Source: an uncultured candidate division Zixibacteria bacterium (GTDB taxonomy: Bacteria > Zixibacteria > MSB-5A5 > UBA10806). From it: a DNA stretch of 64,000 nucleotides. The notes beneath the pieces are model-generated. The model searched no databases. It saw only the letters and a list, made by a program, of their open reading frames with translations, and had not been told where the DNA came from. The position numbers and the translations under genes are program-made. Numbering within the stretch: position 1 is the first letter of the stretch; every line of letters begins with the position of its first letter. The DNA is taken from the NCBI GenBank assembly GCA_963801605.1, contig CAWDFP010000006.1:192879-256878 (forward strand). The letters are read 5' to 3'. Of this stretch, positions 1 to 64,000 are shown in pieces.

Positions 1-392
1 ACCACCACCGGCAAATTGAGCGCTTTGGCTAAATCAAGTTGTTCGCGAAATACCTTTATTTGAAGCTCTCTCGGAGATAAATCCCGATAGTAATCAAGCC
101 CGATTTCGCCGACGGCTACGATTTTTTTTCCTGATTTGGAATCTTCTTCAATCATCCGACGTAGTTGAGCAAGATAATCGGGCGCACAGCTTTTAGCGTC
201 ATGGGGATGGACACCAACGGAGGCATAGATATTTTCGTAACGCTGCGCCAGTTCAAGCGAGGCACGGGAGGTCGCCAGGTCGGTGCCAATATTAATGATC
301 GCCTCCAAACCATGTTCAAAACCGGTCCGAATAATCGAATCGCGATCGGAATTGAATTGGGGAAAATCAAGATGAGCGTGGGTATCGATCAT
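1..392 (-). CDS. TatD-family metal-dependent hydrolase (5' part; gene runs off the left edge)
   Basis: Minus-strand ATG at 390-392 opens MIDTHAHLDFPQFNSDRDSIIRTGFEHGLEAIINIGTD...GVHPHDA...VAVGEIGLDYYR, which matches TatD motifs. It is absent from the ORF track because no stop lies inside the window. Confidence 0.85.
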   Translation of the reverse strand, partial: MIDTHAHLDFPQFNSDRDSIIRTGFEHGLEAIINIGTDLATSRASLELAQRYENIYASVGVHPHDAKSCAPDYLAQLRRMIEEDSKSGKKIVAVGEIGLDYYRDLSPRELQIKVFREQLDLAKALNLPVV

Positions 393-616
393 GGACGGTA
401 ATATATCATGAAATGAAGAGATGTCAAAGGGATGGGCGTCTGTAAAAGCAGGCATTGTAAAGCCCGGTACCATATCGTGGACCATATATAGTACGAACCG
501 GCGGCAATTGCCAGAATTAGTTTGACAAACGACTTGAGATACCTAAATTTATCCCCAGCGAATTGCGGGGGCGCAAAGGCAAGAATGGGAATAGCCTCAA
601 TGGGTGTTAATTTCAA
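389..616 (-). CDS. hypothetical small protein
   Basis: 75-aa ORF whose TGA overlaps the tatD-like ATG (ATGA). No recognisable motif. Confidence 0.2.
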   Translation of the reverse strand: MKLTPIEAIPILAFAPPQFAGDKFRYLKSFVKLILAIAAGSYYIWSTIWYRALQCLLLQTPIPLTSLHFMIYYRP

Positions 617-685
617 CTCTTCACCACGGCTTCAATAACCATAAACATTTGGATAAAAATAATTTAGTATTAATAGGAGACGACA

Positions 686-1231
686 ATGAAATTACGGATG
701 CTCCAATGCCTCGGTCTGATTTTAATTCTGACGACTCTGGCTACTGCGCAGGCGATCCAAACCAAAGTGGCGCCAGATTTCACCCTGCCGGATATCGATG
801 GCAAGAATATAACATTTTCCAAAAATTATGGTCAGGGGCCGATGTATATTTCGTTCTGGGCTACCTGGTGTAAACCCTGCATGGAAGAACTCAAAATCAT
901 TGAAAAGCTCTATGAAAAATATCAAGGTCAGGGTTTTCAAGTTTTCGCAATCAATGTAGAAGGTCCCAAGGCCGCAGCCAAAATTAAAAGTTTCGTTAAG
1001 ACTTACGGACTAACGTTTAAAGTGCTGCTTGATAATGACGGTGAGGTATTCCGCAGGACGTTCAAAGGCGCCAACATGCCATTTACCATCATGACCGATT
1101 CCAAAGGCAGGATCGTATTTTCGAGGGTGGGCTTCAAGCCAGGCGATGAGGTAGAGATCGAAAAACTGATCTCCGATAATATCCAACCAGCCGCTCCCGA
1201 TAGCGCCAAAAGCAACGAAGCGGAGAAATAG
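686..1231 (+). CDS. TlpA/ResA-like periplasmic thiol:disulfide oxidoreductase (thioredoxin fold)
   Basis: Signal peptide MKLRMLQCLGLILILTTLATAQA and a WCKPC active site in an FWATWCKPCMEELK context. Confidence 0.9.
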   Translation: MKLRMLQCLGLILILTTLATAQAIQTKVAPDFTLPDIDGKNITFSKNYGQGPMYISFWATWCKPCMEELKIIEKLYEKYQGQGFQVFAINVEGPKAAAKIKSFVKTYGLTFKVLLDNDGEVFRRTFKGANMPFTIMTDSKGRIVFSRVGFKPGDEVEIEKLISDNIQPAAPDSAKSNEAEK

Positions 1232-1232
1232 G

Positions 1233-1661
1233 ATGAAAAAGGAATTTTACCCCGCTGGCGCCATCGCCATTTTTATCGTTCTAACTATAATTTTTATGCT
1301 TCCTACGATTTCTCAGGCGCAAAATGACACCTGGTCAGTCTCAGCGTCGAATTGGATGCAATACTGGTACAATCAGCCTGAAGCCAATTGGCTGCGCAGC
1401 AGCCCGATAGATACACTCCCTCCGGATACTTTGAATTCGGTCAGGGATTCGCTGGATAATAGATTTAGCGTCGATTTCAATTTTGGCAACTTTTACGCCG
1501 GGGCATGGCTGCGTACTTACCAGCCAAATTTCAATGGGGATGCCAACGAGAAAATCACTCAGAGATATTTCGGATGGAAACAGGACGGAATAACTATTCA
1601 CGCCGGCAATTTCTATGAGACTTTCGACCGCGGTATGACGCTTAAACGCTTTTCTCGATGA
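1233..1661 (+). CDS. outer-membrane beta-barrel protein, N-terminal fragment (DUF6029-like)
   Basis: Signal peptide present. The reading continues in the +1 frame into 1666..2751 (..FDRGMTL / AFLDDAVNFDNNLDGIK), which implies a 1-nt indel near 1645. Confidence 0.7.
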   Translation: MKKEFYPAGAIAIFIVLTIIFMLPTISQAQNDTWSVSASNWMQYWYNQPEANWLRSSPIDTLPPDTLNSVRDSLDNRFSVDFNFGNFYAGAWLRTYQPNFNGDANEKITQRYFGWKQDGITIHAGNFYETFDRGMTLKRFSR

Positions 1662-1665
1662 CGCC

Positions 1666-2751
1666 GTGAATTTCGACAATAATCTCGATGGTATTAAAAT
1701 TTCGGGACTTTATGATCATTTCGATTTCGATGCGATTTCCGGACGGGCATTCAAATTCCAACAGGGATTTAACGAATTTACGCTTCAAAGAGATTTTACG
1801 ATCAGAGGCATCCGCGGAGCAATTAAGCCGTTTACCGGCTTCAAATATGGCGGCTCTTTTGTGATATTCAAGCAAAATAGCAGTACGCAATTCCGGCAAT
1901 CTGACAATATCCAGCTTTATTCCATAAACCACGAAATAAACAAGGGTCCTTTCAATTTTTACGGGGAATACGCCGTTAAAGAGGGAAACACGCCGGAAGA
2001 AGAAAAGACCGATGGCGATGGCACTTACCTTTCAGGCTCGTTCAGCCATCGGCTCTTTAGCGTCTACGGGGAATACAAGAATATCTTTCGTTTGCTATAT
2101 CCCGGCCCAACCGGAGCGTTCAACACGCCCCCGCCGGTGAGTCACCAGGGACGAAGCCTGTCCTCGCTGGACGGGACACCAGGCGAAAGAGCTTATCAGA
2201 TCGGCGGTTTGATTTCCCCAAACTTCGATCTTAATTTCGATCTGGCATATTCGGAATCGTATTCCCGCGGGCTTGCAAACAGGCTCTATCTATCGGAAAA
2301 ATACGCGGGCGCAAGATGGGCCCCGATCGAGAAGGTAGTGGTGAACGGTCACTGGGACCGAATTGACTATACTGAGGATGAGATCGAGACCTATTTTGAC
2401 GGTTACTATTATGTCAATCCCGTCCAAACAGTATCTTTCTCGGCTTACACTAAACGTTTCTGGCCAACCGGGAGAAAAAATTATCACGAGGATTATTTGA
2501 CCCTGGGCTATTCCCGAGGCAATATCGTTGAGGTAACAGTTGGGGGCTCGCTCTCGAATAGAGTTTTCAGCCCCGGGGAGAAAAATGATCCCAAGAAACT
2601 GGCTTCTATTGAGCTAACCTATCATTATCGATCCCATGAGTTATCGGTCTTTTACGGCGGCGAACGCGGGGGCCTGATCTGCTCATCCGGCGTCTGCAGC
2701 CTTCGACCGACTTTCAAGGGAACTCGGATAATTTTACTATCGCGCTTTTAA
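1666..2751 (+). CDS. outer-membrane beta-barrel protein, C-terminal fragment (DUF6029-like)
   Basis: Alternating aromatic beta-strand pattern, GGLICSSGVCSLRPTFKG near the end, and a terminal ..LLSRF typical of OMP C-termini. The frame is open from 1639. Confidence 0.7.
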   Translation: MNFDNNLDGIKISGLYDHFDFDAISGRAFKFQQGFNEFTLQRDFTIRGIRGAIKPFTGFKYGGSFVIFKQNSSTQFRQSDNIQLYSINHEINKGPFNFYGEYAVKEGNTPEEEKTDGDGTYLSGSFSHRLFSVYGEYKNIFRLLYPGPTGAFNTPPPVSHQGRSLSSLDGTPGERAYQIGGLISPNFDLNFDLAYSESYSRGLANRLYLSEKYAGARWAPIEKVVVNGHWDRIDYTEDEIETYFDGYYYVNPVQTVSFSAYTKRFWPTGRKNYHEDYLTLGYSRGNIVEVTVGGSLSNRVFSPGEKNDPKKLASIELTYHYRSHELSVFYGGERGGLICSSGVCSLRPTFKGTRIILLSRF

Positions 2752-2838
2752 CAGCTTAAATTAGGGTGGGGATAAGTTAAAGTTGTTCAAGCCAATAAGG
2801 GGAAATTAAAACAAATGATCTTTTTTACTAATAAACAT

Positions 2839-2867
2839 TTGAAAATAAAACGAAGTATTGTTATATT
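2839..2867 (+). promoter_or_regulatory. sigma70-like promoter for the gene starting at 2904
   Basis: TTGAAA (2839-2844), 17-nt spacer, TATATT (2862-2867). A GGAGG SD at 2893-2897 lies 6 nt before ATG 2904. Confidence 0.5.
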
Positions 2868-2903
2868 ATCATCAGAAATTTTTTAACCCAATGGAGGTTT
2901 TCG

Positions 2904-3959
2904 ATGGATCTTGCTAAAAAGTTGTTACTACTGATCGCAGTAAGTATCATTTGCCTGACGGGGATAGCCGCGGCTGCCGATAGAATGGTAGTTTGCGAGT
3001 ATGTCACCAACTGGGGCTGAGGTTATTGTCCCGCTGCCGATCTGGTCTTAGATCGGTTAATGACAAACGACAGTTCATTTTTGGCTATTATCAGGTATCA
3101 CTGGTATTATCCGTCCAGTGACGATCCTTGGTATATGTATAACATTACCGATAACATGGCCAGAAACAATTACTACAGCAACAATTATTCCCCCCATGCC
3201 TGGGCCGATGGCAACGTTGATCTGACATCCAACCATCCGGGCTGGACTAATTCGATCAACAACGAAAGCAACGTTGACGCTCCGTTGATTATGTCTTTGA
3301 GTGGAACGTACAACCGCGATTCGCTTGTAGGTTATCTGAACGTTAACATCATCGTGGAATCAAATCCCGCTCTTAATAATCTTAAATTGCGGGTGGCTAT
3401 GACGCAATCAGGGATTCGCCAATCATCTCCCAATGGAACCTTGAACCACCACCAGGTATTTCGTGATATGTTCCCAACTACAGGGGGCCTGGGGGTAACT
3501 CTTCCCGAAGGCGACACACTAAACTACACCGTCCGTTTCACAACTCCATCGCCGCTCATCCCGGATAGCCTGCAGTTAGTGGCTTTTGTCCAATCCGACC
3601 AAAACAGGCGGATTCTGCAGGCCGCCAAGATTAAGGTTCACGACCTGTTAAGGGTTGGAATTGAAGAAGGAGTAGAAGTTCCCCAGAGCTTCTCCCTTTC
3701 ACAAAATTACCCTAATCCGTTCAACGCTCAAACCCGCATCGAATTTTCGACCGAAGGCGGAAATACCGCTCTTGAGATATTCGATGTCACGGGAGCCAGG
3801 GTTGCCAGCCTGATGCAGGACAATCTCAGAGCCGGATCATACTCCGTCATCTGGGATGGCCGCAACCAATCGGGTAATCCGGTTTCATCAGGAACTTACT
3901 TCTATCGCCTTAAGGACGATAGCGGGGTCAAGACAATGAGGATGACACTGCTAAAGTAA
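2904..3959 (+). CDS. candidate selenoprotein: thioredoxin-fold (Omp28-like) T9SS cargo protein with in-frame TGA at 3018-3020
   Basis: ATG 2904 is in frame with track ORF 3060..3959. It opens a signal peptide MDLAKKLLLLIAVSIICLTGIAAAA, followed by EYVTNWG-TGA-GYCPAADLVLDRL (a UxxC motif). The C-terminus carries a T9SS sorting domain (SLSQNYPNPFNAQT...MRMTLLK). Confidence 0.65.
3026..3066 (+). promoter_or_regulatory. SECIS-like hairpin downstream of TGA 3018-3020
   Basis: Lower stem 3026-3030/3062-3066, internal loop, 7-bp upper stem 3037-3043/3050-3056, apical loop GGUCUU (3044-3049). Confidence 0.5.
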
Positions 3960-3982
3960 TTCTTGGCAATATCGAGTTTTTA

Positions 3983-4015
3983 CAGGGACGAATTTCGGTT
4001 CGTCCCTGTTTTTTT
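3983..4015 (+). terminator. intrinsic terminator
   Basis: Hairpin CAGGGACGAA-tttcgg-TTCGTCCCTG followed by a T7 run, immediately after the stop at 3959. Confidence 0.8.
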
Positions 4016-4065
4016 ATATTAACTTGTACTGGTTGAATGGCAAAAATTAGTATTTATAAAGCGCA

Positions 4066-5382
4066 CTATTTTAGCAAAACCATTTTTATACTCTGAGACT
4101 GATCGCCCGCAACCAGCTTCGCATAATACACTCCGGAAGGGACATTGTTTGCATCCCATATTATCTGATGGGGGCCTGGTTGTTCAAGGTTCTTTGAAAG
4201 AATCGCGATTTTCTGGCCTAAGAGGTTGTAGATGGAAAGCTCAACCTGTTCAGCTTTCGGTAAATTAAGGCTTATAGTCGTTCGGGCATTAAATGGATTA
4301 GGGTAATTTTGCGATAGCGAAAAACGACTGGGGATCCCTGGCTCGTCCTTAATATCCGTCGGAGAGAATCTCAGAATAATCAGGGAATCCCGGTCGGCAA
4401 CATAAACATAGTTATCAAGAGCGTAAATCCCGGTAGCAATATATGGCGTATTATAGGCTGCCGCTAATTGAGGTGCGGCTAAGTCGGATATATCAACTAC
4501 CTGGATACCCTCAACACCAAGAGCGAGGTAAGCATAATTACCGGAGGCATATACGGCATGCGCCCAGGCGGGAGTAGGGTATGACGCTCTTAAGGTTGGA
4601 CCTGTTGGATAGGTAATATTAATAATTTGCATGCCTCCAACTTCATCGGCAATATAGGCATGGGAGCGATATACGAAAAGATTATTGGCATATCCGGGAG
4701 TATCGTAGAATCCAAGCAGCGTTGGGCTGGCGGAATTTTCGATAGAAGCAATTTCCAGGCCGAAATTGCCATCGGCAATATAGGCAAATGAGCCCAAAAC
4801 GAATACGCCCAGAGGAGATCCATAGGGATCCATTAGAGTTCCGGCAAGCGCGGGATTGGTCCGATTTGATATGTCAATTATTTGCAGTCCGGATGCTACA
4901 TCAGCCACATAGGCATAGGTCCCGGTGACAAATACGCCAGTCGCCACGTCGGGAGTATCATAACTTCCCACTAAAATGGGGCTGGCGGGATTGATGATAT
5001 TCACTATTTGCAGCCCCTGATCTCCGGTAGCCAGGTAAGCATAGCTGCCGGTGAGATATATCCCATTTCCCTGGCCAACAAAACTAATTTGACCGACAAA
5101 TTGCGGATGATTAGGCTGGGCAATATCAAAAATCGTAAGATCGCTGCTTGAAAGGCAGTAGGCTCGGTTTGCCATGACACGAACATCATTTATATTTGAG
5201 CATGCCACCGAACCGATATATTCTATCTCCTGCCCAAAAGCTGATGGTATAGGTCCAAAGATAACGATTAGAAAAACTAAATTAATAATCCATCGACTAA
5301 TATATTTTCCGTCGAGTGAAGTTTCAATTAATGCCGTATCGATGTGAATTATGTTTTTCATTATTAAAATGCCTCTCGTCAA
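4066..5382 (-). CDS. LVIVD-repeat beta-propeller protein with T9SS C-terminal sorting domain
   Basis: Repeated units of the type GSYAYLATGDQGLQIVNIINPASP. C-terminal SLSQNYPNPFNARTTI...IKMVLLK. The start is uncertain (5382 or ATG 5361). Confidence 0.85.
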   Translation of the reverse strand: MTRGILIMKNIIHIDTALIETSLDGKYISRWIINLVFLIVIFGPIPSAFGQEIEYIGSVACSNINDVRVMANRAYCLSSSDLTIFDIAQPNHPQFVGQISFVGQGNGIYLTGSYAYLATGDQGLQIVNIINPASPILVGSYDTPDVATGVFVTGTYAYVADVASGLQIIDISNRTNPALAGTLMDPYGSPLGVFVLGSFAYIADGNFGLEIASIENSASPTLLGFYDTPGYANNLFVYRSHAYIADEVGGMQIINITYPTGPTLRASYPTPAWAHAVYASGNYAYLALGVEGIQVVDISDLAAPQLAAAYNTPYIATGIYALDNYVYVADRDSLIILRFSPTDIKDEPGIPSRFSLSQNYPNPFNARTTISLNLPKAEQVELSIYNLLGQKIAILSKNLEQPGPHQIIWDANNVPSGVYYAKLVAGDQSQSIKMVLLK

Positions 5383-5499
5383 TTGGCTATATTTATTTCA
5401 TTAACAAAATAGCAACTGGTCGGTGTTCCAATATTTATGGCGGGTGGGTAGGAATGGATAAGGGCTGTCAACCCCAAGAAGCTTAGATTCTAATGAGAT

Positions 5500-5931
5500 T
5501 TATTTTCCCAGCGATCTCTTGGTATGCGCGATGAGCCCGCCCGAGAACAATATTTTGGAAATAATCTCTGGATATGGGGAGAAATTTAGAATCTCCTTTT
5601 TCGCGGTAATTTCGCCCTTATCGAAATCGATTGAGATATTTTCGCCCGAAGCGATCTTATCAACAGCGTCGGCATTTTCGATTAGCGGCAGGCCCAAATT
5701 TATGGAGTTGCGATAAAATGTTCGTGAAAATGATACCGCGATGACGCATGCCACACCGGCAGAATCAAGCGTTTCCGAAAGCTCGACAATTGAGCCAAAA
5801 TGCTTACCCGCAATTATAATTGCACCCTTTTGAAGTTTAGGCAACTGCTCGGATTGGCTATCATCCGATAATAAAAGGCGCTCGTAGTTATAATCCAGCT
5901 TTATAGCCGGTCCAGAAATCTGTTTTTTCAT
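5500..5931 (-). CDS. aconitase-family dehydratase small subunit-like (LeuD/HacB-like, divergent)
   Basis: ..AVSFSRTFYRNSINLGLPLIE.. matches the swivel domain. Its ATG overlaps the large-subunit TGA (ATGA at 5928-5931). The usual GCGSSREHA-type segment reads GSIVELSETL. Confidence 0.7.
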   Translation of the reverse strand: MKKQISGPAIKLDYNYERLLLSDDSQSEQLPKLQKGAIIIAGKHFGSIVELSETLDSAGVACVIAVSFSRTFYRNSINLGLPLIENADAVDKIASGENISIDFDKGEITAKKEILNFSPYPEIISKILFSGGLIAHTKRSLGK

Positions 5932-7163
5932 TTAAGATATTTCCTGGGATCGGTAATAGCGCCATCGATAGCGGTAGCTACCGCCGTGGCGGGAGAAACC
6001 TGATATATCTCCGTTCCCGAAAAGCTGCAATTGGGGGATCGGACACAACTGGCTGTAGTAACTGCCAATTCACCCGGCTCAAGATAGCCGTCATGAGCAT
6101 CGACACAGGGGCCGCAACCGGGGCTAAGCACGATACAGCCGGATTCAATAAAGGTTTTAACAAAGCTTCTTTCCAGCGCTTCAGCCAGGACTTTTCGAGA
6201 GCCCGGGATAATCATCATGCGGACATCATGACTGATGCGATGGCCGCGAAGCATTTTGGCAGCGAGTTCGAGATCATCTATTCGTCCATTGGCGCAGCAA
6301 CCCAGAACCACCTGCTCGACTCTCTTCCCTTCCAGCTCTTCAAGGGTCCCGGAACCATCGTTCCCATAAAGCGAACTGGCCCGGGGAGTGAGAGAGGAGA
6401 CATCGACAGATATCTCGTTGCAGTAGGCGGCATCAGAATCAGAGACGGTTGGCGTAAATTTGGTTTTAACTATTCGGCGTAGATATCGCGCCGTCAAATC
6501 GTCAAATGGCACCAGGGCCGTTTTAAGGCCGGCGTTGGCCGCCAGACATGTAAGAGTAACTCGTTCGGATACTGTCAGTGAGGAGATAACGTTGCCATAA
6601 AATTCTACTACTTTGTATTCGGCGCCGTCTTTAGTCAGGTCACGCGCCAGCTTCAGCATGATATCTTTGGCATATACGCCCCTGGGCAGGCGGCCGTTGA
6701 GATTGATCTTGATCGTTTGAGGCACTTTCAACCAGATCTTTCCGGTTGCCCAGATTGCGGCCATCTCGGCGGCCGTAAAGCTTGTCGAAAATGCTCCCAA
6801 AGAGCCGTAGCAGGACGCCTGAGCGTCGGTTGACAGGGCCAACTGGCCTGGCAGGATAAGCGCATTTTCCAGGATCAGTTGATTGCCAATTCCCTGACCG
6901 ATATCGTAAAAAGTCTTGATTTTCTGCTTTTTGACAAACTCACGGACGCTTCGATGCGCCGGCGATTCATGCCCTCGTTCGCTCCCAGGCCGCTGGTCCA
7001 GAGTGATAATTATTTTGGATGGGTCCCAGACTTTGTCTATGCCGTACTGGCTGAACTGTCGGATGATTTGGCCGGTATTATCATGAGAGATAGCAAGGTC
7101 GGGTTCGATACTGACGACATCCCCAATTTCAACCCGTTTCAGGCCCGATTTTCTGGCAAGCAT
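5928..7163 (-). CDS. aconitase-family dehydratase large subunit (LeuC/HacA-like)
   Basis: Motifs AISHDNT, LGCCANGRIDD and SPGCGPC are present. The track ORF extends to 7460, but that extension overlaps gene 7255..7527 and homology begins at MLARKSG (ATG 7163). Confidence 0.85.
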   Translation of the reverse strand: MLARKSGLKRVEIGDVVSIEPDLAISHDNTGQIIRQFSQYGIDKVWDPSKIIITLDQRPGSERGHESPAHRSVREFVKKQKIKTFYDIGQGIGNQLILENALILPGQLALSTDAQASCYGSLGAFSTSFTAAEMAAIWATGKIWLKVPQTIKINLNGRLPRGVYAKDIMLKLARDLTKDGAEYKVVEFYGNVISSLTVSERVTLTCLAANAGLKTALVPFDDLTARYLRRIVKTKFTPTVSDSDAAYCNEISVDVSSLTPRASSLYGNDGSGTLEELEGKRVEQVVLGCCANGRIDDLELAAKMLRGHRISHDVRMMIIPGSRKVLAEALERSFVKTFIESGCIVLSPGCGPCVDAHDGYLEPGELAVTTASCVRSPNCSFSGTEIYQVSPATAVATAIDGAITDPRKYLK

Positions 7164-7254
7164 TTTCTGGGCAATAGTCTCGCGGCGCGAGCCTTTGCGG
7201 TGATTGGAATCGGGAAGCGCCAGTTCCAGTTGTTCCAGCTTAAGCTGGGCGGGC

Positions 7255-7527
7255 TTATTTTCGATTTGATATTTTCGCCGCCACTGCCTGAAACCGGCCC
7301 TGGAGATTACTGAGCTCTTCGCCAGCCCGGGCATCATCGCCGAAACGTTCCCAGAGCTCGCGAATTTTATCCTCGGTATATTTGGGAAAGGAATAGGCGC
7401 TGATTTTTTTCTTGGTACGCCAGTAAGTGACAAGCCTGGCCGGAACGCCGCAAATCTCACCGATCTTTTTATCGGTGCGATATTTCTTTTGAAGCTCTAA
7501 AAGCTCTTTTTTCTTGGGAATTCTCAA
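7255..7527 (-). CDS. small helix-turn-helix-like protein
   Basis: 90-aa basic ORF (..KKIGEICGVPARLVTYWRTKK..). Its TTG start overlaps the HIT gene stop. Confidence 0.5.
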   Translation of the reverse strand: MRIPKKKELLELQKKYRTDKKIGEICGVPARLVTYWRTKKKISAYSFPKYTEDKIRELWERFGDDARAGEELSNLQGRFQAVAAKISNRK

Positions 7528-8018
7528 GATTTTCTCTTCAGACGGTCGAATCCGGGCTTAAGCATATCATAAATGTCGGTAAGCGATATAGACTGAATCT
7601 TAATATTGCCAATGACGGCGGTGAAGCTGGTATCTCCCTTGAAGCGCGGGACGACATGAATATGCAGGTGCTCCTCGATACCGGCTCCGGCAATTCGTCC
7701 CATATTCATCCCGACATTGAAACCATCGGCTGGCATAGCCTTTTTGATAATTGCCACCGATTTCAGGGATAAGTCGAACATTTCATTGGCCTCGAGAGGA
7801 GTGAGCTTGCCGGGATCGCTCTTATGGGCATAAGGGACTATCAGGAGATGACCGCCGTTGTAGGGATAGCGGTTCATTATAACGAAATTTTTCCGGCCTC
7901 TGAAGAGAATCAGGTTTTCGCGATCGGACCTCATCTTGGACCGTTTGCAAAAGACACATCCATCCTCTTTAGATCCCAGTATGAAATCGCGCCGCCAGGC
8001 AGCCCACAGATTTTTCAT
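7524..8018 (-). CDS. HIT-family nucleotide hydrolase/transferase
   Basis: Histidine triad EEHLHIHVVPR and a CVFC zinc-knuckle-like N-terminus. The likely start is MKNLWAAW at 8018, so the track extension to 8204 is probably not coding. Confidence 0.85.
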   Translation of the reverse strand: MKNLWAAWRRDFILGSKEDGCVFCKRSKMRSDRENLILFRGRKNFVIMNRYPYNGGHLLIVPYAHKSDPGKLTPLEANEMFDLSLKSVAIIKKAMPADGFNVGMNMGRIAGAGIEEHLHIHVVPRFKGDTSFTAVIGNIKIQSISLTDIYDMLKPGFDRLKRKS

Positions 8019-8258
8019 AATCGCGGGGATAAAAATACAATATTCGCAAGGGCAGTCAAGACAATAATGGGTTGAACGGATGTGCCTATTGAACTGCGAC
8101 TGCAATAATTCGAGAATGTTTTTAGGGAAAATCGATAGATATGTGCCTATTTCAGTAGCAGGAGCTTTTTGGTCTCCGATTGCTCGCCTGCTATGAGCCG
8201 GCAAAATAAACTGCCGGACCAGGCGATCCGACTACGATGCGATTAGTGACAATTTAAC

Positions 8259-8855
8259 TTATTTCAGCGCTACGGTGCTATCGGCCCACTTGTCGTAGTG
8301 ATCCTGGCTGGTGAGAAGAAGAATCTGGTGGTTCTCCGAAATTTCCTTGAGCACTTTCATGGCATTTTCCATGCGCTTCTGATCGTAGCCGGCGAAAGGA
8401 TCATCAAGTATCATCACCGAGCTTTTATCCTCGGCGATTAGCTCCGCCAGGGCCAGCCTGGCGGCCAGATATATCTGTTCGGTTGTTCCCGACCGAAAGA
8501 CCCGATTCGGGATCAAGCCATATCCGACGGCATCGGAAAAGACCTGAAATTTCATGGTAGATTTATCGAAACGTACTTTGGAGTAGCGGCCTGATGTCAG
8601 TTTATTCAAGATATCGGAGGTGCGGCTATTAAGCACTTCAAGTGTCGAAACAAGCACATTCTGCCGGGCCTCGTTGATACAATCGGCGGTCAGATTGAGC
8701 ATCGTGATGGCTTTATTAAGAGATTCGACCCGTTCGCTGAACTGTTCCCGGCGCTCGATATAGCCGGCCAGAAGTTCGGCGCCTCCCTCGGCATTCTCAA
8801 GTTGCTGGCACAAGAACGCCCCGTTCCCGCTCCAGGTCTTTGACGCGATCCTCAA
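8259..8855 (-). CDS. SbcC/YhaN-like ATPase, C-terminal fragment
   Basis: Contains Walker B/D-loop VMILDDPFAGYD. It joins 8797..10377 by a 1-nt shift at the C4 run 8819-8822 (..DLERER / AFLCQQLENAEGG..). Confidence 0.75.
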   Translation of the reverse strand: MRIASKTWSGNGAFLCQQLENAEGGAELLAGYIERREQFSERVESLNKAITMLNLTADCINEARQNVLVSTLEVLNSRTSDILNKLTSGRYSKVRFDKSTMKFQVFSDAVGYGLIPNRVFRSGTTEQIYLAARLALAELIAEDKSSVMILDDPFAGYDQKRMENAMKVLKEISENHQILLLTSQDHYDKWADSTVALK

Positions 8856-10377
8856 ATTGGGTGATGATCTGTCTTTGACGGTTTAGCTCGCTTTCGTCGG
8901 CGACATACTGGGCCAGTTCTTTTTTGATCTTGGTGATTCTGGCAGTTGTCTCGTCAAGCGATTCGAGGCGGCTTTCAAGCTCCTGGGATGATTGACCTTC
9001 AAGAATGCCCTCATAGGTTTCGCGTTCCCGGGAAACCTGTTTTTCGAGATCATCAAATTGCCAGATGCTACGCCTGAGATCATTAAGCGACGATACCGAG
9101 TACCTGGCCAGAAGTTCGTTTAAAGCCGATGTCTGACCTTGAAGTTCAACACTCAGTGTGGTTAATTTTGATTCCAGCTTGGAAGAGTGGTCACCAAGAT
9201 ATTTACGATGCTGATTGCGGGAAACTGCAATACCCAGCCCAAATATAGTCATTGCAATGGAGGCCACAACGCCATAACCGGATATTGAATTCAGGAATGA
9301 CAAAAAGCCCATAAAATATGACAGCCCCATAACGACTGATCCCAACCCGCCCAGAATAGCGGAAACGATATAAACCTGGCCAATTTTGTAGGCCTCGAAC
9401 TCTTCCTTAGCTTCGGCAGCATCGGCCTCAAGCTCTCTGCTTTTGGGTTGAAGATAGCCCAGGCTTGATTCGATGTTATTTACGGTTTCAATATCTTTGG
9501 AATCGAAATTTTTCAGGCTAGCCTGCCGGTCACGAAGGATTTTGATTCTTTTAAGCGATTCCTGCGCCTCTTCCAGTTTCAGCTCTAGTTCCTGACGTTC
9601 GCGGGTAGCCACCACGAAACCATCCTCAAGCTCATTGGCTTTGAGACTTTGTTCGAGGTGTTCCTTTTTAGAAGCGAGGTCCTCGCGGATATTTTTATAA
9701 GCCATTTCGACTTGAATAAGATCAGAGCGTTTAGATTTCAGATTGGTTATTTCGCGGTTGAGCTTTTCGATATTATAATCAAGTTCCTTAGAGACCTTAT
9801 CGAGATGAGCCAACTCACCGCTGCCAGTTTCATTTCCGGCAATTTCGGCAATTCGCTTCTTAATTTTAGCCAAAACATTGGATGCGGCCTTTTCCTCTTT
9901 GCCGCCGGTAACAAGCGATTCCAGTTTATCTTTTATCGCCTCGAAAGAGCTTTCGATTTCATTTATTTCCCCCTGGGCAATACAAGCGGTGGCCCTAAAG
10001 ATTTCCTCGGATGGCATCCCCATCTGCTCGGATAGCCACTGCTCCACAAAATCAGGGGCCTCATTTTTGATCCCGGCAGCCTCGTTTTCGAGCTCGGTTT
10101 TGCCGGCCTTAAAATCCTTTAGAAGGCGATAAGATATGCCCTCGATATTAAGCACGGCTTCGAGAGCGGGCAGCTCGTTGGTTTCCCAGCGGGTTAAGCC
10201 AGCGATTTCCTTTCGTCCGGAGACAGGATCGAGGAACAAAGCCGCGGTGATAGCGCTGGCCAGAGTCGATTTTCCTGCCTCGTTTGGCCCTTTGATAAGA
10301 TTCAGGCCAGGAGTGAAATCGCAGGAAAAGTTTTCAAACTTACCAAAGTTATGAAGGAGTAGATGAGAAATTTGCAT
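8797..10377 (-). CDS. SbcC/YhaN-like ATPase, N-terminal fragment (Walker A, coiled coil, two TM helices)
   Basis: Walker A GPNEAGKST, long coiled coil, and a hydrophobic pair VYIVSAILGGLGSVVMGLSYFMGFL...GYGVVASIAMTIFGLGIAV. Confidence 0.8.
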   Translation of the reverse strand: MQISHLLLHNFGKFENFSCDFTPGLNLIKGPNEAGKSTLASAITAALFLDPVSGRKEIAGLTRWETNELPALEAVLNIEGISYRLLKDFKAGKTELENEAAGIKNEAPDFVEQWLSEQMGMPSEEIFRATACIAQGEINEIESSFEAIKDKLESLVTGGKEEKAASNVLAKIKKRIAEIAGNETGSGELAHLDKVSKELDYNIEKLNREITNLKSKRSDLIQVEMAYKNIREDLASKKEHLEQSLKANELEDGFVVATRERQELELKLEEAQESLKRIKILRDRQASLKNFDSKDIETVNNIESSLGYLQPKSRELEADAAEAKEEFEAYKIGQVYIVSAILGGLGSVVMGLSYFMGFLSFLNSISGYGVVASIAMTIFGLGIAVSRNQHRKYLGDHSSKLESKLTTLSVELQGQTSALNELLARYSVSSLNDLRRSIWQFDDLEKQVSRERETYEGILEGQSSQELESRLESLDETTARITKIKKELAQYVADESELNRQRQIITQFEDRVKDLERERGVLVPAT

Positions 10378-10378
10378 C

Positions 10379-11512
10379 TTACCAGACCTCCTTCCCTGTC
10401 AAAAGCGTGTAGCCGGTCTTAAGCGATTCCTCCAGCTCCAGCCGCTGGACGCCATCAGCCTTCTTTAATCTTTCCACCATTACCTTTAGATATTGGCCCA
10501 GTATCGTCTTTTCCTGGACTTTAATTTCGGAGATATCGGGCAGCACCCTGGTGCGATCTTCAAATGAGAGCTCCAGGAAATTACCCTTCATCTCCTCATG
10601 AATCGCTTTGATATTCAGACCGGATTCAAATAGCGCCAGGCCCTCAAGAGTAGCTCTCAAGATAACATCCGGCCCGGCGAGACTGTCTAACTTTTGCTTG
10701 AGTTCATCGACATTGACGACTTCTTCCATTGAAATCTGAGTTTCTTTCCAGATCAGACTGCCAATATGTTTAGGCTCAGTCGCAAGAAGATCGCCGTCAA
10801 GAGTGATCAGAAGGCAATTGCCGGAATTGGGCGAATCTGAGAAGATAATCTCTGGCGATCCGGAATAGGCAGCCTTAATTCCCACTGCGGTAAGATCGAG
10901 TCGCTCACTTTGGCCGCCAAGAGCGGCGTAGCTAAAGCCGCCTTTAGCCAGATCGTCGGGAGTGAAACTGTGATCTTTTCCGGCATCAGCCTTATCATGA
11001 ATCAGATTACCATAGATAACGGCAATATGATTGGCTGCTTTGCCAAATTTCCGAATCCTCAACGCGGGGTTTTCACGTCCTGAATCAGCCGTTACAGGGT
11101 GACCATAGACGGTAGCAGATAGATTAGGAAGTTCGATATATGGCTTATCCGAATCTGCCAATATATGAAGGTTTTCCGCTGGCGAAAGGATCTGCCACTC
11201 CTCCCAGAACGATCCTTTTTGATAAGGATCTCGCGCCCCCGGCAGGACCACAACGGGGATTTTCTCCAGCCGTCGAATCTGGGCCAGAAAGAAGTTGAGC
11301 AGGTTCTGAGAAATGTCGGGGTTGTCGAATGTATCGCCTGCCAGTATTAGAAGATCCGCCTTCTCCTCGATTGTCAGATCGATTAGCTTGACGAAGGCGT
11401 TTTTGATAGCCACGCGGAGCTTATCGCCCGGCACGGCCTGCCCCGATTTTGTCGGGTCCTGCCCGGAGAAAGTTGCCCCCAGGCGCACGTTAGAGGATTG
11501 TATTATTTTCAT
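10379..11512 (-). CDS. SbcD/Mre11/YhaO-like calcineurin-fold protein with degenerate metal-binding motifs
   Basis: GDTFD (motif II) is kept. Motif I reads QSSNVRLG instead of DxHxG, motif III reads PGARD instead of GNHD/E, and motif V reads ALGGQS instead of GHxH. Confidence 0.7.
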   Translation of the reverse strand: MKIIQSSNVRLGATFSGQDPTKSGQAVPGDKLRVAIKNAFVKLIDLTIEEKADLLILAGDTFDNPDISQNLLNFFLAQIRRLEKIPVVVLPGARDPYQKGSFWEEWQILSPAENLHILADSDKPYIELPNLSATVYGHPVTADSGRENPALRIRKFGKAANHIAVIYGNLIHDKADAGKDHSFTPDDLAKGGFSYAALGGQSERLDLTAVGIKAAYSGSPEIIFSDSPNSGNCLLITLDGDLLATEPKHIGSLIWKETQISMEEVVNVDELKQKLDSLAGPDVILRATLEGLALFESGLNIKAIHEEMKGNFLELSFEDRTRVLPDISEIKVQEKTILGQYLKVMVERLKKADGVQRLELEESLKTGYTLLTGKEVW

Positions 11513-11865
11513 ACGCTATTATTATCGGCAGAAATCGCGAGGGCTTAATGGGGGCCGGCCAAATTATCTGGGCGGTAGGCTATGTGGGAGCTTGAGGTTA
11601 TAGCGCGAATCAGCCGCTTGAGGTTGCAAAATGCGACATTAAAAGATGGTCGGGGTACCGTGTCGACCCTAGGTTATCTCAGGTCCGACACTGCAATTTG
11701 ATTTCCAGATGAATATCATACACAAACCGCATTCAATCTGAACTTTCGATTTAAGGCATAAGTTTGCCGCCAAGGAGTTCAATCGTGTTTGAAACCGACG
11801 ACGAGTCCGTTGCCGGCTACAGAATCGATTTGGCGGCGGGAATCACAGTTCCCACCTGCATCAAT

Positions 11866-13542
11866 CTATCTTACCACCCGTATTTCTTGGCAATCAGATG
11901 TCGGCGAGATGCTGCCCTCGGAAAGCAGCTTATCGTGGAAACGCTTGAGGTCGAATTTGTCGCCTTCCTGGGCCTGGGCGCGAGCTCGCATGCGAAGGAT
12001 CATTGTCTTGCCGGTCAGATATGAAAGCGCCTGAGTTGGGTTGGCGCAGTAACGGCGGATTTCGCCGGTGTAATAATAATCGTTTTTACCGAGCTTTTCG
12101 TTCATGAAATTCAATGCGGTCTGAGGCGTAAACCGTCCGGTCTGCAAACCGATATCGACGATAATCCTCACAGCGCGAAATTGGATGCCGCCCAGGACGC
12201 CATCCCATTGCCTGAGATCATCGCCATACAATCCCTGTTTATAGACCATCTCCTCACAATACAACGCCCAACCCTCGACCAGAATATTATCCTGCTGAAT
12301 CTTCCTTATCCTGGATTGGTTGCGGTTGGCGATCAAAAGCTGAAGGTGATGGCCGGGATAACCCTCATGTACAATTGATCCCCGGAAAGAGCGACGATAG
12401 ATATAAGATACATAATCCGCTTTTTGCTTTTCGGTAAACGAATCAGCAAGCGGACGAACATAGAAGAAGCCGTTTTGGAAGGAATCAAGCGGAGGCGGGG
12501 GTTCGTAGGCAATTCCGCGTATGACGCCGCGCATAAAGGTTGGAGTTTCCATGGGAATGCACTCGCCAAAATTGTCCGGAATGGTGGCGTAACCGCTCTG
12601 GATGACATAATTCTTCATCATTCCAATTTCCCAGCGGTAATATTGCAGGATGTCGTTTTTATCGATACTGGGAACGGCGAAATGCGGCATCGTATCGGCA
12701 GGCGGCAGGATTGTCTCCAGAGCTTTCATCTCGGAGTCGGTTTGGGCGTAGAGATTATTTCCCAGGCTTAGCAGCGAATCGGAATCGGTATCGAGCAGGT
12801 GAACATCCGAAAGCAGAAATTCGAGATTATCCTTTCCAATGGAAAAGCTTCCTTTGGCCGTTTTCTTCAGTTCCCGGCAGTAGAGATTGAAATTTTTAAG
12901 CGCCATCACCGCGGCGCTTCTCGATTTGTTAATTTCCTCTGCGCGTTCGGGAAATTTCACCGACAAATCCTGACAGACATCGTTGATAAGCTTAACTCCC
13001 TCATCTAATGCTTCGCCGGCAGTTTCGACAAATATCGGCACTGGTTCTGTAAGGTTGGCTTTGGCAACATTACAGATATTTGGTATCTCGTTCAGACGGG
13101 CAATAATCGCATTCATCCTGGTTTCAAGCGGTGCGAAATCGCGGAGTACAAGATAATAGATACCATAAATACATTGATCGCTATAAACCGATGGAGATTT
13201 TTTCCAATAGGGGAAAGTCTTGAATTGAAAAAGCAGGAATTTAACATTTGCCAGGATGAGCTTTTGATCGATTTGATCGTCGATAGACCATCCGATGGTA
13301 TCCACGTTCGAGATCATCTTTTTTTCGGTTTCCAGATATTTAACGAACGCCTCGATATTCTTTTTTGAGAAGTCGGCAAGATGGTTATCGTATTTGTGAA
13401 TCCCGATACCTGTACCCCAAACCGGATCGAATTTCGCAAAGTTGTCGATCACGGTATCGACATGCGCTCTGAAATCTGCGGGGGTCATAGCCCAGAGATT
13501 GCCGGCACTGAAGATCAGGATCAAAAGTGCGATCTTTTTCAT
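11866..13542 (-). CDS. DUF885-family (metallopeptidase-like) exported protein
   Basis: Signal peptide and an HEGYPGHHLQ motif. The last 12 codons may be frame-shifted, because the alternative frame reads ..HLIAKKYGW*. Confidence 0.8.
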   Translation of the reverse strand: MKKIALLILIFSAGNLWAMTPADFRAHVDTVIDNFAKFDPVWGTGIGIHKYDNHLADFSKKNIEAFVKYLETEKKMISNVDTIGWSIDDQIDQKLILANVKFLLFQFKTFPYWKKSPSVYSDQCIYGIYYLVLRDFAPLETRMNAIIARLNEIPNICNVAKANLTEPVPIFVETAGEALDEGVKLINDVCQDLSVKFPERAEEINKSRSAAVMALKNFNLYCRELKKTAKGSFSIGKDNLEFLLSDVHLLDTDSDSLLSLGNNLYAQTDSEMKALETILPPADTMPHFAVPSIDKNDILQYYRWEIGMMKNYVIQSGYATIPDNFGECIPMETPTFMRGVIRGIAYEPPPPLDSFQNGFFYVRPLADSFTEKQKADYVSYIYRRSFRGSIVHEGYPGHHLQLLIANRNQSRIRKIQQDNILVEGWALYCEEMVYKQGLYGDDLRQWDGVLGGIQFRAVRIIVDIGLQTGRFTPQTALNFMNEKLGKNDYYYTGEIRRYCANPTQALSYLTGKTMILRMRARAQAQEGDKFDLKRFHDKLLSEGSISPTSDCQEIRVVR

Positions 13543-13548
13543 TTTCTT

Positions 13549-14427
13549 TTATCCTTTTAAGGTCAACCTGCAGGCGGCCTCGATATGAAATGTATGCGGA
13601 AATAGGTCCATCGGCACAGCTCTATCGAGATTATAGCCGTCATCGACAAGGTCCTTGATATCACGAGCCAGGGTGGCGGGATTACAGGATATATATACCA
13701 TCTTCATCGGTTTTAGCTCAAGCAGAGATTTGATGACGTCGGGATGACAGCCGGCGCGCGGCGGATCTAAAAGAACCAGATCATATCTCTCATCTTTTGC
13801 GGTTTTAAGATAATTGGCCACGTCTGAAATTACAAAGCGGCAGTTAGTGACCGAGTTAAACTTGACATTGGCGTCGGCGTCGGCGATAGCATCAGCTACC
13901 GACTCGACGCCCACAACCTCAGAAACGAGGTCGGAGAAATAGATCGCGATTGTTCCAGTACCGGTGTAGAGATCGAGCATGCGGTCGGAGCTTTCGGGTT
14001 GGGCAAGTTCGATTGCCAGATCGTAAAGGCGCTGTACCTGATAGCTATTGGTCTGGAAAAAGGAGTTGGCTGATATACGATAGCGATGTTCCCCAAGCTG
14101 TTCGTAGATATGATCCGAGCCGTAGAGAATTGTTTCTTTCTCGCCTCTGGCGATATTAGCCTTTTCGGGATTGACCGTATGAGATATCGAAACAACCGAG
14201 CTGAATTTGGCGCCGATTTCGTCTGCCAGAATCTTGAGCGCCGGGAAGTCGCCTTTTCCGGTAACGAGATTTACCAGCATTTGGCCGGTGAATTTCCCCT
14301 CGCGGATAACCAGAAAACGCAGACATCCGGTATGATCGATGATATGATATGGCGGCAAACCCAGTTCGACTGAGCGGGTGCGGACAAATTTAACAATTTC
14401 ATTCGATACTTCGGATTCGAGATGGCA
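13549..14427 (-). CDS. 23S rRNA (uracil-C5)-methyltransferase RlmD/RumA-like, C-terminal portion
   Basis: SAM-binding DLYTGTGTIA and catalytic ..YISCNPATLARD.. motifs. The frame is open directly from the in-frame TGA at 14428-14430. Confidence 0.85.
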   Translation of the reverse strand, partial: CHLESEVSNEIVKFVRTRSVELGLPPYHIIDHTGCLRFLVIREGKFTGQMLVNLVTGKGDFPALKILADEIGAKFSSVVSISHTVNPEKANIARGEKETILYGSDHIYEQLGEHRYRISANSFFQTNSYQVQRLYDLAIELAQPESSDRMLDLYTGTGTIAIYFSDLVSEVVGVESVADAIADADANVKFNSVTNCRFVISDVANYLKTAKDERYDLVLLDPPRAGCHPDVIKSLLELKPMKMVYISCNPATLARDIKDLVDDGYNLDRAVPMDLFPHTFHIEAACRLTLKG

Positions 14428-14910
14428 TCAGTTGAGTTGAAAAATATCCTGAAACCGTCCCGCGACATGCAGCCCCAGCAGAGTTTCGCCGTCACCGCCA
14501 ACATGAAATGAGAATTCCATTTTATTGCGATAGTAATAAATCTTGTGAGCGCCAATTATCGGTTCAACCGGAGGCTCTTTGATTCCTGCAATATGAATCA
14601 ACGCCTGGCGAACCTGATCCTCTTTATATTTTTTCTGAATGGCATATTCCAGATGCTGCCATTTGCAGCCGCCACAGTATTCGAAATGCTCGCAGGCCGG
14701 GGTAATCCGGTGCTCCGATGGAGTAACTATACGGGCGATTTTAGCCTCGGCATAACTGCCGCGCGCCTTTTGTACTTCGGCCTCAATTACATCTCCAGGA
14801 ACGGCCGATTCGACAAAAATTACAAATCCATTGGACCTGGCTACGCCCTTGCCGCCGAATGCCAGATCGGTTATCGTTAAAGTGAGAATTTCGCCTTTCC
14901 GCGGCCGCAT
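14428..14910 (-). CDS. RlmD/RumA-like, N-terminal portion (TRAM domain plus Fe-S cysteines), ending at an in-frame TGA
   Basis: TRAM-like LTITDLAFGGKGVAR and the CEHFEYCGGCKWQH cluster motif. It is in the same frame as 13549..14427. Confidence 0.85.
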   Translation of the reverse strand: MRPRKGEILTLTITDLAFGGKGVARSNGFVIFVESAVPGDVIEAEVQKARGSYAEAKIARIVTPSEHRITPACEHFEYCGGCKWQHLEYAIQKKYKEDQVRQALIHIAGIKEPPVEPIIGAHKIYYYRNKMEFSFHVGGDGETLLGLHVAGRFQDIFQLN

Positions 14911-15061
14911 TTTATCTCCAGTAAATATTTCCCATAGCAGAATAATATGCCAATCGGCATAGTCCTTATCTATTATGATAAATTATGATTGAATGCACAA
15001 GGAAAGTCAATCAAAGAACGAGGGCAAGAGTCTCAATTGCCTCCTGATGAAAAAAAGGCGT

Positions 15062-15088
15062 AAAAAAAACCTCCCGCAGTGTGGGAGG
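15062..15088 (-). terminator. intrinsic terminator after the M23 peptidase gene
   Basis: Hairpin CCTCCC-gcagtgt-GGGAGG, followed on the minus strand by a T8 run. Confidence 0.75.
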
Positions 15089-15113
15089 TTTCAATTTTCA
15101 TATTAATTCTATT

Positions 15114-16034
15114 TTATAGTAAAGACAGAATCGATTTGACGATAAAATTGGCTGGATCGAGGGGCCTGTTATTTTGATGAACCTCGTAATGCAGATGCGG
15201 CCCGGTGGAATAGCCTGTTGAACCAACTTGCCCGATTACCTCGCCCCTTGCTACCTTATGCCCGCAGGCAACCATGATCTTGCTTAAATGGCCATAAGAT
15301 GTCGTGTAGCCGTTGCCGTGATCGATAATAATCAAATTGCCCAGACCGGCTTGATAGGATGTGCTGGTCACAATACCCTCGGCCGTGGCGCAAACTGCTG
15401 TTCCCCTGGGAGCGGCTATATCGATTCCGTTATGCGGCTGGTAGGAACCGGTAAAGGGATCGGGATGGATTCCAAAGCCGCGTGTAACGAAACCCTCACA
15501 AGGGTTGATGGTAGGGGTATGATCAAGTGTATTTTTGCGAGCTTGAACAAGAGTTAAAAGATCCTCAGTTGAGGCGTTTTCAAGCTCAAGTTGACGACGG
15601 ATTTTTTCAATATCCTCTTGAACCATCCAGGTGCGTTGGCCAAGCTCCGAACCGACTAAAGGTTCGGGGTTAATATCGCCGCCGACACCAACTTCCCTGA
15701 CATCGGAGTCAATGGGAGGAAGATCAAAAACCAGGCGAATTTGCTCATCCCGCCCCACGATATTAGACATCTCTGATTTCAGGAAGGTCACTGTGGATTC
15801 AAGATCGCCGAGCTTGGCCGAGAGAACCTTATTCTCCTGTGTCAGGCTGACAAGCTCCTTTTTATCCACGGTCGATTTGATAAACCCGATGGCTGAATAT
15901 ACGCTGGCGATAATAAAAAAGGTTATAACCAGGGAGCAAACCACCAAAAAGCGCTGGCTTACTTCTCTATTTACGACCCGTCCGTTTTCAGGTGGAACGA
16001 TCAGGATTGAGTATTTCTTATTATTTGATAGCAC
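15114..16034 (-). CDS. M23/LytM-family metallopeptidase with N-terminal TM helix and coiled coil
   Basis: Motifs HNGIDIAAPRGT and GSTGYSTGPHLHYEV. Confidence 0.9.
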   Translation of the reverse strand: MLSNNKKYSILIVPPENGRVVNREVSQRFLVVCSLVITFFIIASVYSAIGFIKSTVDKKELVSLTQENKVLSAKLGDLESTVTFLKSEMSNIVGRDEQIRLVFDLPPIDSDVREVGVGGDINPEPLVGSELGQRTWMVQEDIEKIRRQLELENASTEDLLTLVQARKNTLDHTPTINPCEGFVTRGFGIHPDPFTGSYQPHNGIDIAAPRGTAVCATAEGIVTSTSYQAGLGNLIIIDHGNGYTTSYGHLSKIMVACGHKVARGEVIGQVGSTGYSTGPHLHYEVHQNNRPLDPANFIVKSILSLL

Positions 16035-16104
16035 TCCACATCCCGTTAAGTTAAAGACCTCGGCAAAATTACCCTTTCAGCAAGATAGTGTCAAGCTCTT
16101 TCTT

Positions 16105-16245
16105 TCACTTGATAAGCAGGTAATCCTTCTTCAAAATCTTCCCAACTACCTTTACAAACTTCTCCGGATGAAGGTTTTGCAGGCTATAGAGATGCCAGCA
16201 TTGTTTCTCCGGCAGTGCGAATTGCGATTTTCGTTTCTTGGCCAC
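16105..16245 (-). CDS. possible 46-aa basic protein (below the ORF-track size cutoff)
   Basis: AAAGGAGGG SD lies 4 nt before GTG 16245. Translation: VAKKRKSQFALPEKQCWHLYSLQNLHPEKFVKVVGKILKKDYLLIK. It sits just upstream of the M23 gene. Confidence 0.3.
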   Translation of the reverse strand: MAKKRKSQFALPEKQCWHLYSLQNLHPEKFVKVVGKILKKDYLLIK

Positions 16246-16533
16246 GTTCCCTCCTTTAATTTGCCCGCTTATGCATCGCGAAGACTCAGTTAAGCGGCGC
16301 GCGATTCCCCTTTAGGCTTGCCCATGAATTGGGCCATGCAAGTAAGGAAACGTGCAATTCTCATTCCCGAATTCAGATACCAGGCTCCGAGTTGAAACAC
16401 TGCGTTAATCCCTTATCAAAAAAAGATTTAGAGAACGCCTTGAAATCGAACTATGGTATTATGTCAATAGGGTGATATGGGGGAATCCCCATAGTTATAG
16501 GAAATAGCGGTTATTATTCTTTGTGATGAAGCG

Positions 16534-16800
16534 CTAAATATCAATATGATCGATTATGGCTACTATCACGGTTCGGACCGGGACTTCAGATTGGCCCACC
16601 ACAGCCATTGCTGAACGACCCTCCTGGGTAATGAGCACCAGATCACCGACTCCAGCATCGACGGAGTCGATTGCCACCACCGATTCGCCGGTCGGTGCTT
16701 GCTGCGGAGTGAGAATCGCGACATTAAGGAGGCGCTGGTTTTTATAAACCGAATGTTTAATCGTGGCTGCGATATTGCCTGTGACTTTTCCAATCAGCAT
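16534..16800 (-). CDS. EutN/CcmL/PduN-family BMC vertex (BMC-P) protein, copy 3 in transcription order
   Basis: MLIGKVTGNIAATIKH...VVAIDSVDAGVGDLVLITQEGRSA...VIVAIIDHIDI aligns over its full length to E. coli EutN. Confidence 0.9.
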   Translation of the reverse strand: MLIGKVTGNIAATIKHSVYKNQRLLNVAILTPQQAPTGESVVAIDSVDAGVGDLVLITQEGRSAMAVVGQSEVPVRTVIVAIIDHIDI

Positions 16801-16801
16801 A

Positions 16802-17068
16802 TCAGCCCAACTGATCCACTATGCCTACGATGGCAGCATCGACAGGAATCTTTTTTTCCGGTAGACAGTAGGTTGCCTCGCGAGCGGCCACCCACCAGAC
16901 AAGTTCGCCGTCGCCGGCCGAAACTGAATCAGCGGCCACAATGGGAGCGCCTTGCGGTTTACCGGTATTATCGACCGGCTCGATGATGCGCAGCTTTACT
17001 CCCAATAGCTGGGGGTCCTTGATTGTGCAGACAATGGTTCCTTTGACGCGAGCGAGTTTCATTCTCAA
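16802..17068 (-). CDS. EutN/CcmL-family BMC-P protein, copy 2
   Basis: MKLARVKGTIVCTIKD...IVAADSVSAGDGELVWW...VDAAIVGIVDQLG. Confidence 0.9.
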   Translation of the reverse strand: MRMKLARVKGTIVCTIKDPQLLGVKLRIIEPVDNTGKPQGAPIVAADSVSAGDGELVWWVAAREATYCLPEKKIPVDAAIVGIVDQLG

Positions 17069-17374
17069 TCAGCTTTTATTCATAGCGGTGTTATACGTGG
17101 TATTGCCCGAAAACTCGATATGATCAATTATCCCAATGACGATAGCATCGACCGGCGTGGTGCTCATATTCTGCGCCTGACGGGCCGAGGAGCCGCGTAC
17201 TACCAGCACCAGATCGCCTATGCCGGCATCGAGCGAATCAAGGGCCACGATTGGCGCTCCGCTTTTAGGCGCACCCGATGTATCGGCCATTTCCAGAAGC
17301 AACATTTTATGGCCACTGAGCTTGGCATCCTTGCGGGTGGCGACTACGGTTCCTTTTACTCTGGCTATTTCCAT
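17069..17374 (-). CDS. EutN/CcmL-family BMC-P protein, copy 1
   Basis: MEIARVKGTVVATRKD...IVALDSLDAGIGDLVLVVRGSSARQA...VDAIVIGIIDHIEF. Confidence 0.9.
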   Translation of the reverse strand: MEIARVKGTVVATRKDAKLSGHKMLLLEMADTSGAPKSGAPIVALDSLDAGIGDLVLVVRGSSARQAQNMSTTPVDAIVIGIIDHIEFSGNTTYNTAMNKS

Positions 17375-17397
17375 ATCAATTCCCGGTAAGGCGTGAT

Positions 17398-17622
17398 TTA
17401 AATTTTCTTTTCGGTATCGGGCGATTCATCATCAGTTGTGTTTTGATCGGATTTGTCATCCTCAAGCGGTAATTGATCGGTAGCATCAAGTCCTCTTCGT
17501 CCAAAAGCCTTGAGCAGGATATGCACTACCGCTCCCACGATCGGCAGAATTGTAAAAACAATGATGAAAATCGCCCAGAACGGGTTCTTCTTAAAAAAAT
17601 CGAGTAAACTACCATCCAGCAC
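17398..17622 (-). CDS. small single-pass membrane protein with acidic tail
   Basis: One TM helix (FWAIFIIVFTILPIVGAVVHILL) followed by a D/E-rich tail. It lies directly upstream of the BMC-P trio on the same strand. Confidence 0.45.
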   Translation of the reverse strand: MLDGSLLDFFKKNPFWAIFIIVFTILPIVGAVVHILLKAFGRRGLDATDQLPLEDDKSDQNTTDDESPDTEKKI

Positions 17623-17729
17623 AATAGGAATCTACCTTGGATATTACTTGCAGTCAAGTTGCATATTCAGACGCGTTAGCTCGCAATTCGGCGCTTGACA
17701 GCGGTTTCGGTCGACATTATACCTAGTAT

Positions 17730-18197
17730 ATGATTACAATCAGAGAGGCACGAGAGGACGAGCTGCTCAAAGCCGGTGAGCTTTGGGCGGATTTCATGCG
17801 CTTCAACGGCAAATTCGACAGCTCCTTCACTATCAAAGACAAGGCCAAGGATATCTTCTCCAGGGAGATGCTGGAAAAATATCCGGCCAAGGATTCCCGG
17901 TTGGCTGTTGCGGATGACGGCCGCGAATTGGTGGGGTTCTGTTTTTCCTACATTTCGCGCAAGCCGAAATATTTCAAGATCGAGCGTTTCGGTTTTATCG
18001 GCGATCTCTATGTCAAGCCGGAGCACCGTCGGAAAGGCGTGGGCCATGACCTGGTTCGGGATGCGTTCAACTTCTTCGCCAAGCGACGGGTAAATCAGAT
18101 CGAGCTATTGGTGGCTGTCAAAAACGAGGATTCCATCAAGTTCTGGGAGGCGCACGGCTTCAATCAGCTATTGACCTGGATGTATAAGAGGATATGA
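17730..18197 (+). CDS. GNAT-family N-acetyltransferase
   Basis: Acetyl-CoA motif region ..LYVKPEHRRKGVGHDLV.. and a C-terminal ..NEDSIKFWEAHGF. Confidence 0.85.
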   Translation: MITIREAREDELLKAGELWADFMRFNGKFDSSFTIKDKAKDIFSREMLEKYPAKDSRLAVADDGRELVGFCFSYISRKPKYFKIERFGFIGDLYVKPEHRRKGVGHDLVRDAFNFFAKRRVNQIELLVAVKNEDSIKFWEAHGFNQLLTWMYKRI

Positions 18198-18210
18198 GAT
18201 TAGTTGGTAT

Positions 18211-18863
18211 GCCTCAGGATGGAAACGAAGTGACATCCTGAGGCCACTTGAATAGAATGACTCATGATTGGAAAAACTTCTACCTGGATTATTACATTCA
18301 CCATGTGACCGGTACGGTTCATCAGTGGCAACCGATCCTGTTATCCCCACAAATAACTGAACTGTATTATCAGGAATATCTTCGTCTGGCTAAATCAATA
18401 GAGATTTGGACATTAGGGTATGTTATAATGCCGGAGCATTTTCATTTGTTGATAACGGCGGATTCAGGCGATAAAATACTGCGCTTCTTACATGGATTTA
18501 GGCGATCATTGTCAGGAAAGGCCAGAAGGATGGTCGAATCAACTAATTCTGAAATAATTGAATATTGTCGATTGAATGCAGTTGATATCGCAAAATTCTA
18601 TGCTAAAACCGCAGGCAAATCGAATTTTAGGTTCTGGAAAGAAAAGCCCCGAGTATTTCCGATGAATTCTCCAGAAGCTATTCAACAAAAACTCGATTAT
18701 ATCCACATGAATCCAGTACGTAGAGGGCTTGTCGATCTGGCAGAAAACTGGCCGCATTCAAGTATTAAGGCTCACCTCTACAATGAACCGACAAGAATTC
18801 CGATTGGACTTGGGCCTCAGGATGTCGCTGAAAGAACGCTTCCATCCTGAGGCATAACCATGA
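18211..18863 (+). mobile_element. RAYT gene bracketed by REP hairpins
   Basis: GCCTCAGGATG...CATCCTGAGGC hairpins at 18211-18244 and 18824-18863 flank the Y1 transposase ORF. The second hairpin overlaps the 3' end of the ORF. Confidence 0.75.
18248..18850 (+). CDS. REP-associated tyrosine transposase (RAYT, IS200/IS605-like Y1 HUH enzyme)
   Basis: HUH motif MPEHFHLLI and a catalytic Tyr in the LDYIHMNPVRRGL context. Confidence 0.85.
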   Translation: MNRMTHDWKNFYLDYYIHHVTGTVHQWQPILLSPQITELYYQEYLRLAKSIEIWTLGYVIMPEHFHLLITADSGDKILRFLHGFRRSLSGKARRMVESTNSEIIEYCRLNAVDIAKFYAKTAGKSNFRFWKEKPRVFPMNSPEAIQQKLDYIHMNPVRRGLVDLAENWPHSSIKAHLYNEPTRIPIGLGPQDVAERTLPS

Positions 18864-20082
18864 ATACTGCCACAGGCTTCTCAGCACTTAAAAACGGGAA
18901 TATTCGATGGTCGGCGTTGGGGTCGGCCTTTTTTACGTTTGGCAATCGCGCTCTGGGGATAGTGATTGCTTTCCAAATTTATCAGATCACGCATAGCGCG
19001 CTGGCGTTAGGCTGGCTGGGTCTGATGGAGGCTATTCCCGCCATTACGGTAGCCCCGTTCGGCGGGCATGTGGCCGATAATTTCAACCGTCACCGAATTA
19101 TCATGACTACCCGGGCGATCTGCTTTATCTGCGCGCTGGCTCTGGCGATTCTATCGCGTTTTGAGGCCGGTTACATAGTAATCCTGTTTTATACACTTAT
19201 ATTCATTTTCGGATTTGCCAGAGGATTCACCGATCCCGCCATGACCGCCTTCGAGTCGCAGATTGTCCCCAAGGACCTGATTATTAATGCCTCGTCATGG
19301 TTTGGCAGTGTTTCGATAACATCATCGATACTCGGGCAGGCGGCCAGCGGGTTCATCTTTGCGGGGTTCGGCGCGACCGTATCGTATATGGTAATCGCGG
19401 GCTGTTTTATAGCGTCATTTTTTTGCGTGGCGTTCATAACGCCGGAGGCGCAGGTCAAGCCGGAGAAGGATGAGCGCGTATTCGAGAGCATCAAGATCGG
19501 ATGGAAAGCGCTGTATCATATCCAGCCGCTGTTTGCGGCGATGGCGCTCGATATGATCGCGGTGCTGTTCGGGGGGATGACGATACTGCTTCCGATTTTC
19601 GCCAACGATATCCTCAAGATCGGGGCCGGCGGGTATGGCTTGCTCAACGCTACCATCTCTGTAGGGGCGCTGGGTTCGATGCTTTTAGCGATGACCTACT
19701 CCCCGGTCATCAAGAAGGCGGGCAAGAATCTGTTGATTTCGGTGACGGCGTTTGGGGTATGTATCATTGTATTCGCGTTTTCGACGCAATGTCTGGCTTT
19801 CGGTGGTTATGCTGTTCCTCTCCGGCTTTTTCGATGGTATCAGCATGATTATCCGTCGCGCTATGACGCAGGCTGCTCTCGCCAGATCAGTTGCGCGGAC
19901 GGATTGCCGCCGCCAACTCGATCTTCATCACGGCCTCCAACGAGCTTGGCGCGTTCGAAAGCGGCATGCTTGCGGCGTTGGTGGGCACGATTCCCTGTGT
20001 CGCTCTCGGCGGTATGGTGACGCTGATTGTGGTGGCGGTTACGGCGAGATTTGCGGGGGAGCTAAGGGGGCTGGAATTGTGA
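18860..20082 (+). CDS. MFS transporter (EntS/MFS_3-like) disrupted by two frameshifts near the 3' end
   Basis: Multiple TM helices. The true reading hops across frames: 18860.. then [26 protein letters not shown] (19752 frame) then [29 protein letters not shown] (19891 frame). Confidence 0.75.
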
Positions 20083-20261
20083 GGGGGGAGAGAATTTACA
20101 AGTTATGAAAACGTCGCGAAATGGAAACCATAATTAGTTGGATATGATGGTGCTATTTTCATAATTCATTTAATTCATCTATGTAGCCATTAAATATCGC
20201 TAAAATAGATAAGAATTAACTTGACAGGTACCTAAATATTTTGTATTAGTTTTTTGACAAT

Positions 20262-20813
20262 GTGACTATTTTGCGTTTGTTGACGCATAAGTATCGTATG
20301 AAGAATGATGGAAACACCAAATGGAGAGTTGCAATGCAAGCACTTAGACCGTTAATTATATCTCAGGCCAGGGCATTTGCATCAAAATGTGGGGATATTG
20401 ATAATACGGCTTTTGAGGATGTTGCGTATTGGGAAATTTATCGATATTATACTGAAATTATTAGTTCCAATGGTAACTTTGATTTTGTATTAGCTAAAAT
20501 GAAATTTTCTGCGATAAGAGCAATGAAAAAACTAAAAAAAGGAAAACCGCCTTGGAAACATATATTTGGTGATGACGCTATTAATAATTGTTATGCTGGC
20601 GAAAAAGGACTTGACGGAATAAAAATCGCAAACTATATAATGAGTTATGATAAGCGACTCGGTAGCCTGCTTAAGGCATATCTGAATGGGAAGGAATTTA
20701 ATTGTTATGGAGACAAGGCTTACTTTTACAGAAAAATCCATTCTTATATTGTCAATAGGCATTCGTTTGGCAACATGAGTTTCCTGATAAGTAGAATATT
20801 TGAAAGAACATAA
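20262..20813 (+). CDS. hypothetical protein, first gene of the AT-rich island operon
   Basis: ORF lies 11 nt upstream of the next gene, with a GAGGAAG SD for that downstream gene. It has weak resemblance to sigma-70 region 2-like helices only. The start is uncertain (GTG 20262 or ATG 20298). Confidence 0.45.
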   Translation: MTILRLLTHKYRMKNDGNTKWRVAMQALRPLIISQARAFASKCGDIDNTAFEDVAYWEIYRYYTEIISSNGNFDFVLAKMKFSAIRAMKKLKKGKPPWKHIFGDDAINNCYAGEKGLDGIKIANYIMSYDKRLGSLLKAYLNGKEFNCYGDKAYFYRKIHSYIVNRHSFGNMSFLISRIFERT

Positions 20814-20824
20814 ACGAGGAAGAG

Positions 20825-21658
20825 ATGAAAAAAATACCATTTGAACCTAAAACTATTCCCATAAAAAGTATTGACGTTATTAGGCATCGTGACCGGGATA
20901 AGGATGAATTTGAGGGATTAGTAAAAAGCATCGGGGGAGGACAAATAAAATCCGTATTTGTTAAGGAAGGAGATGAAGGCAGATACAAGCTATTTAGTGG
21001 TGAGGGTCGAATAGAAGCACTAAAAGCGCTGGGCAAAACCGAAGTCAGAGCTTTGGTATTTCTCAAGGGGTCCATAGATGATAAAGAGGTTATGCTTGAG
21101 TGGTTATCGGCTAACGCCAGGAGAGATAATCCCCCGTTGCAGGAAGCAATATTTATGGCCTATGACCTAGAGAAAGGGCTTTCATTGGAGCAAATAGCCG
21201 AAAGATATGGGAAAAAAGAGGGTACGGTTCGCTCCATGATCAGAACGCTCAAGACAGCAGACGAACAATTAATTAAGGATGTTGACGAAGGAACAATTAA
21301 ATTCCACCAGGCTCAAGATATAACTGGGCATTTTCCGGATAAGCATGATCAAAAAGAAATTCTATCATACTTAAAGGATGAGAAACTCCCTGCAAGCGCA
21401 ACAAGGGCAGTAATTAACACTTTTCGTAAGGCAAAAAAGAGCCTGGGGAAAGCCCCAAATCGAAGCCAAATGCAGCAGGGTATATCCGGATTGGAAAGAG
21501 ACAAGGCAAAAACAAACCGGCAAATTCAATTTTACAGAGAAAAATTGGCAATTTTGGCAAACATTACACAAATATCCTTAAACGATGCAAAACTATTGAG
21601 GTTGTTAACCTTACACAAAATAAGATTCTCCGATCTTCTTAATTTGGAGCAACTATGA
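20825..21658 (+). CDS. ParB/Srx N-terminal-domain protein with HTH
   Basis: IPIKSIDVIRHRDR...YKLFSGEGRIEALKALGKTEVRALVF (ParB-N box) followed by an HTH, LSLEQIAERYGKKEGTVRSMIRTLK. Confidence 0.75.
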   Translation: MKKIPFEPKTIPIKSIDVIRHRDRDKDEFEGLVKSIGGGQIKSVFVKEGDEGRYKLFSGEGRIEALKALGKTEVRALVFLKGSIDDKEVMLEWLSANARRDNPPLQEAIFMAYDLEKGLSLEQIAERYGKKEGTVRSMIRTLKTADEQLIKDVDEGTIKFHQAQDITGHFPDKHDQKEILSYLKDEKLPASATRAVINTFRKAKKSLGKAPNRSQMQQGISGLERDKAKTNRQIQFYREKLAILANITQISLNDAKLLRLLTLHKIRFSDLLNLEQL

Positions 21659-22560
21659 AAGTAGAAACTAAATATCTACGAATAGATGAACTTGAGACGA
21701 TTAGTAGTTTTGAGCGTCAAAAACCTAAAACGGCGGCTGAAGTATCCGAATTTCGTACTTTGGAGTTATCGCTGAAAGAAATAGGATTAAGTGACCCGTT
21801 TGTCGTTTATAAGCAGGGTGATAAATATATCCTCTGCGATGGTTATATCAGATTAAGGATTATTAAAGGATTTATGCTTGACGGTATTACCAGCCCCATT
21901 GATTTCGATAATATTCTTTGCGAGGTTGTGGATGAGCCTGATATTACCCCCGCTCAATTAAGATTAGAATCAAACAAGCGAAGCGCTATTACGCCGTCTC
22001 AAATGGCGGAAGGCTTCAGAGACCTACTGAAGATTCATCATTTTAATCTAAGGGAATTAGGCCCCAAATTTGGAATGTCTCACCAATCAATCGCTAATTA
22101 TTTGGAGATATTAAAATGTATACCTGAGGTGCAGAGGGCTATCGATAAAAAGATTTTTCCAATGAGCGCGGGTAAACAATTTTGCGTATTAACCCCCGAA
22201 GGACAGCGAACCCTATACGATAGCCTAATATCTAAATATGGCCAAGCGCCGCGCTTCACTAGATCCCAAATGGAAGAAGGAAAGGAATCACTGAAGGACT
22301 CTCTTTTTATTGCATCCAAAGCTCAGCGTATGAAACGAAGCGAGAACCTTAGAGAAAAGAAAAAAGGGGCAGTCGTGAGGAGGCCCTTGGAAAGAAGTCT
22401 GGCAACAACAATAGAGCAACTTGAAAAAGAAATTCGATATTCAGAAGAGGAGCTTAACGACAAAAGAGATAATCTCTTAAATCTTCTTACACGCTGGGAA
22501 CTTGCATTTAGAATTCTGGAGATAAGGGAATATTTTAAAAATACATTTCCCGATAATTGA
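21655..22560 (+). CDS. second ParB-like protein with HTH
   Basis: The ATGA overlap with the previous gene suggests coupling. YILCDGYIRLRIIKGF (degenerate ParB box) and HTH LRELGPKFGMSHQSIANYLEILK. Confidence 0.65.
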   Translation: MKVETKYLRIDELETISSFERQKPKTAAEVSEFRTLELSLKEIGLSDPFVVYKQGDKYILCDGYIRLRIIKGFMLDGITSPIDFDNILCEVVDEPDITPAQLRLESNKRSAITPSQMAEGFRDLLKIHHFNLRELGPKFGMSHQSIANYLEILKCIPEVQRAIDKKIFPMSAGKQFCVLTPEGQRTLYDSLISKYGQAPRFTRSQMEEGKESLKDSLFIASKAQRMKRSENLREKKKGAVVRRPLERSLATTIEQLEKEIRYSEEELNDKRDNLLNLLTRWELAFRILEIREYFKNTFPDN

Positions 22561-22691
22561 TGCATTCTTACAGCAATTGATCAGGCAGGAAATTGGCGCT
22601 CAAATATAAATTCAATTTGGCTATGATAAATAAAATTTGCCCGGTTGGCCGTTGACATAATTCGATTATACAATTAGGAAGGGGTAAACAA

Positions 22692-23549
22692 ATGAAGAAG
22701 GAATTGATTGTACGGTTACATACCCAATTTGAGGAATTTGCCCATAGTGAGGAAGATATAGAGTTCTGGTTTGCCCGCGATCTCCAAAATCTCCTTGGGT
22801 ATACGAAATGGGAGAATTTCAGCAAAGTAGTCGAAAAGGCAAAAATCGCATGTGAAAGATCCAGCCAGAATATAGAGGACCATTTTCCTGGGGTCAGGAA
22901 ATTGGTTGATATAGGCTCAGGTACGCAACGCGAAATCGACGATATCGCCCTTACTCGCTATGCATGTTATTTGATAGCCCAAAATGGTGACCCTAATAAA
23001 ACAGAGATTGCATTTGCCCAAACTTATTTCGCTATCCAAACGAGAAAACAAGAATTGATTGAGCAACGATTGATTGAAATCGAACGTGTGCAAGCCCGAA
23101 AGAAACTAACTAACTCTGAGAAGGAACTCTCTGGAATAATTTTTGAGCGTATCGGTGACAATATGGGATTCGCCCGTATTCGAAGCAAAGGAGATATGGC
23201 GCTTTTCGGCGGCAAGTCAACTAGGGATATGAAATACCGCCTGAATGTTCCCGGAGATCGACCTTTAGCTGATTTCCTGCCCACGATTACAATAAAAGCA
23301 AAAGACTTCGCAAATGAGATCACCAATTTTACCATAAAAAAGGAAGATCTTAAGTCCGAGCAGTCCATCACAAGTGAACATGTTAAAAATAATGAGGATG
23401 TTCGGAAAATCCTAACAGACCGCAATATAAAACCAGAGGATTTACCTCCAGCGGAAGATGCCAAAAAGGTCGAACGACGTATTAAGTCTCAAGATAAAAA
23501 ACTCATCTCCGAAATTGCTAAACCCAAAAGGAAAAAACAAAAAAAGTAA
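22692..23549 (+). CDS. dinD: DNA-damage-inducible protein D (DinD) family
   Basis: ..ARDLQNLLGYTKWENF...ALTRYACYLIAQNGDPNK..IAFAQTYFAIQTRKQE.. closely parallels E. coli DinD. The C-terminal tail is lysine-rich. Confidence 0.85.
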   Translation: MKKELIVRLHTQFEEFAHSEEDIEFWFARDLQNLLGYTKWENFSKVVEKAKIACERSSQNIEDHFPGVRKLVDIGSGTQREIDDIALTRYACYLIAQNGDPNKTEIAFAQTYFAIQTRKQELIEQRLIEIERVQARKKLTNSEKELSGIIFERIGDNMGFARIRSKGDMALFGGKSTRDMKYRLNVPGDRPLADFLPTITIKAKDFANEITNFTIKKEDLKSEQSITSEHVKNNEDVRKILTDRNIKPEDLPPAEDAKKVERRIKSQDKKLISEIAKPKRKKQKK

Positions 23550-23705
23550 TATTTATTCCCTACTCTTGTTTTCACATTTAGCCCTAACCATTTTCCCGAC
23601 GTCAGGAATATGGTTGCATATATGATCGATTTTTCCGCGGCGGCGCGGGCCTCAATTTGCGGGATATAAGTATTCAGCGAAATCCGGGCGTACAGCATAT
23701 AGTTT

Positions 23706-23745
23706 ACCTCAGGATGTCGCTGGAATTACGCTTCCAGCCTGAGGC
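23706..23745. repeat. third, slightly degenerate REP copy
   Basis: ACCTCAGGATGTCGCTGgaattaCGCTTCCAgCCTGAGGC compared with 18824-18863 GCCTCAGGATGTCGCTGaaagaaCGCTTCCAtCCTGAGGC. Confidence 0.7.
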
Positions 23746-23772
23746 ATAAAAAAAGCCGCTTCCTGTCCCAGT

Positions 23773-24162
23773 CTACATAGTATCATCGGGCCTTTCGATG
23801 ACTTGAGTCTCTTCGGCATAGAACACGGGGCCAAAGGCGCATGTCTGAGGAGCATCGGGCTCGACATAACCGTAAACCTGGAGTCTCAGGCCCTGCCTGA
23901 GCTCAAGCGCCTCGCGGACGCAGAAAATCGGCTCAAATAGAACACCTTCATCTGTTTGTAAGTACCAGCAGCCCGTGGTAGTGTCATCAATGCCGACCAT
24001 GCCGACAAGAAATACTCTTTCCCTCACTCCCCATTTTAGCGGGTCTCCACCGCGGCTGATCGAAATAGTTGCGTTGGCAGCGGGAGATCGTGACGGCCCA
24101 TCCCTGCTGCATCCAAAGAGCAACATTAGCGTCGCTACAAAAATTAGGAGATTGCATTTCAT
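23773..24162 (-). CDS. hypothetical lipoprotein
   Basis: Lipobox in MKCNLLIFVATLMLLFGCS. ATG at 24162 is preceded by a G-rich SD. Confidence 0.6.
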   Translation of the reverse strand: MKCNLLIFVATLMLLFGCSRDGPSRSPAANATISISRGGDPLKWGVRERVFLVGMVGIDDTTTGCWYLQTDEGVLFEPIFCVREALELRQGLRLQVYGYVEPDAPQTCAFGPVFYAEETQVIERPDDTM

Positions 24163-24486
24163 ATGCACCCCCCAAATCTTAATGTTTATCGCCATTCCGG
24201 TCGGCCGGATAAAATAGCCTTAAGAATGAAGCGCATTAAGTATGATGTTGGTTGTTTGAGCCAACTTTAATATGTATCATGAACTTTTATTGTCAAGGAA
24301 TTTGTTAAAGTTATTTAGCAGCCTTAAAGCGCAAGTCGCAACCATCCTATTAAGGGCAGGCCAGCCCTTCAAAGACGTTGTACTATCATAATATTCAGTG
24401 GTTTAACATTGGCTGAATTACAGCGGGTCCCTGGGGAACCACAATTTAAAATCCGACTTTCACTCCGGACTCAGCACTCAGTCCTG

Positions 24487-25396
24487 CTAAAACAGCGCGA
24501 TGCTTACCAGTAATGTCAGTATAAAGCAGACGACGATGGCAGTGGAATATAGCAGGCCGGTCAGGATGGTCTTAAGGGCGGTCCGCAGCCACGACTGCTG
24601 AAATACCGCTCTGAAATCCCAGATAGCAGTAAACTCCCAGAATCAATGGAAGTATCAAAATGAGCCAGCTGATATCCGCGAAATACCCCAATATTAAATA
24701 GAGCGTGAACAGCAAAAAGGCGAAGGAATGAAAATGAACCGAGAAAACCAGACAATCGATATAATACTCGGCCCGTTTTCTAAATAGCAGGTAAAGCAGC
24801 AGGGCGAAAATCGGCATCAGGGCGAACATCATGTAAGAGATCCCTTTCAGCAGCCGATGGATAAACTCGGTTTGCCCCTCGCGGTTGAGGCGCGCCACCT
24901 GACGAGCCATATATTTGTTGAACTCGGTCTGTCTGATCCCCCGAGCCTGCATCAGCGAATCGATCTGCGCGTTTGTCAAGCCCGCCATATCCGAGGCGTG
25001 GAGATCGAAAAATGAAATGTTAAGCTTGTTCCCGGTCTCCGCGGTTGCTCCCTCGCTGTTTAGCTCGGCGTCGTTAGCCGGTACCGTCAACGACAGCGCC
25101 AGAAAAAAGATAAAGCTCAGGAAGATGTAAAGCCGGATCGGCGGCACGAAGCTGGTGCGTCGCCCGGCCTTGAACTCGTTGGTCAAACATCCCGGCTTGA
25201 ACAGGAGCGTATAGATGGTCTTAAAGGATTTGCTGTCGAAATGGATGAATCCCTCGAGCGCCTCCATCAGCAGATGCCGGAATGGGACCCGCAGATCGTG
25301 GTTTTTCTGCCCGCATTGAGAGCAGAAATTGTCATCGTGTTTGAGCGTCCTACCGCAATTAGGGCAATTGAGAGATTTCCGATGGGGTTTTGTCAT
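24487..25396 (-). CDS. DUF3667-like zinc-ribbon membrane protein (probable 3' frameshift)
   Basis: N-terminal CPNCGRTLKHDDNFCSQCG, then TM helices. The track ORF stops at 24572, but another frame continues as ..FQQSWLRTALKTILTGLLYSTAIVVCFILTLLVSIALF* ending at 24487. Confidence 0.65.
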
Positions 25397-25444
25397 GACA
25401 AATGGATTATACAGTAAAGGGCGGAGTGTTTCAAAATATAAAAC

Positions 25445-25466
25445 GGTCGGGTTCGGGGACCCGACC
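25445..25466. repeat. GC-rich palindromic element, with a second copy at 42414-42433
   Basis: GGTCGGGTTCGGGGACCCGACC here, compared with GTCGGGTTCGGGGACCTGAC at 42414-42433. Confidence 0.4.
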
Positions 25467-25559
25467 GCATGTATAATCAGCTTTTTTTGTTAATGGTGAC
25501 GCATTATGCGGGAGGATTGCTTTATCCCGCTTTAAGCAGCGGGATTCGCAATAACAGCC

Positions 25560-25589
25560 AAAAAAACCGGGGACTTTTTCGATCCCCGG
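25560..25589 (-). terminator. intrinsic terminator after gene 25619..25915
   Basis: Hairpin CCGGGGA-ctttttcga-TCCCCGG with a T7 run on the minus strand. Confidence 0.7.
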
Positions 25590-25618
25590 CCTTATTTTGC
25601 CAACCCTTTACTCAGTAC

Positions 25619-25915
25619 TCAAGGCTGGCTATTAGCTTTGGTCAGATGACCCGCCATCATAGCTTCGGCGTCTTTCATAGTGAATTTGATCAGTTCAGTC
25701 GCTTTTGCATCGTGGCGCATAGCAAATGGCACGATATTTAGAGCTTCCTCCTTATTGTCAACATCGACAATAAACCAGGCCTTATGTTCATCGTCTTTGC
25801 AGCCCCAATCAGCGTTAGTTAAAAAATGCGAACCGGTCTGCTGAAACACCCGTATTGCCATCGCACATGATTCTGTATCGGGCCCATGCGGGACCTCGAT
25901 TAAAAATCTTGCCAT
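25619..25915 (-). CDS. hypothetical protein (98 aa)
   Basis: GGGAGG SD lies 7 nt before ATG 25915 (MARFLIEVPHG...). The track start at 25975 is unlikely. Confidence 0.55.
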   Translation of the reverse strand: MARFLIEVPHGPDTESCAMAIRVFQQTGSHFLTNADWGCKDDEHKAWFIVDVDNKEEALNIVPFAMRHDAKATELIKFTMKDAEAMMAGHLTKANSQP

Positions 25916-25987
25916 AAGAAGCCTCCCTTGAATAATAGTCCTAACTTTGTAAATCATAACTCTTGTTCGCACCAAATAGTTGCCAAT

Positions 25988-26017
25988 AAAAAAACCGGGA
26001 ATCTTTTCGATCCCCGG
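25988..26017 (-). terminator. intrinsic terminator after asnA
   Basis: Hairpin CCGGGA-atcttttcga-TCCCCGG plus a T7 run on the minus strand. Its sequence is related to the terminator at 25560-25589. Confidence 0.6.
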
Positions 26018-26044
26018 TTGCAGAATAGGATTCTTGACTGGCGT

Positions 26045-26512
26045 CTATTCGAGAACGTGAATGTTCTTCTTGGCGCAGATATCCTTGAGTTCTTTCGGCC
26101 ACACCGTAACTGTCACTTCGCCGAGATGAGCGGTTCTGAGCAGATACATATAGGTGCGCGCCTGTCCAATACCACCGCCGATTGATAGCGGAATCTTGTC
26201 ATTCAGGATAGCCTGGTGATACGGCAGTTTGAGGAAATCAAGCTGGCCTGAGATTTCAAGCTGCTGCTTCATGGTTTCCTTGGTTACGCGGATACCCATC
26301 GAGGTCAGTTCATGACGGCGCTTGGTAACCGGGTTCCAAACCAGGATATCACCATTGAGACCATGAGTGTCTTTGCCGGTCTCATCCTTGGTCGGGTGTA
26401 ACCCAATCGTCGTAGTCGGCGGCGCGCATTTCGTGCGGATAGCCGTCCTTAAGCACCCAGCCGATACCAATAATAAAGACCGCAGGATATTCCTGGATGA
26501 TCTTGGTTTCAC
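26045..26512 (-). CDS. asnA: aspartate-ammonia ligase AsnA, C-terminal fragment
   Basis: ..HGLNGDILVWNPVTKRRHELTSMGIRV...IGGGIGQARTYMYLL.. parallels the E. coli AsnA C-terminus. Homology begins near 26397. Confidence 0.85.
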   Translation of the reverse strand: MKPRSSRNILRSLLLVSAGCLRTAIRTKCAPPTTTIGLHPTKDETGKDTHGLNGDILVWNPVTKRRHELTSMGIRVTKETMKQQLEISGQLDFLKLPYHQAILNDKIPLSIGGGIGQARTYMYLLRTAHLGEVTVTVWPKELKDICAKKNIHVLE

Positions 26513-27173
26513 GCTGTTTGCGCGGAAGATCCGGATACTTGGCCAGAAGGTCCTCGGCGTGGATGAATTCCAGCTTCTCGGGGATAGCAGGATATTTCGG
26601 ATTCTTCAAAGCCGGGAACATTTCCTGGGCAGCCAAACCGGCGCCGCGGATAACTTTCCAGATTTTCTGAACTGTATCTTTCAGATATTCGAGGTTGCGT
26701 TCTTTCGCGGTGATCCGACGTTCCCAATCCCACTGATCGACATAAGAGGAGTGATCATGATCAAGGAAGTAGTCTTTGCGGACAGCGCGCATATCGGTGC
26801 AGATACCTTCGCCAACTTTGCATTCGAATTGGGCCAGGGCCGTTCTTTTCCACTTGGTCGCGGCCTGCACCACCTGAGCTGTGATGCGGGGGTTGATTCC
26901 CAGGCCGCAGGGGAACTCCACGGGAGTCCGGGAACCGTCGCGGTCAAGGTAATCGTTGACGCCGCTGTCGCGGTCTACGATAAGCGGAACCTGAACCATA
27001 GAAAGGTTCAACTCTTTACAAAGATCATCTTCGATGTACCGTTTGATCGTGTAGAGCGCTCGCTGGGTATCCAGTCGGTTGAGCAGCGGGGCGTAATCGG
27101 TTGGTAGAATCTTCTCTACTTCTGGATACGTGCTGATGCCTGGACCGGCCAGATCTGCTTTTTTGTCAGCCAT
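26382..27173 (-). CDS. asnA: aspartate-ammonia ligase AsnA, N-terminal fragment
   Basis: AGGAG SD precedes the start. ..RAADYDDWVTP, then a 1-nt shift at the GGG run 26393-26395 joins to TKDETGKDTHGLNGD. Confidence 0.85.
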   Translation of the reverse strand: MADKKADLAGPGISTYPEVEKILPTDYAPLLNRLDTQRALYTIKRYIEDDLCKELNLSMVQVPLIVDRDSGVNDYLDRDGSRTPVEFPCGLGINPRITAQVVQAATKWKRTALAQFECKVGEGICTDMRAVRKDYFLDHDHSSYVDQWDWERRITAKERNLEYLKDTVQKIWKVIRGAGLAAQEMFPALKNPKYPAIPEKLEFIHAEDLLAKYPDLPRKQRETKIIQEYPAVFIIGIGWVLKDGYPHEMRAADYDDWVTPDQG

Positions 27174-27395
27174 GTTATCATCTCCTAATTGGTTTGAAAC
27201 TCAAAACATAAAAACACGGCGACCAATATAACGACCCCTTCCATTTAAGGCAACTCCATTTTACGAGGGTTTAGTGGATTGTCAGGAAATTATGTAAAGA
27301 TTTGTCATTCACGAGGATATTACTAATTTGCGTGGGGATTATTGCCCCGGCGGGTGGGTTGAAACGTATCACTTACAATGTTGATTGCAAGGCAA

Positions 27396-29537
27396 TTATT
27401 TCAGCAGCATCATCTTGATCGTCTGGCTCTTCTCTCCTGTCTCCAAGCGGGCGAAGTAGAGGCCGGAGGGAAAAGCGGAGGCATTCCAAGTGAGATTGTG
27501 ATTGCCTGCGGTTTGAACGCCATTGAAGAGGACCGCCACCCGGCAGCCAAGAATGTCATAGATAGTAAGCTTGATATGGCCGCTTTCCGCAAGCGTGTAT
27601 CTTATGTTTGTTGTGGGGTTGAAAGGATTGGGGTAATTTGGGGAAAGGGAGAAATTCGACGGAAGACAGCGATCACTTTCAATACTCTGGGGAAAGCGTC
27701 CCAATATCAATAGCGAGGAAATATCCGTAAGATAAACCAAATCGGGTTCTGAAGAAACGCCCACCAATTCGCCAATAGATCCACAACTGTCGGCGATAAA
27801 TGGGCCAGCCGGGTTTGAAATGTCTATCATATAAAAGCCCCCCACAGCTTTGGCCACATAGGCATAATTTCCAGCAATCTCGAGATAGCGAGGCTCGTAG
27901 TATATCGAGCAATTGCCAACGATAACAGGATTGTAAGGGTTGGAAATGTCAAGCACCGTCAGACCGCTATCTAAGTCTGATACATAAGCATAATTGCCTT
28001 GTACATCGATTCCGTAAACTCTTCCGGGTGTCTGGTACGTTGAGGCTAATACAAGATTATAAGGGTTGGCGATATCAATGATTTTTAATCCACTGTATAA
28101 GCCTGTCACATAAACGAAGTTGCTTGCTACTTTCAAATCAACCGTTCCCGCCCCCGAAAAATCGTCAGCCAATATCGGATTAGTCATATCGGTAATATTG
28201 ACCGCCAGTAAGGCTCCGCTTCCTGCTAACAGATAGGCAAAATCTCCTTGTACCGCAACCCGCAATATATCTCCATAACGATATTGATAGCGACCCGCGC
28301 TAAGGGGGTTTGCCGGGTCGGCAACTTCAATGATTTGTAAACCGGAGTCGTTATCAGCGATGTATGCATAGTCGCCCCAAAGAGCGATATCCAAAGCCCG
28401 TCCCGGCGTTTCAAGAAACCCACAAACAACCGGATTGGCCGGGTCGGCCATATCTACTATTTTCAAACCGCCAACATCAAAGGCCGCGTAAACATAAATG
28501 CCCGAACAAGCGACATCCTGAGTCTCCCCCGAGACATCAAAGCTTCCCGCGAGTAAGGGTTCGGATGGATTGGAAATATCTACTATCTGAAGCGAACTCC
28601 CATCAGCTATAAAGGCAAAGTCAGCGGAAAGTAATATATCTGCGGCATATCCCGGGGTATCATAGCCCGAAAAATATGTAGGCTGCGCCGGATTCGTGAC
28701 ATCGACAATCTCCAGCCCGGTTTCATTACTCGATAGGTAAATATAGTTATCCTTTATGGCAATGTCGTTGGAGCCACTTGGGCCGTAATAGGAACCGACC
28801 GTATCGGGTTGGGAGGGGTCACCGACATCAATCACGATAAAGCCTAAATCCTCCATGAACTCCGGTAAAAATGTCAGTGCATAGACATAATCTCCGCATT
28901 CGACAAGCTTACCCCCGCGTTCATATACGGTGTACAAAGGAAAACTCCCGACAATCTGCGGATTCTGCGGATTTTCAACATTTGCTATGGTAAAATTATG
29001 GCCATATGCTCCGTTAAGGTAAGCATATTGCCCGGATACGCAAATACCGTAAAAATAGCCGCCCAAGACGCCCTCGAAGGAGGGATTGGCGGGATCTGAG
29101 ATATTATAGAATTTAAGGCCGGCACTTCCCAGCGCGATATAGACATATTGACCTTGAATGGAAAAATCAAATGCAGCGCCTAAATCTTCGATTGTTCCTA
29201 TACGCACTGGATTTATCGGATCGGCAATCGATAGAATTCTAAACGGACTATTCCTGCCGGAGCTCAAATAAGCATAATCGCCCGAGATTTTCAACTCACC
29301 TCCGGGTCCATCGATGGTGAGGCGGGTTAAGTAGGCGGGAGACTGCGGACTGGAAATATCGAGAATTTCTATGCCGTCGGAAAACACGCAATAGGCATAG
29401 TGATCTGATACCGCGACCGCGTAATTATAGCTCCACAGCGTTGAGCTAATGACCTGAAAGTTTTGGGCACGAGCGGGGCCGGTCCAGCAAATGCCTGTTA
29501 CCAAGGCCAAGATTACAATAATATTTAATCGTCTCAT
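27396..29537 (-). CDS. LVIVD-repeat T9SS cargo protein, array copy 6
   Basis: Signal peptide from ATG 29537 (MRRLNIIVILALVTG), many GDYAY..GLQI.D..NP units, and [17 protein letters not shown]...IKMMLLK. Confidence 0.85.
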   Translation of the reverse strand: MRRLNIIVILALVTGICWTGPARAQNFQVISSTLWSYNYAVAVSDHYAYCVFSDGIEILDISSPQSPAYLTRLTIDGPGGELKISGDYAYLSSGRNSPFRILSIADPINPVRIGTIEDLGAAFDFSIQGQYVYIALGSAGLKFYNISDPANPSFEGVLGGYFYGICVSGQYAYLNGAYGHNFTIANVENPQNPQIVGSFPLYTVYERGGKLVECGDYVYALTFLPEFMEDLGFIVIDVGDPSQPDTVGSYYGPSGSNDIAIKDNYIYLSSNETGLEIVDVTNPAQPTYFSGYDTPGYAADILLSADFAFIADGSSLQIVDISNPSEPLLAGSFDVSGETQDVACSGIYVYAAFDVGGLKIVDMADPANPVVCGFLETPGRALDIALWGDYAYIADNDSGLQIIEVADPANPLSAGRYQYRYGDILRVAVQGDFAYLLAGSGALLAVNITDMTNPILADDFSGAGTVDLKVASNFVYVTGLYSGLKIIDIANPYNLVLASTYQTPGRVYGIDVQGNYAYVSDLDSGLTVLDISNPYNPVIVGNCSIYYEPRYLEIAGNYAYVAKAVGGFYMIDISNPAGPFIADSCGSIGELVGVSSEPDLVYLTDISSLLILGRFPQSIESDRCLPSNFSLSPNYPNPFNPTTNIRYTLAESGHIKLTIYDILGCRVAVLFNGVQTAGNHNLTWNASAFPSGLYFARLETGEKSQTIKMMLLK

Positions 29538-29664
29538 AACTCGCCTCGCGTCACCTGTGATAATTTTCAAAGGCTGTGCTGATTTTTTAAAATAGATCCG
29601 GTACAGATAGATAAAGATACTGATTTCCAGGCATTTAACAAGAAAAAGGCGGGACGGCGTTCCA

Positions 29665-31782
29665 TTACTTCAGCAGCATCATCTTGATCGTCTGGCCTTT
29701 TTCCCCTGCCTCCAAGCGGGCAAAGTAGAGGCCGGAGGGAGAGGCGGAAGCGTTCCAGGTTATCTTGTGTTCGCCGGCTGGCTTCTGGCCGTCAAATAGA
29801 GTCTCCACCTTTTGACCAAGAAGATTGTAAATTGCCAAGCTCACAAGTCCGGGCTCAGAGAGAGAATAACGTATTGAGGTAGCCGCATTGAACGGATTAG
29901 GATAATTTTCGAGAAGAGAATATTCTTTTGGGTTTGGATTGAAATTTTCGATACCAATTTGATTCAGTCTTAGAATTGTTAGCGAATAGCCCTCCGCAAT
30001 ATAAATATTCTCCTGATCAATGCTGATACCCTGTATAATGCCCGGCGTTCGAGTGCTATCTATCAATGTTGGATTTGCGGGATTAGACACGTCTACTACA
30101 AAGAGATTCTCATCATTACCAATGTAAGCCAGATCGTCCGATACCTCTAAAACGAATGAGTACTGTTGAAATCTAAATTTACCAACTAATGTTGGCTGAG
30201 AGGGATTGGATACATTAATCACATACAAACCACTATCCTGTACTGTTAAATAGGCATAATTGCTGGAAACATCAATTCCAAAGGCAGGTTTCGGAGTGGC
30301 GTACCGAGCGGTAAAAACGGGATTAGTGGGATCAGTTACATTTAAGATGCTCATTCCGAAAGAGCCATCGGCCACGTAAGCATAATTCCCCGCAACATCA
30401 ACATTACAGCATACACCACTTGAATCAAACCGACCGGCCACTACAGGATTAAGCGGATTTGATATATCCAATATCCTCAGTCCATCGATCGAGCAGGTTA
30501 CATAGGCATATTGTCCAAAAATATGGACGTTTTCAACGGAAGCATGATCGATCAGGCAGCGCTCCACAGCCAGGGGATTGGATGGATCTGCAACACTGAT
30601 AATTTGGAGACCTGAATCGTGCTCAGCCACATAAATGTATTCACCAGATTGACAAATTTTTTCGGCATATCCCGATGTTTCGCATTGTCCACTAAGCTGC
30701 GGATACATCGGATCGCCGATATTCAATACTTTCAAACCGCCATCGCTATCGGCAACATAAGCATAACTTCCAGAAACGGTGACATCCTCCACTAGCCCGG
30801 ATGCGTCATGGAGGCCAATGAATGTGGGATTGCCAGGATTGGTAATATTAACTATTTGAAGAGATGTCAGGTCGCTTAGATAAGCATCGCTTCCTGAAAG
30901 AAAGATGTCATAAGTGTAACCGGGGGTATCAAAGCTGGAATAAAGTATTGGCTGTGCAGGATTTGAGACATCGACAATTTCCAAGCCGCTCATATATTCC
31001 GCTAAATAAATATAATTATCTCTTTGGGAAATACCGAAAGTGCCGGATGTGCCAGTATAATGGCTGACCATTTCTGGGCTGATGGAGTTGGATATGTCGA
31101 CCACCCAAAAACCCATTTCCTCGGATGCTACATAAGCATAATTACCTTCTACCGTTATTTTTTTGCCGCCTCCCAATAAGCTGCAACTACCAACTAATTC
31201 AGGACTCTGAGGATATCTCACATTAATAACGTCTAAAGAACCTTCGTAAAAGTTGCTGGCATAGGCATAATTCCCCAAAACATATACACCACCATAAGCA
31301 CCAGAGGCGATGATCCCCTCCAGAGTTGGATTGGCCGGATTTGAAATACCCAAAATATTCAAGCCTAGAAATCCAGCGGCGATATAAGCATAATTGCCAT
31401 CGATACACAGGTCGCTTGTATAGTCCTGCAAATCATAGCTACCTTCCAAAACGAGGTTAGCCGGATTGGCGATATTTATAATCTGAAACAAGCCCTCATA
31501 TCCGGATAACAAATAGGCATAATCGCCAACAATTTTTAGCTCGCCTTCCCTTGAGGGGAATAAAACCGTGGCAATTTCTAATGGAGATGCCTGGTTGGCG
31601 ATATCTAAAATCTTCAAACCTTCGGAATACAGGCAATAAGCATAATTACCGGAGACCTCGATCCCATAGACATTGCTCCAGAGGGTCGAAGCGACATATT
31701 CAATATTCTGGGCGGGTACAAGATTGGCGGAATAAATGACTGCAAAAACCGATAAAATCAAAATCTTAATAAATCGTCCCAT
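29665..31782 (-). CDS. LVIVD-repeat T9SS cargo protein, array copy 5
   Basis: GGGAGG SD, signal peptide MGRFIKILILSVFAVIYSANLVPAQ, LVIVD units and a T9SS CTD. Confidence 0.9.
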   Translation of the reverse strand: MGRFIKILILSVFAVIYSANLVPAQNIEYVASTLWSNVYGIEVSGNYAYCLYSEGLKILDIANQASPLEIATVLFPSREGELKIVGDYAYLLSGYEGLFQIINIANPANLVLEGSYDLQDYTSDLCIDGNYAYIAAGFLGLNILGISNPANPTLEGIIASGAYGGVYVLGNYAYASNFYEGSLDVINVRYPQSPELVGSCSLLGGGKKITVEGNYAYVASEEMGFWVVDISNSISPEMVSHYTGTSGTFGISQRDNYIYLAEYMSGLEIVDVSNPAQPILYSSFDTPGYTYDIFLSGSDAYLSDLTSLQIVNITNPGNPTFIGLHDASGLVEDVTVSGSYAYVADSDGGLKVLNIGDPMYPQLSGQCETSGYAEKICQSGEYIYVAEHDSGLQIISVADPSNPLAVERCLIDHASVENVHIFGQYAYVTCSIDGLRILDISNPLNPVVAGRFDSSGVCCNVDVAGNYAYVADGSFGMSILNVTDPTNPVFTARYATPKPAFGIDVSSNYAYLTVQDSGLYVINVSNPSQPTLVGKFRFQQYSFVLEVSDDLAYIGNDENLFVVDVSNPANPTLIDSTRTPGIIQGISIDQENIYIAEGYSLTILRLNQIGIENFNPNPKEYSLLENYPNPFNAATSIRYSLSEPGLVSLAIYNLLGQKVETLFDGQKPAGEHKITWNASASPSGLYFARLEAGEKGQTIKMMLLK

Positions 31783-31914
31783 GCTTTCCTCCCATCATCC
31801 CGGTCAGATTCAATTAATTAGATTGTACAGACGCTGTGCCAGCAGCGTCATCGTCCTAAAAGGATTATATACTACTTGCTCCGAGATAACAAGCCAAGCA
31901 TGGGCGGCGTTCCA

Positions 31915-34045
31915 TTACTTCAGCAGCGTCATCTTGATCGTCTCGGTTTTATCCCCTGCCTCCAACCGTGCGAAATAAATGCCGGAGGGAAAAGCGGAGG
32001 CATCCCAAGTGAGATTGTGAATGCCCGCGGTTTGAGCGCCATACGAAGGGGACCGCCACCCGGCAACCAAGAATATCATAAATCTCAAGTTTGATATGGC
32101 CATTTTCGGGAAGCGAATAGCTTATGGAGGTTGTGGGGTTGAAAGGGTTGGGGTAGTTACGCAAAAGAGAGTAACTTTCCGGAATGCTGCCTGCTTCTTC
32201 AAGGCCGGTGGGGCTAACTCTCAAAATAATCATCGAGTTTACATCGGAGACATAAACATAATCTCCGGCCACATATACGTCTCCCGCCCCGCCAGGGGTA
32301 TCATAGCCGCCGATAAGCTGGGGATGGCCGGGATCGGAGATATCGATCATTTCGACACCGGAGAGACCATCGGCTAAAAAAGCATGATCGCCGGAGACGA
32401 AAACGCCGCCGGCCTGCCCCGGCGAATCAAATTGTCCTACCAGGGTCGGAAGCTCCGGATCGGCGATACTTATAATCAACAGCCCGGCCTCATTATCAGC
32501 CACATAAACATAATCACCCGACATAGATAATCCCCAGGCAACATCGGGAGTCTGATAGAACCCAATCGTAACCGGATTATCGGGGTCAGAGATATCGAGG
32601 ATATCGAGCCTTCCCCCGTAGGCAGCAAGGCAGGCATAACCTCCGTCAACAGCGATATCGGTGAACGTACCAGAGATTTCCAAGCTATCTGCAAGTACGG
32701 GATTTGCAGGATTGGTGATATCAACCACTAGAAGGCCCCGCGACCAACTCCAATTGGGTAAATAGGCGTAATGGCCTGAAATGGCTATTCCGACAATGTG
32801 TCCTCCCAGATTAAGGCCGCCGATAGCTTGAGGATTGATGGGGTCCGAAATGCTAATTATTTCCAAAAGCCCTTCATAACCTGCTTCATAAATATAGTTG
32901 CCACTGACGGCGGTTTGGAAATCATCTGTTAGCGTCATAGATGAGCCGACGCAAATCGGATTTGAGGGATTGCCTATATCCATTACTTGAAGTCCGCCCG
33001 GCCCGGTAGCTACGTAGGCATAGGGCCCGGCAACCATAATATCTCCAGTCGGACCTGCCAGGCCGTAGCTGCCAGCGGAAAATGGGGCAGAGGGGTCGGC
33101 TACATTAATTATTTGAATGGATGATTCATCGGAGATATAGGCGTAGTCTCCGTAGATAGCGACATCTTGGGCGTTATCGGGTGTATCGCAAAAGCCCGAT
33201 AAAACCATATTGGCCGGATCTGAAATATCCACAATATCAAGGCCGGCATGGTATGTGGAAAGGTAGGCGTAATGGCCGGCGACACAGATGCCATAAGAGC
33301 CATCGCGGGATGTATAAAGCCCGACAGAAAAAGGATGCGACGGTTCTGTTATATCGATCGCCTGAATGCCGACTTCCTCTATGGCCAAGTAAGCGTAATT
33401 TCCTGCAATGTTGATTTCACTGTTGTATTCCCGAATGTAGCAGAAGCCCATAGGTATGGGATTTGACAGATCCGAGATATCTATGATTTCAAGCACCGTG
33501 CTAAAGCCGCTGTAGACGTTGGCATAGAGGTAATTGCCGGAAACATAGATTTCACTATAGCACTCTCCCATATTGATATTTGCCACCAATATTGGGGCTG
33601 AGGGATCGGTGACATCCAGGACATCCAAACCATATCCATTTCTCGCGAGAAAAACGTAATTACCATCGATGACGGCGTCAAAGGCCTCAGGAACATCATA
33701 ATGATATATTAAAGCGGGATTGGAGGGATCAGATATATCTACGATGCACAATCCAGTCCAGACATTTAGCAGGTAGGCGTAATTTCCGTATAATTTGATT
33801 TTATTTCTATCGGTCCCCAGAGAATTGCTAAAATATGGAAGGATTAACCGTCCAACAGGCGTCGGGTAGATAGGATTGGTAATATCCAATATTTGGAGGC
33901 CGTTGGCATAAAGACTGTAGGCATAGTGACCATCGATCTCGGTATCGAAAACGTCGGTCCAAAGCGAGGAACTTTCAAATTCAAGGATTTGGGCATATAG
34001 CGCTCCGTTGAACAGAAGGATGAAAAAGAGTATCCAGCGTTTCAA
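31915..34045 (-). CDS. LVIVD-repeat T9SS cargo protein, array copy 4 (frameshift in CTD)
   Basis: AAGGAGG SD plus TTG 34045 ([19 protein letters not shown]). A 1-nt shift at the G4 run 32048-32051 joins ..RVAVP to [17 protein letters not shown]...IKMTLLK (track ORF 31915..32103). Confidence 0.8.
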
Positions 34046-34231
34046 GTGTCCTCCTTTGGTAGATGAAAACCCAGCGCCCGCGATTTCTTTCTTAAATAAA
34101 TAAATTTCCCGTATCAACTCTAAAACGCACCCTGACAACAGAATGAAAAGTATTACAGTTCCACAATTTGCGGTAATCGCTGGTCCGGACGTTGAGTATC
34201 GGTTTTGCGAAAGAGAGAATTAGCGCCGCAT

Positions 34232-36361
34232 TTATTTGAGCAGCATCATCTTGATCGTCTCGGTTTTCTCCCCTGCTTCCAACCGGGCAAAGTAGAGGCC
34301 GGAGGGAAAGTCGGAGGCGTTCCAAATAATTTATGCAAGCCGGCAGTTTGTGTGCCATCGTAGGGAGCGTGTTACCTGCTGGCCAAGTATATTATAGATC
34401 GTAATCCTAACATGGCCGCTTGATGGCAGAGAATATCTGATACTCGTGGTTGCGTTGAAAGGATTGGGGTAGGCAGTAGGAAACGAGATTGCCTCAGGCT
34501 GCGCGCTGCCGGGATCGATACCCTCCGAGTGCAGTCTGACTACCAATAGAGCCGTCAAATCCGCCAAATAGATATGATTCTGGCTCTCCGCTATTCCTCG
34601 AACATAGCCCGGTGTTCGCAGGCTGTCAACAATAGTTGGATGATAAGGATCGGCCACATCAATTACATAAAAGTAACGGTCATCACCTCCAACATAAGCC
34701 AGATTGCCGCAAATATAAACTGTGTAACCGCCACCTTGAATGGGGCACCTGGAAATATACTCCGGGAGCAACGGGTTGGAAATATCAACTATAGCCAGGC
34801 AGTCATCCATCTCATTGCCGTCGTCCTTTCCGGCTACATAAGCATAATCTCCGGAGACTGCTACCCCGAAAATACTACCTGTCGGTCTGTACCGCCCGGC
34901 CACCGTGGGGTGCGTTGGATCGGTGATATTATAAATACCGAGACCGGCAAAACCGTCCGCGATATAAGCGTAATTGCCCTCTGTGACAACGTCAAGGCTA
35001 AATTGCACCGAATCATATTGCCCAACCAGCGTTGGAATGGAAGGATTTGATATATCCACAACTTGAAGTCCTTCCACTCCAGTGGCCACATAGGCATATG
35101 ATCCGCCGACTTCGACAGCAAGGGCCTCCTCGCCTAATCGACAGCTGCTTTCGATCTGAGGATTGGAGGGGTCGGCGATGTTAATTATTTGAAGGGAGCC
35201 GCTATCGCCGGATGCTATATAGGCATAGGCTCCCTGGGTAACAACATCATTGGCGTAACCCGGCAGCGCAAGACTTCCAATTTGCGCAGGGTCTGTTGGA
35301 TCAGTGATATTAACTATCTTTAAACCAGCCAGCCCATCGGCGACATAGGCATAACCTCCTGATGTTACCACTCCCACCGGGTTTCCCGAAGCGTCGTAGC
35401 TTCCAGCCAAGGATGGATGGGAAGGGTTGGAAATATCGATTACCTGAAGAGAGTAAAGATCAGCCATGAAAACATAATTACCTGAGATCTTCAGATCATA
35501 AGGATAACCGGGAGAATCATAGAATCCGACCCGGACGGGATTGCCTGGATTTGAGATATCGACAATATCGAGGCCGATCATATATGAAGCCAAAAAAGCA
35601 TAGCTGCCCTCAACTCCCATGCCAAAAGTATCAAATCCCCCATGATAATGGCCTACCTCGAACGGATTATTGGAATTGCTGACATTTATTATCGTAAAAT
35701 CTGTTTCCTCGCCCGGCACATAGGCATAATTTCCCGATACAATCACCTGCCAGCCGTGGTCATACGTTGGGCAGCTGCCGACAAATTCCGGAGTGGCAGG
35801 GTAGCTAATATCAAGGATTTGTATGTTGAAATCCGCTGCCAGGTAAGCGCATTGCCCCTTGACATAGACACCTCCGTAATCGCCGTAATTTACGTTTCCC
35901 TCAAGGAATGGATTGTCGGGATTGGAAATATCCACAATCTTTAATCCATTGTAGCTGCATGCCACGTATGCGTATCGTCCCAAAACAAAAACGTCGCCGG
36001 CAAACCAGCCAAGCTCGGCTCTCCCTAGCATAACAGGATGAGCAGGATCCGCAACGCTGACAATCTGAAGGATACCGTTGTAGCCGGAAGTAATATAAAC
36101 ATAGTTGCTATCGACAAAAAGGCTGCCATATTCCGAGGGAAACATGGTCTGACTGATTTCCACCGGTGTTAGAGGGTTGGCAATATCAATTATCTTAAAG
36201 CCGTTTGCATAAAGGAGGTAAGCATAATTGCCGGCGATTTCGACATGATCGGTTTCAGCCCAAAGACTTGAGCCAACCATTTGGATGTTTTGCGAAAACG
36301 CGAGGCCCGAGACAAATGCCAGGATAGCAGCAATTCGTATCAGAGTTTGCATCATGGTCAA
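34232..36361 (-). CDS. LVIVD-repeat T9SS cargo protein, array copy 3 (out-of-frame patch with TAA in CTD)
   Basis: The track ORF ends at TAA 34331-34333. The same frame resumes as [31 protein letters not shown] and ends at 34232. The 16 codons in between read correctly (YDGTQTAGLHKL) only in another frame. Confidence 0.8.
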
Positions 36362-36408
36362 CCTTCAACAATCCTTGAATATTTTATTAATGCCAAAAAT
36401 TCATTCCA

Positions 36409-38530
36409 CTATTTTAGCAGCATCATCTTGATAGTTTGGCTCTTCTCCCCTGCTTCCAAGCGGGCGAAGTAGAGGCCGGAGGGGAAGGCGGAGGCATCCC
36501 AGGTGAGATTGTGATTGCCTGCGGTTTGAGCGCCATTAAATGGAACAGCCACTCGATGGCCCAGGATATCGTAGATCTCAAGCTTGATATGGGCCATTTT
36601 CCGGACAGCGAGTAGCTTATGGTAGGTCGTAGGATTAAAAGGGTTGGGATAATTCCCAAAAATCGAAAACAAATTCGGAGTGATGTTGTGTTCCTCAACA
36701 CCGACAGAATTGAACCTCATGATGGTGAGCGCCGTAACATCGGCAAGATAAATATAATCTTGATCTATAAATATTCCCCTGGCGTGGCCCCCCATATAGC
36801 AAGTATCAGATAAAACCGGATGCGCCGGATCGGAAATATTTACTGCATAAAAACTATTCCCATCCTGTCCTACAAAAGCATAATCGCCTGAAATTGAGAC
36901 GCTATAAATGCTCTCATCCGTCAGAAATCTGCTAACCAAAGTGGGACTAGAAGGATTGGAAATATTAACCACGTAAACGCCGTAATTATAATTGGCCAGA
37001 TAAGCATAATTTCCGGATATGGCTACGCCAAATACCAATCCGGAAATTGGGTATCTGCCGGTGAGCGTCGGATAGTGTGGATCAGAAATGTTGATAATGG
37101 TAAGGCCGTGAGAACCGTCGGCAATATACGCGTAATTGTCAACCACTTGTACATCGAGGCAATTCACACCTGCGTCATACCAACCCACGGCAGATGGAAT
37201 TGACGGATCACTTATGTCGATCATTATAAGACCCTCCAAGCCGTGGCAGACATAAGCATAATTCCCGCTGACCTGCACCTGATAAGTATCCTCTCCTATC
37301 AGGCAAGATCCTACAGGCTGAGGGTTAGCGGGATCGGTAATATCAACGACCTGAAGGCCGAATATGTTATCGGCTATATATGCATAGTTACCCTCGACCC
37401 AGATGCCATCGGCATCTCCAAAAGAATCATTACTTCCCAAAATTTGTGGGGCGGCCGGATCGTCAACGCTCAATATTATAAGGCCCTTATTGCCGTCCGC
37501 GACATAGGCGCGATTTCCCAAAACATAAACATCATTGACAGCCCCGGATGCATCATAGCTTCCGGTAAAAGTGGGAATTGATGGTTCCGTGATATCTATT
37601 ATTTGAAGAGAAGACTCGTCTGCAGAATAGGCATAATTGCCCGAAAGAAAAACTTCGAACATAGAACCGGGTGTGTTGTAGCTGGAAAGGAGCGCAGGAT
37701 TTGCAGGATCGGTCACATCAACTATCTCCAGCCCGGATAGATATTCAGCCAGGTAAACATAATTATCCCTGACTGTTATGCCAAAAGAGACGGATGTGCC
37801 ATTATAATGACTTACGGTATCCGGATGGATAGGATTGCTTATATCGATTACCCAAAAGCCCATTTCGTATGACGTAACATAGGCATAGTCTCCGGCTATT
37901 GTAAGCTTGCCTACTTCATACCCGAGGTAGCAACTGCCGACAAATTCGGGGCTTTGCGGATACGATACATTTATGACATCTAAGCTCGCCTCGAAATAAT
38001 TAGATACATAAGCATATCGCCCGGATACGAAAATACCATTGTAACCGCCGGCCGCAATGCAGCCTTCCAACGTTGGATTACCCGGATTCGAAATATCAAA
38101 TATTTTCAGGCCTTCATAATCGGTGGTTATGTAGGCATAGCGGCCATCGATGAATATGTCACTCGAATAAGCCTGACACTCATAACCGCCTTCCGGGGTG
38201 GGATTGGCAGGATCGGATATATTAAAAATTTGAAAACGACCTTCATATCCCGACACGACATAGGCGTAGTCGCCGGAAATTTTCAAGGCCCCATCGTGCG
38301 TGGGGAAAAAGGCATTACTAACTAACACCGGAGAAGTCGAATTGGTGATATCGAGAATCTGAAGCCCGTTGGTATAGAGGCAATAAGCGTAATTACCGGA
38401 GATCTCGACCCCATAGAGATCGGCCCAAAGAGTCGATGACACAATCTCAAGATTCTGGGCTTGTACCGAATTGGTGGAAAAAGTATAGTGCAAGCATCGC
38501 GACGATTGATATCTGAAGAAGTCGTCCCAT
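36409..38530 (-). CDS. LVIVD-repeat T9SS cargo protein, array copy 2 (5' frameshift; out-of-frame patch in CTD)
   Basis: The true start is ATG 38530 (MGRLLQISIVAMLAL..), as in the duplicated copy at 38895. An extra T near 38486 shifts the frame. The CTD patch 36592-36624 reads TTYHKLLAVRKMAH where paralogs read TTxISYSLxxNGH. Confidence 0.8.
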
Positions 38531-39047
38531 CAAAGCTCCCGCCAACCCTATCGCAAATATCGTTATTCAGATAATAAAACCGCAAAGCAGATAGCGGCTA
38601 TCGCTCAAAAGCAAATAATAGCTAACTATCTCTGTGATAACAAGGAAAAGATTGCTATCCGTTCCATTATTTAAGGAGAACCACCAACCAACATCGGTGA
38701 GGCCGGATCGGTGATATTCAGAACCTGCAGGCCGTTGGTATAGAGGCAATAAGCGTAATTACCGGAAACCTCGACTCCATATAGATCGGCCCAAAGAGTC
38801 GATGACACAATCTCGAGATTTTGGGCTTGTACCGAATTGGTGGAAAAAGTAAGTGCAAGCATCGCGACGATTGATATCTGAAGAAGTCGTCCCATCAAAG
38901 CTCCCGCCGACCCTATCGCAAATATCGTTATTCAGATAATAAAACCGCAAAGTAGATAGCGGCTATCGCTCAAATCAGATAATAGCTAACCATCACTGTG
39001 ATAACAAGGAAAAGATTGCTATGCGTTCCATTATTTGAGGAGAACCA
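38344..39047. repeat. tandem direct duplication, two units of about 345-365 bp
   Basis: Units 38344-38687 and 38710-39047 align with about two dozen differences. Each holds the last 17 nt of a CTD, an intergenic promoter (TTGTTA-17-TATTAT on the minus strand at 38615-38643 and 38979-39007), an SD and about the first 60 codons (roughly 185 nt) of an LVIVD gene. Confidence 0.85.
38671..38898 (-). pseudogene. collapsed LVIVD paralog remnant (first ~70 codons fused to the last 17 nt of a CTD)
   Basis: MGRLLQISIVAMLALTFSTNSVQAQNLEIVSSTLWADLYGVEVSGNYAYCLYTNGLQVLNITDPASPMLVGGSP*. The junction runs into ..GGTTCTCCTTAAATAA, which is the VLLK-stop end of a CTD read out of frame. Confidence 0.75.
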
Positions 39048-42000
39048 TCTTGATTGTCTGCCTCTTCTCCCCTGCTTCCAGGCGGGCAAAATAGAGGCCG
39101 GAGGGGAAGGCGGAGGCGTTCCAGATGATTTGATGTTCACCTGCAGCCTCAGGGGCATTTAATAGCGTGGTCACCTTTTGGCCGAGGATGTTAAAGACAG
39201 TAAGCCTAACGGCGCAGCCCGATGCAACCGAATACTTGATAGTCGTAGCCGGGTTAAATGGGTTGGGGTAGTTTTGGGAGAGGGAAAAGGTTAAGGGAAT
39301 TGGTAATTGCTCTGGATTCAAGCCCGTTGCGATGCCAAGCCTTATATCCAGTTTCGAGGTATTGCCTATCAAGACATCGACATCAAGCGTCGTATCCGGA
39401 TATAATTGATGCGAAATGGATAATTGGCGGAGTCCTGGATGGATGCCTGAAAGGGCGAATCGGCCTACTAGGTCGGTTGTGTCGGTTTGTGGATAATTCT
39501 CGACACGAATAATTGCGTTGACAAGCGCCATGGAATCATTGCTAACGGTGCCAACTATCTGGCCATAGCCCTGATACTTTAGAATAAAAAAATAATAGTC
39601 GGTGGCGGTATAAATATAATCGCCTGAGACCAAGACGCCGAAGGTCATACCCTCAGTATCAAATGAACCGCTTAAGGAAGGATGGCTGAAATTATTGGCC
39701 ATATCGAGTATTTTTATGCCATCAAGATAGTTGGCCATGTATGCAAAATCATCCTGTACCCAAATATTAAGGGGAGGAGACTCGCCGAAATCATAATAAA
39801 TTCCGGCATGGGTTGGGTTCGCGGGATCAGAAATATTTATTATTCGGAATAAATTTCTATCAATTTCTCCGACATAAGCATAATTTCCCGAAAGGAAAAG
39901 GCCTTCTAATGCTCCGCGCATGAAAGTAGGAATGCTTCCCTCGAGGTGGGGATTCGCAGGATCTGATATATCAATAATAAGAAACGTATCGCTGAAATTT
40001 ACATAGGCATAATTTCCTCTAACTCTGACATGGCGTCTGGCCCCAAGATTGACCGGTAGAAGATAGCGGCCGACTAAAAATGGTTGTGCGGGATTGTTTA
40101 TATTGAGGATATACATGGAGCCATCCTCATACCACTCGCCTTCAAGAAGAAAGGCGTAATACCCTTGAACATCAATCGAAATCGCCGAATCGGAACGGTA
40201 TGCACCGTAGTGTATAGGCGAAGTGGGATTAGTGATATCAACCACTTCCAAGCCGTAGGAACCTCCAGCAATATATGCTTTATTGTCCTGCAAGCAAATC
40301 TCCCAGGCGTTTCCGGCAAACCCGTAACGATTGATTCTTACGGGCGCCTGCGGATTGGAGATGTCCATTATCTGCACTCCAAGGTTGGATGACGCCGTAT
40401 ACAGATAGTTTCCTCGAATCGCCATTCCGTATGCGTTTCCCGTATTGAAGCAAGAACCAACGAAATCAACTTCACCTGATGGCCGCAGAAGCCCCACGAA
40501 AATCGTCGTATCGCCGAGCATTACATTGATATCCTGAAATATTGAATCATGAAAATCAGAATGAGATATCGCCAAGCTGTATGTGCCCGGCCTGAGTCCG
40601 TTGAGCTCGAATGAGCCGATTGAATCAGTGACAGCGGAAATATCCTTGCCGCTTATTTTTACAAATGCGCCAAGAATTGCGGTATGGGAAGTATCAAATA
40701 CCGCTCCTCTGATGATACAATTTGGCGCCAAAGTAATATCTACCCGCGTTGTGTAATGGTAGTTTACATTTATATTGCCCAATCCATTTTCGACAAATCC
40801 GGGGCATGAATAGGACAAACTGCATGGCCCAGTGTGGATTTGGTCCAACAAAAAATGGCCTTGAACATCTGTTGTGGTTTTAACCCGCGAATCGGCAAGC
40901 TTTATTTCTACACCTTCAATCGGGTTACCGTTCAAATCATTCACATACCCTTCTATGTTCCCACCCGGCATATTTGTTAATCTTAATATTGTCAAATAAT
41001 TGCCGCCTGCCAGATAGATATAATCATTAGAGAGGCATAAATCCCAAACGGGGCTAATAGTATTAAATTGTCGAAATAGTGTAGGCCGTGTCGGATTGCT
41101 TATATTAACTATTTGAAAAATTCCGCCCGCAATATATGCATAATCACCTTGAACGACAATATTGTTGCCTCCATTAGATATTCGAGTAGAACCCACCAAG
41201 TTGGGAGATGATGGATTGGAAACATCGATTATTCGCAAAGATTTAGGCGAATCACCCACAAAATATACATACCTTCCGCGCACATATAGGCTAGTGGAAT
41301 AATTAATGGGGCTAACCCCAACTATCGCGAGATTTGCCGGATTGGTAATATTAATAATAGAAAGACCATGATTTAAATCGGCCGTATACGCATAATTTCC
41401 TTGTGTCTTGACATCAAGGAAATCATGTAATTCCGAACCATATTGGAGAATCCCAATTAGTGTCGGATCCCTCAGATTAGAGATATCATAAGCATAGAAA
41501 TACGGCCCGGCAGCCGTAAACGCATATTGGCCTTGAAGGGAAAGCGATCTGCCATATCCATTTAATAGATCCTCTCCAATCAAAACGGGATAATGAGGAT
41601 TAGAGATATTTACTATTGCGATAGTTCCTGAGCCTAGATAGGCATAATCTCCTCTAAGTTTAAGATCGAAAATTGGATAAGTGATATCTGATAGCCTGCC
41701 AACTAAAGCTAAGCTATCAATATTCGAAATATCCAGAACAAGCAAGCCATCCAATTCAGAATTTATGTATGCGTGATCATCTTTAATGGCAATTCTCGTA
41801 GCGCCGTAATAGGGAAAATAAAAGGTATCAATAAATTGTATCCCGACTGATAGATGTCTTTGCAAGACATTGATGCTCGTTACACTATCCGCAATTACTA
41901 ATATTTCTTCGAGGCAAGTGTCTGCAAAATCTAGGCACCAACAACATACGTCGTAAGCTCCTGGGGATAAATAATTAAATAGAAACGCTCCTGAAGAATC

Positions 42001-42207
42001 GGTGACGCTAGAAATTGAATCTACCACAACGGTGACATTGGCGAGAGGATTATTTGTCCAGGAATCGGTCACAATGCCTGAAATTGCCCCATACCTACCG
42101 GGTTGGGCCAGAGCGCCTATGGAAATATAGAAGACGAACAGGATGCAAATGAAGGCGGGGAATGTTTTTGCCATTTTGGGTTTAATAGACATTGATAATT
42201 TCATCAT
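39031..42207 (-). CDS. large LVIVD-repeat T9SS cargo protein with carboxypeptidase-regulatory-like Ig domains, array copy 1
   Basis: AGGAGG SD before ATGATG at 42202-42207. CarboxypepD_reg-like segments are present (GAISGIVTDSWTNNPLANVTVVV.., IEGYVNDLNGNPIEGVEIKL.., IVGTVSND..), along with LVIVD units and [26 protein letters not shown]. Confidence 0.85.
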   Translation of the reverse strand: MMKLSMSIKPKMAKTFPAFICILFVFYISIGALAQPGRYGAISGIVTDSWTNNPLANVTVVVDSISSVTDSSGAFLFNYLSPGAYDVCCWCLDFADTCLEEILVIADSVTSINVLQRHLSVGIQFIDTFYFPYYGATRIAIKDDHAYINSELDGLLVLDISNIDSLALVGRLSDITYPIFDLKLRGDYAYLGSGTIAIVNISNPHYPVLIGEDLLNGYGRSLSLQGQYAFTAAGPYFYAYDISNLRDPTLIGILQYGSELHDFLDVKTQGNYAYTADLNHGLSIINITNPANLAIVGVSPINYSTSLYVRGRYVYFVGDSPKSLRIIDVSNPSSPNLVGSTRISNGGNNIVVQGDYAYIAGGIFQIVNISNPTRPTLFRQFNTISPVWDLCLSNDYIYLAGGNYLTILRLTNMPGGNIEGYVNDLNGNPIEGVEIKLADSRVKTTTDVQGHFLLDQIHTGPCSLSYSCPGFVENGLGNINVNYHYTTRVDITLAPNCIIRGAVFDTSHTAILGAFVKISGKDISAVTDSIGSFELNGLRPGTYSLAISHSDFHDSIFQDINVMLGDTTIFVGLLRPSGEVDFVGSCFNTGNAYGMAIRGNYLYTASSNLGVQIMDISNPQAPVRINRYGFAGNAWEICLQDNKAYIAGGSYGLEVVDITNPTSPIHYGAYRSDSAISIDVQGYYAFLLEGEWYEDGSMYILNINNPAQPFLVGRYLLPVNLGARRHVRVRGNYAYVNFSDTFLIIDISDPANPHLEGSIPTFMRGALEGLFLSGNYAYVGEIDRNLFRIINISDPANPTHAGIYYDFGESPPLNIWVQDDFAYMANYLDGIKILDMANNFSHPSLSGSFDTEGMTFGVLVSGDYIYTATDYYFFILKYQGYGQIVGTVSNDSMALVNAIIRVENYPQTDTTDLVGRFALSGIHPGLRQLSISHQLYPDTTLDVDVLIGNTSKLDIRLGIATGLNPEQLPIPLTFSLSQNYPNPFNPATTIKYSVASGCAVRLTVFNILGQKVTTLLNAPEAAGEHQIIWNASAFPSGLYFARLEAGEKRQTIKMVLLK

Positions 42208-42487
42208 CAACCTCCTAAACCACATTTGGTTTTCGGGCCCGAAACTGAGGGAAATTTATGGATAGGAAATTTAGTCTATTAAATGGTTCTTGGCAAGTGA
42301 ATTATAATCGGTTCTCCCCTCCAACTTCCCATTTGACATTACCCCCCTTTGAGTTATCTTGAATTATTCAAGTGCGGTCAAGGGCCCGATCCTGACCGGA
42401 ATCAGTTCTTTGCGTCGGGTTCGGGGACCTGACGACACAATGATTTTTCATGGAAAGAATAAGCCGCGTTAAGCGTATAACAATAGA

Positions 42488-43165
42488 ATGAAAAAGCTCG
42501 CTTTAGCTCTCCTGGCATTCTCATTTATGGCCGTCATTTCCGATGGCCAATCCCAAAAAGCCGCTAACCCATCGGCGGTTACAATCGCCCGTCTAAAATA
42601 CGACGGCGGCGGCAACTGGTATTGGGGCCGATCCGCTATCCCTAATATGCACAAGTATTTAGCTGAGAACACCTCGATTCAGGTCGAGGACCGCGAAGTG
42701 GTCGTTACGGCCACCGATCCGGACCTTTTCAAATACCCATTCCTGTTTTTGACAGGGCATGGCAATATAAAATTTTCCGATGATGAAGTGACGGCCCTGC
42801 GAACCTATCTCGAAAACGGCGGATTCCTCTTTGCAAACGACAGCTATAGTCTAAATGAGGCATTCCGACGAGAAATGGCGCGTGTATTCCCCGACAAACA
42901 ACTTGTCGAACTGCCCTTTTCTCATCCGATTTATCATCAGCTTTATGATTTCCCCAACGGCCTGCCGAAGATTCATCAGCATGACGGCAAACCGCCGCAG
43001 GGATTTGCGATAATAATCGATGGCCGGGTGGCCGTCTTTTTCGACTTCGAATCAGATATCGGGGACGGCTGGGAGGACGCCGAGGTTTATAATGATCCTC
43101 CGGAAAAGCATCTGGCAGCCCTTCGCATAGGCGCCAATTTAGTGTCCTATGCCTTGACGCATTAA
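42488..43165 (+). CDS. DUF4159-domain exported protein
   Basis: Signal peptide. ..ARLKYDGGGNWYWGRSAIPN.. and ..FLFLTGHGNIKFSDDEVTALRTYLENGGFLFANDSY.. Confidence 0.75.
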   Translation: MKKLALALLAFSFMAVISDGQSQKAANPSAVTIARLKYDGGGNWYWGRSAIPNMHKYLAENTSIQVEDREVVVTATDPDLFKYPFLFLTGHGNIKFSDDEVTALRTYLENGGFLFANDSYSLNEAFRREMARVFPDKQLVELPFSHPIYHQLYDFPNGLPKIHQHDGKPPQGFAIIIDGRVAVFFDFESDIGDGWEDAEVYNDPPEKHLAALRIGANLVSYALTH

Positions 43166-43173
43166 GAGGTCGT

Positions 43174-46100
43174 ATGCCGCAGGAACAATATTCGGGAATA
43201 GTGGCCCGTCTACGAGCACTGCAAGCCAAAATGGCCGGACTCGACGCCGCCCGCGGCCTGGTCCGATGCTTAAGTCTGCTGATTTTGGCGTTTGTGCTTC
43301 TGGTGTTGCTGACAAAAATAGTTTGGCCGTCAAGCACCCTCAGGATTATTATTGATTTGATTATCATACTGGGATTAGCCGCTGCCTTTTATTTTTTCGT
43401 GATAAAGCCATATACTCAACGCCAGGGATTTTTAGCTCTCGCCAGGCTTTTGGAAACAAAGTATGGCAAGTTTCAATCGCGCCTGATCGCCGCCCTTGAG
43501 CTTCATGAGACTGCCGTAAAAAACCGCGAGGGTTACTCGCTGGAGCTGATCGAAAAGACAATCGATGAAGCCGGCGGTGTGATCGCGGATATCGATATCA
43601 ATGCGGTTGTAAATTACAGACCGATACGCCGTTCAATTTCGCGTTTGGCGGTAGCGTTGGTGGTGATATTATCGGTGTCGTTCCTAAATTCCACATCAGC
43701 CTATAACGCCTGGATGCTCTTTACTCATCCGACAGCAAATTTGGAGAAGCCGCCTGAATTTTCACTTACGATTAAGCCCGACGGCGGTGAGATTTTCAGA
43801 AATACTGATTTGGCAGTACAAGCCAAGGCAGATGGCAGGATTCCTCGTCACGTAGATCTTTACTATAAATTTGAGGATGGCGCCTGGACATCCGAAGCGA
43901 TGGGGCGAAGCGATAGTATCTCTCTGGCAACGTTTGCTTATACATTTAAGAAGGTCAAGCGTTCAGTCGATATTTATGCCAAATCGGGCGGAGTGAGCTC
44001 GCGCCGAGCGCATCTCGAAATTGTCGATCCGCCACGGCTGACCGATATCTCCCTAACATTTGATTACCCGCAATATTCGGGTTTACCGCAATCGCATGGC
44101 AATCCCAATGATGGCAACGTGGCTGCCCTGCGCGGGACAAAAATCACAATTACGGCCTCGAGTAATAAGCCTCTTTCGGAATGTTATCAGCTATTTGCCG
44201 ATTCAGCGCGGGTCCCGCTTGAAGTCGATGGCGACAAAATCTCCGGCGGATTCGCAGTCAAAGATAACGGGCGATATACGCTTATCATGAAAGACAAGGC
44301 GGGTCGGATCAACCCTGAGCCTATTTGGTATGATATTCAGGCAATGGACGATTACCCTCCAACTATAACAATCCGTTTTCCCGGAGCCGACATTGATCTC
44401 GATGAGCATATTACCCTCCCGCTTGAACTGGGTATCACGGACGATTATGGATTTGACAAGCTGAACTTGGTTTATTGGATGCAATCGGAAGGGGGCCAGA
44501 CCGAACCGGTTAAAGAAGCTATTAAAATTCCGGATAAACGAACGCTCGATCAGGTAGTTGATTATACATGGAGCCTGCAAAGCCTGAATCCTTTGCCGGG
44601 AGATCTTATTTTTTATTATTGCGAGGTTGCCGATAACGATATAGTCTCCGGCCCCAAATGGGCCAAATCGCGGACTTTCAGCGCTCGGCTGCCCAATCTG
44701 GATGAAATTTTGGCCGATGTTCAGGGGTCGCAAGAACAGCAGATGGAATCGCTCGATCAAGCCCTAAAAAATCAGAAGGACCTTCAAAAGCAGATCGAGG
44801 ATATCGCCCGCGAGATGCAAAAAACATCCAATGTAAATTGGGAGAAAAAACAGCAGGCTCAACAGGTTCTCGAAAAACAGCAGGAAGTTGCCAAAAAAAT
44901 CGAAGAGCTTTCCAAAGACATGCAAAGCAATCTCGATAAGCTGGAAAACAATAAGCTTGTCGGAGAACAGATTGCGGAAAAGATGCAGCAGTTACAGCAG
45001 CTTATGGAAGAAGTTGCACCGCCGGAATTAAAAGATGCCATGCAAAAGCTGCAGGACGCACTGCAAAAAATGGACCCAGAGGCGCTTAAGAAAGCTCTTC
45101 AACAGTTTCAATTGACATCAGAGCAGCTTCTTGAAAACCTGGAACGCACTATATCCCTGATGCAAAAGCTGGCCATTGAACAGAAGATGGATATGCTGGT
45201 GCAGATGGCCGAAAAGATTAATGAAGCCCAAAAAGAAATAAACAAAGCTGTCGACGCGGCCAGGGATTCCTCCGAACTAGCCAAACAACAATCGCCGGAA
45301 AACATCAACTCATCCGATTGTAAATCCTTGCAGAAACAGTTTGACGAGCTTCTGAAGATGGACGAAAAAGAGCAGATGGTCCCCAAGAATGAGAAAGCCG
45401 ACGCAACTGAAAAAGTCAACAACCCCGAGATCCAGCAGGATTTCCTTCAGATGAATCCCAGCCTGTGCAGCGGCGGGAAACCAAGCAGCCAGAAAACCGG
45501 TAAAAAACTACAAAGCGAACTCTCTGATATGGCTGATGCCCTGAAGAAAGCGCAACAAGCAATGCAGAATGAGCAGAAGATGGAGATCGCCAAGAAAATG
45601 CAAAAAGCCGCCGAAGACCTGCTCTATCTTTCGGGACGTCAGGAAAATCTGCTTGATTCCACCAAGACCAATTTGACAACAGGCGATGGCCTGCGCCGGA
45701 TGGCCTCAAATCAGATGCAGATCGCCAATGCTTCAGCGCGGATCGCAGATAATATCTCGGAGCTTTCCAAAGAAAGTATCTTTATTAATATGGCCTTGAT
45801 GAATCTTCTGGGATCATCCCTTTCAAATATGAATATTGCCACCGATCAGCTCGATAAACGCTTTGCGCCTGGGGCGATCCAAAACGAACAACTGGCCATG
45901 TCGAATCTTAACAAAACAGTTTATCTCCTTCTTGACGCCCGCAATAACGCCATGAACTCCGGGTCCGGTTCGGGAATGCAGGAGATGATGCAGCAGATGC
46001 AGAAAATGTCGGAAATGCAGGCCGGAATTAACGGCCAGACCATGATGCAAATGCCGCAGCCGGGAATGTCGATGAACTTCGGCCAGCAACAGGCTATGGG

Positions 46101-46530
46101 GCAATTGGCCGCCCAGCAGGAAGCGCTTCGCCAGCAGCTTCAGGAGATGAACGATCAATTCGGAAAACAAGGCGATATGTTAGGAAGACTCGACCAGCTT
46201 GGCGAAGAAATGAAAAAAGTTGTTGACGATATGCAAAGATCGAAAGTCAATCAGGAAACGATAAAGCGTCAAGAGGGAATCTTAACCAGGCTTCTTGATG
46301 CTCAGAAGTCTGTCAACCGCCGCGACTATTCCAAAAAACGCCAGGCGGAAACCGGAGAGGATATCGTCAGAAAAAGCCCCTTATTGCCGGATGAACTGGC
46401 CAAAGGTCAGGGAGAGCTTTCGGAAATGATTAAGAAAGCGCTCGAAGAACAGTATCCCAGACAATATGATAAACTGATCAAAGCTTATTTCAAATCATTC
46501 CAAAACCAGGAAGTCCAGAATGAAAAATAA
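43174..46530 (+). CDS. 1118-aa membrane-anchored, Q/K/E-rich coiled-coil protein (DUF4175-like)
   Basis: N-terminal TM helices, a beta-rich middle region, and a long low-complexity coiled coil (..QQLQQLMEEV.., ..MQQMQKMSEMQ..). It starts 9 nt after the DUF4159 gene. Confidence 0.6.
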   Translation: MPQEQYSGIVARLRALQAKMAGLDAARGLVRCLSLLILAFVLLVLLTKIVWPSSTLRIIIDLIIILGLAAAFYFFVIKPYTQRQGFLALARLLETKYGKFQSRLIAALELHETAVKNREGYSLELIEKTIDEAGGVIADIDINAVVNYRPIRRSISRLAVALVVILSVSFLNSTSAYNAWMLFTHPTANLEKPPEFSLTIKPDGGEIFRNTDLAVQAKADGRIPRHVDLYYKFEDGAWTSEAMGRSDSISLATFAYTFKKVKRSVDIYAKSGGVSSRRAHLEIVDPPRLTDISLTFDYPQYSGLPQSHGNPNDGNVAALRGTKITITASSNKPLSECYQLFADSARVPLEVDGDKISGGFAVKDNGRYTLIMKDKAGRINPEPIWYDIQAMDDYPPTITIRFPGADIDLDEHITLPLELGITDDYGFDKLNLVYWMQSEGGQTEPVKEAIKIPDKRTLDQVVDYTWSLQSLNPLPGDLIFYYCEVADNDIVSGPKWAKSRTFSARLPNLDEILADVQGSQEQQMESLDQALKNQKDLQKQIEDIAREMQKTSNVNWEKKQQAQQVLEKQQEVAKKIEELSKDMQSNLDKLENNKLVGEQIAEKMQQLQQLMEEVAPPELKDAMQKLQDALQKMDPEALKKALQQFQLTSEQLLENLERTISLMQKLAIEQKMDMLVQMAEKINEAQKEINKAVDAARDSSELAKQQSPENINSSDCKSLQKQFDELLKMDEKEQMVPKNEKADATEKVNNPEIQQDFLQMNPSLCSGGKPSSQKTGKKLQSELSDMADALKKAQQAMQNEQKMEIAKKMQKAAEDLLYLSGRQENLLDSTKTNLTTGDGLRRMASNQMQIANASARIADNISELSKESIFINMALMNLLGSSLSNMNIATDQLDKRFAPGAIQNEQLAMSNLNKTVYLLLDARNNAMNSGSGSGMQEMMQQMQKMSEMQAGINGQTMMQMPQPGMSMNFGQQQAMGQLAAQQEALRQQLQEMNDQFGKQGDMLGRLDQLGEEMKKVVDDMQRSKVNQETIKRQEGILTRLLDAQKSVNRRDYSKKRQAETGEDIVRKSPLLPDELAKGQGELSEMIKKALEEQYPRQYDKLIKAYFKSFQNQEVQNEK

Positions 46531-48346
46531 AGCGTTTTTCATTCTGGCTTTATTGGCTTTGGCAACGCTGTCTATATCAAGCGTAAATGCCCAGATCCTG
46601 CCCAAAATCAGCCCCGACGGCGATAAGCTAAATGACGATTTGTCGGCCGTTTCGAGTCTCCTGAGAATGGGCGAGATGGCGCGGGCTATCGCGCTTCTCG
46701 ATCACCTAAAAACCGATTACGGTGATGATACCCGAATCAGGGCATATTATAAATTAGCTTATAAGGAAAATAAACAATACCCGGAACTCGAGAAAATAAT
46801 AAGAGATGACTTATCCCGTGATCCTCAAAACCCGTACCTGATTACCGAACTTGGCGAGGCCAGATTCCTTCAAAACGATCAAACCGGGGCGGATTCACTT
46901 TGGAATCTAGCTTTGAAAGTCGGGCGCCTCGATGAAAATACTTACCGGCTTGTAGCTGATAATATGATGCGTTATGGTTTGTATGAATCGGCAATTGATA
47001 TCTTTCAAAAGGGAAGACAAAGTTTAAGCCGTCCCACGGCATTTGCGCCGGAACTTGCTAATCTTTATGAAACTCAAAGAGATTATCCAAAGGCGATCGG
47101 GGAATATATTACCCAGGTGCTTTTTGATCCGTCTCAAATCGGTATCGTCACCCTAAAAATCAGGGGATATCTTGAGGATACCGATAATCCCGGGCAAATT
47201 ATCGATGCGGTTTCAGCCAAAATCAAGGAAACCCCCAACCATACCGAGTTATATGAAATCCTGGGGGATCTTTATATCAAGCAAAATGAAATGGATAAAG
47301 CCCTGGAATGCTATCGAACTATCAGCGCCAAACAGAATGACGATGGTCAGGCGCTTGTCAAGTTTGCCGCTCGCGCTTATGATTCCAAGGTATATGGCAC
47401 TGCAATCAGCGCGGCGGACGATTATCTTAGGGTCACTCAAAAAGGCTCATATAAAGAATTAGCTCTTTCGATAAAGGCTAAATCTCAATTAAAAGCGGGC
47501 CTGGTAGATCAAGCCCTGGCCGGATTCGAATCTTTAACGAAAGCGTCGGATTTTCATATCAGGGATGACGCCGGTTATATGCGTGGCCTGATTTATGCTC
47601 AAAATAAAAACGACTGCGATTCGGCCCTGGCGATCTGGAATAACATACAGCAAAACGCCCAGGATATAAGTCTACAGGGCCGGGCCTGGCTCGAAATGGC
47701 GGTTTGTTATCTCAAGAAGGACGACCTTCTTGCCGGCGAAAACCTCCTTAAGCAAGTTGTCTCGGGCAAGTTGCCTGATAGCAGTATGGAAAAGGCGGCG
47801 TTTTTATTAAGCGAGATGACGTTCTATAGAGGTAATTTCAAAGACGCCGGCGAGGAGTTCAAGGCGCTTATCAGGCAGTACCCCCAAGGCGATCATGCTA
47901 ACGATGCCTTGATTAGGATTGACGTCATCTCTTTAAGCGGGGAGGATTCGACTAACCAAAGCTTTCTTTCCAAATTCGCTTTGGCTATGAAAGCTCAGCT
48001 TTTTGGAAAACCGCTGGAAACTGCGGCTATTCTTTCTGATACTATTTTTGAAAATTCGCCGATTGCCGAGCAAGCCGCGTTTTATGCTGCGAATGCATTT
48101 GCCAATGCAGGAATACGGCAAAACGCTATTGATGCTTTTAAGGGATATATAGAAAAATTCCCCGACGGGCTTTATATCGATCGCGCTTATTTAGGATTAG
48201 GCGATCTTTACATGCAGGACGCAGCCACATACGGCAGCGCCAAGGCTGCTTATGATAAAATATTAGAGTCTTTTCCCAATGGACCGGCTACAGAGCTTGC
48301 CAGACAACGGTTACTGCAACTTACCGCCCCGGGGAAAATCGGTTAG
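46520..48346 (+). CDS. TPR-repeat exported protein
   Basis: Signal peptide MKNKAFFILALLALATLSISSVNAQ and TPR-like repeats throughout. It overlaps the upstream gene by 11 nt. Confidence 0.75.
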   Translation: MKNKAFFILALLALATLSISSVNAQILPKISPDGDKLNDDLSAVSSLLRMGEMARAIALLDHLKTDYGDDTRIRAYYKLAYKENKQYPELEKIIRDDLSRDPQNPYLITELGEARFLQNDQTGADSLWNLALKVGRLDENTYRLVADNMMRYGLYESAIDIFQKGRQSLSRPTAFAPELANLYETQRDYPKAIGEYITQVLFDPSQIGIVTLKIRGYLEDTDNPGQIIDAVSAKIKETPNHTELYEILGDLYIKQNEMDKALECYRTISAKQNDDGQALVKFAARAYDSKVYGTAISAADDYLRVTQKGSYKELALSIKAKSQLKAGLVDQALAGFESLTKASDFHIRDDAGYMRGLIYAQNKNDCDSALAIWNNIQQNAQDISLQGRAWLEMAVCYLKKDDLLAGENLLKQVVSGKLPDSSMEKAAFLLSEMTFYRGNFKDAGEEFKALIRQYPQGDHANDALIRIDVISLSGEDSTNQSFLSKFALAMKAQLFGKPLETAAILSDTIFENSPIAEQAAFYAANAFANAGIRQNAIDAFKGYIEKFPDGLYIDRAYLGLGDLYMQDAATYGSAKAAYDKILESFPNGPATELARQRLLQLTAPGKIG

Positions 48347-48615
48347 TGAGCAGATTCTTTCTCGGCAGGCTTACGCTGCTGGGCCGCAGTACTGGCCTTA
48401 AATCGGGTAAGCTCTTCCTCAAGATCGGTAACTTTGGCAATAAGGCCTTCGACTCTTTTAATTTTCATTTTCATACTGGTCCGAACCAGAAGGCCAAGTG
48501 AAATGAGCATGAAAATAACGGAATCGACCCGGCGGAAAATTTCGCCATAGCCAAAGAAGGTATCCAGAAAGGCTAGAACCCCGAGGATAAATAGAATAAC
48601 GCACCATGCCAACAT
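48343..48615 (-). CDS. small two-TM membrane protein with C-terminal coiled coil
   Basis: 90-aa ORF, convergent with the TPR gene. Confidence 0.45.
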   Translation of the reverse strand: MLAWCVILFILGVLAFLDTFFGYGEIFRRVDSVIFMLISLGLLVRTSMKMKIKRVEGLIAKVTDLEEELTRFKASTAAQQRKPAEKESAH

Positions 48616-48746
48616 ATTTCCTCCAAATTAAATTGACTCCTATTATGATGTCGACAGGCGGGGAACCTTTCTTAAGCCGGAGAATTAAAAATTGACAAAA
48701 CTGTGCTCGGTGACTATGTTGAGTGGTTTGATATTTAAGGAGGCGC

Positions 48747-51452
48747 ATGAATAATCAATTTAGCAGCAATGATAAGATTTTAAGGAATGTGGGAATCCTT
48801 ATTGGGGCACTTAGCTTTATTATTCCTTTTATAATTTATTTTAAAACCATGGCCGCCACGCTGTCGTTTTGGGATTGCGGCGAATTTATCGCTTGCGCCA
48901 AAACATTAGGCGTCCCTCATCCGCCCGGCACTCCTTTCTTCGTTATACTTGGCAGATTATTTATCATGCTGAACATGTTTTCAAATATTGCCCAGCGAAC
49001 CAATTTTATGTCGGTTCTAAGTTCGGCTCTCACGGTTTGGGTATGCTATTTAATAGTAGTTCGCGTTTCGCAACGATTGCCTTTTGTCTCCAGCGGCCCG
49101 GCTTTATTGGGTCAAATAGGCATCAGGATCGGAGCGCTTTCATCAGCACTTTTGTTGACTTTCTCCAGCACATATTGGTTCAGCGCCGTTGAAACTGAGG
49201 TGTATGGCGTTACAATGATAGTCATGATGCTGATCGTATATTTGACTATCAGATGGGCAGATGAGAAGGAAAAAGGCGGAAATGACAGGTTATTAGTCCT
49301 TATCGCATATTTACTATTCCTTTCGGTCGGTATTCACCTGACAGTCTTCTTGCTCACGCCGGCATTGTTCCTGTTTTTTATAATTGTCGATAAAGAGAAG
49401 CTTAAAGATCCGTTATTCTGGGCTACCTGGGCAATTTTCTTCTCGCTGGCCGTACCAGTCTATTTTATGATCGGCATGGTGATTTCCTGGGTGGACGATA
49501 AATCCTACTGGATCTGGGTAGCCTTAATGATTCTCGGAACCATCTTTACCGGATATATGGCTAATCGTCAAAGAGTTAGCGGGCGTCATGGCAGAGCTAA
49601 TTATTCGCTGGCATTTGCCCTTTTTATAGCCGGCGTGGTTGGCTATTCGACTCACCTGTATATTCCCATCAGAGCGGCGCAGCATCCCTCGATAAACGAA
49701 AATGACCCCACAAATTTCAGCCGTTTTGAATCTTATGTTGAACGTAAACAATACGGTCAGGAATCGATGATCACGCGGATGCTTTACCGGCGCGCATCCT
49801 TATCGCACCAGTTTGGACGATACCAAAACATGGGATTTGGCGGGTATTTCTGGGGTCAATACACTTCTATCAACTGGACCGGGCAAACGGACGATACAAA
49901 GGGCCTTGCTTTGGCAACCACTATTAATTTGGCAATTTTCGCCTTTGGCATCCTCGGTACAATGGTAGGACTCTATTATGCCCTTAAGAAATACCGAGCG
50001 CATCCCATGTTACTTCTGTTTATGATATTTATTATCAGTTCGCTGTTGTTAATTTTGTACCTTAATTTTTCCGATGGCACCAAGCCCGACCCCAACAATC
50101 CGGGAGAATTGATACCGCTGGAGGTCAGAGAAAGAGATTATTTCTACACTCCGGCGTTTGTAGTATTTGCGACCATGATCGGGGTGGGTATGGCGGCAGT
50201 TATGTACTTTTTGGGAGAAAAACTGAAATATACCCATGATCAGCGCAATAATTTATTCAGATATATTGGATTTGGTGTAGCCAGCGTTCTTTTACTTGTT
50301 ATGCCGTTGAATGCGGGTTTCGCCAATTATCATACCCATGATCGTTCCGAGGACTTTGCGCCCGCCGATTATGCCTGGAACATACTGCAATCGTGTAAAC
50401 CCAATTCGATCATTTTTACCAACGGCGACAACGATACCTTTCCTCTTTGGTATCTGCAGGAAGTCGAGAATGTTCGTAAGGATGTTCGGGTGGTGAATCT
50501 GAGTCTTCTTAATACCGATTGGTATATTCTTCAGCTCAAGCACCAGATGGGCATTAAGATGAATTTAGATGACGACCAGATATCCTGGATACCCGCTGCC
50601 AGACGAGGCTCGATCATTTACTATAGGCCGGCCAAGAAGTTTAATGATACCATCAGAAAACAAATGCGCTATCTCACCGCCGAACAGGACCCGCGGACCG
50701 GCCAGATTATCAGGGTACAGGATCAAATGATCGAACAGATAGCGATTTCCAATATTAACGATGTCCCGATTTATTTCTCGAGTTCGGTGCCAACATCCAA
50801 CCGTTGGACTCTCGACAGCCGCCTTATTCGCATGGGAATCGTCATGCAGGTCGACCCGGATACAAGCAAACCACGTCTCGATTTGCCGGTGGCCGATTCA
50901 TTGGTGACCAAGGTATATCATTATCGAGAGCTTGACGATATCCATAGCTATAAAGATGAGAATAATGTCGGTTTGACGACGACCTTCCCGGAAAGATTCT
51001 CCGAGCTTGCCGATGCATACAAAGCCAAAGGCGATACAGCCATGGCTATAAGCCGTCTCTGGATGGGCATTAAGCTGATTCCTTACTACCATCAGAACTA
51101 TATGGATCTAGAGGATACGTATAATCAGATGGGCAATAAGGCTATGGCAGATTCGGTCAAATCGCTGGGCATTAAAAACCTGAAAGCCGTATGCGAAGAG
51201 TGGCCGGATATTATATTGTACCATCAATTCCTGGGAGTATTTTATTATCATAATAATATGCTACCAGAAGCTCTGGAAAAATATCGGATCGCGTATGGGC
51301 TTCAACCCGATAACGCCATAGCTTTCAGGCTTTATCGCGACCTGACAGCCCGTATGGGAAACATGCAAATGGCCCAAGCTTTGATGGTCGATTGGACAAG
51401 ACGTCATCCGGAAGATTTGGAAATTCAAAATCAGTTAAACAGGATGAGATAA
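48747..51452 (+). CDS. DUF2723-family polytopic membrane protein (glycosyltransferase-like) with C-terminal TPR region
   Basis: ..LSFWDCGEFIACAKTLGVPHPPGTPFFVILGRLF.. is the DUF2723 signature as I recall it. About 12 TM helices. Confidence 0.8.
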   Translation: MNNQFSSNDKILRNVGILIGALSFIIPFIIYFKTMAATLSFWDCGEFIACAKTLGVPHPPGTPFFVILGRLFIMLNMFSNIAQRTNFMSVLSSALTVWVCYLIVVRVSQRLPFVSSGPALLGQIGIRIGALSSALLLTFSSTYWFSAVETEVYGVTMIVMMLIVYLTIRWADEKEKGGNDRLLVLIAYLLFLSVGIHLTVFLLTPALFLFFIIVDKEKLKDPLFWATWAIFFSLAVPVYFMIGMVISWVDDKSYWIWVALMILGTIFTGYMANRQRVSGRHGRANYSLAFALFIAGVVGYSTHLYIPIRAAQHPSINENDPTNFSRFESYVERKQYGQESMITRMLYRRASLSHQFGRYQNMGFGGYFWGQYTSINWTGQTDDTKGLALATTINLAIFAFGILGTMVGLYYALKKYRAHPMLLLFMIFIISSLLLILYLNFSDGTKPDPNNPGELIPLEVRERDYFYTPAFVVFATMIGVGMAAVMYFLGEKLKYTHDQRNNLFRYIGFGVASVLLLVMPLNAGFANYHTHDRSEDFAPADYAWNILQSCKPNSIIFTNGDNDTFPLWYLQEVENVRKDVRVVNLSLLNTDWYILQLKHQMGIKMNLDDDQISWIPAARRGSIIYYRPAKKFNDTIRKQMRYLTAEQDPRTGQIIRVQDQMIEQIAISNINDVPIYFSSSVPTSNRWTLDSRLIRMGIVMQVDPDTSKPRLDLPVADSLVTKVYHYRELDDIHSYKDENNVGLTTTFPERFSELADAYKAKGDTAMAISRLWMGIKLIPYYHQNYMDLEDTYNQMGNKAMADSVKSLGIKNLKAVCEEWPDIILYHQFLGVFYYHNNMLPEALEKYRIAYGLQPDNAIAFRLYRDLTARMGNMQMAQALMVDWTRRHPEDLEIQNQLNRMR

Positions 51453-51485
51453 TAGAATTTCAATTTAGAGATCATAGATTCTTCT

Positions 51486-51520
51486 GGCGGTCGGGTTACT
51501 ATTAGCCCGACCGCTTTCTT
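51486..51520 (+). terminator. intrinsic terminator
   Basis: Hairpin GCGGTCGGG-ttactattag-CCCGACCGC followed by TTTCTTT. Confidence 0.65.
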
Positions 51521-51666
51521 TAGCGGCCAAATTTTTGATATCAATCATTGCCGAAAATAAACCATATCGACATGCAAAATTAAAATTCGTTCAGGACTGG
51601 AACCAAAATTGATAATCAAAAACAAAAAAATTGACAATGAGAGCCAGCCGCTCCTAAGAATGATTT

Positions 51667-52092
51667 ATGGAAATTGATGTTAATCAGACCCTGCTAATTG
51701 TGGTAGGCATGGATATCGAGCCGGAGGAAGCCGACAGGCCGTTAGCCTATACGCTTAAAAAAGCGATTGAATCATCAACTTACTTTGGCGGCCATCCCTT
51801 TAGAAAATGCCTGGTAATATCTGATGCTTTATACGAGCACGACAAATTGATTCAGGTTTGCCCAACAATTGTCATTGGCGGACCGGGGGTTAATTTGGTG
51901 GCGGGAACGATGGTGGAAAAGCTTCCCGTTTATCTATCAAAGGACAATCGATACTTCATTCAGCTCGATAAGGATTTTACCGATCAGAAAATATCTATCT
52001 GGGGCCTGGACAGAGACTCAACATCAGAGGCCATTGATATGTTTATTGCCAACGGGATATTGGATGATTTCCTTAAGACGATTTGGGGATAA
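51667..52092 (+). CDS. hypothetical protein (141 aa)
   Basis: Isolated ORF with no recognisable motif. Confidence 0.5.
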   Translation: MEIDVNQTLLIVVGMDIEPEEADRPLAYTLKKAIESSTYFGGHPFRKCLVISDALYEHDKLIQVCPTIVIGGPGVNLVAGTMVEKLPVYLSKDNRYFIQLDKDFTDQKISIWGLDRDSTSEAIDMFIANGILDDFLKTIWG

Positions 52093-52132
52093 GTCAGGGT
52101 GCCATAAAGGACTCTTGTTGCCCGGCAAATCA

Positions 52133-54154
52133 TCACCAGCTATAGCCGATATCAAGATAAAATAGATCGAGCCCCGTGCTGGTTCGTCCATACCAGGTTT
52201 CAACCGGCCCGATGGGGGTTTTAAGGCCGATTCCCACTCCACCTCCGTGAATAATCTTTGAGAGGCGAACTCTTTCGAGATTATCCCAGATATTTCCGGC
52301 ATTGTAGCGGGCCAGAACAAAGAAGCGGTCTCCAATTTTTTGCCGAAGCTCCAGCGAACCAACCACCAGCTTATCTCCCAGAACCTCATCCTGATAAAGC
52401 CCCAGAAAACTCTCCTGCCCTCCCAATGAGAACTCATCAAAAAACGGCATAAAATCGCTGGAAGCTCCCAGCGATATTTTGGGATGGAAGTTCAGCCTTT
52501 TGGTAATTTTATAATAGGCCTCAAGCGTTGTCTCAAAACGAGTATAGGCGGTTTTATCGTTACGCAGGTCGCTGGCAATTTGCAGGTTGAAATAATGATA
52601 TTTCCCCGTTTGGGGAAAGCTGATGGCATCACGGGTATCCACTATCGATTCAAACCCGACGCTCAGCTTGGTGAATTTCCCCCGTACGATCTTTCCCGGC
52701 TCGTCCCAATCGATCTGGCGCAACTGTCCCACAATAGAAATCATTCCAAGCTGCGGAAATTGCCGTCCCGGAGCCATTTTGATTCCATAAGAGTTCTGCT
52801 TGGAGTAGCCGTCATATTTATGTGCTACATATCTGTTGCGCTTGAATTCGGTATAGTCAACTGAGAATGAATTGGTAAAAAGGGTTTGGAGAATTCTATC
52901 GGATCGGAAATTCGCCGAAATCGATCTTTTTTTCTCGCCAATATTGGCCGAAAGGTAAGCCTCCTGCCCGCCGCCAATAATATTATCAGCTACAAAATCA
53001 ACAAAAGCCTGGGCGTTATATTCGAGATCATATCGAGCACCGCCGCGAATAAAGTTATAGGGCTTCTCCCTTACCTTGAGCTCCAGGGTGATACCGGTTG
53101 TATCGGGGACAGCCACCATCTTGACAGTTTCGAAAAGGCCGGTTCCGTAAAGCTCGTCAACCATTTTTTCACCCTTGCTCTGACGAAAAACATCGCCGGG
53201 CTTAAAATGCAAATGACGGCTAATAACCCAGTTTCTGGTTTTCTCATTTCCCTCGATAACAATGCGGTTGATCTGACCTTCGTCTATCTTAAATGCAAGA
53301 ACGCCCGCTAAGGAGTCGAACACCGGATTAACTCTGACGAGAGTAAAATCTGATTTAAGATAGTGATCCTCAATAGCCCTTTTGTCGCTTTCCAATTTAT
53401 TGGTATTGAGAACTGCTCCGGGTCGGCTGGTTACAAGACCATAAAGCTGATCTGGTGTAAAGGTATGAGCGCCCATAAAGGAAACGGATTTAATCCTGGG
53501 ATAATCCCGTAAATGATAATTGAGCACGGCGCCGGATGAATCGGATTCTATCTCGGCCCAGGCGCTTTGAAGGTAGCCTGACGCGCAGGCCTTTTCGAGA
53601 TTTGATTTAATCTCGTCCTGCGATAGCCTCGCTGAATCGGTAAACGTGGCATCGAAAAATGTCTTGGGCAATGATGTAAGATCGTAAATGCCTGTTTTGG
53701 AGATATTATAAAAAGGTTCGTTAATTTGAACAACGCTTTTACTCGTAAGAAGCTCTTTTATGGCGGGAATGGCGGCCTCGGCCGTTCGTTCTCCGATTGT
53801 TATCAAGCTGTCGATATGCGCAAAATCCGTGGCGGCGTAGCCTCGAAGATCCGGAGCAATAGATAGATCGGCCATGGCAAGCGAGACGCGCTTCTTGTCC
53901 ATCGCCATGATCGTTGTCGTCTGATCGGCGATACCGACAATATCATTGATTTGCGTTTGAGGCAGCAGATCTGACGAGACATTGATCGCAACCACCGGAT
54001 GTCCTCCGGTCTCGATAGCGATATCGACAGGAATTGGATCAACCAGGCCGCCATCAACTAATAATCGTCCGCTGATTTCGGCCGGCGTAAAGGCAACCGG
54101 TACCGCCATACTGGCGCGAAGAGCCTCGCTGAGGCTTCCAGATGACAGAACCAC
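52133..54154 (-). CDS. patatin-POTRA-Omp85 protein (PlpD-like), C-terminal fragment
   Basis: End of the patatin domain (ASMAVPVAFTP...VDGGLVDPIPV), a POTRA-like region, and an Omp85 barrel ending ..FYLDIGYSW. Confidence 0.8.
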   Translation of the reverse strand: MVLSSGSLSEALRASMAVPVAFTPAEISGRLLVDGGLVDPIPVDIAIETGGHPVVAINVSSDLLPQTQINDIVGIADQTTTIMAMDKKRVSLAMADLSIAPDLRGYAATDFAHIDSLITIGERTAEAAIPAIKELLTSKSVVQINEPFYNISKTGIYDLTSLPKTFFDATFTDSARLSQDEIKSNLEKACASGYLQSAWAEIESDSSGAVLNYHLRDYPRIKSVSFMGAHTFTPDQLYGLVTSRPGAVLNTNKLESDKRAIEDHYLKSDFTLVRVNPVFDSLAGVLAFKIDEGQINRIVIEGNEKTRNWVISRHLHFKPGDVFRQSKGEKMVDELYGTGLFETVKMVAVPDTTGITLELKVREKPYNFIRGGARYDLEYNAQAFVDFVADNIIGGGQEAYLSANIGEKKRSISANFRSDRILQTLFTNSFSVDYTEFKRNRYVAHKYDGYSKQNSYGIKMAPGRQFPQLGMISIVGQLRQIDWDEPGKIVRGKFTKLSVGFESIVDTRDAISFPQTGKYHYFNLQIASDLRNDKTAYTRFETTLEAYYKITKRLNFHPKISLGASSDFMPFFDEFSLGGQESFLGLYQDEVLGDKLVVGSLELRQKIGDRFFVLARYNAGNIWDNLERVRLSKIIHGGGVGIGLKTPIGPVETWYGRTSTGLDLFYLDIGYSW

Positions 54155-54173
54155 TTTCTCCCCCGTCAGAAGA

Positions 54174-54743
54174 TCAGTGCAGACTCACGCGCAAGGGGGG
54201 ATTTAGATAATCAAAACTTATGCTGGAACGGATACCTCCGCGCGCAGTTAACCTTTCTAAAAGCTGGCTTAGTTTTTGAGCGGATGTAATCGCTTGCGGA
54301 ATGACCGGTTTCCAGTTCTGAAAGCGAAGGTTGAAGAGGCTTTTTTCCGCCTGGCCCTTTTGAGTGGTAAGCAAAGTTTTCCTTGTTGGGCTGGGAGATA
54401 GAATTTCTCCCCAATTTACCTGATAGGCGATTTGTTCAATCTCCTCCGGCGAGTAACCGCAGGCATATAAGCCGGTAACAATGCTGCCTATAGAGACACC
54501 CGCTACGCATTTTATTCTGATATGCTCCCGTTCCAGTACTTTCAAAATGCCGATTACCGCCAATCCGCGGGCGCCGCCGCCAGAGACTGCCAGACTAATG
54601 CCCGGACTGGAGGAATAAACCTGATGCGATTCCGCTGGACTGGAATCGGGTTTTATGATTATCTTGCCGGTAGTGTAATTTTCGGCAATAGCCACCGAGG
54701 CCAGGCAGATAGATATAGAAACGGCCCAAAATGCTCGCATCAT
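54174..54743 (-). CDS. patatin-POTRA-Omp85 protein (PlpD-like), N-terminal fragment
   Basis: Signal peptide, patatin GGGARG oxyanion motif and GVSIGS nucleophile elbow. A 1-nt shift near 54185 joins ..NPPLRV to VCTDLLTGEKVVL. Confidence 0.8.
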   Translation of the reverse strand: MMRAFWAVSISICLASVAIAENYTTGKIIIKPDSSPAESHQVYSSSPGISLAVSGGGARGLAVIGILKVLEREHIRIKCVAGVSIGSIVTGLYACGYSPEEIEQIAYQVNWGEILSPSPTRKTLLTTQKGQAEKSLFNLRFQNWKPVIPQAITSAQKLSQLLERLTARGGIRSSISFDYLNPPLRVSLH

Positions 54744-54783
54744 AAATAGGATATTAGCTCTTAAGGAGCCTTAAAGCAAGCGG

Positions 54784-55551
54784 ATGAATCAAAATGAAAT
54801 AAAAAAAGTCAGCTCACTGGCCCACGGAAAATACCGCAAGGAATACGGTTTGTTTCTTGCCGAAGGGATTCACGTAATCGAGGAATTACTTAAATCGAGC
54901 TGGGAAATCCAGGTAATTATAGTGAGCCATGAAGCCGCCGATTCGGGCGATCTTAATTCCTTAATCGATACCGCCTCAAGACATAGAATGCCGATTGAGA
55001 CCGTCAACCGGATAATTTTCGACAAGATGGCTACCACAGATACGCCTCAAGGGATATTGGCGGTTATTAAAATCCCTCGTAACGATCCTGGCGCTCTTAT
55101 TCCCAAAAATAGAATCCTGATTGCCGATGGGGTATCGGACCCGGGCAATCTTGGTACCATGATCAGAACTGCGGCGGCATTCGGATTTGGAGGGTTTGTA
55201 ACCACACCCGGTTCGGCCGATATTTTTAATCCTAAAACTGTTCGGGCTGCTCAGGGGGCATTGTTTCATCTAACGGTCGCCAATCATCTTGGCCATGAAG
55301 ATATCGCTGGAAAACTCAAAATGTCGCATAAGATTTATGCACTCTCCGCCGAGGCCACCATCGACCTGAAAAGCGTAAAACCTGCTATCAAATCTGCTCT
55401 TGTGGTAGGAGCGGAAATTTCGGGAGTAAGCCGAGAAATTTCAAAGATGGCCGATCAAATTCTACGAATACCGATGAGTGGGCGGGTGGAATCGCTTAAT
55501 GCTGCCGTAGCGGCCGGAATCGCCATGTACGAGTTTGTAAGACGGGGATAA
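54784..55551 (+). CDS. TrmH/SpoU-family RNA 2'-O-methyltransferase
   Basis: ..DGVSDPGNLGTMIRTAAAFG.. and ..IPMSGRVESLNAAVAAGIAMYE.. Confidence 0.85.
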   Translation: MNQNEIKKVSSLAHGKYRKEYGLFLAEGIHVIEELLKSSWEIQVIIVSHEAADSGDLNSLIDTASRHRMPIETVNRIIFDKMATTDTPQGILAVIKIPRNDPGALIPKNRILIADGVSDPGNLGTMIRTAAAFGFGGFVTTPGSADIFNPKTVRAAQGALFHLTVANHLGHEDIAGKLKMSHKIYALSAEATIDLKSVKPAIKSALVVGAEISGVSREISKMADQILRIPMSGRVESLNAAVAAGIAMYEFVRRG

Positions 55552-55702
55552 AGCCGAATTCTTATAAGGCAATTTGAATCGGGGACCAGCGCTACTCTCC
55601 TTTTCGCATATTTGGCTTAGTTTTTCGGCTTGAGTTGCCCACGAGGCTTAAAATAATTATACTTGGCCAGGCAGTATAATTCGAAAAGGGACAGGAGGAA
55701 AC

Positions 55703-56896
55703 GTGTTACCGTTTGATTTTAATCTTCCAACAAAAATCTACTTTGGGCCCGGCAAAATTAATAATGTGGGGAAATATCTTCAGCCGATTGGAAAAAAGGC
55801 ATTGATTGTAACCGGCCAGGGCTCCATGAGAAGACTTGGCATTATAGATAAAGTATCGGATCTATTAAAAAAATCGAATATAGGTTCGGTCGTATTCGAG
55901 GGGATTGAGCCCAATCCCAGGCATACCACTTGCGATAGGGCCGCGGCCCTGGCGCGCGAAAATGGATGCGATATGATTATCGGACTCGGCGGCGGATCGG
56001 TTATGGATGCTACCAAAGGAATTGCTGTTTCCGCCAAAACAGGTTACTCGATTTGGGATTATGTCTATACTGTCCCGAGCCAGCCCAAGAAAAAGATTAC
56101 CGAAGCTTTGCCTATCATCTGTATCCCTACGGTGGCGGCCACTGGCAGCGAGGCCGATTCGGGTGGTGTCATTACCAATTGGGAAACCCATGAGAAAACC
56201 GGTATCTGGGGAACAGCCCTATTTCCAACCGCATCAATAGTAGATCCGGAGCTTACATTCTCCTGCCCGCCGGACTATACAGCCGATGGCGGAGTGGATA
56301 TCATCTCGCATGTTATCGAGAGTTATTTTACCGGGACATCAGAGGCTTACTTGCAGGATCGATTTTCGGAATCCGTTATCAGGACTGTCATTAAATATCT
56401 TCCGAGAGCGATGCGTAACGGCAACGATCTTGAAGCGCGAACGCATCTTTCGTGGAGTTCAACCGTGGCGCTTTCGGGTTTTATTAACTCCGGCCGCGGC
56501 GGATCGTTTCCGCTGCATGCGCTTGAGCATGTGATCAGCGCGCATTATGATATCAGCCATGGACGGGGCCTGGCGTTGCTTCTCCCCGCTTTGATGGATT
56601 ACACCATGCCGGCCCGTCCGGATAAGTTCGTAGAACTTGGCCAGAATGTATTTGGTCTATCGTTCGACACGGAGGATGTAACACACGCCGCCCAACTCAG
56701 TATCGATGCTATGAAAGGATGGCTGGCATCGATAGGACGATTGTTGACTTTTACCGATCTTGGCATTGACGATTCCAAATTCGAGATAATGGCCGATGAG
56801 CTGGTTCGTCTCAATATGCAAACCCAGCCTCATATTACAAACCCCAAACCGATAGACAGGGCTGGTGTGATCTCAATTTTCAAGATGACGAAGTAA
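55703..56896 (+). CDS. iron-containing (group III) alcohol dehydrogenase
   Basis: AGGAGG SD plus a GTG start. GLGGGSVMDATKG and the downstream His-rich metal-site region. Confidence 0.9.
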   Translation: MLPFDFNLPTKIYFGPGKINNVGKYLQPIGKKALIVTGQGSMRRLGIIDKVSDLLKKSNIGSVVFEGIEPNPRHTTCDRAAALARENGCDMIIGLGGGSVMDATKGIAVSAKTGYSIWDYVYTVPSQPKKKITEALPIICIPTVAATGSEADSGGVITNWETHEKTGIWGTALFPTASIVDPELTFSCPPDYTADGGVDIISHVIESYFTGTSEAYLQDRFSESVIRTVIKYLPRAMRNGNDLEARTHLSWSSTVALSGFINSGRGGSFPLHALEHVISAHYDISHGRGLALLLPALMDYTMPARPDKFVELGQNVFGLSFDTEDVTHAAQLSIDAMKGWLASIGRLLTFTDLGIDDSKFEIMADELVRLNMQTQPHITNPKPIDRAGVISIFKMTK

Positions 56897-57019
56897 ATTA
56901 CGAGGTATGGGTTAAGAGTTTTTAATTGAGCCAATCAAAGGTATTAACCATATACTTAAATATAAAAAGCCGTCAGGTGTTAAAACCTGACGGCACTTTA
57001 TTTTTGCTCCAAGAATATT

Positions 57020-58045
57020 TTATTTTAACAAAAGCATCCGCGTTGAAACACTCTTATCGCCGGATTGCAGACGGCAGAGATAAACGCCGGAGGCAAATTT
57101 ACCCGCATTCCAGGTGACAGAATGAGTGCCGGCATCAAGGGGGCCGCTTAGAAGCGTAGCTACCTTGCGGCCCAATAGATCGTAGATCGACAGATTTATA
57201 TCAGATTGGGCGGTAATCGAAAAGGAAATCGACGTCTCGGCGTTGAAGGGATTGGGATAATTCTGATGCAATGCAAATGCGCTGGGAATTTCCCCGTTTT
57301 CCGGTACGCTCTCGCTGGTGGTATCAATTATAGCCAGGGTGGCAACGGAAGCGGTAGCGGCTTTGACATAATTTGTAAATAACAGCGTATCGATATGAGT
57401 CATGTTGTCGTTAGTGGTATGATAGTAAGGATTGAAATCATTTCCAAAATCCTCGATCCCCAGCATGGCCGGATAATTGTAATCCCAGAACGAGGCGTGG
57501 TCGCTGCGATCGGTGGAATTCCAAGTCAGTATTTCAGGAGAGAGCGATATACCGTAATCATTGACTACGCCCTGGAATAAATTGCCGAGTGTCAGTGACG
57601 ATGGCATGGTACCGCAATGCAGCTCAATCGAATTATCGTTGTTACCGTCAAATGCAATCATGTCATAATTGAAGACTCCCATTATGGAATCGCCTCTGGC
57701 AGCGACGTCGGCTGCATATTGAGCCGAACCAAATAATCCCTGCTCTTCGCCGGTCCATAGACAAAACTTGACCGTCTTCTTAAAATCCTTTTGAGCCAAA
57801 ACTCTGGCGGCCTCTATAACACCGGTCGCGCCGGAGCCGTTATCGTCGGAACCGGGCGCCTGATTGAGAGGCAACTCAGAGGTATCATCGAAATGGCCGC
57901 AGATGATAACCTGCTGGTTAGGTTCTGTAGTGCCAAGTTTGGTTGCCACGACGTTGCGCCATGAGGTTTCAACACCGCCAGCCTGGCTAAACCAGGTTGC
58001 TCCGCCATCGGTAGTCTTTGGTGACTGTAAGATCGCCCACAGCAT
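57020..58045 (-). CDS. M28 peptidase with T9SS CTD, C-terminal fragment
   Basis: RNVVATKLGTTEPNQQVIICGHFDDTS, ..DDNGSGATGVIE.., ..WTGEEQGLFGS.., and CTD ALHQNYPNPFNAETSI...TRMLLLK. Confidence 0.85.
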   Translation of the reverse strand: MLWAILQSPKTTDGGATWFSQAGGVETSWRNVVATKLGTTEPNQQVIICGHFDDTSELPLNQAPGSDDNGSGATGVIEAARVLAQKDFKKTVKFCLWTGEEQGLFGSAQYAADVAARGDSIMGVFNYDMIAFDGNNDNSIELHCGTMPSSLTLGNLFQGVVNDYGISLSPEILTWNSTDRSDHASFWDYNYPAMLGIEDFGNDFNPYYHTTNDNMTHIDTLLFTNYVKAATASVATLAIIDTTSESVPENGEIPSAFALHQNYPNPFNAETSISFSITAQSDINLSIYDLLGRKVATLLSGPLDAGTHSVTWNAGKFASGVYLCRLQSGDKSVSTRMLLLK

Positions 58046-59483
58046 ATCCGGTCAGGCTATCGGAAAATGTAACGCCGTAGAAGTTCCAATTCAATTGAGC
58101 AGGCATGGCGTTCCAATTTAAACCGCCATCGATAGTAGTAAATACTTTGCCACCCCAACCAACGATACAACCATGTAATGAATCCGTGAATGCCACGTGA
58201 TAAAGTCGCGTATTCAACCAGAGGTTGACCGCCGCCCAATTCTCGCCACCATCGGTGGTATGAAGTACCATACCCTCCCATCCGACTACCCAGCCAACAT
58301 TTCTGTTGGTGAAAGCAACTCCGTAAAGACGCTGTAATGAATTCGAAATCTGCTCGGACCAATTTGTACCGCCATCAGTGCTATGCACAATGGTTCCATT
58401 TTGCCCTACCGCCCAACCGTAGGATGAATCTACAAAACAGATGTCATAAAATCTCGATAAGGACGGAGTGGTCTGACGGATCCAGTTGGCACCGCTATTA
58501 GTGGTATGTAACACCAATCCGGTATCGGCGGCAATCCAACCGGTAGTGTTATTTATAAAATTTATTCCAAAAAGAAACCCATTGGTATTGGCTCGCTGGG
58601 GAGTAAAGGTTTGACCGCCATCGGATGAAAATTTGATAGTACCGATGTTGCCGCTGATCCAGACAGAGTCGGGGCCGCTGTTTTCAACACCCCAGAGCGC
58701 ATTGGCGGTATTGTCGGGCATCAGGACCCAGTTCGCACCGCCATCAATAGTGCGAAACGCCTCCGAACCCTCCGATACAAACCAGGCTTTATTGGGACCG
58801 TAAGCGGCTACATGTCGTCCGGTCCCCTTGTAGAACTTGTGATACGCGGTCTGATATCCATAGCGCTCCAGAGTCTCTTTGAGATATTGCGCCGCCAGAA
58901 TATTATCCGGTACATAAGAATATCTGGTATGGATTGTATCAATTCCGCCGTTAATTTGAATGGGAGAGTTGCCCGATAATTTATTCAGGTATGATACTAT
59001 CGAATCTTGATTAACATGATGAATCAAAGTATCGATTCGGGAGTTGTACGACAATATTGATTCTCCAGGATCGTTTATTCCGTCGGGAGGCATCGCTCGA
59101 AGATTTAATCGTCGGCAGAATGAGGCCCTGCCAATCGGACTCCTGGTTATAACATAGCCGGGTCCGGAAAATATCGTTTCCGTGGGATTTGTTATATCGT
59201 TTTGAGATCTAATGTAACAAAGAAATAGAGTCGAGGTTTCATCATTAAAACTAAATGCCTGATATGTTATATTATAATTATCCAGCCAGGCAAGCTCCCG
59301 CTCTCCTCCGTCCAAAAAGACTTTATCGATTGTCGTACCCCAATAGTAACCGGGAAAGCCTTTAATGGCAGATTGCGTTTGGGTACCATTATTAGGCACG
59401 GCAATCAGATAATTATCTGAGGCTATGGCTGATGAAACGGATATAAAGAGGGAAAATACCAGCAAAAGAGTCGGGGATTTCAT
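57987..59483 (-). CDS. M28 peptidase, N-terminal fragment carrying an Asp-box (BNR/Ycf48-like) propeller
   Basis: AAGGAG SD plus ATG 59483 (MKSPTLLLVFSLFISVSSAIA). Six DGGxxW-type Asp boxes here, with the seventh (TTDGGATW) after the 1-nt shift at the CCC run 58036-58038. Confidence 0.8.
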   Translation of the reverse strand: MKSPTLLLVFSLFISVSSAIASDNYLIAVPNNGTQTQSAIKGFPGYYWGTTIDKVFLDGGERELAWLDNYNITYQAFSFNDETSTLFLCYIRSQNDITNPTETIFSGPGYVITRSPIGRASFCRRLNLRAMPPDGINDPGESILSYNSRIDTLIHHVNQDSIVSYLNKLSGNSPIQINGGIDTIHTRYSYVPDNILAAQYLKETLERYGYQTAYHKFYKGTGRHVAAYGPNKAWFVSEGSEAFRTIDGGANWVLMPDNTANALWGVENSGPDSVWISGNIGTIKFSSDGGQTFTPQRANTNGFLFGINFINNTTGWIAADTGLVLHTTNSGANWIRQTTPSLSRFYDICFVDSSYGWAVGQNGTIVHSTDGGTNWSEQISNSLQRLYGVAFTNRNVGWVVGWEGMVLHTTDGGENWAAVNLWLNTRLYHVAFTDSLHGCIVGWGGKVFTTIDGGLNWNAMPAQLNWNFYGVTFSDSLTGYAVGDLTVTKDYRWRSNLV

Positions 59484-59645
59484 TAGTGCTCCTTTTCTAT
59501 TTACTGACAACAATTTACGATGATCGCTAAAAATGTCAAGCCGCAATAAGGCCCAATGAAATGGACTTACCACGATATATAGTGTATTGAAATGCATTGA
59601 GGCACAACATGTTGTATTTTTTTATAAAATTGGAAGAAATTATTC

Positions 59646-59674
59646 TTGACAGAAATGCGCCGCTGTGATTTAAT
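59646..59674 (+). promoter_or_regulatory. possible sigma70-like promoter of thyX-nrdJ
   Basis: TTGACA (59646-59651), 17-nt spacer, TTTAAT (59669-59674). Confidence 0.35.
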
Positions 59675-59788
59675 AGGCGCTCCGTTGCCATTGCGGAATG
59701 GGCCGATTAAGTTTGGATCGGAATGAGGTAGTTCAGTCTACAATTGATATAGAGAAGAGTTTGTATTTTGGGGGAGGTTTTAATCATT

Positions 59789-60523
59789 TTGTCAAAAATC
59801 CCTGAGAAGAACAGCGTGACCGGGCCAAACAGCCCAAACATATCTAAGGTTTCTGTGGAGCTGATGGCGATAACTCCCGGAGCCGAGGATATTATTGAGC
59901 GGGCTTGCCGCACCTGTTATCTCTCCTTCTACAGATATGATCCTCCAAAATCAACAGAGGAGCTCATTAAGAAAATTCTGCTTAAAAAGCACTTCTCTGT
60001 ATTAGAGCATTCCAGCGCTACATTTCGAATAGAAGGCGGCTCCAGAGTATTCACGCATGAGCTTGTCAGGCATCGCTTCATCTCCCCATCACAGGAGAGC
60101 CAGCGTTATGTGGTCTATGCCGATAAGCCTGGCCGTAAAAAAACGACGGATTTCCGTTTCGTGCTTCCGGAAACGATTAGAAACGCCAGGATGTCCAATA
60201 GCTCCGAGGACGCAGCCTCAGCTTATGAAAAAGCCATCCTCAACAGCTACGAGCTTTATGAACGTCTCCTGGATTCCGGCGTACCACCCGAGGATGCCCG
60301 TTACGTACTTCCCAACGCCACCGTATCTCAGATTGTTATAACCGCCAATTTCCGGGAGCTTCGTCACTTTTTCTGCGTTCGGACTCATCCGAGAGCCCAT
60401 TGGGAGATCAGGGAAATCGCCCTGGAAATGCTGAGAATCATGCAGAAAGAAGCCCCTATCGTATTCGGAGACTTCAAGATAGACGAGGGAACCAAATCGG
60501 CCACTTTTGAATTCGAGTCTTAG
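59789..60523 (+). CDS. thyX: FAD-dependent thymidylate synthase ThyX
   Basis: ThyX motif LVRHRFISPSQESQRY. The track start TTG 59768 lies inside the GGGGGAGG SD, so in-frame TTG 59789 is more plausible. Confidence 0.85.
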   Translation: MSKIPEKNSVTGPNSPNISKVSVELMAITPGAEDIIERACRTCYLSFYRYDPPKSTEELIKKILLKKHFSVLEHSSATFRIEGGSRVFTHELVRHRFISPSQESQRYVVYADKPGRKKTTDFRFVLPETIRNARMSNSSEDAASAYEKAILNSYELYERLLDSGVPPEDARYVLPNATVSQIVITANFRELRHFFCVRTHPRAHWEIREIALEMLRIMQKEAPIVFGDFKIDEGTKSATFEFES

Positions 60524-60548
60524 AAGGACGCGCAATTACGCGTATTAT

Positions 60549-62840
60549 ATGGAGGGAGGAAGAGAATTGGAAAAGTTACAGGTCGACATAAAGCCGCAAC
60601 TAACGCCAAATTCCCTGGCGGTATTGAGGCGGCGTTATTTGACCAAGAACGACCAGGGGCAGGTGGTCGAAACACCCGAAGAGCTGTTCATTCGGGTAGC
60701 GTCTACCATTGCGGAAGCCGATACTAATTTCGGGGCAACTCCGGCGGAGATAGAGGAAACTGCCAAAACCTTTTATCGGATTATGGCCAAATTGGAATTC
60801 CTGCCTAATTCGCCAACGCTTATGAATGCCGGACGAAAGTTAGGGCAGCTTTCAGCCTGCTTTGTTCTGCCGATTGGCGATTCGATGGATTCCATTTTCG
60901 AGACCGTGAAGAATACGGCGCTGATTCATAAATCGGGCGGCGGCACCGGCTTTTCGTTTTCTCGTCTCAGACCTAAAAATTCAGTTGTCGCTTCAACATC
61001 CGGTGTAGCATCCGGGCCGGTCAGTTTTATGAAAGTCATCAATGCGGCCACCGAGGCTGTCAAGCAGGGCGGCACCAGGCGCGGCGCCAATATGGGGATA
61101 TTGCGAGTCGATCATCCCGATATCATGGAATTCATCAAGTGCAAAGATGATTTAAACGAACTGAACAATTTTAATATTTCGGTTGCTGTAACAGACGAGT
61201 TTATGCGCGCTGTTAAAAACCGGACATCATACCCGTTACTCGATCCTCGAACCGGCCGGCAGTACGTCCTTGACGGCAAGCCTCAAACGTTTGACGCCAA
61301 CGAGGTATTTCAGGCCATAATCGACCACGCTCATCGCACCGGCGAACCGGGAGTGATATTCATCGATCGCATCAATGCCACGGAGAACACGCCCAAAGTA
61401 GGTTTGGTGGAGGCCACCAATCCCTGCGGCGAACAACCTCTCCTTCCCTACGAGAGCTGCAATCTCGGCTCCATCAATCTTGCCAAGATGGTCCGGGCAG
61501 TGGTTGATCCGTCGGATACCTCAAAGATGTTTCGCAACGAGATCGATTGGGATAAACTCAGGGAAGTTGTTCATGAGGCGGTTCATTTTCTCGATAATGT
61601 TATCGAGCAAAACCGTTACCCGCTATCGGAAATTGGCCAGGCCACTCGCAACAACCGCCGTATCGGGTTGGGCGTGATGGGCTGGGCAGACCTGCTGATC
61701 ATGCTCGATATCCCCTACAACTGCGACGATGCCTTGAAGCTCGGCGATCAGCTTATGGAGTTCATCGAAACCGAAGCTGATAAGGCCAGTATGGAGCTTG
61801 GCGAAACCCGCGGCGATTTCCCCAATTGGGAGAAATCGGTTTTTAGCGGTAAGGGCCTCTCCCCGGCCAAACATCGACGCAATAGCACAGTCACGACCGT
61901 GGCGCCGACCGGCACAATTTCGATAATCGCCGGATGCTCATCGGGAATTGAGCCGATTTTTGCGGTCAGCTATGTTCGAAACGTGATGGACAATACCAAG
62001 CTTATCGAAACCAATCCGATATTCGATTCCAAGGCTAAGGAGTTGGGATTTCACTCGGATCGCCTGATGGAACGAATCGCCGAGAATAACTCAATCGCCG
62101 GATTCGAAGAGATTCCTGAGGAGATTAAGAACGTATTCGTGACCGCCCACGATATCACCCCTGAATGGCATATCAAGATGCAGGCGGTGTTCCAACGGCA
62201 TACCGAGAATGCAGTTTCCAAGACAATCAATATGCGCCGAGAGAGCACTGTTGATGATGTTCGAACGGCCTACGAGTTGGCTTATAATCTCAACTGCAAA
62301 GGCGTCACAATTTATCGCGATGGTTCCCGCGCTTACCAGGTTCTCTCCACCAAGCAAAGCGAGAGCGGCACTGCAACTGAGGCTGAAAAAGGAATTGTCA
62401 AAGACCGTCCGGAGGCGCTCCAGGGAATCACAAGCAAGATTAAAACCGGTTTTGGCAATTTGTATGTGACGATAAACACATTCAACGGCAGGCCATTCGA
62501 GGTTTTCGCGCAGATCGGCAAATCGGGATATGACACTATGGCAGACACCGAGGCGATCTGCCGGCTCATCTCGCTATCGTTACGCAGCGGAGTTGATGTC
62601 GAGGAGATCATCGATCAGCTTCGCGGCATAGGCGGCGATACGCCGGTTTTCGGCGCGGGCGGCTTGATTCGTTCGGTGCCGGATGCGATCGCCAAGATTT
62701 TGCAGAAGCATTTCGGCAACGGCAAGGGCCGCAAATCCGAAAACGATCTTAAAGCATTAATCTGCCCCGACTGCGGTTCCGGCCTCAAAGCGGAATCGGG
62801 CTGCATTCTCTGCCCGGAGTGCGGGTATTCGAGGTGCTGA
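60549..62840 (+). CDS. nrdJ: class II (adenosylcobalamin-dependent) ribonucleotide reductase NrdJ
   Basis: ..NPCGEQPLLPYESCNLGSINL.., ..TVAPTGTISIIAGCSSGIEP.., and a C-terminal zinc ribbon CPDCG...CILCPECG. The start is either ATG 60549 or TTG 60567, which follows the GGAGGGAGGA SD. Confidence 0.9.
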   Translation: MEGGRELEKLQVDIKPQLTPNSLAVLRRRYLTKNDQGQVVETPEELFIRVASTIAEADTNFGATPAEIEETAKTFYRIMAKLEFLPNSPTLMNAGRKLGQLSACFVLPIGDSMDSIFETVKNTALIHKSGGGTGFSFSRLRPKNSVVASTSGVASGPVSFMKVINAATEAVKQGGTRRGANMGILRVDHPDIMEFIKCKDDLNELNNFNISVAVTDEFMRAVKNRTSYPLLDPRTGRQYVLDGKPQTFDANEVFQAIIDHAHRTGEPGVIFIDRINATENTPKVGLVEATNPCGEQPLLPYESCNLGSINLAKMVRAVVDPSDTSKMFRNEIDWDKLREVVHEAVHFLDNVIEQNRYPLSEIGQATRNNRRIGLGVMGWADLLIMLDIPYNCDDALKLGDQLMEFIETEADKASMELGETRGDFPNWEKSVFSGKGLSPAKHRRNSTVTTVAPTGTISIIAGCSSGIEPIFAVSYVRNVMDNTKLIETNPIFDSKAKELGFHSDRLMERIAENNSIAGFEEIPEEIKNVFVTAHDITPEWHIKMQAVFQRHTENAVSKTINMRRESTVDDVRTAYELAYNLNCKGVTIYRDGSRAYQVLSTKQSESGTATEAEKGIVKDRPEALQGITSKIKTGFGNLYVTINTFNGRPFEVFAQIGKSGYDTMADTEAICRLISLSLRSGVDVEEIIDQLRGIGGDTPVFGAGGLIRSVPDAIAKILQKHFGNGKGRKSENDLKALICPDCGSGLKAESGCILCPECGYSRC

Positions 62841-62866
62841 AAATAAATAATCTCTAAAGAAAAAAA

Positions 62867-62900
62867 TGCCGCCGGGTTGAAAGACCGGGCGGCATTTTTA
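62867..62900. terminator. bidirectional terminator between convergent genes
   Basis: Imperfect hairpin ATGCCGCCGGG-ttgaaaga-CCGGGCGGCAT flanked by an A7 run and a T5 run. Confidence 0.65.
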
Positions 62901-62915
62901 ATTTTAACCGGAATA

Positions 62916-64000
62916 TTACTTCTTCGGAATATACAAAATCCGGGCGTCGTGGTAACCGACCGAAAAGACCATCCCCTCTTTGAGATCCTTGGATGTCACA
63001 TCATGAATATGGTCATCAAGGACATCATACATTTTAACCTTGGCGGCCCGAATCCCCAAAGCAGGCAGATCCACCGAGATCACAACCTTCTTTGAAAACT
63101 CGCTGGTAGGCGCCGTGAAGGTGGTATCGGTATTGACCAGGTATAGTATGACTCCCTTATCGTTGACCTGCGCTATGAGATCGACCTTGGGGTCGGATGT
63201 AGCTACCGGTGATGTAATCTTTTGGGCGCTTAATATCGATTGGAGCATATCGAGTTTACCAGGCTCGAGCTTGGGCGAGATATCGAAAGTAAATAAATAA
63301 ACAGTTCCGCTTCCAACCTTCTTGGATGCTCCCAGTACCTTGGTGCCGGATTTCGCCAAAGCCTTCTCCGAGCCATGCGATGAGATAAAACCATAGCGGA
63401 TAGCTCTAATAGTATTTTTATCCCAGGCAACATTGCAGGGCTCCCAATCAAGCGTAGTGGACATTCCCAGTCCTTTGGCCAGAGTGCGGCAAGGATTGAA
63501 CTGATCATCAAATTTGGGAAGAAGGCCCACCAACACTACCGTTTTCCCGCCCTGAATAGCCTTTAGAATCATCTCCTGGCTTTTTTGCCCCATGTATTCG
63601 GCAGTGGGAATAAAATACAAGTCTTTGTCTTCAAGCGAATTTTCGGAATCGATATCGACAACGGAATAATCATATTTGATATTCATCAGGTCTAACCCCA
63701 GAGGGTTCATGGTCTGACCGATTAGATCGTAGATATAGGAGAACTGGCCAGTCATCCCAAGATGATGCTGCATGAGATAAGGCTTGTGATAGCCAATTCC
63801 GACTCGCGAAACCGGTTTGGCGGTATTTATGCCGATGTGTTCCAGCGCGACACTGACTTTGCGGACCATTTCGTAGTTTTCATTGACCGTGCCATCGAAA
63901 CCGAGTGGCGAACCCAACCAGTGATCTCGTCCCACGAACATATAATGATTCATCCCTTTGAGTCCGGCAGCCAGAGAACTGACTATCAGATATCTATGAT
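62916..64000 (-). CDS. glycoside-hydrolase-like protein (beta-galactosidase-family-like), 3' part; runs off the right edge
   Basis: The frame is open to the window edge (..LIVSSLAAGLKGMNHYMFVGRDHW..). The family assignment rests only on a loose resemblance to GH35/42 around GMNHYMF. Confidence 0.4.
   Translation of the reverse strand, partial: HRYLIVSSLAAGLKGMNHYMFVGRDHWLGSPLGFDGTVNENYEMVRKVSVALEHIGINTAKPVSRVGIGYHKPYLMQHHLGMTGQFSYIYDLIGQTMNPLGLDLMNIKYDYSVVDIDSENSLEDKDLYFIPTAEYMGQKSQEMILKAIQGGKTVVLVGLLPKFDDQFNPCRTLAKGLGMSTTLDWEPCNVAWDKNTIRAIRYGFISSHGSEKALAKSGTKVLGASKKVGSGTVYLFTFDISPKLEPGKLDMLQSILSAQKITSPVATSDPKVDLIAQVNDKGVILYLVNTDTTFTAPTSEFSKKVVISVDLPALGIRAAKVKMYDVLDDHIHDVTSKDLKEGMVFSVGYHDARILYIPKK

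Follow-up and report, generated by a model that had tools for sequence, protein, structure and literature searches.

A probable exported thioredoxin-like selenoprotein with a UGA codon in its redox motif in a Zixibacteria bacterium

Does an in-frame TGA codon at the start of a gene for a secreted protein end that gene, or is it read as selenocysteine (Sec)? This question arises at positions 2904–3959 (+ strand) of a 64-kb stretch of DNA from an uncultured Zixibacteria bacterium, which we refer to as the window. A listing of open reading frames breaks the 2904–3959 frame in two, 2904–3020 (38 aa) and 3060–3959 (299 aa), and the 299-aa gene call from 3060 is the form in the deposited genome, with relatives split likewise. 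A preliminary description of this DNA proposed instead that the TGA at 3018–3020 undergoes site-specific recoding to Sec, a proposal that is supported by a Sec/Cys column in homologs, a conserved hairpin, and the use of TGA as a normal stop. We conclude that 2904–3959 is, with high probability, a single gene for a 351-residue exported thioredoxin-like selenoprotein, in which the UGA at 3018–3020 is read as Sec.

Results

One frame across the TGA

We found a frame of 351 codons beginning at ATG 2904, with TGA 3018–3020 as its sole in-frame stop before the terminal TAA (3957–3959), so that translation bears out the earlier account of a single break. The GGAGG Shine-Dalgarno sequence and the −35/−10 promoter described ahead of this start were both recovered, and no Shine-Dalgarno sequence was found ahead of the candidate start at 3060. 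The features that define the transcription unit and its reading frame are:

2839–2867, + strand: sigma-70-like promoter match, TTGAAA-17 nt-TG-TATATT with an extended −10 (a consensus match only; promoters of the FCB group may differ)
2893–2897, + strand: Shine-Dalgarno sequence GGAGG, 6 nt ahead of ATG 2904
2904–3959, + strand: predicted selenoprotein coding sequence, 351 residues with Sec39 (from translation and homolog alignments)
3018–3020, + strand: UGA, predicted Sec codon for residue 39, first position of U-G-Y-C (3018–3029), aligned with the first Cys of CxxC
3982–4009, + strand: intrinsic terminator-like hairpin of 12 bp followed by a T-run (from sequence)

The TGA column in homologs

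In alignments with full-length homologs, the TGA coincides with the first Cys of a CxxC motif (TNWG-U-GYC compared to TNTG-C-PPC). Six database homologs are full length and have a CxxC motif whose first Cys falls in the TGA column; the remaining 25 database matches are N-terminally truncated. Homologs that start at the equivalent of Met 3060 had been named as a point to check, and we found no true one: the entries of ~299 aa are gene-caller truncations, and every such entry with readable DNA or a readable ORF layout has a 38-codon ORF upstream that ends in TGA.

We then compared codons in this column among independent metagenome and MAG loci, and found TGA in 18 genes, TGT or TGC in seven, and TAA or TAG in none. 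The 18 TGA genes are those of the window, L161, L163, L164, L165, L001, L002 (two genes), L003, L004 (two), L005 (three), L052, L064, L082, and L083; the relatives among them are 30–88% identical to the window protein and bear the labels of Zixibacteria, Neomarinimicrobiota, and other lineages. Two copies of the TGA type lie on CP070742.1. The generic C-terminal sorting-domain pattern PNPFNAxTxI accounted for most of what these genome and metagenome scans found; only some 14 of the 160 loci are true Omp28-like relatives. The proposal that the TGA replaces the first Cys of a CGYC-type motif thus agrees with a column that holds Cys (TGT or TGC) or TGA and no other stop.

Coding conservation extends to both sides of this TGA/Cys column, as in selenoprotein genes. 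Upstream of the TGA, the signal peptide and the beta-1 strand are kept in all TGA genes (by alignment), and the 38 codons that precede the TGA show a synonymous excess, with 12 synonymous and seven nonsynonymous differences between the window and L161.

A hairpin downstream from the TGA

A stem-loop 3' of the UGA with a G in a small apical loop is a general feature of bacterial SECIS elements (PMC1088965), and we found such a stable stem-loop soon after the UGA at this locus, with an outer stem around it:

3036–3057, + strand: predicted SECIS upper stem-loop, nine pairs (seven Watson-Crick and two G-U), conserved in 10 genes
3026–3066, + strand: outer (lower) stem, 3026–3030 paired with 3062–3066, present in the window fold and not conserved

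The bipartite hairpin of the preliminary description folds as described, and its upper stem-loop is conserved; its lower stem is not, with other pairing or none in relatives, and was therefore rejected as a piece of the functional element. In the upper stem (3036–3044 paired with 3049–3057), seven Watson-Crick pairs lie between two flanking G-U pairs, and GGUC occupies 3044–3047. The computed folding energy is −17.8 kcal/mol (z = −2.26) over 58 nt and −16.4 kcal/mol (z = −2.81) over 49 nt. When synonymous codons were shuffled such that the peptide was kept, the window hairpin gave z = −2.59, with 4 of 300 shuffles folding equally well; across the Sec genes, z was below zero in 18 of 18 (mean −1.56), compared to an average of +0.12 for the Cys genes.

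A strong hairpin lies just 3' of the TGA in every TGA gene, with a G within the first two bases of its loop. The limits used by bSECISearch require the loop to lie 16–37 nt from the UGA and one of its first two positions to be G; the hairpins in the TGA genes sit 23–34 nt from the UGA. These hairpins occur in two registers. Ten genes have the window-type hairpin with an invariant GGUC loop and 8–9 of 9 pairs formed, such that 95.6% of cells are paired, compared to 14–38% if the register is slid. The other eight TGA genes have a different hairpin of 6–7 bp located ~10 nt further downstream, with loops AGUU, GGUU, GUGU, GGU, or AGGAA; 6–7 of 7 pairs form in this downstream register in six genes, and the pairing in L052 and L064 is one position off. 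Cys genes form at most four Watson-Crick pairs of the nine, and Cys paralogs with a nearly identical peptide lack the hairpin, as in the Cys paralog of L161, which encodes ADLALDRL. Compensatory changes among the 10 window-type genes are seen at pairs 21-38 (UA/CG) and 26-33 (UA/AU); the covariation rests on only these two pairs, since the peptide itself favors part of the stem (GAUC, an Asp codon plus the start of a C-initial codon, occurs twice).

We compared the window hairpin to the SECIS of Escherichia coli fdhF (retrieved at 100% identity). Elements of the fdhF type are defined by GGUC in the apical loop, a bulged U, and a distance of 11 nt between the UGA and the minimal upper helix. 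Both hairpins lie within the coding sequence directly 3' of the UGA and have GGUC at the apex. The apical GGUC of the earlier description is thus present, and the offset, which had been put at about 4 nt, measured 5 nt: counted from the U of the UGA, GGUC lies at nt 27–30 here and at nt 22–25 in fdhF. In addition, the window upper stem is longer (nine pairs) and begins 15 nt past the UGA, its loop is GGUCUU (or GUCU if a G-U pair closes it), and nothing corresponding to the bulged U is predicted. Rfam yielded no family at gathering thresholds over the window, and only chance snoRNA and riboswitch matches at E ≤ 10 over 2990–3110; since to our knowledge Rfam contains no general bacterial SECIS model, this result is uninformative.

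Domains of the protein

Translation across the TGA joins an N-terminal signal peptide and redox motif to the domains encoded after Met 3060:

2904–2978, + strand: Sec-pathway signal peptide MDLAKK-LLLLIAVSIICLTGI-AAAA, read by eye (cleavage site approximate)
2982–3278, + strand: thioredoxin-fold domain with UGYC at the start of helix 1 (AF2 model of a Cys homolog, Foldseek)
3285–3641, + strand: beta-sandwich middle domain of the Omp28 type (Pfam Omp28, model strands within 128–244, Foldseek match 2r2c)
3708–3956, + strand: type A C-terminal sorting domain (CTD) of the type IX secretion system (T9SS) (TIGR04183, Por_Secre_tail)

Reading the n, h, and c regions by eye, we agree with the earlier statement that a signal peptide follows from ATG 2904 and none from Met 3060, and an equivalent, signal-peptide-like N terminus is seen in all Sec and Cys homologs. 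The C-terminal sorting domain scores 37.5 bits against TIGR04183 (cutoff 23) and 27.1 against Pfam Por_Secre_tail (PF18962; threshold 27), with FlgD_ig matching too. Type A T9SS cargo has both this domain and an N-terminal Sec-pathway signal peptide, and the protein has the latter only with the 2904 start. Elsewhere in the window, eight genes bear such a CTD.

The fold was taken from an AF2 model of the Cys homolog P0003 (pLDDT 79), which is equal in length to the window protein and aligns with it ungapped over the thioredoxin domain. The model has strand 29–35, helix 40–52, strand 60–66, helix 81–90, strand 98–101, and helix 111–122, which is the beta-alpha-beta core of an oxidoreductase with the CxxC-type motif at the N terminus of helix 1. 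Pfam Omp28 (PF11551) matches residues 86–246 at 42.7 bits, above its gathering score of 34.9.

Related families

The best NCBIfam match of the window protein is NF045500, 'Omp28-related selenoprotein' (E = 3e-11, residues 21–251 on profile positions 33–274), at 43.3 bits against a curated cutoff of 200. This cutoff is likewise missed by five Sec-type relatives, four at 33–61 bits and L064 with no match at E ≤ 1e-4. The family corresponds to GOS_C ('Hypothetical protein GOS_C'), a predicted UxxC thioredoxin-fold selenoprotein family (Zhang and Gladyshev 2008, PMC2398784; listed in PMC13188914). Since NF045500 and GOS_C exist, the idea of an Omp28-related UxxC selenoprotein is not new. The window protein has in common with them the Omp28-like domain, the thioredoxin-like fold with UxxC (here U39-G-Y-C42, the fold being that of the homolog model), many Cys homologs, and a SECIS-like hairpin past the UGA. 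The clade of the window protein has a T9SS sorting domain. Its sources are Zixibacteria-like MAGs from sediment and groundwater, whereas GOS_C comes from surface-ocean reads. Judged by these scores, the window protein is a divergent new member of an already predicted selenoprotein group, since it reaches 43 bits of the 200 required, and together with its Sec relatives it is a separate, uncurated clade relative to NF045500, since it and the five Sec-type relatives all miss the cutoff.

In structure, the best Foldseek match is HBP35 of Porphyromonas gingivalis (PDB 5y1a; E = 3.2e-13, TM 0.54/0.59, 355 columns), which shares the architecture of the P0003 model: a thioredoxin domain bearing a CxxC-type motif, then a beta-sandwich, then a T9SS CTD. 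However, the structural alignment has 12% identity, HBP35 has Cys rather than Sec, and a PDB profile search for sequence homology matched only FlgD-like and PorU CTDs. Two reports describe HBP35 as having thioredoxin activity and as secreted by the Por/T9SS system (PMC2907840, PMC3120885); its hemin-binding role is not implied for the window protein. The Omp28 relationship is seen both in the Pfam threshold that is passed and in the Foldseek match to 2r2c, an Omp28 domain, but the score against NF033782 (Omp28 family outer membrane lipoprotein) is 37.9 bits, under the cutoff of 150, and compared to Omp28 lipoproteins the window protein lacks a lipobox, has a T9SS CTD in place of lipidation, and has predicted Sec in place of Cys. 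The second-best Foldseek match, DUF1223 (PF06764; PDB 2axo; E = 8e-9, TM 0.65 on the target), shares the thioredoxin-like fold, but its Pfam score of 15.9 is far below the threshold of 30.7 bits, and DUF1223 has neither CTD nor Sec.

Neighboring genes

Two genes precede the selenoprotein gene on the same strand:

686–1231, + strand: TlpA/ResA-like periplasmic thiol:disulfide oxidoreductase with WCKPC and a signal peptide, first gene of the module
1233–2751, + strand: DUF6029 outer-membrane beta-barrel gene, broken into 1233–1661 and 1666–2751 by a frameshift, with Pfam DUF6029 on both parts

This gene order is conserved: a TlpA-like redoxin is followed by a DUF6029 barrel and then by one to three Omp28-like thioredoxin proteins (Sec or Cys), and the TlpA-like gene lies upstream of the Omp28-like gene in eight other loci. 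The product of 686–1231 scores 104 bits against NCBIfam ResA and 62 bits against TlpA, each below cutoff. The frameshift in the DUF6029 gene lies near 1640–1665 in the window, and the gene is intact (471–505 aa) in relatives. An AF2 model of a DUF6029 homolog (81% identical) is a barrel of ~24 strands (26 DSSP strand elements, two of them very short), with Foldseek matches to usher pores, TonB-dependent receptors, and AlgE; the barrel has no plug domain and has an invariant C-S-S-G-x-C near its C terminus.

Alternative readings of the TGA

Among the alternatives to Sec, the one that fares best, and which we nonetheless consider very unlikely, is that the UGA is read through as another amino acid, either as Cys by a tRNASec-like tRNACys and SelB-like system or by near-cognate suppression, with the hairpin serving either process. 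Recoding of UGA to Cys through Sec-like tRNAs was reportedly proposed for some bacteria by Mukai et al. in 2017, and our comparative data point to recoding at a Cys position with a conserved hairpin, by which the inserted amino acid is not specified. However, the combination of a TGA/Cys column and an apical loop that contains G is how Sec genes are standardly recognized (PMC1088965, PMC2398784), and related Omp28-like proteins are curated as selenoproteins. Moreover, since Cys paralogs simply use TGT or TGC, it is hard to see what would be gained by recoding just to insert Cys. Against Sec itself it counts that selA, selB, selD, and tRNA-Sec were found neither in the 64-kb window (of a 1.92-Mb contig) nor in ~0.95 Mb of related loci. 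ARAGORN detected no tRNA of any kind in the window and, among the related loci, no tRNA-Sec, and six-frame motif scans of the window and 166 loci for SelA (SGDKLLGGPQ), SelD (G-x-G-C/U-G-C-K), and SelB or EF-type proteins (GHVDHGK) found nothing real. The literature on Zixibacteria and selenocysteine yielded no statement on a Sec trait in the phylum.

Slightly less probable still is that the TGA is a true stop, in which case the locus is a pseudogene, or else a leader ORF of 38 codons precedes an independent protein of 299 residues that begins at Met 3060. Gene callers give exactly this split, in the deposited genome and in relatives, and the frameshift in the adjacent DUF6029 gene indicates that damaged genes or assembly errors do exist in the window. 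Nevertheless, 18 genes of diverged lineages all have TGA, and all in the catalytic Cys column, with conservation at the protein level on both sides of it. In addition, a product from Met 3060, which has no Shine-Dalgarno sequence ahead of it, would lack the signal peptide, strand 1, and the redox motif, and yet would retain a T9SS domain that requires prior export.

We give hardly any credence to a sequencing or assembly error at a codon that is truly TGT or TGC: the frameshift next door hints at an imperfect consensus, but it is an indel rather than a substitution, the TGA recurs in contigs that were assembled independently from other samples (some at 76–88% protein identity), and such an error would leave the SECIS hairpin unexplained. 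Genome-wide reassignment of TGA to Trp or Gly (code 4 or 25), for which the in-frame TGA itself is the sole argument, is likewise barely conceivable and is refuted by stop-codon usage in the window, where TGA terminates 11 of the 38 ORFs that reach 200 aa, and where the TGAs at 5928, 7524, and 18848 are stops of real genes (the first two recognizable as aconitase and HIT), as the preliminary description had held. The residue aligned with the TGA at 3018–3020 is Cys rather than Trp or Gly. No second convincing candidate emerged when the window was scanned for further ORFs bridged by a TGA; the few with C/U contexts are adjacent genes or non-coding frames.

Discussion

With Sec as by far the best-supported reading, we envision the following path to the mature protein. 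The UGA at 3018–3020 would be recoded to Sec co-translationally, with the mRNA hairpin at 3036–3057 and its GGUC apical loop acting as a bacterial SECIS; by analogy with the E. coli fdhF paradigm, the hairpin would recruit SelB-GTP-Sec-tRNASec to the ribosome with the UGA in the A site. The signal peptide would direct export by the Sec translocon, and the protein would fold into a thioredoxin domain, with the redox motif U39-G-Y-C42 at the N terminus of helix 1, followed by the Omp28-type beta-sandwich. The type A sorting domain would then take it across the outer membrane via the T9SS. Since the selenol would stand in for the attacking thiol of a CxxC oxidoreductase, a function in thiol-disulfide (or chalcogen) redox chemistry, extracytoplasmic or at the surface, is likely; we infer this from the fold and the neighboring genes only. 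Its partners are probably the TlpA-like redoxin and the DUF6029 barrel, with which it would be co-transcribed.

The principles of Sec decoding are unchanged by this finding. It would place Sec in a T9SS cargo protein. In the literature on selenoproteins and type IX secretion, we found no description of a T9SS-exported selenoprotein, and in that on Omp28 and selenoproteins, nothing relevant. The deposited gene call is cut short at the Sec codon, as are two dozen or more relatives in public protein sets; all of them resemble unsecretable T9SS cargo because the signal peptide and active site are lost. The restored gene calls add a clade to the Omp28-related selenoproteins that is missed by the curated NF045500 model, and tie a predicted selenoprotein to a conserved, uncharacterized module of redoxin and outer-membrane barrel in Zixibacteria-like bacteria. 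Furthermore, the natural Sec/Cys paralog pairs, with nearly the same peptide and with or without the hairpin, offer clean material on which bacterial SECIS models could be refined.

We also considered that the module might work across the outer membrane as a thiol/selenol redox relay, in which reducing equivalents would pass from the TlpA-like reductase in the periplasm, through or at the DUF6029 barrel, to the T9SS-delivered selenoprotein at the surface. We regard this as an improbable idea; gene co-occurrence, folds, and conserved cysteines are its observed part and the remainder is speculation. If true, the relay would match the MtrA-MtrB-MtrC arrangement as its sulfur/selenium counterpart.

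A single reading frame interrupted by one TGA

Translation of 2904-3959 (+) gave a single frame of 351 codons in which TGA 3018-3020 is the sole internal stop, as the preliminary description had proposed, and the peptide flanking this stop reads VVCEYVTNWG-[TGA]-GYCPAADLVLDRL. A mechanical ORF list divides the region into a 38-codon ORF (2904-3020) and a 299-codon ORF from ATG 3060. The promoter, the GGAGG and ATG 2904 all lie where that description had placed them, and the signal peptide it reported does look classical:

2839-2867, + strand: sigma-70-like promoter match with an extended -10 (sequence match)
6 nt 5' of ATG 2904, + strand: Shine-Dalgarno GGAGG (sequence match)
First 25 residues from ATG 2904, + strand: predicted signal peptide MDLAKK / LLLLIAVSIICLTGI / AAAA (judged by eye)
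3982-4009, + strand, 3' of the stop: predicted terminator hairpin, 12 bp plus a T-run

Relatives carry TGA or a cysteine codon at the same position

We searched a 5.8-billion-protein collection with the read-through product, with C replacing the stop, and recovered 31 relatives. Six are full length (346-354 aa), all with a CxxC motif (e.g., TNTG-C-PPC-YAADIALDRV) whose first Cys aligns exactly to the TGA column. The remaining 25 are truncated at the N-terminus, most of them 290-304 aa long and starting just past the motif, which is what an in-frame TGA makes gene callers produce. The contig of one database homolog, P0002, has the layout of the window, with a 38-codon ORF and then a 299-codon ORF 156 nt past the first start.

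A column holding either Sec or Cys is the standard signature that defines bacterial selenoprotein families (PMC1088965, PMC2398784). We read the codon in this column directly from the DNA of relatives (metagenome and MAG loci, L-numbers). It is TGA in 18 genes (window, L161, L163, L164, L165, L001, two in L002, L003, two in L004, three in L005, L052, L064, L082 and L083), here called Sec genes, and TGT or TGC in seven Cys genes (L161, L164, L004, L006, L081, L084 and L046); none of the genes read has TAA or TAG. The earlier placement of the TGA at the first Cys of a thioredoxin-type motif is upheld. The TGA genes encode proteins 30-88% identical to that of the window and come from MAGs labeled Zixibacteria, Neomarinimicrobiota, 'Ignavibacteria' and 'Lentisphaeria'. 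All of them keep a signal peptide and a strand-1 motif (R-x-V-x-x-E-x-x-T) 5' of the TGA, and the 38 codons 5' of the TGA differ between the window and L161 by 12 synonymous and 7 nonsynonymous changes. Thus, the upstream part is under protein-level selection.

Sec and Cys paralogs adjoin in the same genomes, in L161 (503-1567 and 1836-2891), in L164 (8447-9502 and 9761-10897) and likewise on the JGI contig of P0002 and P0003, the latter a full-length Cys homolog; the motif is CPPC in the Cys copies and U(G/P)(Y/S/P)C in the Sec copies. No Cys paralog accompanies the Sec gene of the window. Two tandem Sec-type copies end early (L002 4220-4456 and L005 2935-3288; 78 and 117 aa after read-through) and may be decaying duplicates or assembly errors. 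In L052 (2035-4638) and L064 (655-3285), from MAGs labeled Neomarinimicrobiota and 'Lentisphaeria', the Sec-type Omp28-like domain belongs to a larger protein (867-876 aa), joined to ~500 residues resembling FG-GAP/VCBS repeats and to a type IX secretion system (T9SS) type A C-terminal sorting domain (CTD); the SECIS hairpins of these two genes differ in type from that of the window, their loops being GGU or AGGAA.

A hairpin accompanies the TGA

RNA folding placed a hairpin downstream of the TGA, with both stems and the GGUC as described earlier:

3026-3030/3062-3066, + strand: lower stem
3036-3044/3049-3057, + strand: upper stem, 7 Watson-Crick pairs between two G-U pairs
3044-3047, + strand: GGUC

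The lower stem is not conserved in relatives, and we dropped it from the element. Compared to dinucleotide shuffles, a 58-nt fold (-17.8 kcal/mol) had z = -2.26 and a 49-nt fold (-16.4 kcal/mol) z = -2.81; with synonymous-codon shuffles that preserve the peptide, the window had z = -2.59, with 4 of 300 shuffles folding equally well.

Ten TGA genes share the window-type hairpin, with GGUC invariant among them, and 95.6% of cells are paired in the proposed register compared to 14-38% if the register is slid. Covariation support is limited to two pairs, 21-38 (U-A/C-G) and 26-33 (U-A/A-U), at which compensatory changes occur; in L002 and L082, where one Leu codon has become Gln (CUG to CAG), the Leu codon that pairs with it reads CUU instead of UUA. 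In the remaining eight TGA genes, a hairpin of another kind (6-7 bp) lies ~10 nt further downstream, and each of its loop sequences (AGUU, GGUU, GUGU, GGU or AGGAA) has G within the first two positions.

The peptide itself favors a stem from the outset, since GAUC (Asp plus a C-initial codon) is self-complementary. Each of the 18 Sec genes folds better than its synonymous-codon shuffles (mean z = -1.56), compared to a mean z of +0.12 for six Cys genes. In the window register, 10 Sec genes form 8-9 of 9 pairs; in the downstream register, six form 6-7 of 7, and L052 and L064 pair one position off it. Cys genes form no more than 4 Watson-Crick pairs out of the 9. The tandem Cys paralog in L161 is the cleanest control separating hairpin from peptide: it encodes AADLALDRL (AADLVLDRL in the Sec gene) with codons GAU UUA GCA UUG GAU AGG, and the stem is not formed. 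In these sequences, the hairpin goes with the TGA rather than with the peptide.

We also folded the E. coli fdhF SECIS, retrieved at 100% identity from a gene annotated as selenocysteine-containing. GGUC lies in the loop of both hairpins, as the preliminary description held, but starts at nt 27 from the U of UGA in the window and at nt 22 in fdhF, an offset other than the ~4 nt it gave.

From these sequence comparisons, we consider it highly probable that TGA 3018-3020 encodes selenocysteine, and the evidence disfavors four other readings. Read-through of the UGA as some other residue is very improbable, and a true stop, or a pseudogene, slightly more so, given 18 TGA and no TAA or TAG codons in the catalytic column and the selection on the upstream codons. 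A sequencing error at 3018-3020 would be still more improbable, and so would a changed genetic code, since TGA is a normal stop elsewhere, as first claimed, ending 11 of the 38 window ORFs of at least 200 aa, including the aconitase (5928) and HIT (7524) genes. Neither the window nor the retrieved loci showed a tRNA-Sec or a SelA, SelB or SelD motif, and no second selenoprotein gene was evident within the window.

A predicted thioredoxin-fold T9SS cargo

Domain searches of the read-through product gave three matches:

Residues 86-246: Pfam Omp28, 42.7 bits (cutoff 34.9)
Residues 269-344: Pfam Por_Secre_tail, 27.1 bits (cutoff 27); FlgD_ig matches too
Residues 269-347: TIGR04183, 37.5 bits (cutoff 23)

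The structure model is that of P0003 (mean pLDDT 79), which matches the window protein at 67% identity, equals it in length and aligns with it without gaps at the N-terminus. Its thioredoxin fold comprises strands 29-35, 60-66 and 98-101 and helices 40-52, 81-90 and 111-122, the first helix beginning at the CxxC; a beta-sandwich (128-244), a disordered linker and a beta-sandwich CTD (277-349) follow. At the sequence level, the CTD alone was detectable in the PDB. With Foldseek, the top PDB match of the model was P. gingivalis HBP35 (5y1a; E = 3.2e-13, TM 0.54/0.59), followed by the DUF1223 protein 2axo and, lower in the list, the Omp28 domain 2r2c. HBP35, itself a T9SS cargo, carries a thioredoxin motif, and its thioredoxin activity has been measured (PMC2907840, PMC3120885). 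The redox motif of HBP35 has Cys, whereas the window protein would be an HBP35-like surface or secreted thiol oxidoreductase with Sec for the attacking Cys (U39-G-Y-C42, U39 being encoded by the TGA); we infer both its secretion and its redox chemistry.

Eight more T9SS type A CTD genes lie in the window, all on the minus strand (ends at 4069, 27399, 29668, 32054, 34235, 36412, 39034 and 57023), among them an LVIVD-repeat protein (4066-5382) and five consecutive ORFs of ~700 aa (27396-38493). Thus, the organism appears to use T9SS-type sorting heavily.

Relationship to known selenoprotein families

The best NCBIfam match was NF045500, 'Omp28-related selenoprotein' (E = 3e-11), which is the 'Hypothetical protein GOS_C' (motif UxxC) of a 2026 review (PMC13188914). 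A 2008 study had predicted GOS_C to be a selenoprotein with a UxxC motif in a Trx fold, listing 74 sequences with Sec and 312 with Cys, along with SECIS-like hairpins (PMC2398784). Thus, the idea of an Omp28-related UxxC selenoprotein is largely known already. At 43.3 bits, the window protein falls short of the curated cutoff of 200 and so lies outside the curated family; five Sec-type relatives are also under the cutoff, four at 33-61 bits and L064 without a match. The protein is part of a separate clade with CTDs within the wider Omp28 superfamily. No publication on such a protein turned up in literature searches pairing selenoprotein with Omp28 or with type IX secretion. The find restores a gene call that had been cut short and adds to a selenoprotein superfamily already known.

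A conserved three-gene module

The Omp28-like gene comes last in a conserved module of a TlpA/ResA-like redoxin, a DUF6029 gene and one to three Omp28-like genes, which are of Sec and/or Cys form and often tandem paralogs. In the window, the first two are:

686-1231, + strand: TlpA/ResA-like redoxin, WCKPC
1233-2751, + strand: DUF6029 gene, in two pieces (1233-1661 and 1666-2751) owing to a frameshift

The module is full in the window, L001, L002, L004, L005, L081, L163, L164 and L165, partial in L082, L161 and L166, and altered in order in L046 (a Bacteroidota MAG). Named DUF6029 and Omp28-like relatives are Zixibacteria, which makes a Zixibacteria-like bacterium of the FCB group the probable source. 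The redoxin scores 48 bits, below threshold, against NCBIfam NF041054, 'ResA-like WAxxUGC motif-containing protein', itself a selenoprotein family; the window redoxin carries an all-Cys WATWCKPC.

A DUF6029 homolog (81% identical) was modeled at pLDDT 80.5 as an outer-membrane barrel of ~24 strands (26 DSSP strand elements, two very short) that lacks a plug domain and resembles usher pores, TonB-dependent receptors and AlgE. Toward the C-terminus, the family conserves C-S-S-G-x-C without exception (GGLICSSGVCSLRPTF at ~2680-2751 in the window; C483 and C488 of the homolog P0034 in alignment A4), and the final residue is Phe. That a barrel encoded between two genes for thiol-redox proteins should hold a conserved Cys pair is suggestive. 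A thiol/selenol relay across the outer membrane, formed by redoxin, barrel and surface selenoprotein, seems unlikely.

The DUF6029 frameshift lies near 1640-1665, where relatives have one intact ORF (471-505 aa) reading ...FDRGMTLNAFLDDAV...; either the assembly has an indel here or the gene is truly damaged (a pseudogene), and the deposited genome has the same 361-aa call (P0033).

Follow-up and report, generated by a model that had tools for sequence, protein, structure and literature searches.

What are three adjoining genes for microcompartment (BMC) vertex proteins doing in a neighbourhood that contains no gene for any other shell protein? The question arises from a 64,000-nucleotide stretch of Zixibacteria DNA (hereafter the window), which corresponds to C6:192879-256878 of the genome assembly G000 (3.06 Mb in 14 contigs, 86.9% complete) and lies on its 1.92-Mb contig C6. 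The original prediction, made from this stretch, left several answers side by side: an orphan locus, a satellite locus, a link to the PVM-like metabolosomes in which such triplets occur, or pentamers serving in a non-BMC role.

Three intact vertex-protein genes in tandem

The triplet occupies positions 16534-17374 of the window on the minus strand. Its first gene, Pa (17069..17374, minus strand), encodes a 101-aa protein matching PF03319 with 100.8 bits (E 6e-29), and is followed by Pb (16802..17068, minus strand; 94.6 bits), which encodes 88 aa when read from a TTG and whose true start is likely the ATG at 17062, giving 86 aa. The last gene is Pc (16534..16800, minus strand; 88 aa, 80.3 bits). 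The genes are almost contiguous, with 0 nt between Pa and Pb (6 nt with the ATG start of Pb) and 1 nt between Pb and Pc. In the Pfam search, each of the three proteins covers positions 1-83 of the 83 positions of the PF03319 (EutN_CcmL) profile, and in NCBIfam they match the CcmL, EutN and CsoS4 models, all below the equivalog cut-offs, which makes them members of the EutN/CcmL family of no named subtype. Each resembles solved shell pentamers that include the Haliangium vertex protein 5V74, CcmL and EutN (5V74, 2QW7, 2HD3, 4JW0 and 4I7A were matched with E values from 5e-19 to 4e-9), and for Pa the best of them is 5V74, from Haliangium ochraceum (E 5e-19). The three proteins are only distantly alike, with pairwise identities of ~28-49%. 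The triplet and the 74-aa gene that precedes it are intact in two same-genus genomes, in identical gene order and with 77-91% identity (81-88% for Pa and 51-68% for the small ORF). Pa, Pb and Pc are confirmed, at the level of sequence, as genuine BMC-P (vertex) genes, and their products are predicted to form pentamers.

What the original prediction had said about the content of the window stands. The three tandem, intact EutN/CcmL genes are there, all of them full-length and, with 80.3-100.8 bits, well over the 25-bit Pfam cut-off of PF03319 in the profile-HMM check. Their neighbours are, as had been said, an M23 peptidase (306 aa; 15114..16034, minus strand; PF01551 122.6 bits) and a divergently oriented GNAT acetyltransferase (17730..18197, plus strand; PF00583 57.6 bits), the latter syntenic in both same-genus genomes. 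The window is also without an enzyme partner and without a BMC-H or BMC-T shell gene, the latter because the sole PF00936 match of the whole assembly, a BMC-H gene at C6:1736544-1736744, lies 1.5 Mb away.

The site occupied by the triplet

The gene immediately upstream of Pa (17398..17622, minus strand) encodes a small single-pass membrane protein of 74 aa, which combines one hydrophobic helix with an acidic tail and has no match in Pfam or NCBIfam. The gene ends 23 nt before Pa and is preceded by a promoter-type match, TTGACT-17-TAGATT, at 17657-17629. This short gap and this match suggest that the triplet is probably co-transcribed with the 74-aa gene from the promoter of the latter. On the other side of the triplet, upstream of the M23 gene, is a 46-aa ORF, orf46 (16105..16245, minus strand; VAKKRKSQFALPEKQCWHLYSLQNLHPEKFVKVVGKILKKDYLLIK), which has no Pfam match and is conserved in relatives. 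Upstream of the orf46-M23 pair, the intergenic alignment revealed a GGAAC-N6-TTGCA element (16353..16368, minus strand) that resembles a sigma-54 -24/-12 promoter and is conserved in all six genomes aligned, which suggests that orf46-M23 is transcribed separately from the triplet. The gene rpoN was found in 5/5 relatives and not in the G000 assembly, which is itself incomplete.

The same arrangement is found where there are no microcompartment genes at all. Four BMC-less genomes of the same family (G003, G006, G008 and G013) display a homologue of the 74-aa gene (41-47% identity), ~330 bp of intervening DNA, the 46-aa ORF and the M23 gene. More widely, orf46 directly precedes M23 in five BMC-less relatives, with 80-89% identity, and in G028, with 57%. 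The fifth BMC-less relative, G015, which belongs to a different family within the order, has orf46 and M23 and gave no match to the 74-aa gene. A search of the BMC-less relatives for remnants of BMC-P in the unoccupied stretch from the 74-aa gene to orf46 found none. In the genus of the window, the triplet stands between the 74-aa gene and the intergenic region upstream of orf46, while in G031 and G040, which belong to another family, it precedes the same orf46 and M23, with the 74-aa gene absent upstream of it. The position of the triplet is thus defined by the empty site in BMC-less relatives, and orf46 is its downstream boundary.

Since the arrangement of 74-aa gene, orf46 and M23 is kept in BMC-less relatives, the 74-aa protein is not specific to microcompartments, and we rejected it as a BMC component. 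The tie between the triplet and this upstream protein that the original prediction implied is thus not supported: the gene is found beside the same small ORF and M23 where there is no BMC. M23 was likewise rejected as a functional partner because it and the upstream orf46 are also present in BMC-less relatives. The triplet owes its position to a site flanked by the gene of the small membrane protein and by the orf46-M23 unit, neither of which is related to the organelle.

Shell and enzyme genes elsewhere in the genome

Shell genes are found in G000 at three sites of contig C6 (0.21, 1.53 and 1.74 Mb), the first being that of the triplet. The most distant (locus ii, C6 ~1.735-1.737 Mb) contains the BMC-H gene mentioned above, a gene for a 478-aa aldehyde dehydrogenase (AldDH) and one for a PLP-dependent enzyme, and has no BMC-P of its own. 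The aldehyde dehydrogenase (PF00171), which is encoded directly after BMC-H and is 47-49% identical to the AldDH of compact Zixibacteria loci, has an N-terminus, EISPENIERTVSQIMRELG, made of an amphipathic helix and then a linker, the form of an encapsulation peptide (EP). The reading frame of BMC-H is broken in G000 by one extra A (CTTAATTGAGG) and reads ALIEASDAMVKAA without it; its orthologue in the same genus has an unbroken frame and is 95% identical. Frameshifts also interrupt purD, which adjoins locus ii, and one rpiB, so assembly indel errors are common in G000.

The third site (locus iii, C6 ~1.525-1.529 Mb) encodes a phosphopentomutase (deoB), a cytidine deaminase (cdd), a fourth BMC-P that we call Pd (C6:1526620-1526868; 87 aa, PF03319 92.7 bits), DeoC/DERA and a pyrimidine nucleoside phosphorylase (pdp). 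This DeoC, the only PF01791 match in the genome, is 283 aa long with its Pfam domain starting at residue 73; its N-terminus, DELIKKIVEQVISDQ, is followed by a Cys-rich SCQGCGHC motif, and this extension can be aligned, starting at residue 1, with DERAs encoded in Anaerolineae SPU6 loci (47-54% identity). G000 has intact copies of all four BMC-P genes, of DERA and of the aldehyde dehydrogenase gene.

A number of other components were sought in this genome. No match was found to the PduL phosphotransacylase (PF06130), an absence that we did not count as evidence because several SPU types have no PduL. An SPU-type RPI was not found, both RpiB genes being canonical, with the catalytic Cys kept and no extension, and tblastn searches with the BMC-T and BMC-Tdp proteins of G002 and G014 as queries gave no match in G000, which we attribute to a gap in the assembly. 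There is a single class II aldolase (PF00596; 245 aa, with a C-terminal tail), whose gene at C6:1120697 has acpS and an aminotransferase gene for neighbours, shell genes being absent from its vicinity.

Much of what appears to be missing is found in G002, a genome of the same genus that is 96% complete. It holds equivalents of the triplet, of the BMC-H/AldDH locus and of the deoB-cdd-Pd-DERA-pdp locus, as well as a fourth locus (locus iv), so that its shell genes lie at four sites on four contigs. Locus iv encodes a 173-aa BMC-H with a C-terminal tail, a PduS-like protein (443 aa, with Complex1_51K, SLBB, 4Fe-4S and RnfC_N domains), a tandem-domain BMC-T of 183 aa and a 150-aa protein that begins MDLSEGQIKKIAEIISSRLG and has an EP-like helix at its N-terminus. 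This last protein may resemble the ACT-domain protein of FRAG4, although it has no Pfam match. Neither locus iv nor the adjacent prmC of G002 has a match in G000. However, the gene on the far side of locus iv maps to C1:2947-4215, at the very start of G000 contig C1 and directly after an inverted duplicate that resembles an assembly artefact. Because this flank is at the start of a contig, and because prmC and rpoN are also missing, we infer that the BMC-T/PduS locus is missing from G000 through an assembly gap rather than truly absent.

Co-occurrence and layouts in relatives

Among the 41 relatives of the class, PF03319 and PF00936 are present in exactly the same 20 genomes, while the other 21 have no BMC genes, and this constant association of BMC-P with BMC-H speaks against pentamers that work without a shell. 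Microcompartment genes follow two layouts in Zixibacteria, one compact and SPU3-like and the other fragmented. The compact layout (DERA, BMC-H, Pa, AldDH, BMC-T, Pb, Pc) is found in G004, of the same family, and in G014, of the same order; the DERA of G014 is an RPI-DERA fusion in which the RPI part reads IIDGAGIG, with the SPU-type Asp, and this genome also encodes a divergent double-BMC-domain protein. The dispersed layout, in which Pa-Pb-Pc are together and the other shell genes elsewhere, is that of the genus of the window (a same-genus contig belongs to Candidatus Zixiibacteriota isolate UBA10806) and of G031 and G040. In none of the three genomes of the genus are BMC-H and BMC-P adjacent.

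The relationships of the vertex proteins were addressed with a maximum-likelihood tree of 44 BMC-P sequences from loci of the Zixibacteria class and of Chloroflexota. The middle BMC-P of every other locus, whether from Zixibacteria or Anaerolineae, joins Pb in a starred clade (99/96), and the last BMC-P of these loci joins Pc in a second clade (94/89). Copies of the Pa type fall in neither clade and are not resolved as a single group; Pa shares 54-59% identity with the BMC-P that comes first in Anaerolineae SPU6 loci. The long branch of Pd contains no other sequence than its G002 counterpart. Gene order tells a similar story, since it is RPI-DERA-Pa-Pb-Pc in Bellilinea caldifistulae and either the same or DERA-Pa-BMC-H-x-Pb-Pc in other Anaerolineae. 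The Pb and Pc clades, together with an order that is fixed across phyla, point to three ancient and distinct paralogues. This orthology to SPU6 triplets suggests that Pa-Pb-Pc correspond to the 'BMC-P triplet' of Sutter et al. (2021).

Comparison with known microcompartment types

BMC-P triplets, satellite loci and the FRAG types were all defined in the same survey (Sutter et al., 2021; Nat Commun 12:3809, PMC8217296). FRAG systems have their shell genes in up to six places and always a BMC-P triplet, and their hosts are Ignavibacteriae, related phyla and many candidate phyla (Sutter et al., 2021, PMC8217296). The dispersal seen here is of this style, with several distant sites none of which has both BMC-H and BMC-P, in a host that is likewise a candidate phylum, of the FCB group. 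The correspondence extends to individual types. In FRAG7 the triplet is alone at one site, and BMC-H, PduS-T and AldDh are at another (PMC8217296, Supplementary Data 2); the lone triplet of FRAG7, and of some FRAG6, is what we see in the window. In FRAG3 DeoC adjoins BMC-P, as in locus iii, and a standard BMC-H is accompanied by one with a C-terminal extension, while FRAG4 has four BMC-P clades (PMC8217296, Supplementary Data 2), as many as the lineages Pa to Pd. The combination of a standard BMC-H, a C-terminally extended BMC-H and a PduS/BMC-T pair, common to FRAG1, FRAG3 and FRAG7, is found here when the G002 genes are included. There are also differences. Zixibacteria are in no numbered type, and the one catalogued genome, Ca. 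Zixibacteria RBG_16_53_22, is listed as 'fragmented (sat) (omitted)' in the trees (PMC8217296). Its BMC-P and BMC-T have 87 aa and 183 aa, the lengths of Pd and of the G002 BMC-T. Moreover, the HMMs of that paper gave no encapsulation peptides for FRAG, whereas DERA and AldDH have EP-like N-terminal helices here, and the fourth BMC-P is here within a complete deoxynucleoside catabolic operon.

The enzymes are closer to those of SPU systems. An extension of ~70 residues with an amphipathic helix is found on all SPU DERAs and on no other DERAs (Dwyer et al., 2024; Commun Biol 7:1562), and the DERA of locus iii (PF01791) carries an N-terminal extension of ~70 residues. Together with an AldDH (PF00171) associated with shell genes and a triplet in the same Pa-Pb-Pc order, this extended DERA is a likeness to SPU3 and SPU6; the PduS homologue and BMC-T seen in the same-genus G002 are a further likeness to SPU, and the compact locus of G014/G004 (RPI-DERA fusion, BMC-Tdp, BMC-H, Pa, AldDH, BMC-T, Pb, Pc) is one to SPU3. 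In contrast to SPU systems, no contiguous main locus was found in the 87% complete assembly, the genes being dispersed in all three genomes of the genus, and neither a BMC-Tdp nor an SPU-type RPI (PF02502, with Cys changed to Asp and an EP) was found. SPU5, for its part, is without RPI, and several SPU types are without PduL (Sutter et al., 2021; Dwyer et al., 2024). As judged from its genes, the system appears SPU-like in function and FRAG-like in layout.

With PVM systems, the likeness is in the three BMC-P paralogues. These are not PVM-specific, as triplets are present in PVM, SPU, HO, ACI and FRAG systems alike (Sutter et al., 2021, PMC8217296). The difference is in the enzyme: PVM loci are compact and encode a class II aldolase that acts on fuculose or rhamnulose phosphate, whereas here it is DERA that is linked, and no PF00596 class II aldolase is encoded with the shell genes.

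Competing explanations

The reading that best accommodates these data, and one that we consider very probable, is that the triplet supplies the vertex proteins of an SPU-like catabolic microcompartment whose genes are dispersed in this Candidatus Zixiibacteriota genome. Among the alternatives, decay deserves most attention. The BMC-H gene would then be a true pseudogene, the BMC-T/PduS locus would have been deleted and the triplet would be a still-intact relic in this strain, a scenario with which the extra A in BMC-H, the lack of a G000 match to locus iv and the repeated loss of BMC in the class (21/41 relatives have none) would all agree. It is nevertheless unlikely, because the frameshifts in purD and rpiB and the missing prmC and rpoN are the marks of an error-prone, 87% complete assembly, the place of the missing locus coincides exactly with the end of a contig, where there is an inverted-duplication artefact, and four BMC-P genes, DERA and the aldehyde dehydrogenase have all remained intact.

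Even less credence can be given to the other two alternatives. That the triplet might be a satellite of a PVM-like metabolosome for fucose or rhamnose, the attribution raised in the original prediction, is suggested by the presence of triplets in PVM loci and by the one class II aldolase of the genome with its C-terminal tail. This aldolase is, however, far from the shell genes, the enzyme linked to the shell is a DERA with the SPU-type extension, the BMC-P proteins most closely related outside the phylum are encoded in Anaerolineae SPU6 loci that include DERA, and triplets are shared by SPU, HO, ACI and FRAG systems, so that we regard this attribution as highly improbable and do not retain it. 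It is just as hard to credit that the pentamers function outside a microcompartment, for instance in partnership with M23 or with the membrane protein encoded upstream. The probable shared transcript with the 74-aa membrane protein gene and the proximity of the triplet to orf46-M23 in two separate families would be in accord with such a role, but none of the 41 relatives has BMC-P without BMC-H (the two are jointly present or absent in 41/41), relatives without BMC genes have the 74-aa gene, orf46 and M23 in the same arrangement, and orf46-M23 has its own conserved promoter-like element. Of the options first offered, the orphan locus also fails, as a BMC-H/AldDH locus and an operon with a fourth BMC-P share the 1.92-Mb contig with the triplet, and it is the satellite locus that proves right, given the presence on that same contig of a BMC-H and aldehyde dehydrogenase locus without BMC-P.

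A probable dispersed catabolic microcompartment

A dispersed SPU-like microcompartment could operate as follows. Each of the paralogues would form pentamers capping the vertices of a single shell, the facets of which would be made of the BMC-H encoded 1.5 Mb away, the tailed BMC-H of the G002 type and the BMC-T paired with a PduS homologue. Deoxynucleosides would be turned into deoxyribose-5-phosphate by the three other enzymes of locus iii (nucleoside phosphorylase, phosphopentomutase and cytidine deaminase), and this product would be cleaved into glyceraldehyde-3-phosphate and acetaldehyde, and the acetaldehyde would be converted into acetyl-CoA within the shell by enzymes that are presumably encapsulated. 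Points that run counter to this reading are the frameshift in BMC-H, the absence of the BMC-T/PduS locus, the lack of PduL and the canonical nature of both RpiB; they are partly mitigated by the other split genes, the missing prmC and rpoN, the flank at a contig end and the corresponding absences in SPU5 and other SPU types.

The fragmented layout has already been catalogued, and the triplet is an ordinary new example of it, neither an orphan nor a new system. Our findings leave general knowledge of microcompartments unchanged, and their practical consequence is one of annotation: the three genes are better described as the part of a dispersed SPU-like/FRAG microcompartment that encodes its vertex proteins than as an orphan. 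They also bear on a published guess, the digestion of deoxyribose derived from DNA, which is supported by the EP-like tags on DERA and AldDH and by the presence of Pd in a deoxynucleoside operon. It is tempting to go further and propose that the dispersed layout is old and functional rather than the outcome of decay, that Pd, the lineage-specific fourth paralogue placed between cdd and DERA, is a vertex protein coupled to cargo and that this FRAG-type organelle degrades deoxynucleosides. We put this forward tentatively; the layout occurs in two families with the triplet at the same orf46-M23 site. If true, the functionally unassigned FRAG class would gain a concrete, testable substrate.

The tree offers one more observation on the history of these loci. 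Within both the Pb and the Pc clades, the copies of the genus of the window group with those of G031/G040, while those of G004/G014 group with Chloroflexota (with moderate support), which hints that there may be two separate microcompartment lineages in the phylum.

Microcompartment genes in related genomes, and the class II aldolase of G000

A genome of the same order but from another Zixibacteria family (G014) has a compact locus resembling the sugar-phosphate utilising type SPU3 (L013 6920-8981 in G014:C6, + strand), which encodes an RPI(Asp)-DERA fusion as well as a divergent, Tdp-like protein with two BMC domains. Compact and fragmented microcompartment layouts are therefore both present within the phylum. 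In the same-genus genome G002, the gene immediately after BMC-T (L010 8738-9190 in G002:C68, - strand) encodes a 150-aa protein with no match in a Pfam search, whose N-terminus, MDLSEGQIKKIAEIISSRLG, resembles an encapsulation peptide, and which may be the counterpart of an ACT-domain protein that is known from FRAG4 and specific to BMCs. The sole class II aldolase of the studied assembly, G000 (L105 1474-2211, + strand; G000:C6:about 1120670-1121407), has a C-terminal tail of ~35 residues (…SPAEIERMLKSAGRLNLKDELL…), and its gene is adjoined by acpS and an aminotransferase gene.

Quality of the assembly

Single-base frameshifts were found in BMC-H (G000:C6:1736544-1736744), purD (L006 10513-11797) and one rpiB (G000:C6:1675576-1675990), and probably also affect the MFS transporter gene of the window (about 18860-20082). 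In addition, rpoN and prmC, present in relatives, are missing from the assembly. G000 looks like an unpolished long-read MAG, so its apparent pseudogenes are not to be trusted. At the start of contig C1 (G000:C1:1-2966), the expected place of the BMC-T/PduS locus, part of the TldD/PmbA-like genes located just after it is duplicated in inverted orientation, which is probably an assembly artefact.

Other features of the window

Directly upstream of the M23 peptidase gene lies a 46-aa ORF (16105-16245, - strand; …CWHLYSLQNLHPEKFVKVVGKILKKDYLLIK), which is 80-89% identical between Zixibacteria genera and has no match in a Pfam search. Ahead of this ORF, a GGAAC-N6-TTGCA element that looks like a sigma-54 promoter is conserved (16353-16368, - strand). 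A 200-aa ORF (18248-18850, + strand) weakly matches IS200-like Y1 transposases (17.8 bits, under the cut-off) and is possibly a gene of the REP-associated tyrosine transposase-like kind.

Follow-up and report, generated by a model that had tools for sequence, protein, structure and literature searches.

A tandem array of LVIVD-repeat type IX secretion cargo genes with similar 3' ends in a Zixibacteria genome

Results

Six LVIVD genes and a partial copy lie in tandem beside asnA

The window, that is, the whole stretch of 64,000 nucleotides that was analysed (contig CAWDFP010000006.1 of the Zixibacteria assembly GCA_963801605.1), holds at 27396-42225 an array of six adjacent minus-strand genes (g1-g6), which carry LVIVD repeats and a type A sorting domain of the type IX secretion system (T9SS). 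An earlier note had described six consecutive minus-strand LVIVD genes with T9SS ends, and both the ORF coordinates and the domain scores agree with that description. The genes, their neighbours and the conserved tails are listed here.

27396..29537, minus strand: g1, LVIVD double-propeller T9SS cargo; 713 aa from the ATG at 29537, with the ORF reaching a TTG at 29570 (27396-29570); intact
29665..31782, minus strand: g2, 705 aa; intact; modelled with AlphaFold2
31915..34045, minus strand: g3, probable start TTG at 34045, downstream of AGGAGG; deposited ORF 31949-34138
34232..36355, minus strand: g4, ATG at 36355; deposited ORF 34331-36361
36409..38530, minus strand: g5, ATG at 38530; deposited ORF 36409-38493; 705 aa with indels removed
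39031..42225, minus strand: g6, 1064 aa; two propellers interleaved with four CarboxypepD_reg domains, plus the sorting domain; intact
38671..38895, minus strand: remnant mini-ORF of 74 codons, a seventh, partial copy in the array, between g6 and g5
4066..5382, minus strand: g7, single-propeller LVIVD protein of 438 aa with a sorting domain of a different tail subtype; internal control
26045..27173, minus strand: asnA, next to the array; a +1 frameshift near 26378-26399 splits it
27396..27488 (g1), 29665-29757 (g2) and 31915-32007 (g3), minus strand: conserved tails, last 30 codons plus stop
34232-34324 (g4), 36409-36501 (g5) and 39031-39123 (g6), minus strand: conserved tails, last 30 codons plus stop

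The deposited sequence interrupts three of the six genes. The sorting domain of g3 is broken by a +1 indel near 32036-32050; that of g4 has one indel of +1 (near 34363-34375) and one of -1 (near 34322-34336). The ends given earlier for these two genes, 31915 and 34232, are the homologous stops and are reached by reading through the indels, whereas the deposited ORFs stop at 31949 and, prematurely, at 34331. Gene g5 has a +1 indel in its signal peptide (38480-38491) and three further +1 indels in the first strand of the sorting domain (36589-36630), which jointly restore the frame. Because the adjoining asnA, intact in a close relative, is frameshifted here too, the indels in g3, g4 and g5 are probably consensus errors. 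Nine indels were found in the window, eight of them insertions; the two halves of the sorting domain lie in different frames in 13 of 110 cases in this genome (completeness 86.9%) compared with 0 of 64 sampled in G008, a complete relative.

The array proteins combine two beta-propellers with a type A sorting domain

LVIVD (PF08309) was scored in 9-13 stretches per protein in g1-g6 (E 1e-85 to 1e-113) and in 5 stretches in g7, and scores of 171-370 bits against a Pfam gathering cut-off of 20.2 identify the products as LVIVD repeat proteins. Similarly, Por_Secre_tail/TIGR04183 was above cut-off in g1, g2, g5 and g6, and the sorting domains (TIGR04183/PF18962) of these four genes and of g7 scored 38-47 bits (cut-off 23), as type A cargo. 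The deposited g3 and g4 sorting domains reached 17.6 and 22.6 bits against a Pfam cut-off of 27 because the indels break the frame or truncate the domain; read through, both tails align fully. The claim that g7 is a further member of the family holds for its LVIVD repeats and sorting domain but not for its tail, which is of another subtype and only 54-62% identical to the array tails in nucleotides.

By inspection, g1, g2, g3, g4, g6 and the remnant begin with a hydrophobic stretch and then A-Q; the signal peptide of g5 is cut off by its +1 indel. A likeness among signal peptides, also claimed earlier, was found for g2, g5 and the remnant (MGR...), which have the closest bodies as well, and is limited to those copies. 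The AlphaFold2 model of g2 (pLDDT 87.8) consists of 14 four-stranded blades forming two propellers, followed by a seven-stranded sorting-domain sandwich, and its best PDB match is PorZ (5M11; E 1e-21, TMq 0.56). This likeness to PorZ is structural only: PorZ orthology was rejected, with PorZ_N_b_propeller scoring 29 bits in g5 alone (cut-off 27), 20 bits in g3 and no match in the others. We also rejected membership in the choice-of-anchor B family (TIGR04312), a related fold, at 41-84 bits against the curated cut-off of 100.

The same genome encodes, in open frames, the PorU sortase (701 bits; cut-off 420) and SprA/Sov (566 bits; cut-off 200), together with about 100 T9SS cargo genes and ~43 LVIVD ORFs. 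The GldM model gave no match in this 87%-complete genome, and none in the control genomes either. Judged from these sequence features, the array proteins are probably exported by the PorU/SprA type IX system of the genome and, once at the cell surface, probably serve as binding modules.

Copy number differs between close relatives

A short direct repeat lies between g6 and g5.

38317..39047, minus strand: 366-nt tandem direct repeat, units 38683-39047 and 38317-38683

Each unit spans the end of a tail, the intergenic sequence and the part coding for a signal peptide and first blade, and the two units are about 95% identical over the first 300 nt and about 75% identical over the last 67 nt. The 74-codon remnant, in which a g5-like signal peptide and first blade are followed directly by a copy of the last bases of a sorting tail and the stop, is the outcome of this duplication. 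In a close relative (contig flank 96% identical), the asnA-DUF4159 locus has three genes (705, 706 and 705 aa) compared with six here; one gene is present in two other lineages and none in four genomes. Because copy number differs between close relatives, the proposal that these genes form a variable surface-protein family appears plausible at the level of sequence.

Tails are far more alike than bodies

The bodies of g1-g6 share 42-59% nucleotide and 28-53% amino acid identity, whereas their last 30 codons (90 nt) are 74-90% identical in nucleotides (mean 85%). Consistent with the nucleotide-level 3' likeness reported in the earlier note, blastn between most pairs aligns only the 3' ends, over 93-261 nt at 75-88%. 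Among about 100 sorting-domain tails of the genome, those of the array are the six most similar to one another. The contrast extends to silent positions: third-position identity is 0.28-0.41 in bodies and 0.47-0.80 in tails, and the fraction of identical codons (same-codon fraction) within the array rises from 0.43 to 0.66. Tails are also richer in GC at third positions (GC3 0.70-0.80 versus 0.40-0.49 in bodies), the four intact array tails having the highest GC3 among 95 sorting-domain genes; tails that have a near-identical neighbour show GC3 of 0.61-0.66 compared with 0.50.

Other species provided a yardstick for this likeness. A gene of G001, another species of the same genus, matches the array tails at 82% of nucleotides with a same-codon fraction of 0.63 (85% and 0.66 within the array), so that paralogous tails are not closer within the genome than to this gene of another species, as concerted evolution would have them. 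Ordinary orthologues of the array species and G001 are near saturation (same-codon fraction 0.42-0.51). In other genera, tails of this subtype have same-codon fractions of 0.36-0.64 with the array (pooled 0.49), and codon bias alone predicts 0.45-0.51. The codons CCC, TCC and GGC are used in 20-22 of 23 tails from seven other genomes, and amino acid variants that are specific to a genus occur across other genera. Overall, the closeness of G001, the codon use of other genera and the high GC3 of the tails indicate that tail likeness is mostly a matter of amino acid constraint and codon bias; recombination is not needed for most of it, because 0.66 is close to 0.63 and not far above 0.49 or 0.45-0.51.

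Body and tail genealogies conflict

In the body tree, the long-branched g1-g5 cluster together (95/97) to the exclusion of g6, in support of the repeated duplication that had been proposed; a two-gene duplication unit, an idea taken from the alternating tail subtypes, is contradicted by the same tree. In the tree of sorting-domain DNA, g1, g3, g5 and the G001 gene cluster (90/96). The body alignment rejects the tail clade g1+g3+g5(+G001), which was chosen after the sorting-domain tree had been seen, with AU p = 0.0006 and 1.8e-5, and the two genealogies thus conflict; conversely, g2+g5 remains compatible with the short alignment of the sorting domain (AU p = 0.138).

A silent-site maximal-segment test, which is confounded by the high GC3 of the tails, was significant for g1-g3 (48 of 59 codons identical, p = 0.0002) and nominally so for g1-g5 (p = 0.009), g2-g3 (p = 0.022) and g5-g6 (p = 0.022), and no significant tract was found in 11 of the 15 pairs. 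For 11 of the 15 pairs, the best segment fell inside the sorting domain. Shared tracts are 82-90% identical, none exceeding 90% except the 366-nt duplication, and any conversion is therefore old. In the complete genome of G008, three cargo genes with unrelated bodies have in common a ~240-nt sorting-domain cassette, which starts precisely at NYPNPF and extends to the stop. Overall, these sequence comparisons support some recombination at the 3' ends of array genes. Of the earlier statement that these ends are homogenised by gene conversion, the tree conflict and the g1-g3 tract uphold a part; to speak of homogenisation is too strong, given tracts of 82-90% identity, the 11 null pairs and the similar closeness of the G001 gene.

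A shared motif follows some of the stop codons

31864..31917, minus strand: shared non-coding junction after the g3 stop, TAATGGAACGC ... TTGTTA-17 nt-TATAAT, promoter-like, upstream of g2
38979-39033 and 38615-38669, minus strand: the same junction, other copies; partial copy after the g2 stop, 29630-29667

The motif follows the stops of g2, g3, g6 and the remnant, is degenerate after g5 and is absent after g1 and g4. Scans for promoters and terminators did no better than shuffled sequences (33 promoter-like matches versus 34.1 in shuffles). A Chi-like or uptake-signal role for CCCTCCGGC was considered and rejected (33 copies genome-wide, 14 expected). For a conserved tail hairpin, the candidate stem (CCCCT/AGGGG) lies, by inspection, in codons that differ in other genera.

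Discussion

The reading we favour, and hold to be rather likely, is that the locus is a lineage-specific tandem array of old duplicates, the tails of which are kept alike by constraint, by a particular codon set and by occasional ectopic recombination. Ancient tandem duplications would have produced the genes, whose products each start with a signal peptide, carry two LVIVD beta-propellers of seven blades and close with a type A T9SS sorting domain. The greatest weight would fall on the near-invariant amino acids of the tail, presumably needed for recognition by the secretion machinery, and the next on an unusual set of codons ending in C or G, which would be kept by the tail subtype across genera. 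Occasional ectopic recombination between copies, as gene conversion or exchange of sorting-domain cassettes, would come third and would give the tail a history unlike that of the body; unequal or illegitimate recombination may, in addition, alter copy number. What the analysis shows directly is the domain make-up, the degrees of divergence, the tree conflict, the 366-nt duplication and the difference in copy number; surface display, the mechanism of recombination and any role in variation are what we infer from these observations.

Could constraint alone suffice? If the duplications are old, the near-invariant last 30 residues, together with codons fixed by selection or mutation bias, might make the 3' ends alike with no conversion at all, and identical amino acids alone yield about 80% nucleotide identity. 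The G001 tail, almost as close as the array tails are to each other in nucleotides and in codons, the recurrence of CCC, TCC and GGC in the seven other genomes and the 11 pairs lacking a significant silent-site tract all speak for this. However, the proximal sorting domains of g1 and g3 have 31 of 40 codons identical despite a GC3 of only about 0.5, the sorting-domain clade is rejected by the bodies, the likeness extends beyond the stop codon in four junctions, and the G008 cassette is common to unrelated bodies, so that we consider constraint alone unlikely, if still worth weighing. Selection could instead act on the DNA or RNA, the tail, stop and TGGAACGC...TTGTTA-17-TATAAT forming one regulatory unit, which would serve the following gene as promoter or operator or else work at the level of the mRNA. 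The non-coding motif common to the g2, g3, g6 and remnant junctions, its -35/-10-like hexamers at a 17-nt spacing and the synonymous conservation across genera fit such a unit, but the promoter-like matches are as frequent in shuffled sequence, the motif is missing or degenerate after the other three genes, the likeness in G008 ends at the stop codon, and the codons in which the candidate stem lies differ in other genera; we regard this account as very improbable.

Still less credence is due to an assembly artefact, in which consensus building or polishing over the multi-copy sorting-domain segments of a metagenome-assembled genome would have created both the similar ends and the indels. The split-frame sorting domains, the frameshifted asnA, the predominance of insertions and the incompleteness of the genome are in its favour. 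Nevertheless, such a process would give identical copies, whereas these are 82-90% alike and each has substitutions of its own; arrays and tails of this subtype are also found in independent genomes, and about 13 kb of array bodies are free of frame breaks. An artefact accounts at most for the indels and not for the similarity.

The cassette shared in G008, the raised GC3 of tails with near-identical neighbours and the top GC3 of the array tails suggest a more speculative extension of the favoured reading, which we put forward tentatively and think doubtful. The ~240-nt sorting-domain segment may be a portable cassette that moves between neighbouring cargo genes of any body, frequent ectopic conversion leaving a GC bias at its third codon positions, and the GC3-rich tail found across genera would then be a sub-genic recombination hotspot and not the product of protein selection alone. 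If so, these tails would be a small, naturally occurring model for GC-biased gene conversion in bacteria; if not, the locus is an ordinary variable surface-protein array. In its pattern the locus is an ordinary one for surface-protein gene families, and it shows the expansion and remodelling of such a family in T9SS-reliant bacteria outside Bacteroidota. It also illustrates a pitfall, in that without other species as a yardstick the nucleotide similarity of a conserved secretion tail can pass for gene conversion.

Comparison with known systems

To our knowledge, a function is known for no member of the LVIVD family, to which more than 6,800 database proteins belong at E<=1e-20. In word-based protein searches with g2 and g5, each limited to 8,000 candidates, the best matches listed from outside the genome were 27-42% identical and included no close orthologue, a weak negative given that known paralogues were also missed; an exact look-up with g2 matched no contig. 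LVIVD cell-surface proteins (PF08309) are exported and contain tandem 42-residue units (Adindla et al. 2004, PMC2447325). The array proteins resemble them in their 9-13 scored tandem LVIVD units and differ from other LVIVD proteins in having the repeats arranged as two propellers with a T9SS tail behind them. This architecture, two beta-propellers and then a C-terminal sorting-domain sandwich, is shared with PorZ, a T9SS surface component of Porphyromonas gingivalis (PDB 5M11); identity to PorZ, however, is 13%, and PorZ is a single-copy part of the machinery, in contrast to the array family with its roughly 30 loci per genome. Finally, the P. gingivalis T9SS cargo proteins RgpA, Kgp and HagA, which are likewise surface proteins with a conserved T9SS C-terminal domain, have their modules shuffled through gene conversion or homologous recombination (Dashper et al. 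2017, PMC5266723). P. gingivalis exchanges adhesin domains that are nearly identical between loci and strains, whereas the array shares the sorting tail itself, in tracts that are old (82-90% identical).

Array genes and their secretion context

The ORF listing of the window placed six consecutive ORFs in the array, and a further member of the family lies apart from it:

27396-42225, minus strand: LVIVD-repeat genes g1-g6
4066-5382: outlying member

By Pfam, each array protein carries 9–13 LVIVD units (E 1e-85 to 1e-113) and a C-terminal Por_Secre_tail domain, with four extra CarboxypepD_reg domains in g6. The NCBIfam model TIGR04183 (T9SS type A sorting domain) scored above its cut-off for g1, g2, g5, g6, and the outlying member. 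Because the genes bear sorting domains and the host genome, a MAG of 3.06 Mb in 14 contigs (86.9% complete), encodes the PorU sortase (701 bits, profile score), the SprA/Sov translocon (566 bits), and about 100 sorting-domain genes, the six can reasonably be regarded as T9SS cargo. An AlphaFold2 model of g2 (pLDDT 87.8) contained 14 four-stranded blades, making two propellers, and a seven-strand sandwich. Its top PDB match was PorZ (5M11; E 1e-21), which is alike in architecture but only 13% identical. From architecture alone, we infer a putative surface binding role for the propellers.

The genome holds about 43 LVIVD ORFs, and family loci number about 30. Further clusters, in which several LVIVD genes are fragmented into two to four ORFs, lie at C11:86404-97683, C13:7108-11940, and C7:104586-106780.

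Copy number varies at a conserved locus

The DUF4159 gene that flanks the array has named relatives in Candidatus Zixiibacteriota, and we compared its locus between genomes:

Host genome: asnA, six genes and a remnant, DUF4159
JGI contig of 18,023 nt (DUF4159 product 96% identical): asnA, three minus-strand genes (705, 706, and 705 aa), DUF4159
G001, another species of the genus: one 718-aa LVIVD gene adjoining DUF4159, then the contig end
L040, a more distant metagenome contig (DUF4159 79% identical): one 488-aa LVIVD gene

In the JGI contig, the genes downstream of DUF4159 match those of the host genome. No LVIVD gene adjoined DUF4159 in three relatives (G003, G004, and G008), nor was one found in the 1.26 kb between the contig start and the DUF4159 locus in G002 or in the 4 kb up to the contig end in G006. 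Copy number at the locus thus varies between close relatives (six versus three genes), as expected from the model of repeated duplication in the earlier note. The flank at 42488-51452 (DUF4159, a DUF4175-like gene of 1118 aa, a TPR gene of 608 aa, and a TMEM260-like glycosyltransferase gene of 901 aa) keeps its synteny in several genomes and metagenome contigs of the same Zixibacteria family, and the LVIVD genes form its variable edge.

A duplication between g6 and g5 provides direct evidence of unequal or illegitimate recombination inside the array:

38683-39047 and 38317-38683: 366-nt tandem direct repeat
38671-38895: 74-codon remnant ORF, formed by the upstream copy of the repeat

Both units comprise a tail end, the intergenic region, and the sequence coding for a signal peptide and first blade. 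Identity between them is about 95% in the first 300 nt but about 75% in the final 67 nt.

Likeness of the 3' ends: constraint and recombination

The earlier note described the 3' ends as alignable at the nucleotide level, and both blastn and codon alignments bore this out. In most g1-g6 pairs only the 3' ends aligned by blastn (93-261 nt at 75-88%). The tails (last 30 codons of the sorting domain) were 74-90% identical (mean 85%), with third-position identity of 0.47-0.80, whereas the bodies shared 42-59% of nucleotides and 28-53% of amino acids, with third-position identity of 0.28-0.41. Where copies had the same degenerate amino acid, they also shared its codon in 66% of tail cells versus 42.5% of body cells. 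When all tails of the genome were compared, the six array tails had the highest mutual similarity, and at four junctions the likeness extended beyond the stop codon (TAATGGAACGC ... CTTGTTA).

The earlier note took this likeness to fit homogenization by gene conversion. Between species, the tail of the G001 gene was 82% identical to the array tails, with a same-codon fraction of 0.63; this fraction was 0.42-0.51 in ordinary orthologues of the two genomes, near synonymous saturation, and 0.45-0.51 is expected from codon bias alone. When the array was compared with tails of its subtype (W[DN]AS..PSG.YFARLE...IKM.LLK) from seven other genomes, 36-64% of codons were shared (pooled, 0.49), and CCC TCC GGC encoded Pro-Ser-Gly in 20-22 of the 23 tails from those genomes. 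(This codon choice is not near-invariant in the host's other PSG tails.) GC3 was 0.70-0.80 in array tails versus 0.40-0.49 in bodies, and the four intact array tails had the four highest values of 95 sorting-domain genes.

Recombination between copies is supported by conflicting trees. In the body tree, g1-g5 formed one clade (95/97), with g2 and g5 as sisters and g3 basal, whereas in the sorting-domain DNA tree g1, g3, and g5 clustered with the G001 gene (90/96). The body alignment rejected the g1+g3+g5 grouping (AU p=0.0006), and did so too when the G001 gene was added (p=1.8e-5). A GENECONV-like maximal-segment test of silent sites, run on frame-corrected codon alignments of 15 pairs, identified a g1-g3 segment with 48 of 59 codons identical (p=0.0002) and segments in g1-g5 (p=0.009), g2-g3 (p=0.022), and g5-g6 (p=0.022); the remaining eleven pairs were not significant. 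Overall, we conclude that most of the 3' likeness stems from near-invariant residues and a peculiar codon set, on top of which recombination acted, though not recently. Gene conversion is thus supported as a contributor, by the tree conflict and, subject to confounding by the high tail GC3, the g1-g3 tract, but not as the main cause, given the 82% identity of the G001 tail and the codon set.

Sorting-domain cassettes in relatives

Relatives carry the tail subtype on other cargo families that are arrayed in tandem, and its amino-acid variants there are specific to individual genera. In the complete genome G008, a sorting-domain cassette of about 240 nt, running exactly from NYPNPF to the stop, is common to three adjacent genes with unrelated bodies, with high nucleotide identity and GC3 of 0.83-0.87:

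L012 (G008:C1:984000-996000), 4015-8631: genes for a 283-aa protein, a 720-aa LVIVD propeller, and a 466-aa FG-GAP-like protein

In the host genome and G008, GC3 was 0.61-0.66 in tails with a near-identical neighbour (by codon positions 1 and 2) versus 0.50. Tail GC3 rose with nearest-tail similarity (rho 0.23, p=0.017 in the host; rho 0.53, p=8e-6 in G008), a trend that fits GC-biased gene conversion but, as a correlation among related sequences, is not proof of it.

Indels in the array

The sorting domain of g3 contains one +1 indel; in g4, a stop separates a +1 from a -1 indel, and g5 has three +1 indels inside about 40 nt that jointly regain the frame, its signal peptide being severed by a further +1 indel. 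No frame breaks were found in about 13 kb of array body sequence. Genome-wide, 13 of 110 sorting domains had their halves in different frames, although long upstream bodies stay open, for example:

C6:224796-225051
C7:151533-151788
C6:103559-103829

Such domains may reflect genuine decay limited to sorting domains or, alternatively, a hotspot of errors. In G008, none of 64 sampled domains was split. A +1 frameshift near 26378-26399 breaks the flanking asnA (26045-27173) into two ORFs, which align with solved AsnA structures at residues 4-234 and 234-344; in a close relative's contig AsnA is intact (375 aa), which suggests assembly indel errors. Because of the 13/110 versus 0/64 split domains and the asnA frameshift, consensus errors are a more likely source of the array indels than real pseudogenization. 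At 57020-59597 on the minus strand, a 536-aa ORF and the sorting-domain ORF of 341 aa downstream of it lie in different frames and share 59 nt; they are probably a single frameshift-split cargo gene.

In conclusion, the array represents a family of T9SS surface proteins whose tandem genes vary in copy number and whose sorting domains have evolved as mosaics. Its kind is already well known, and the T9SS surface proteins of P. gingivalis (PMC5266723) are among its closest parallels.
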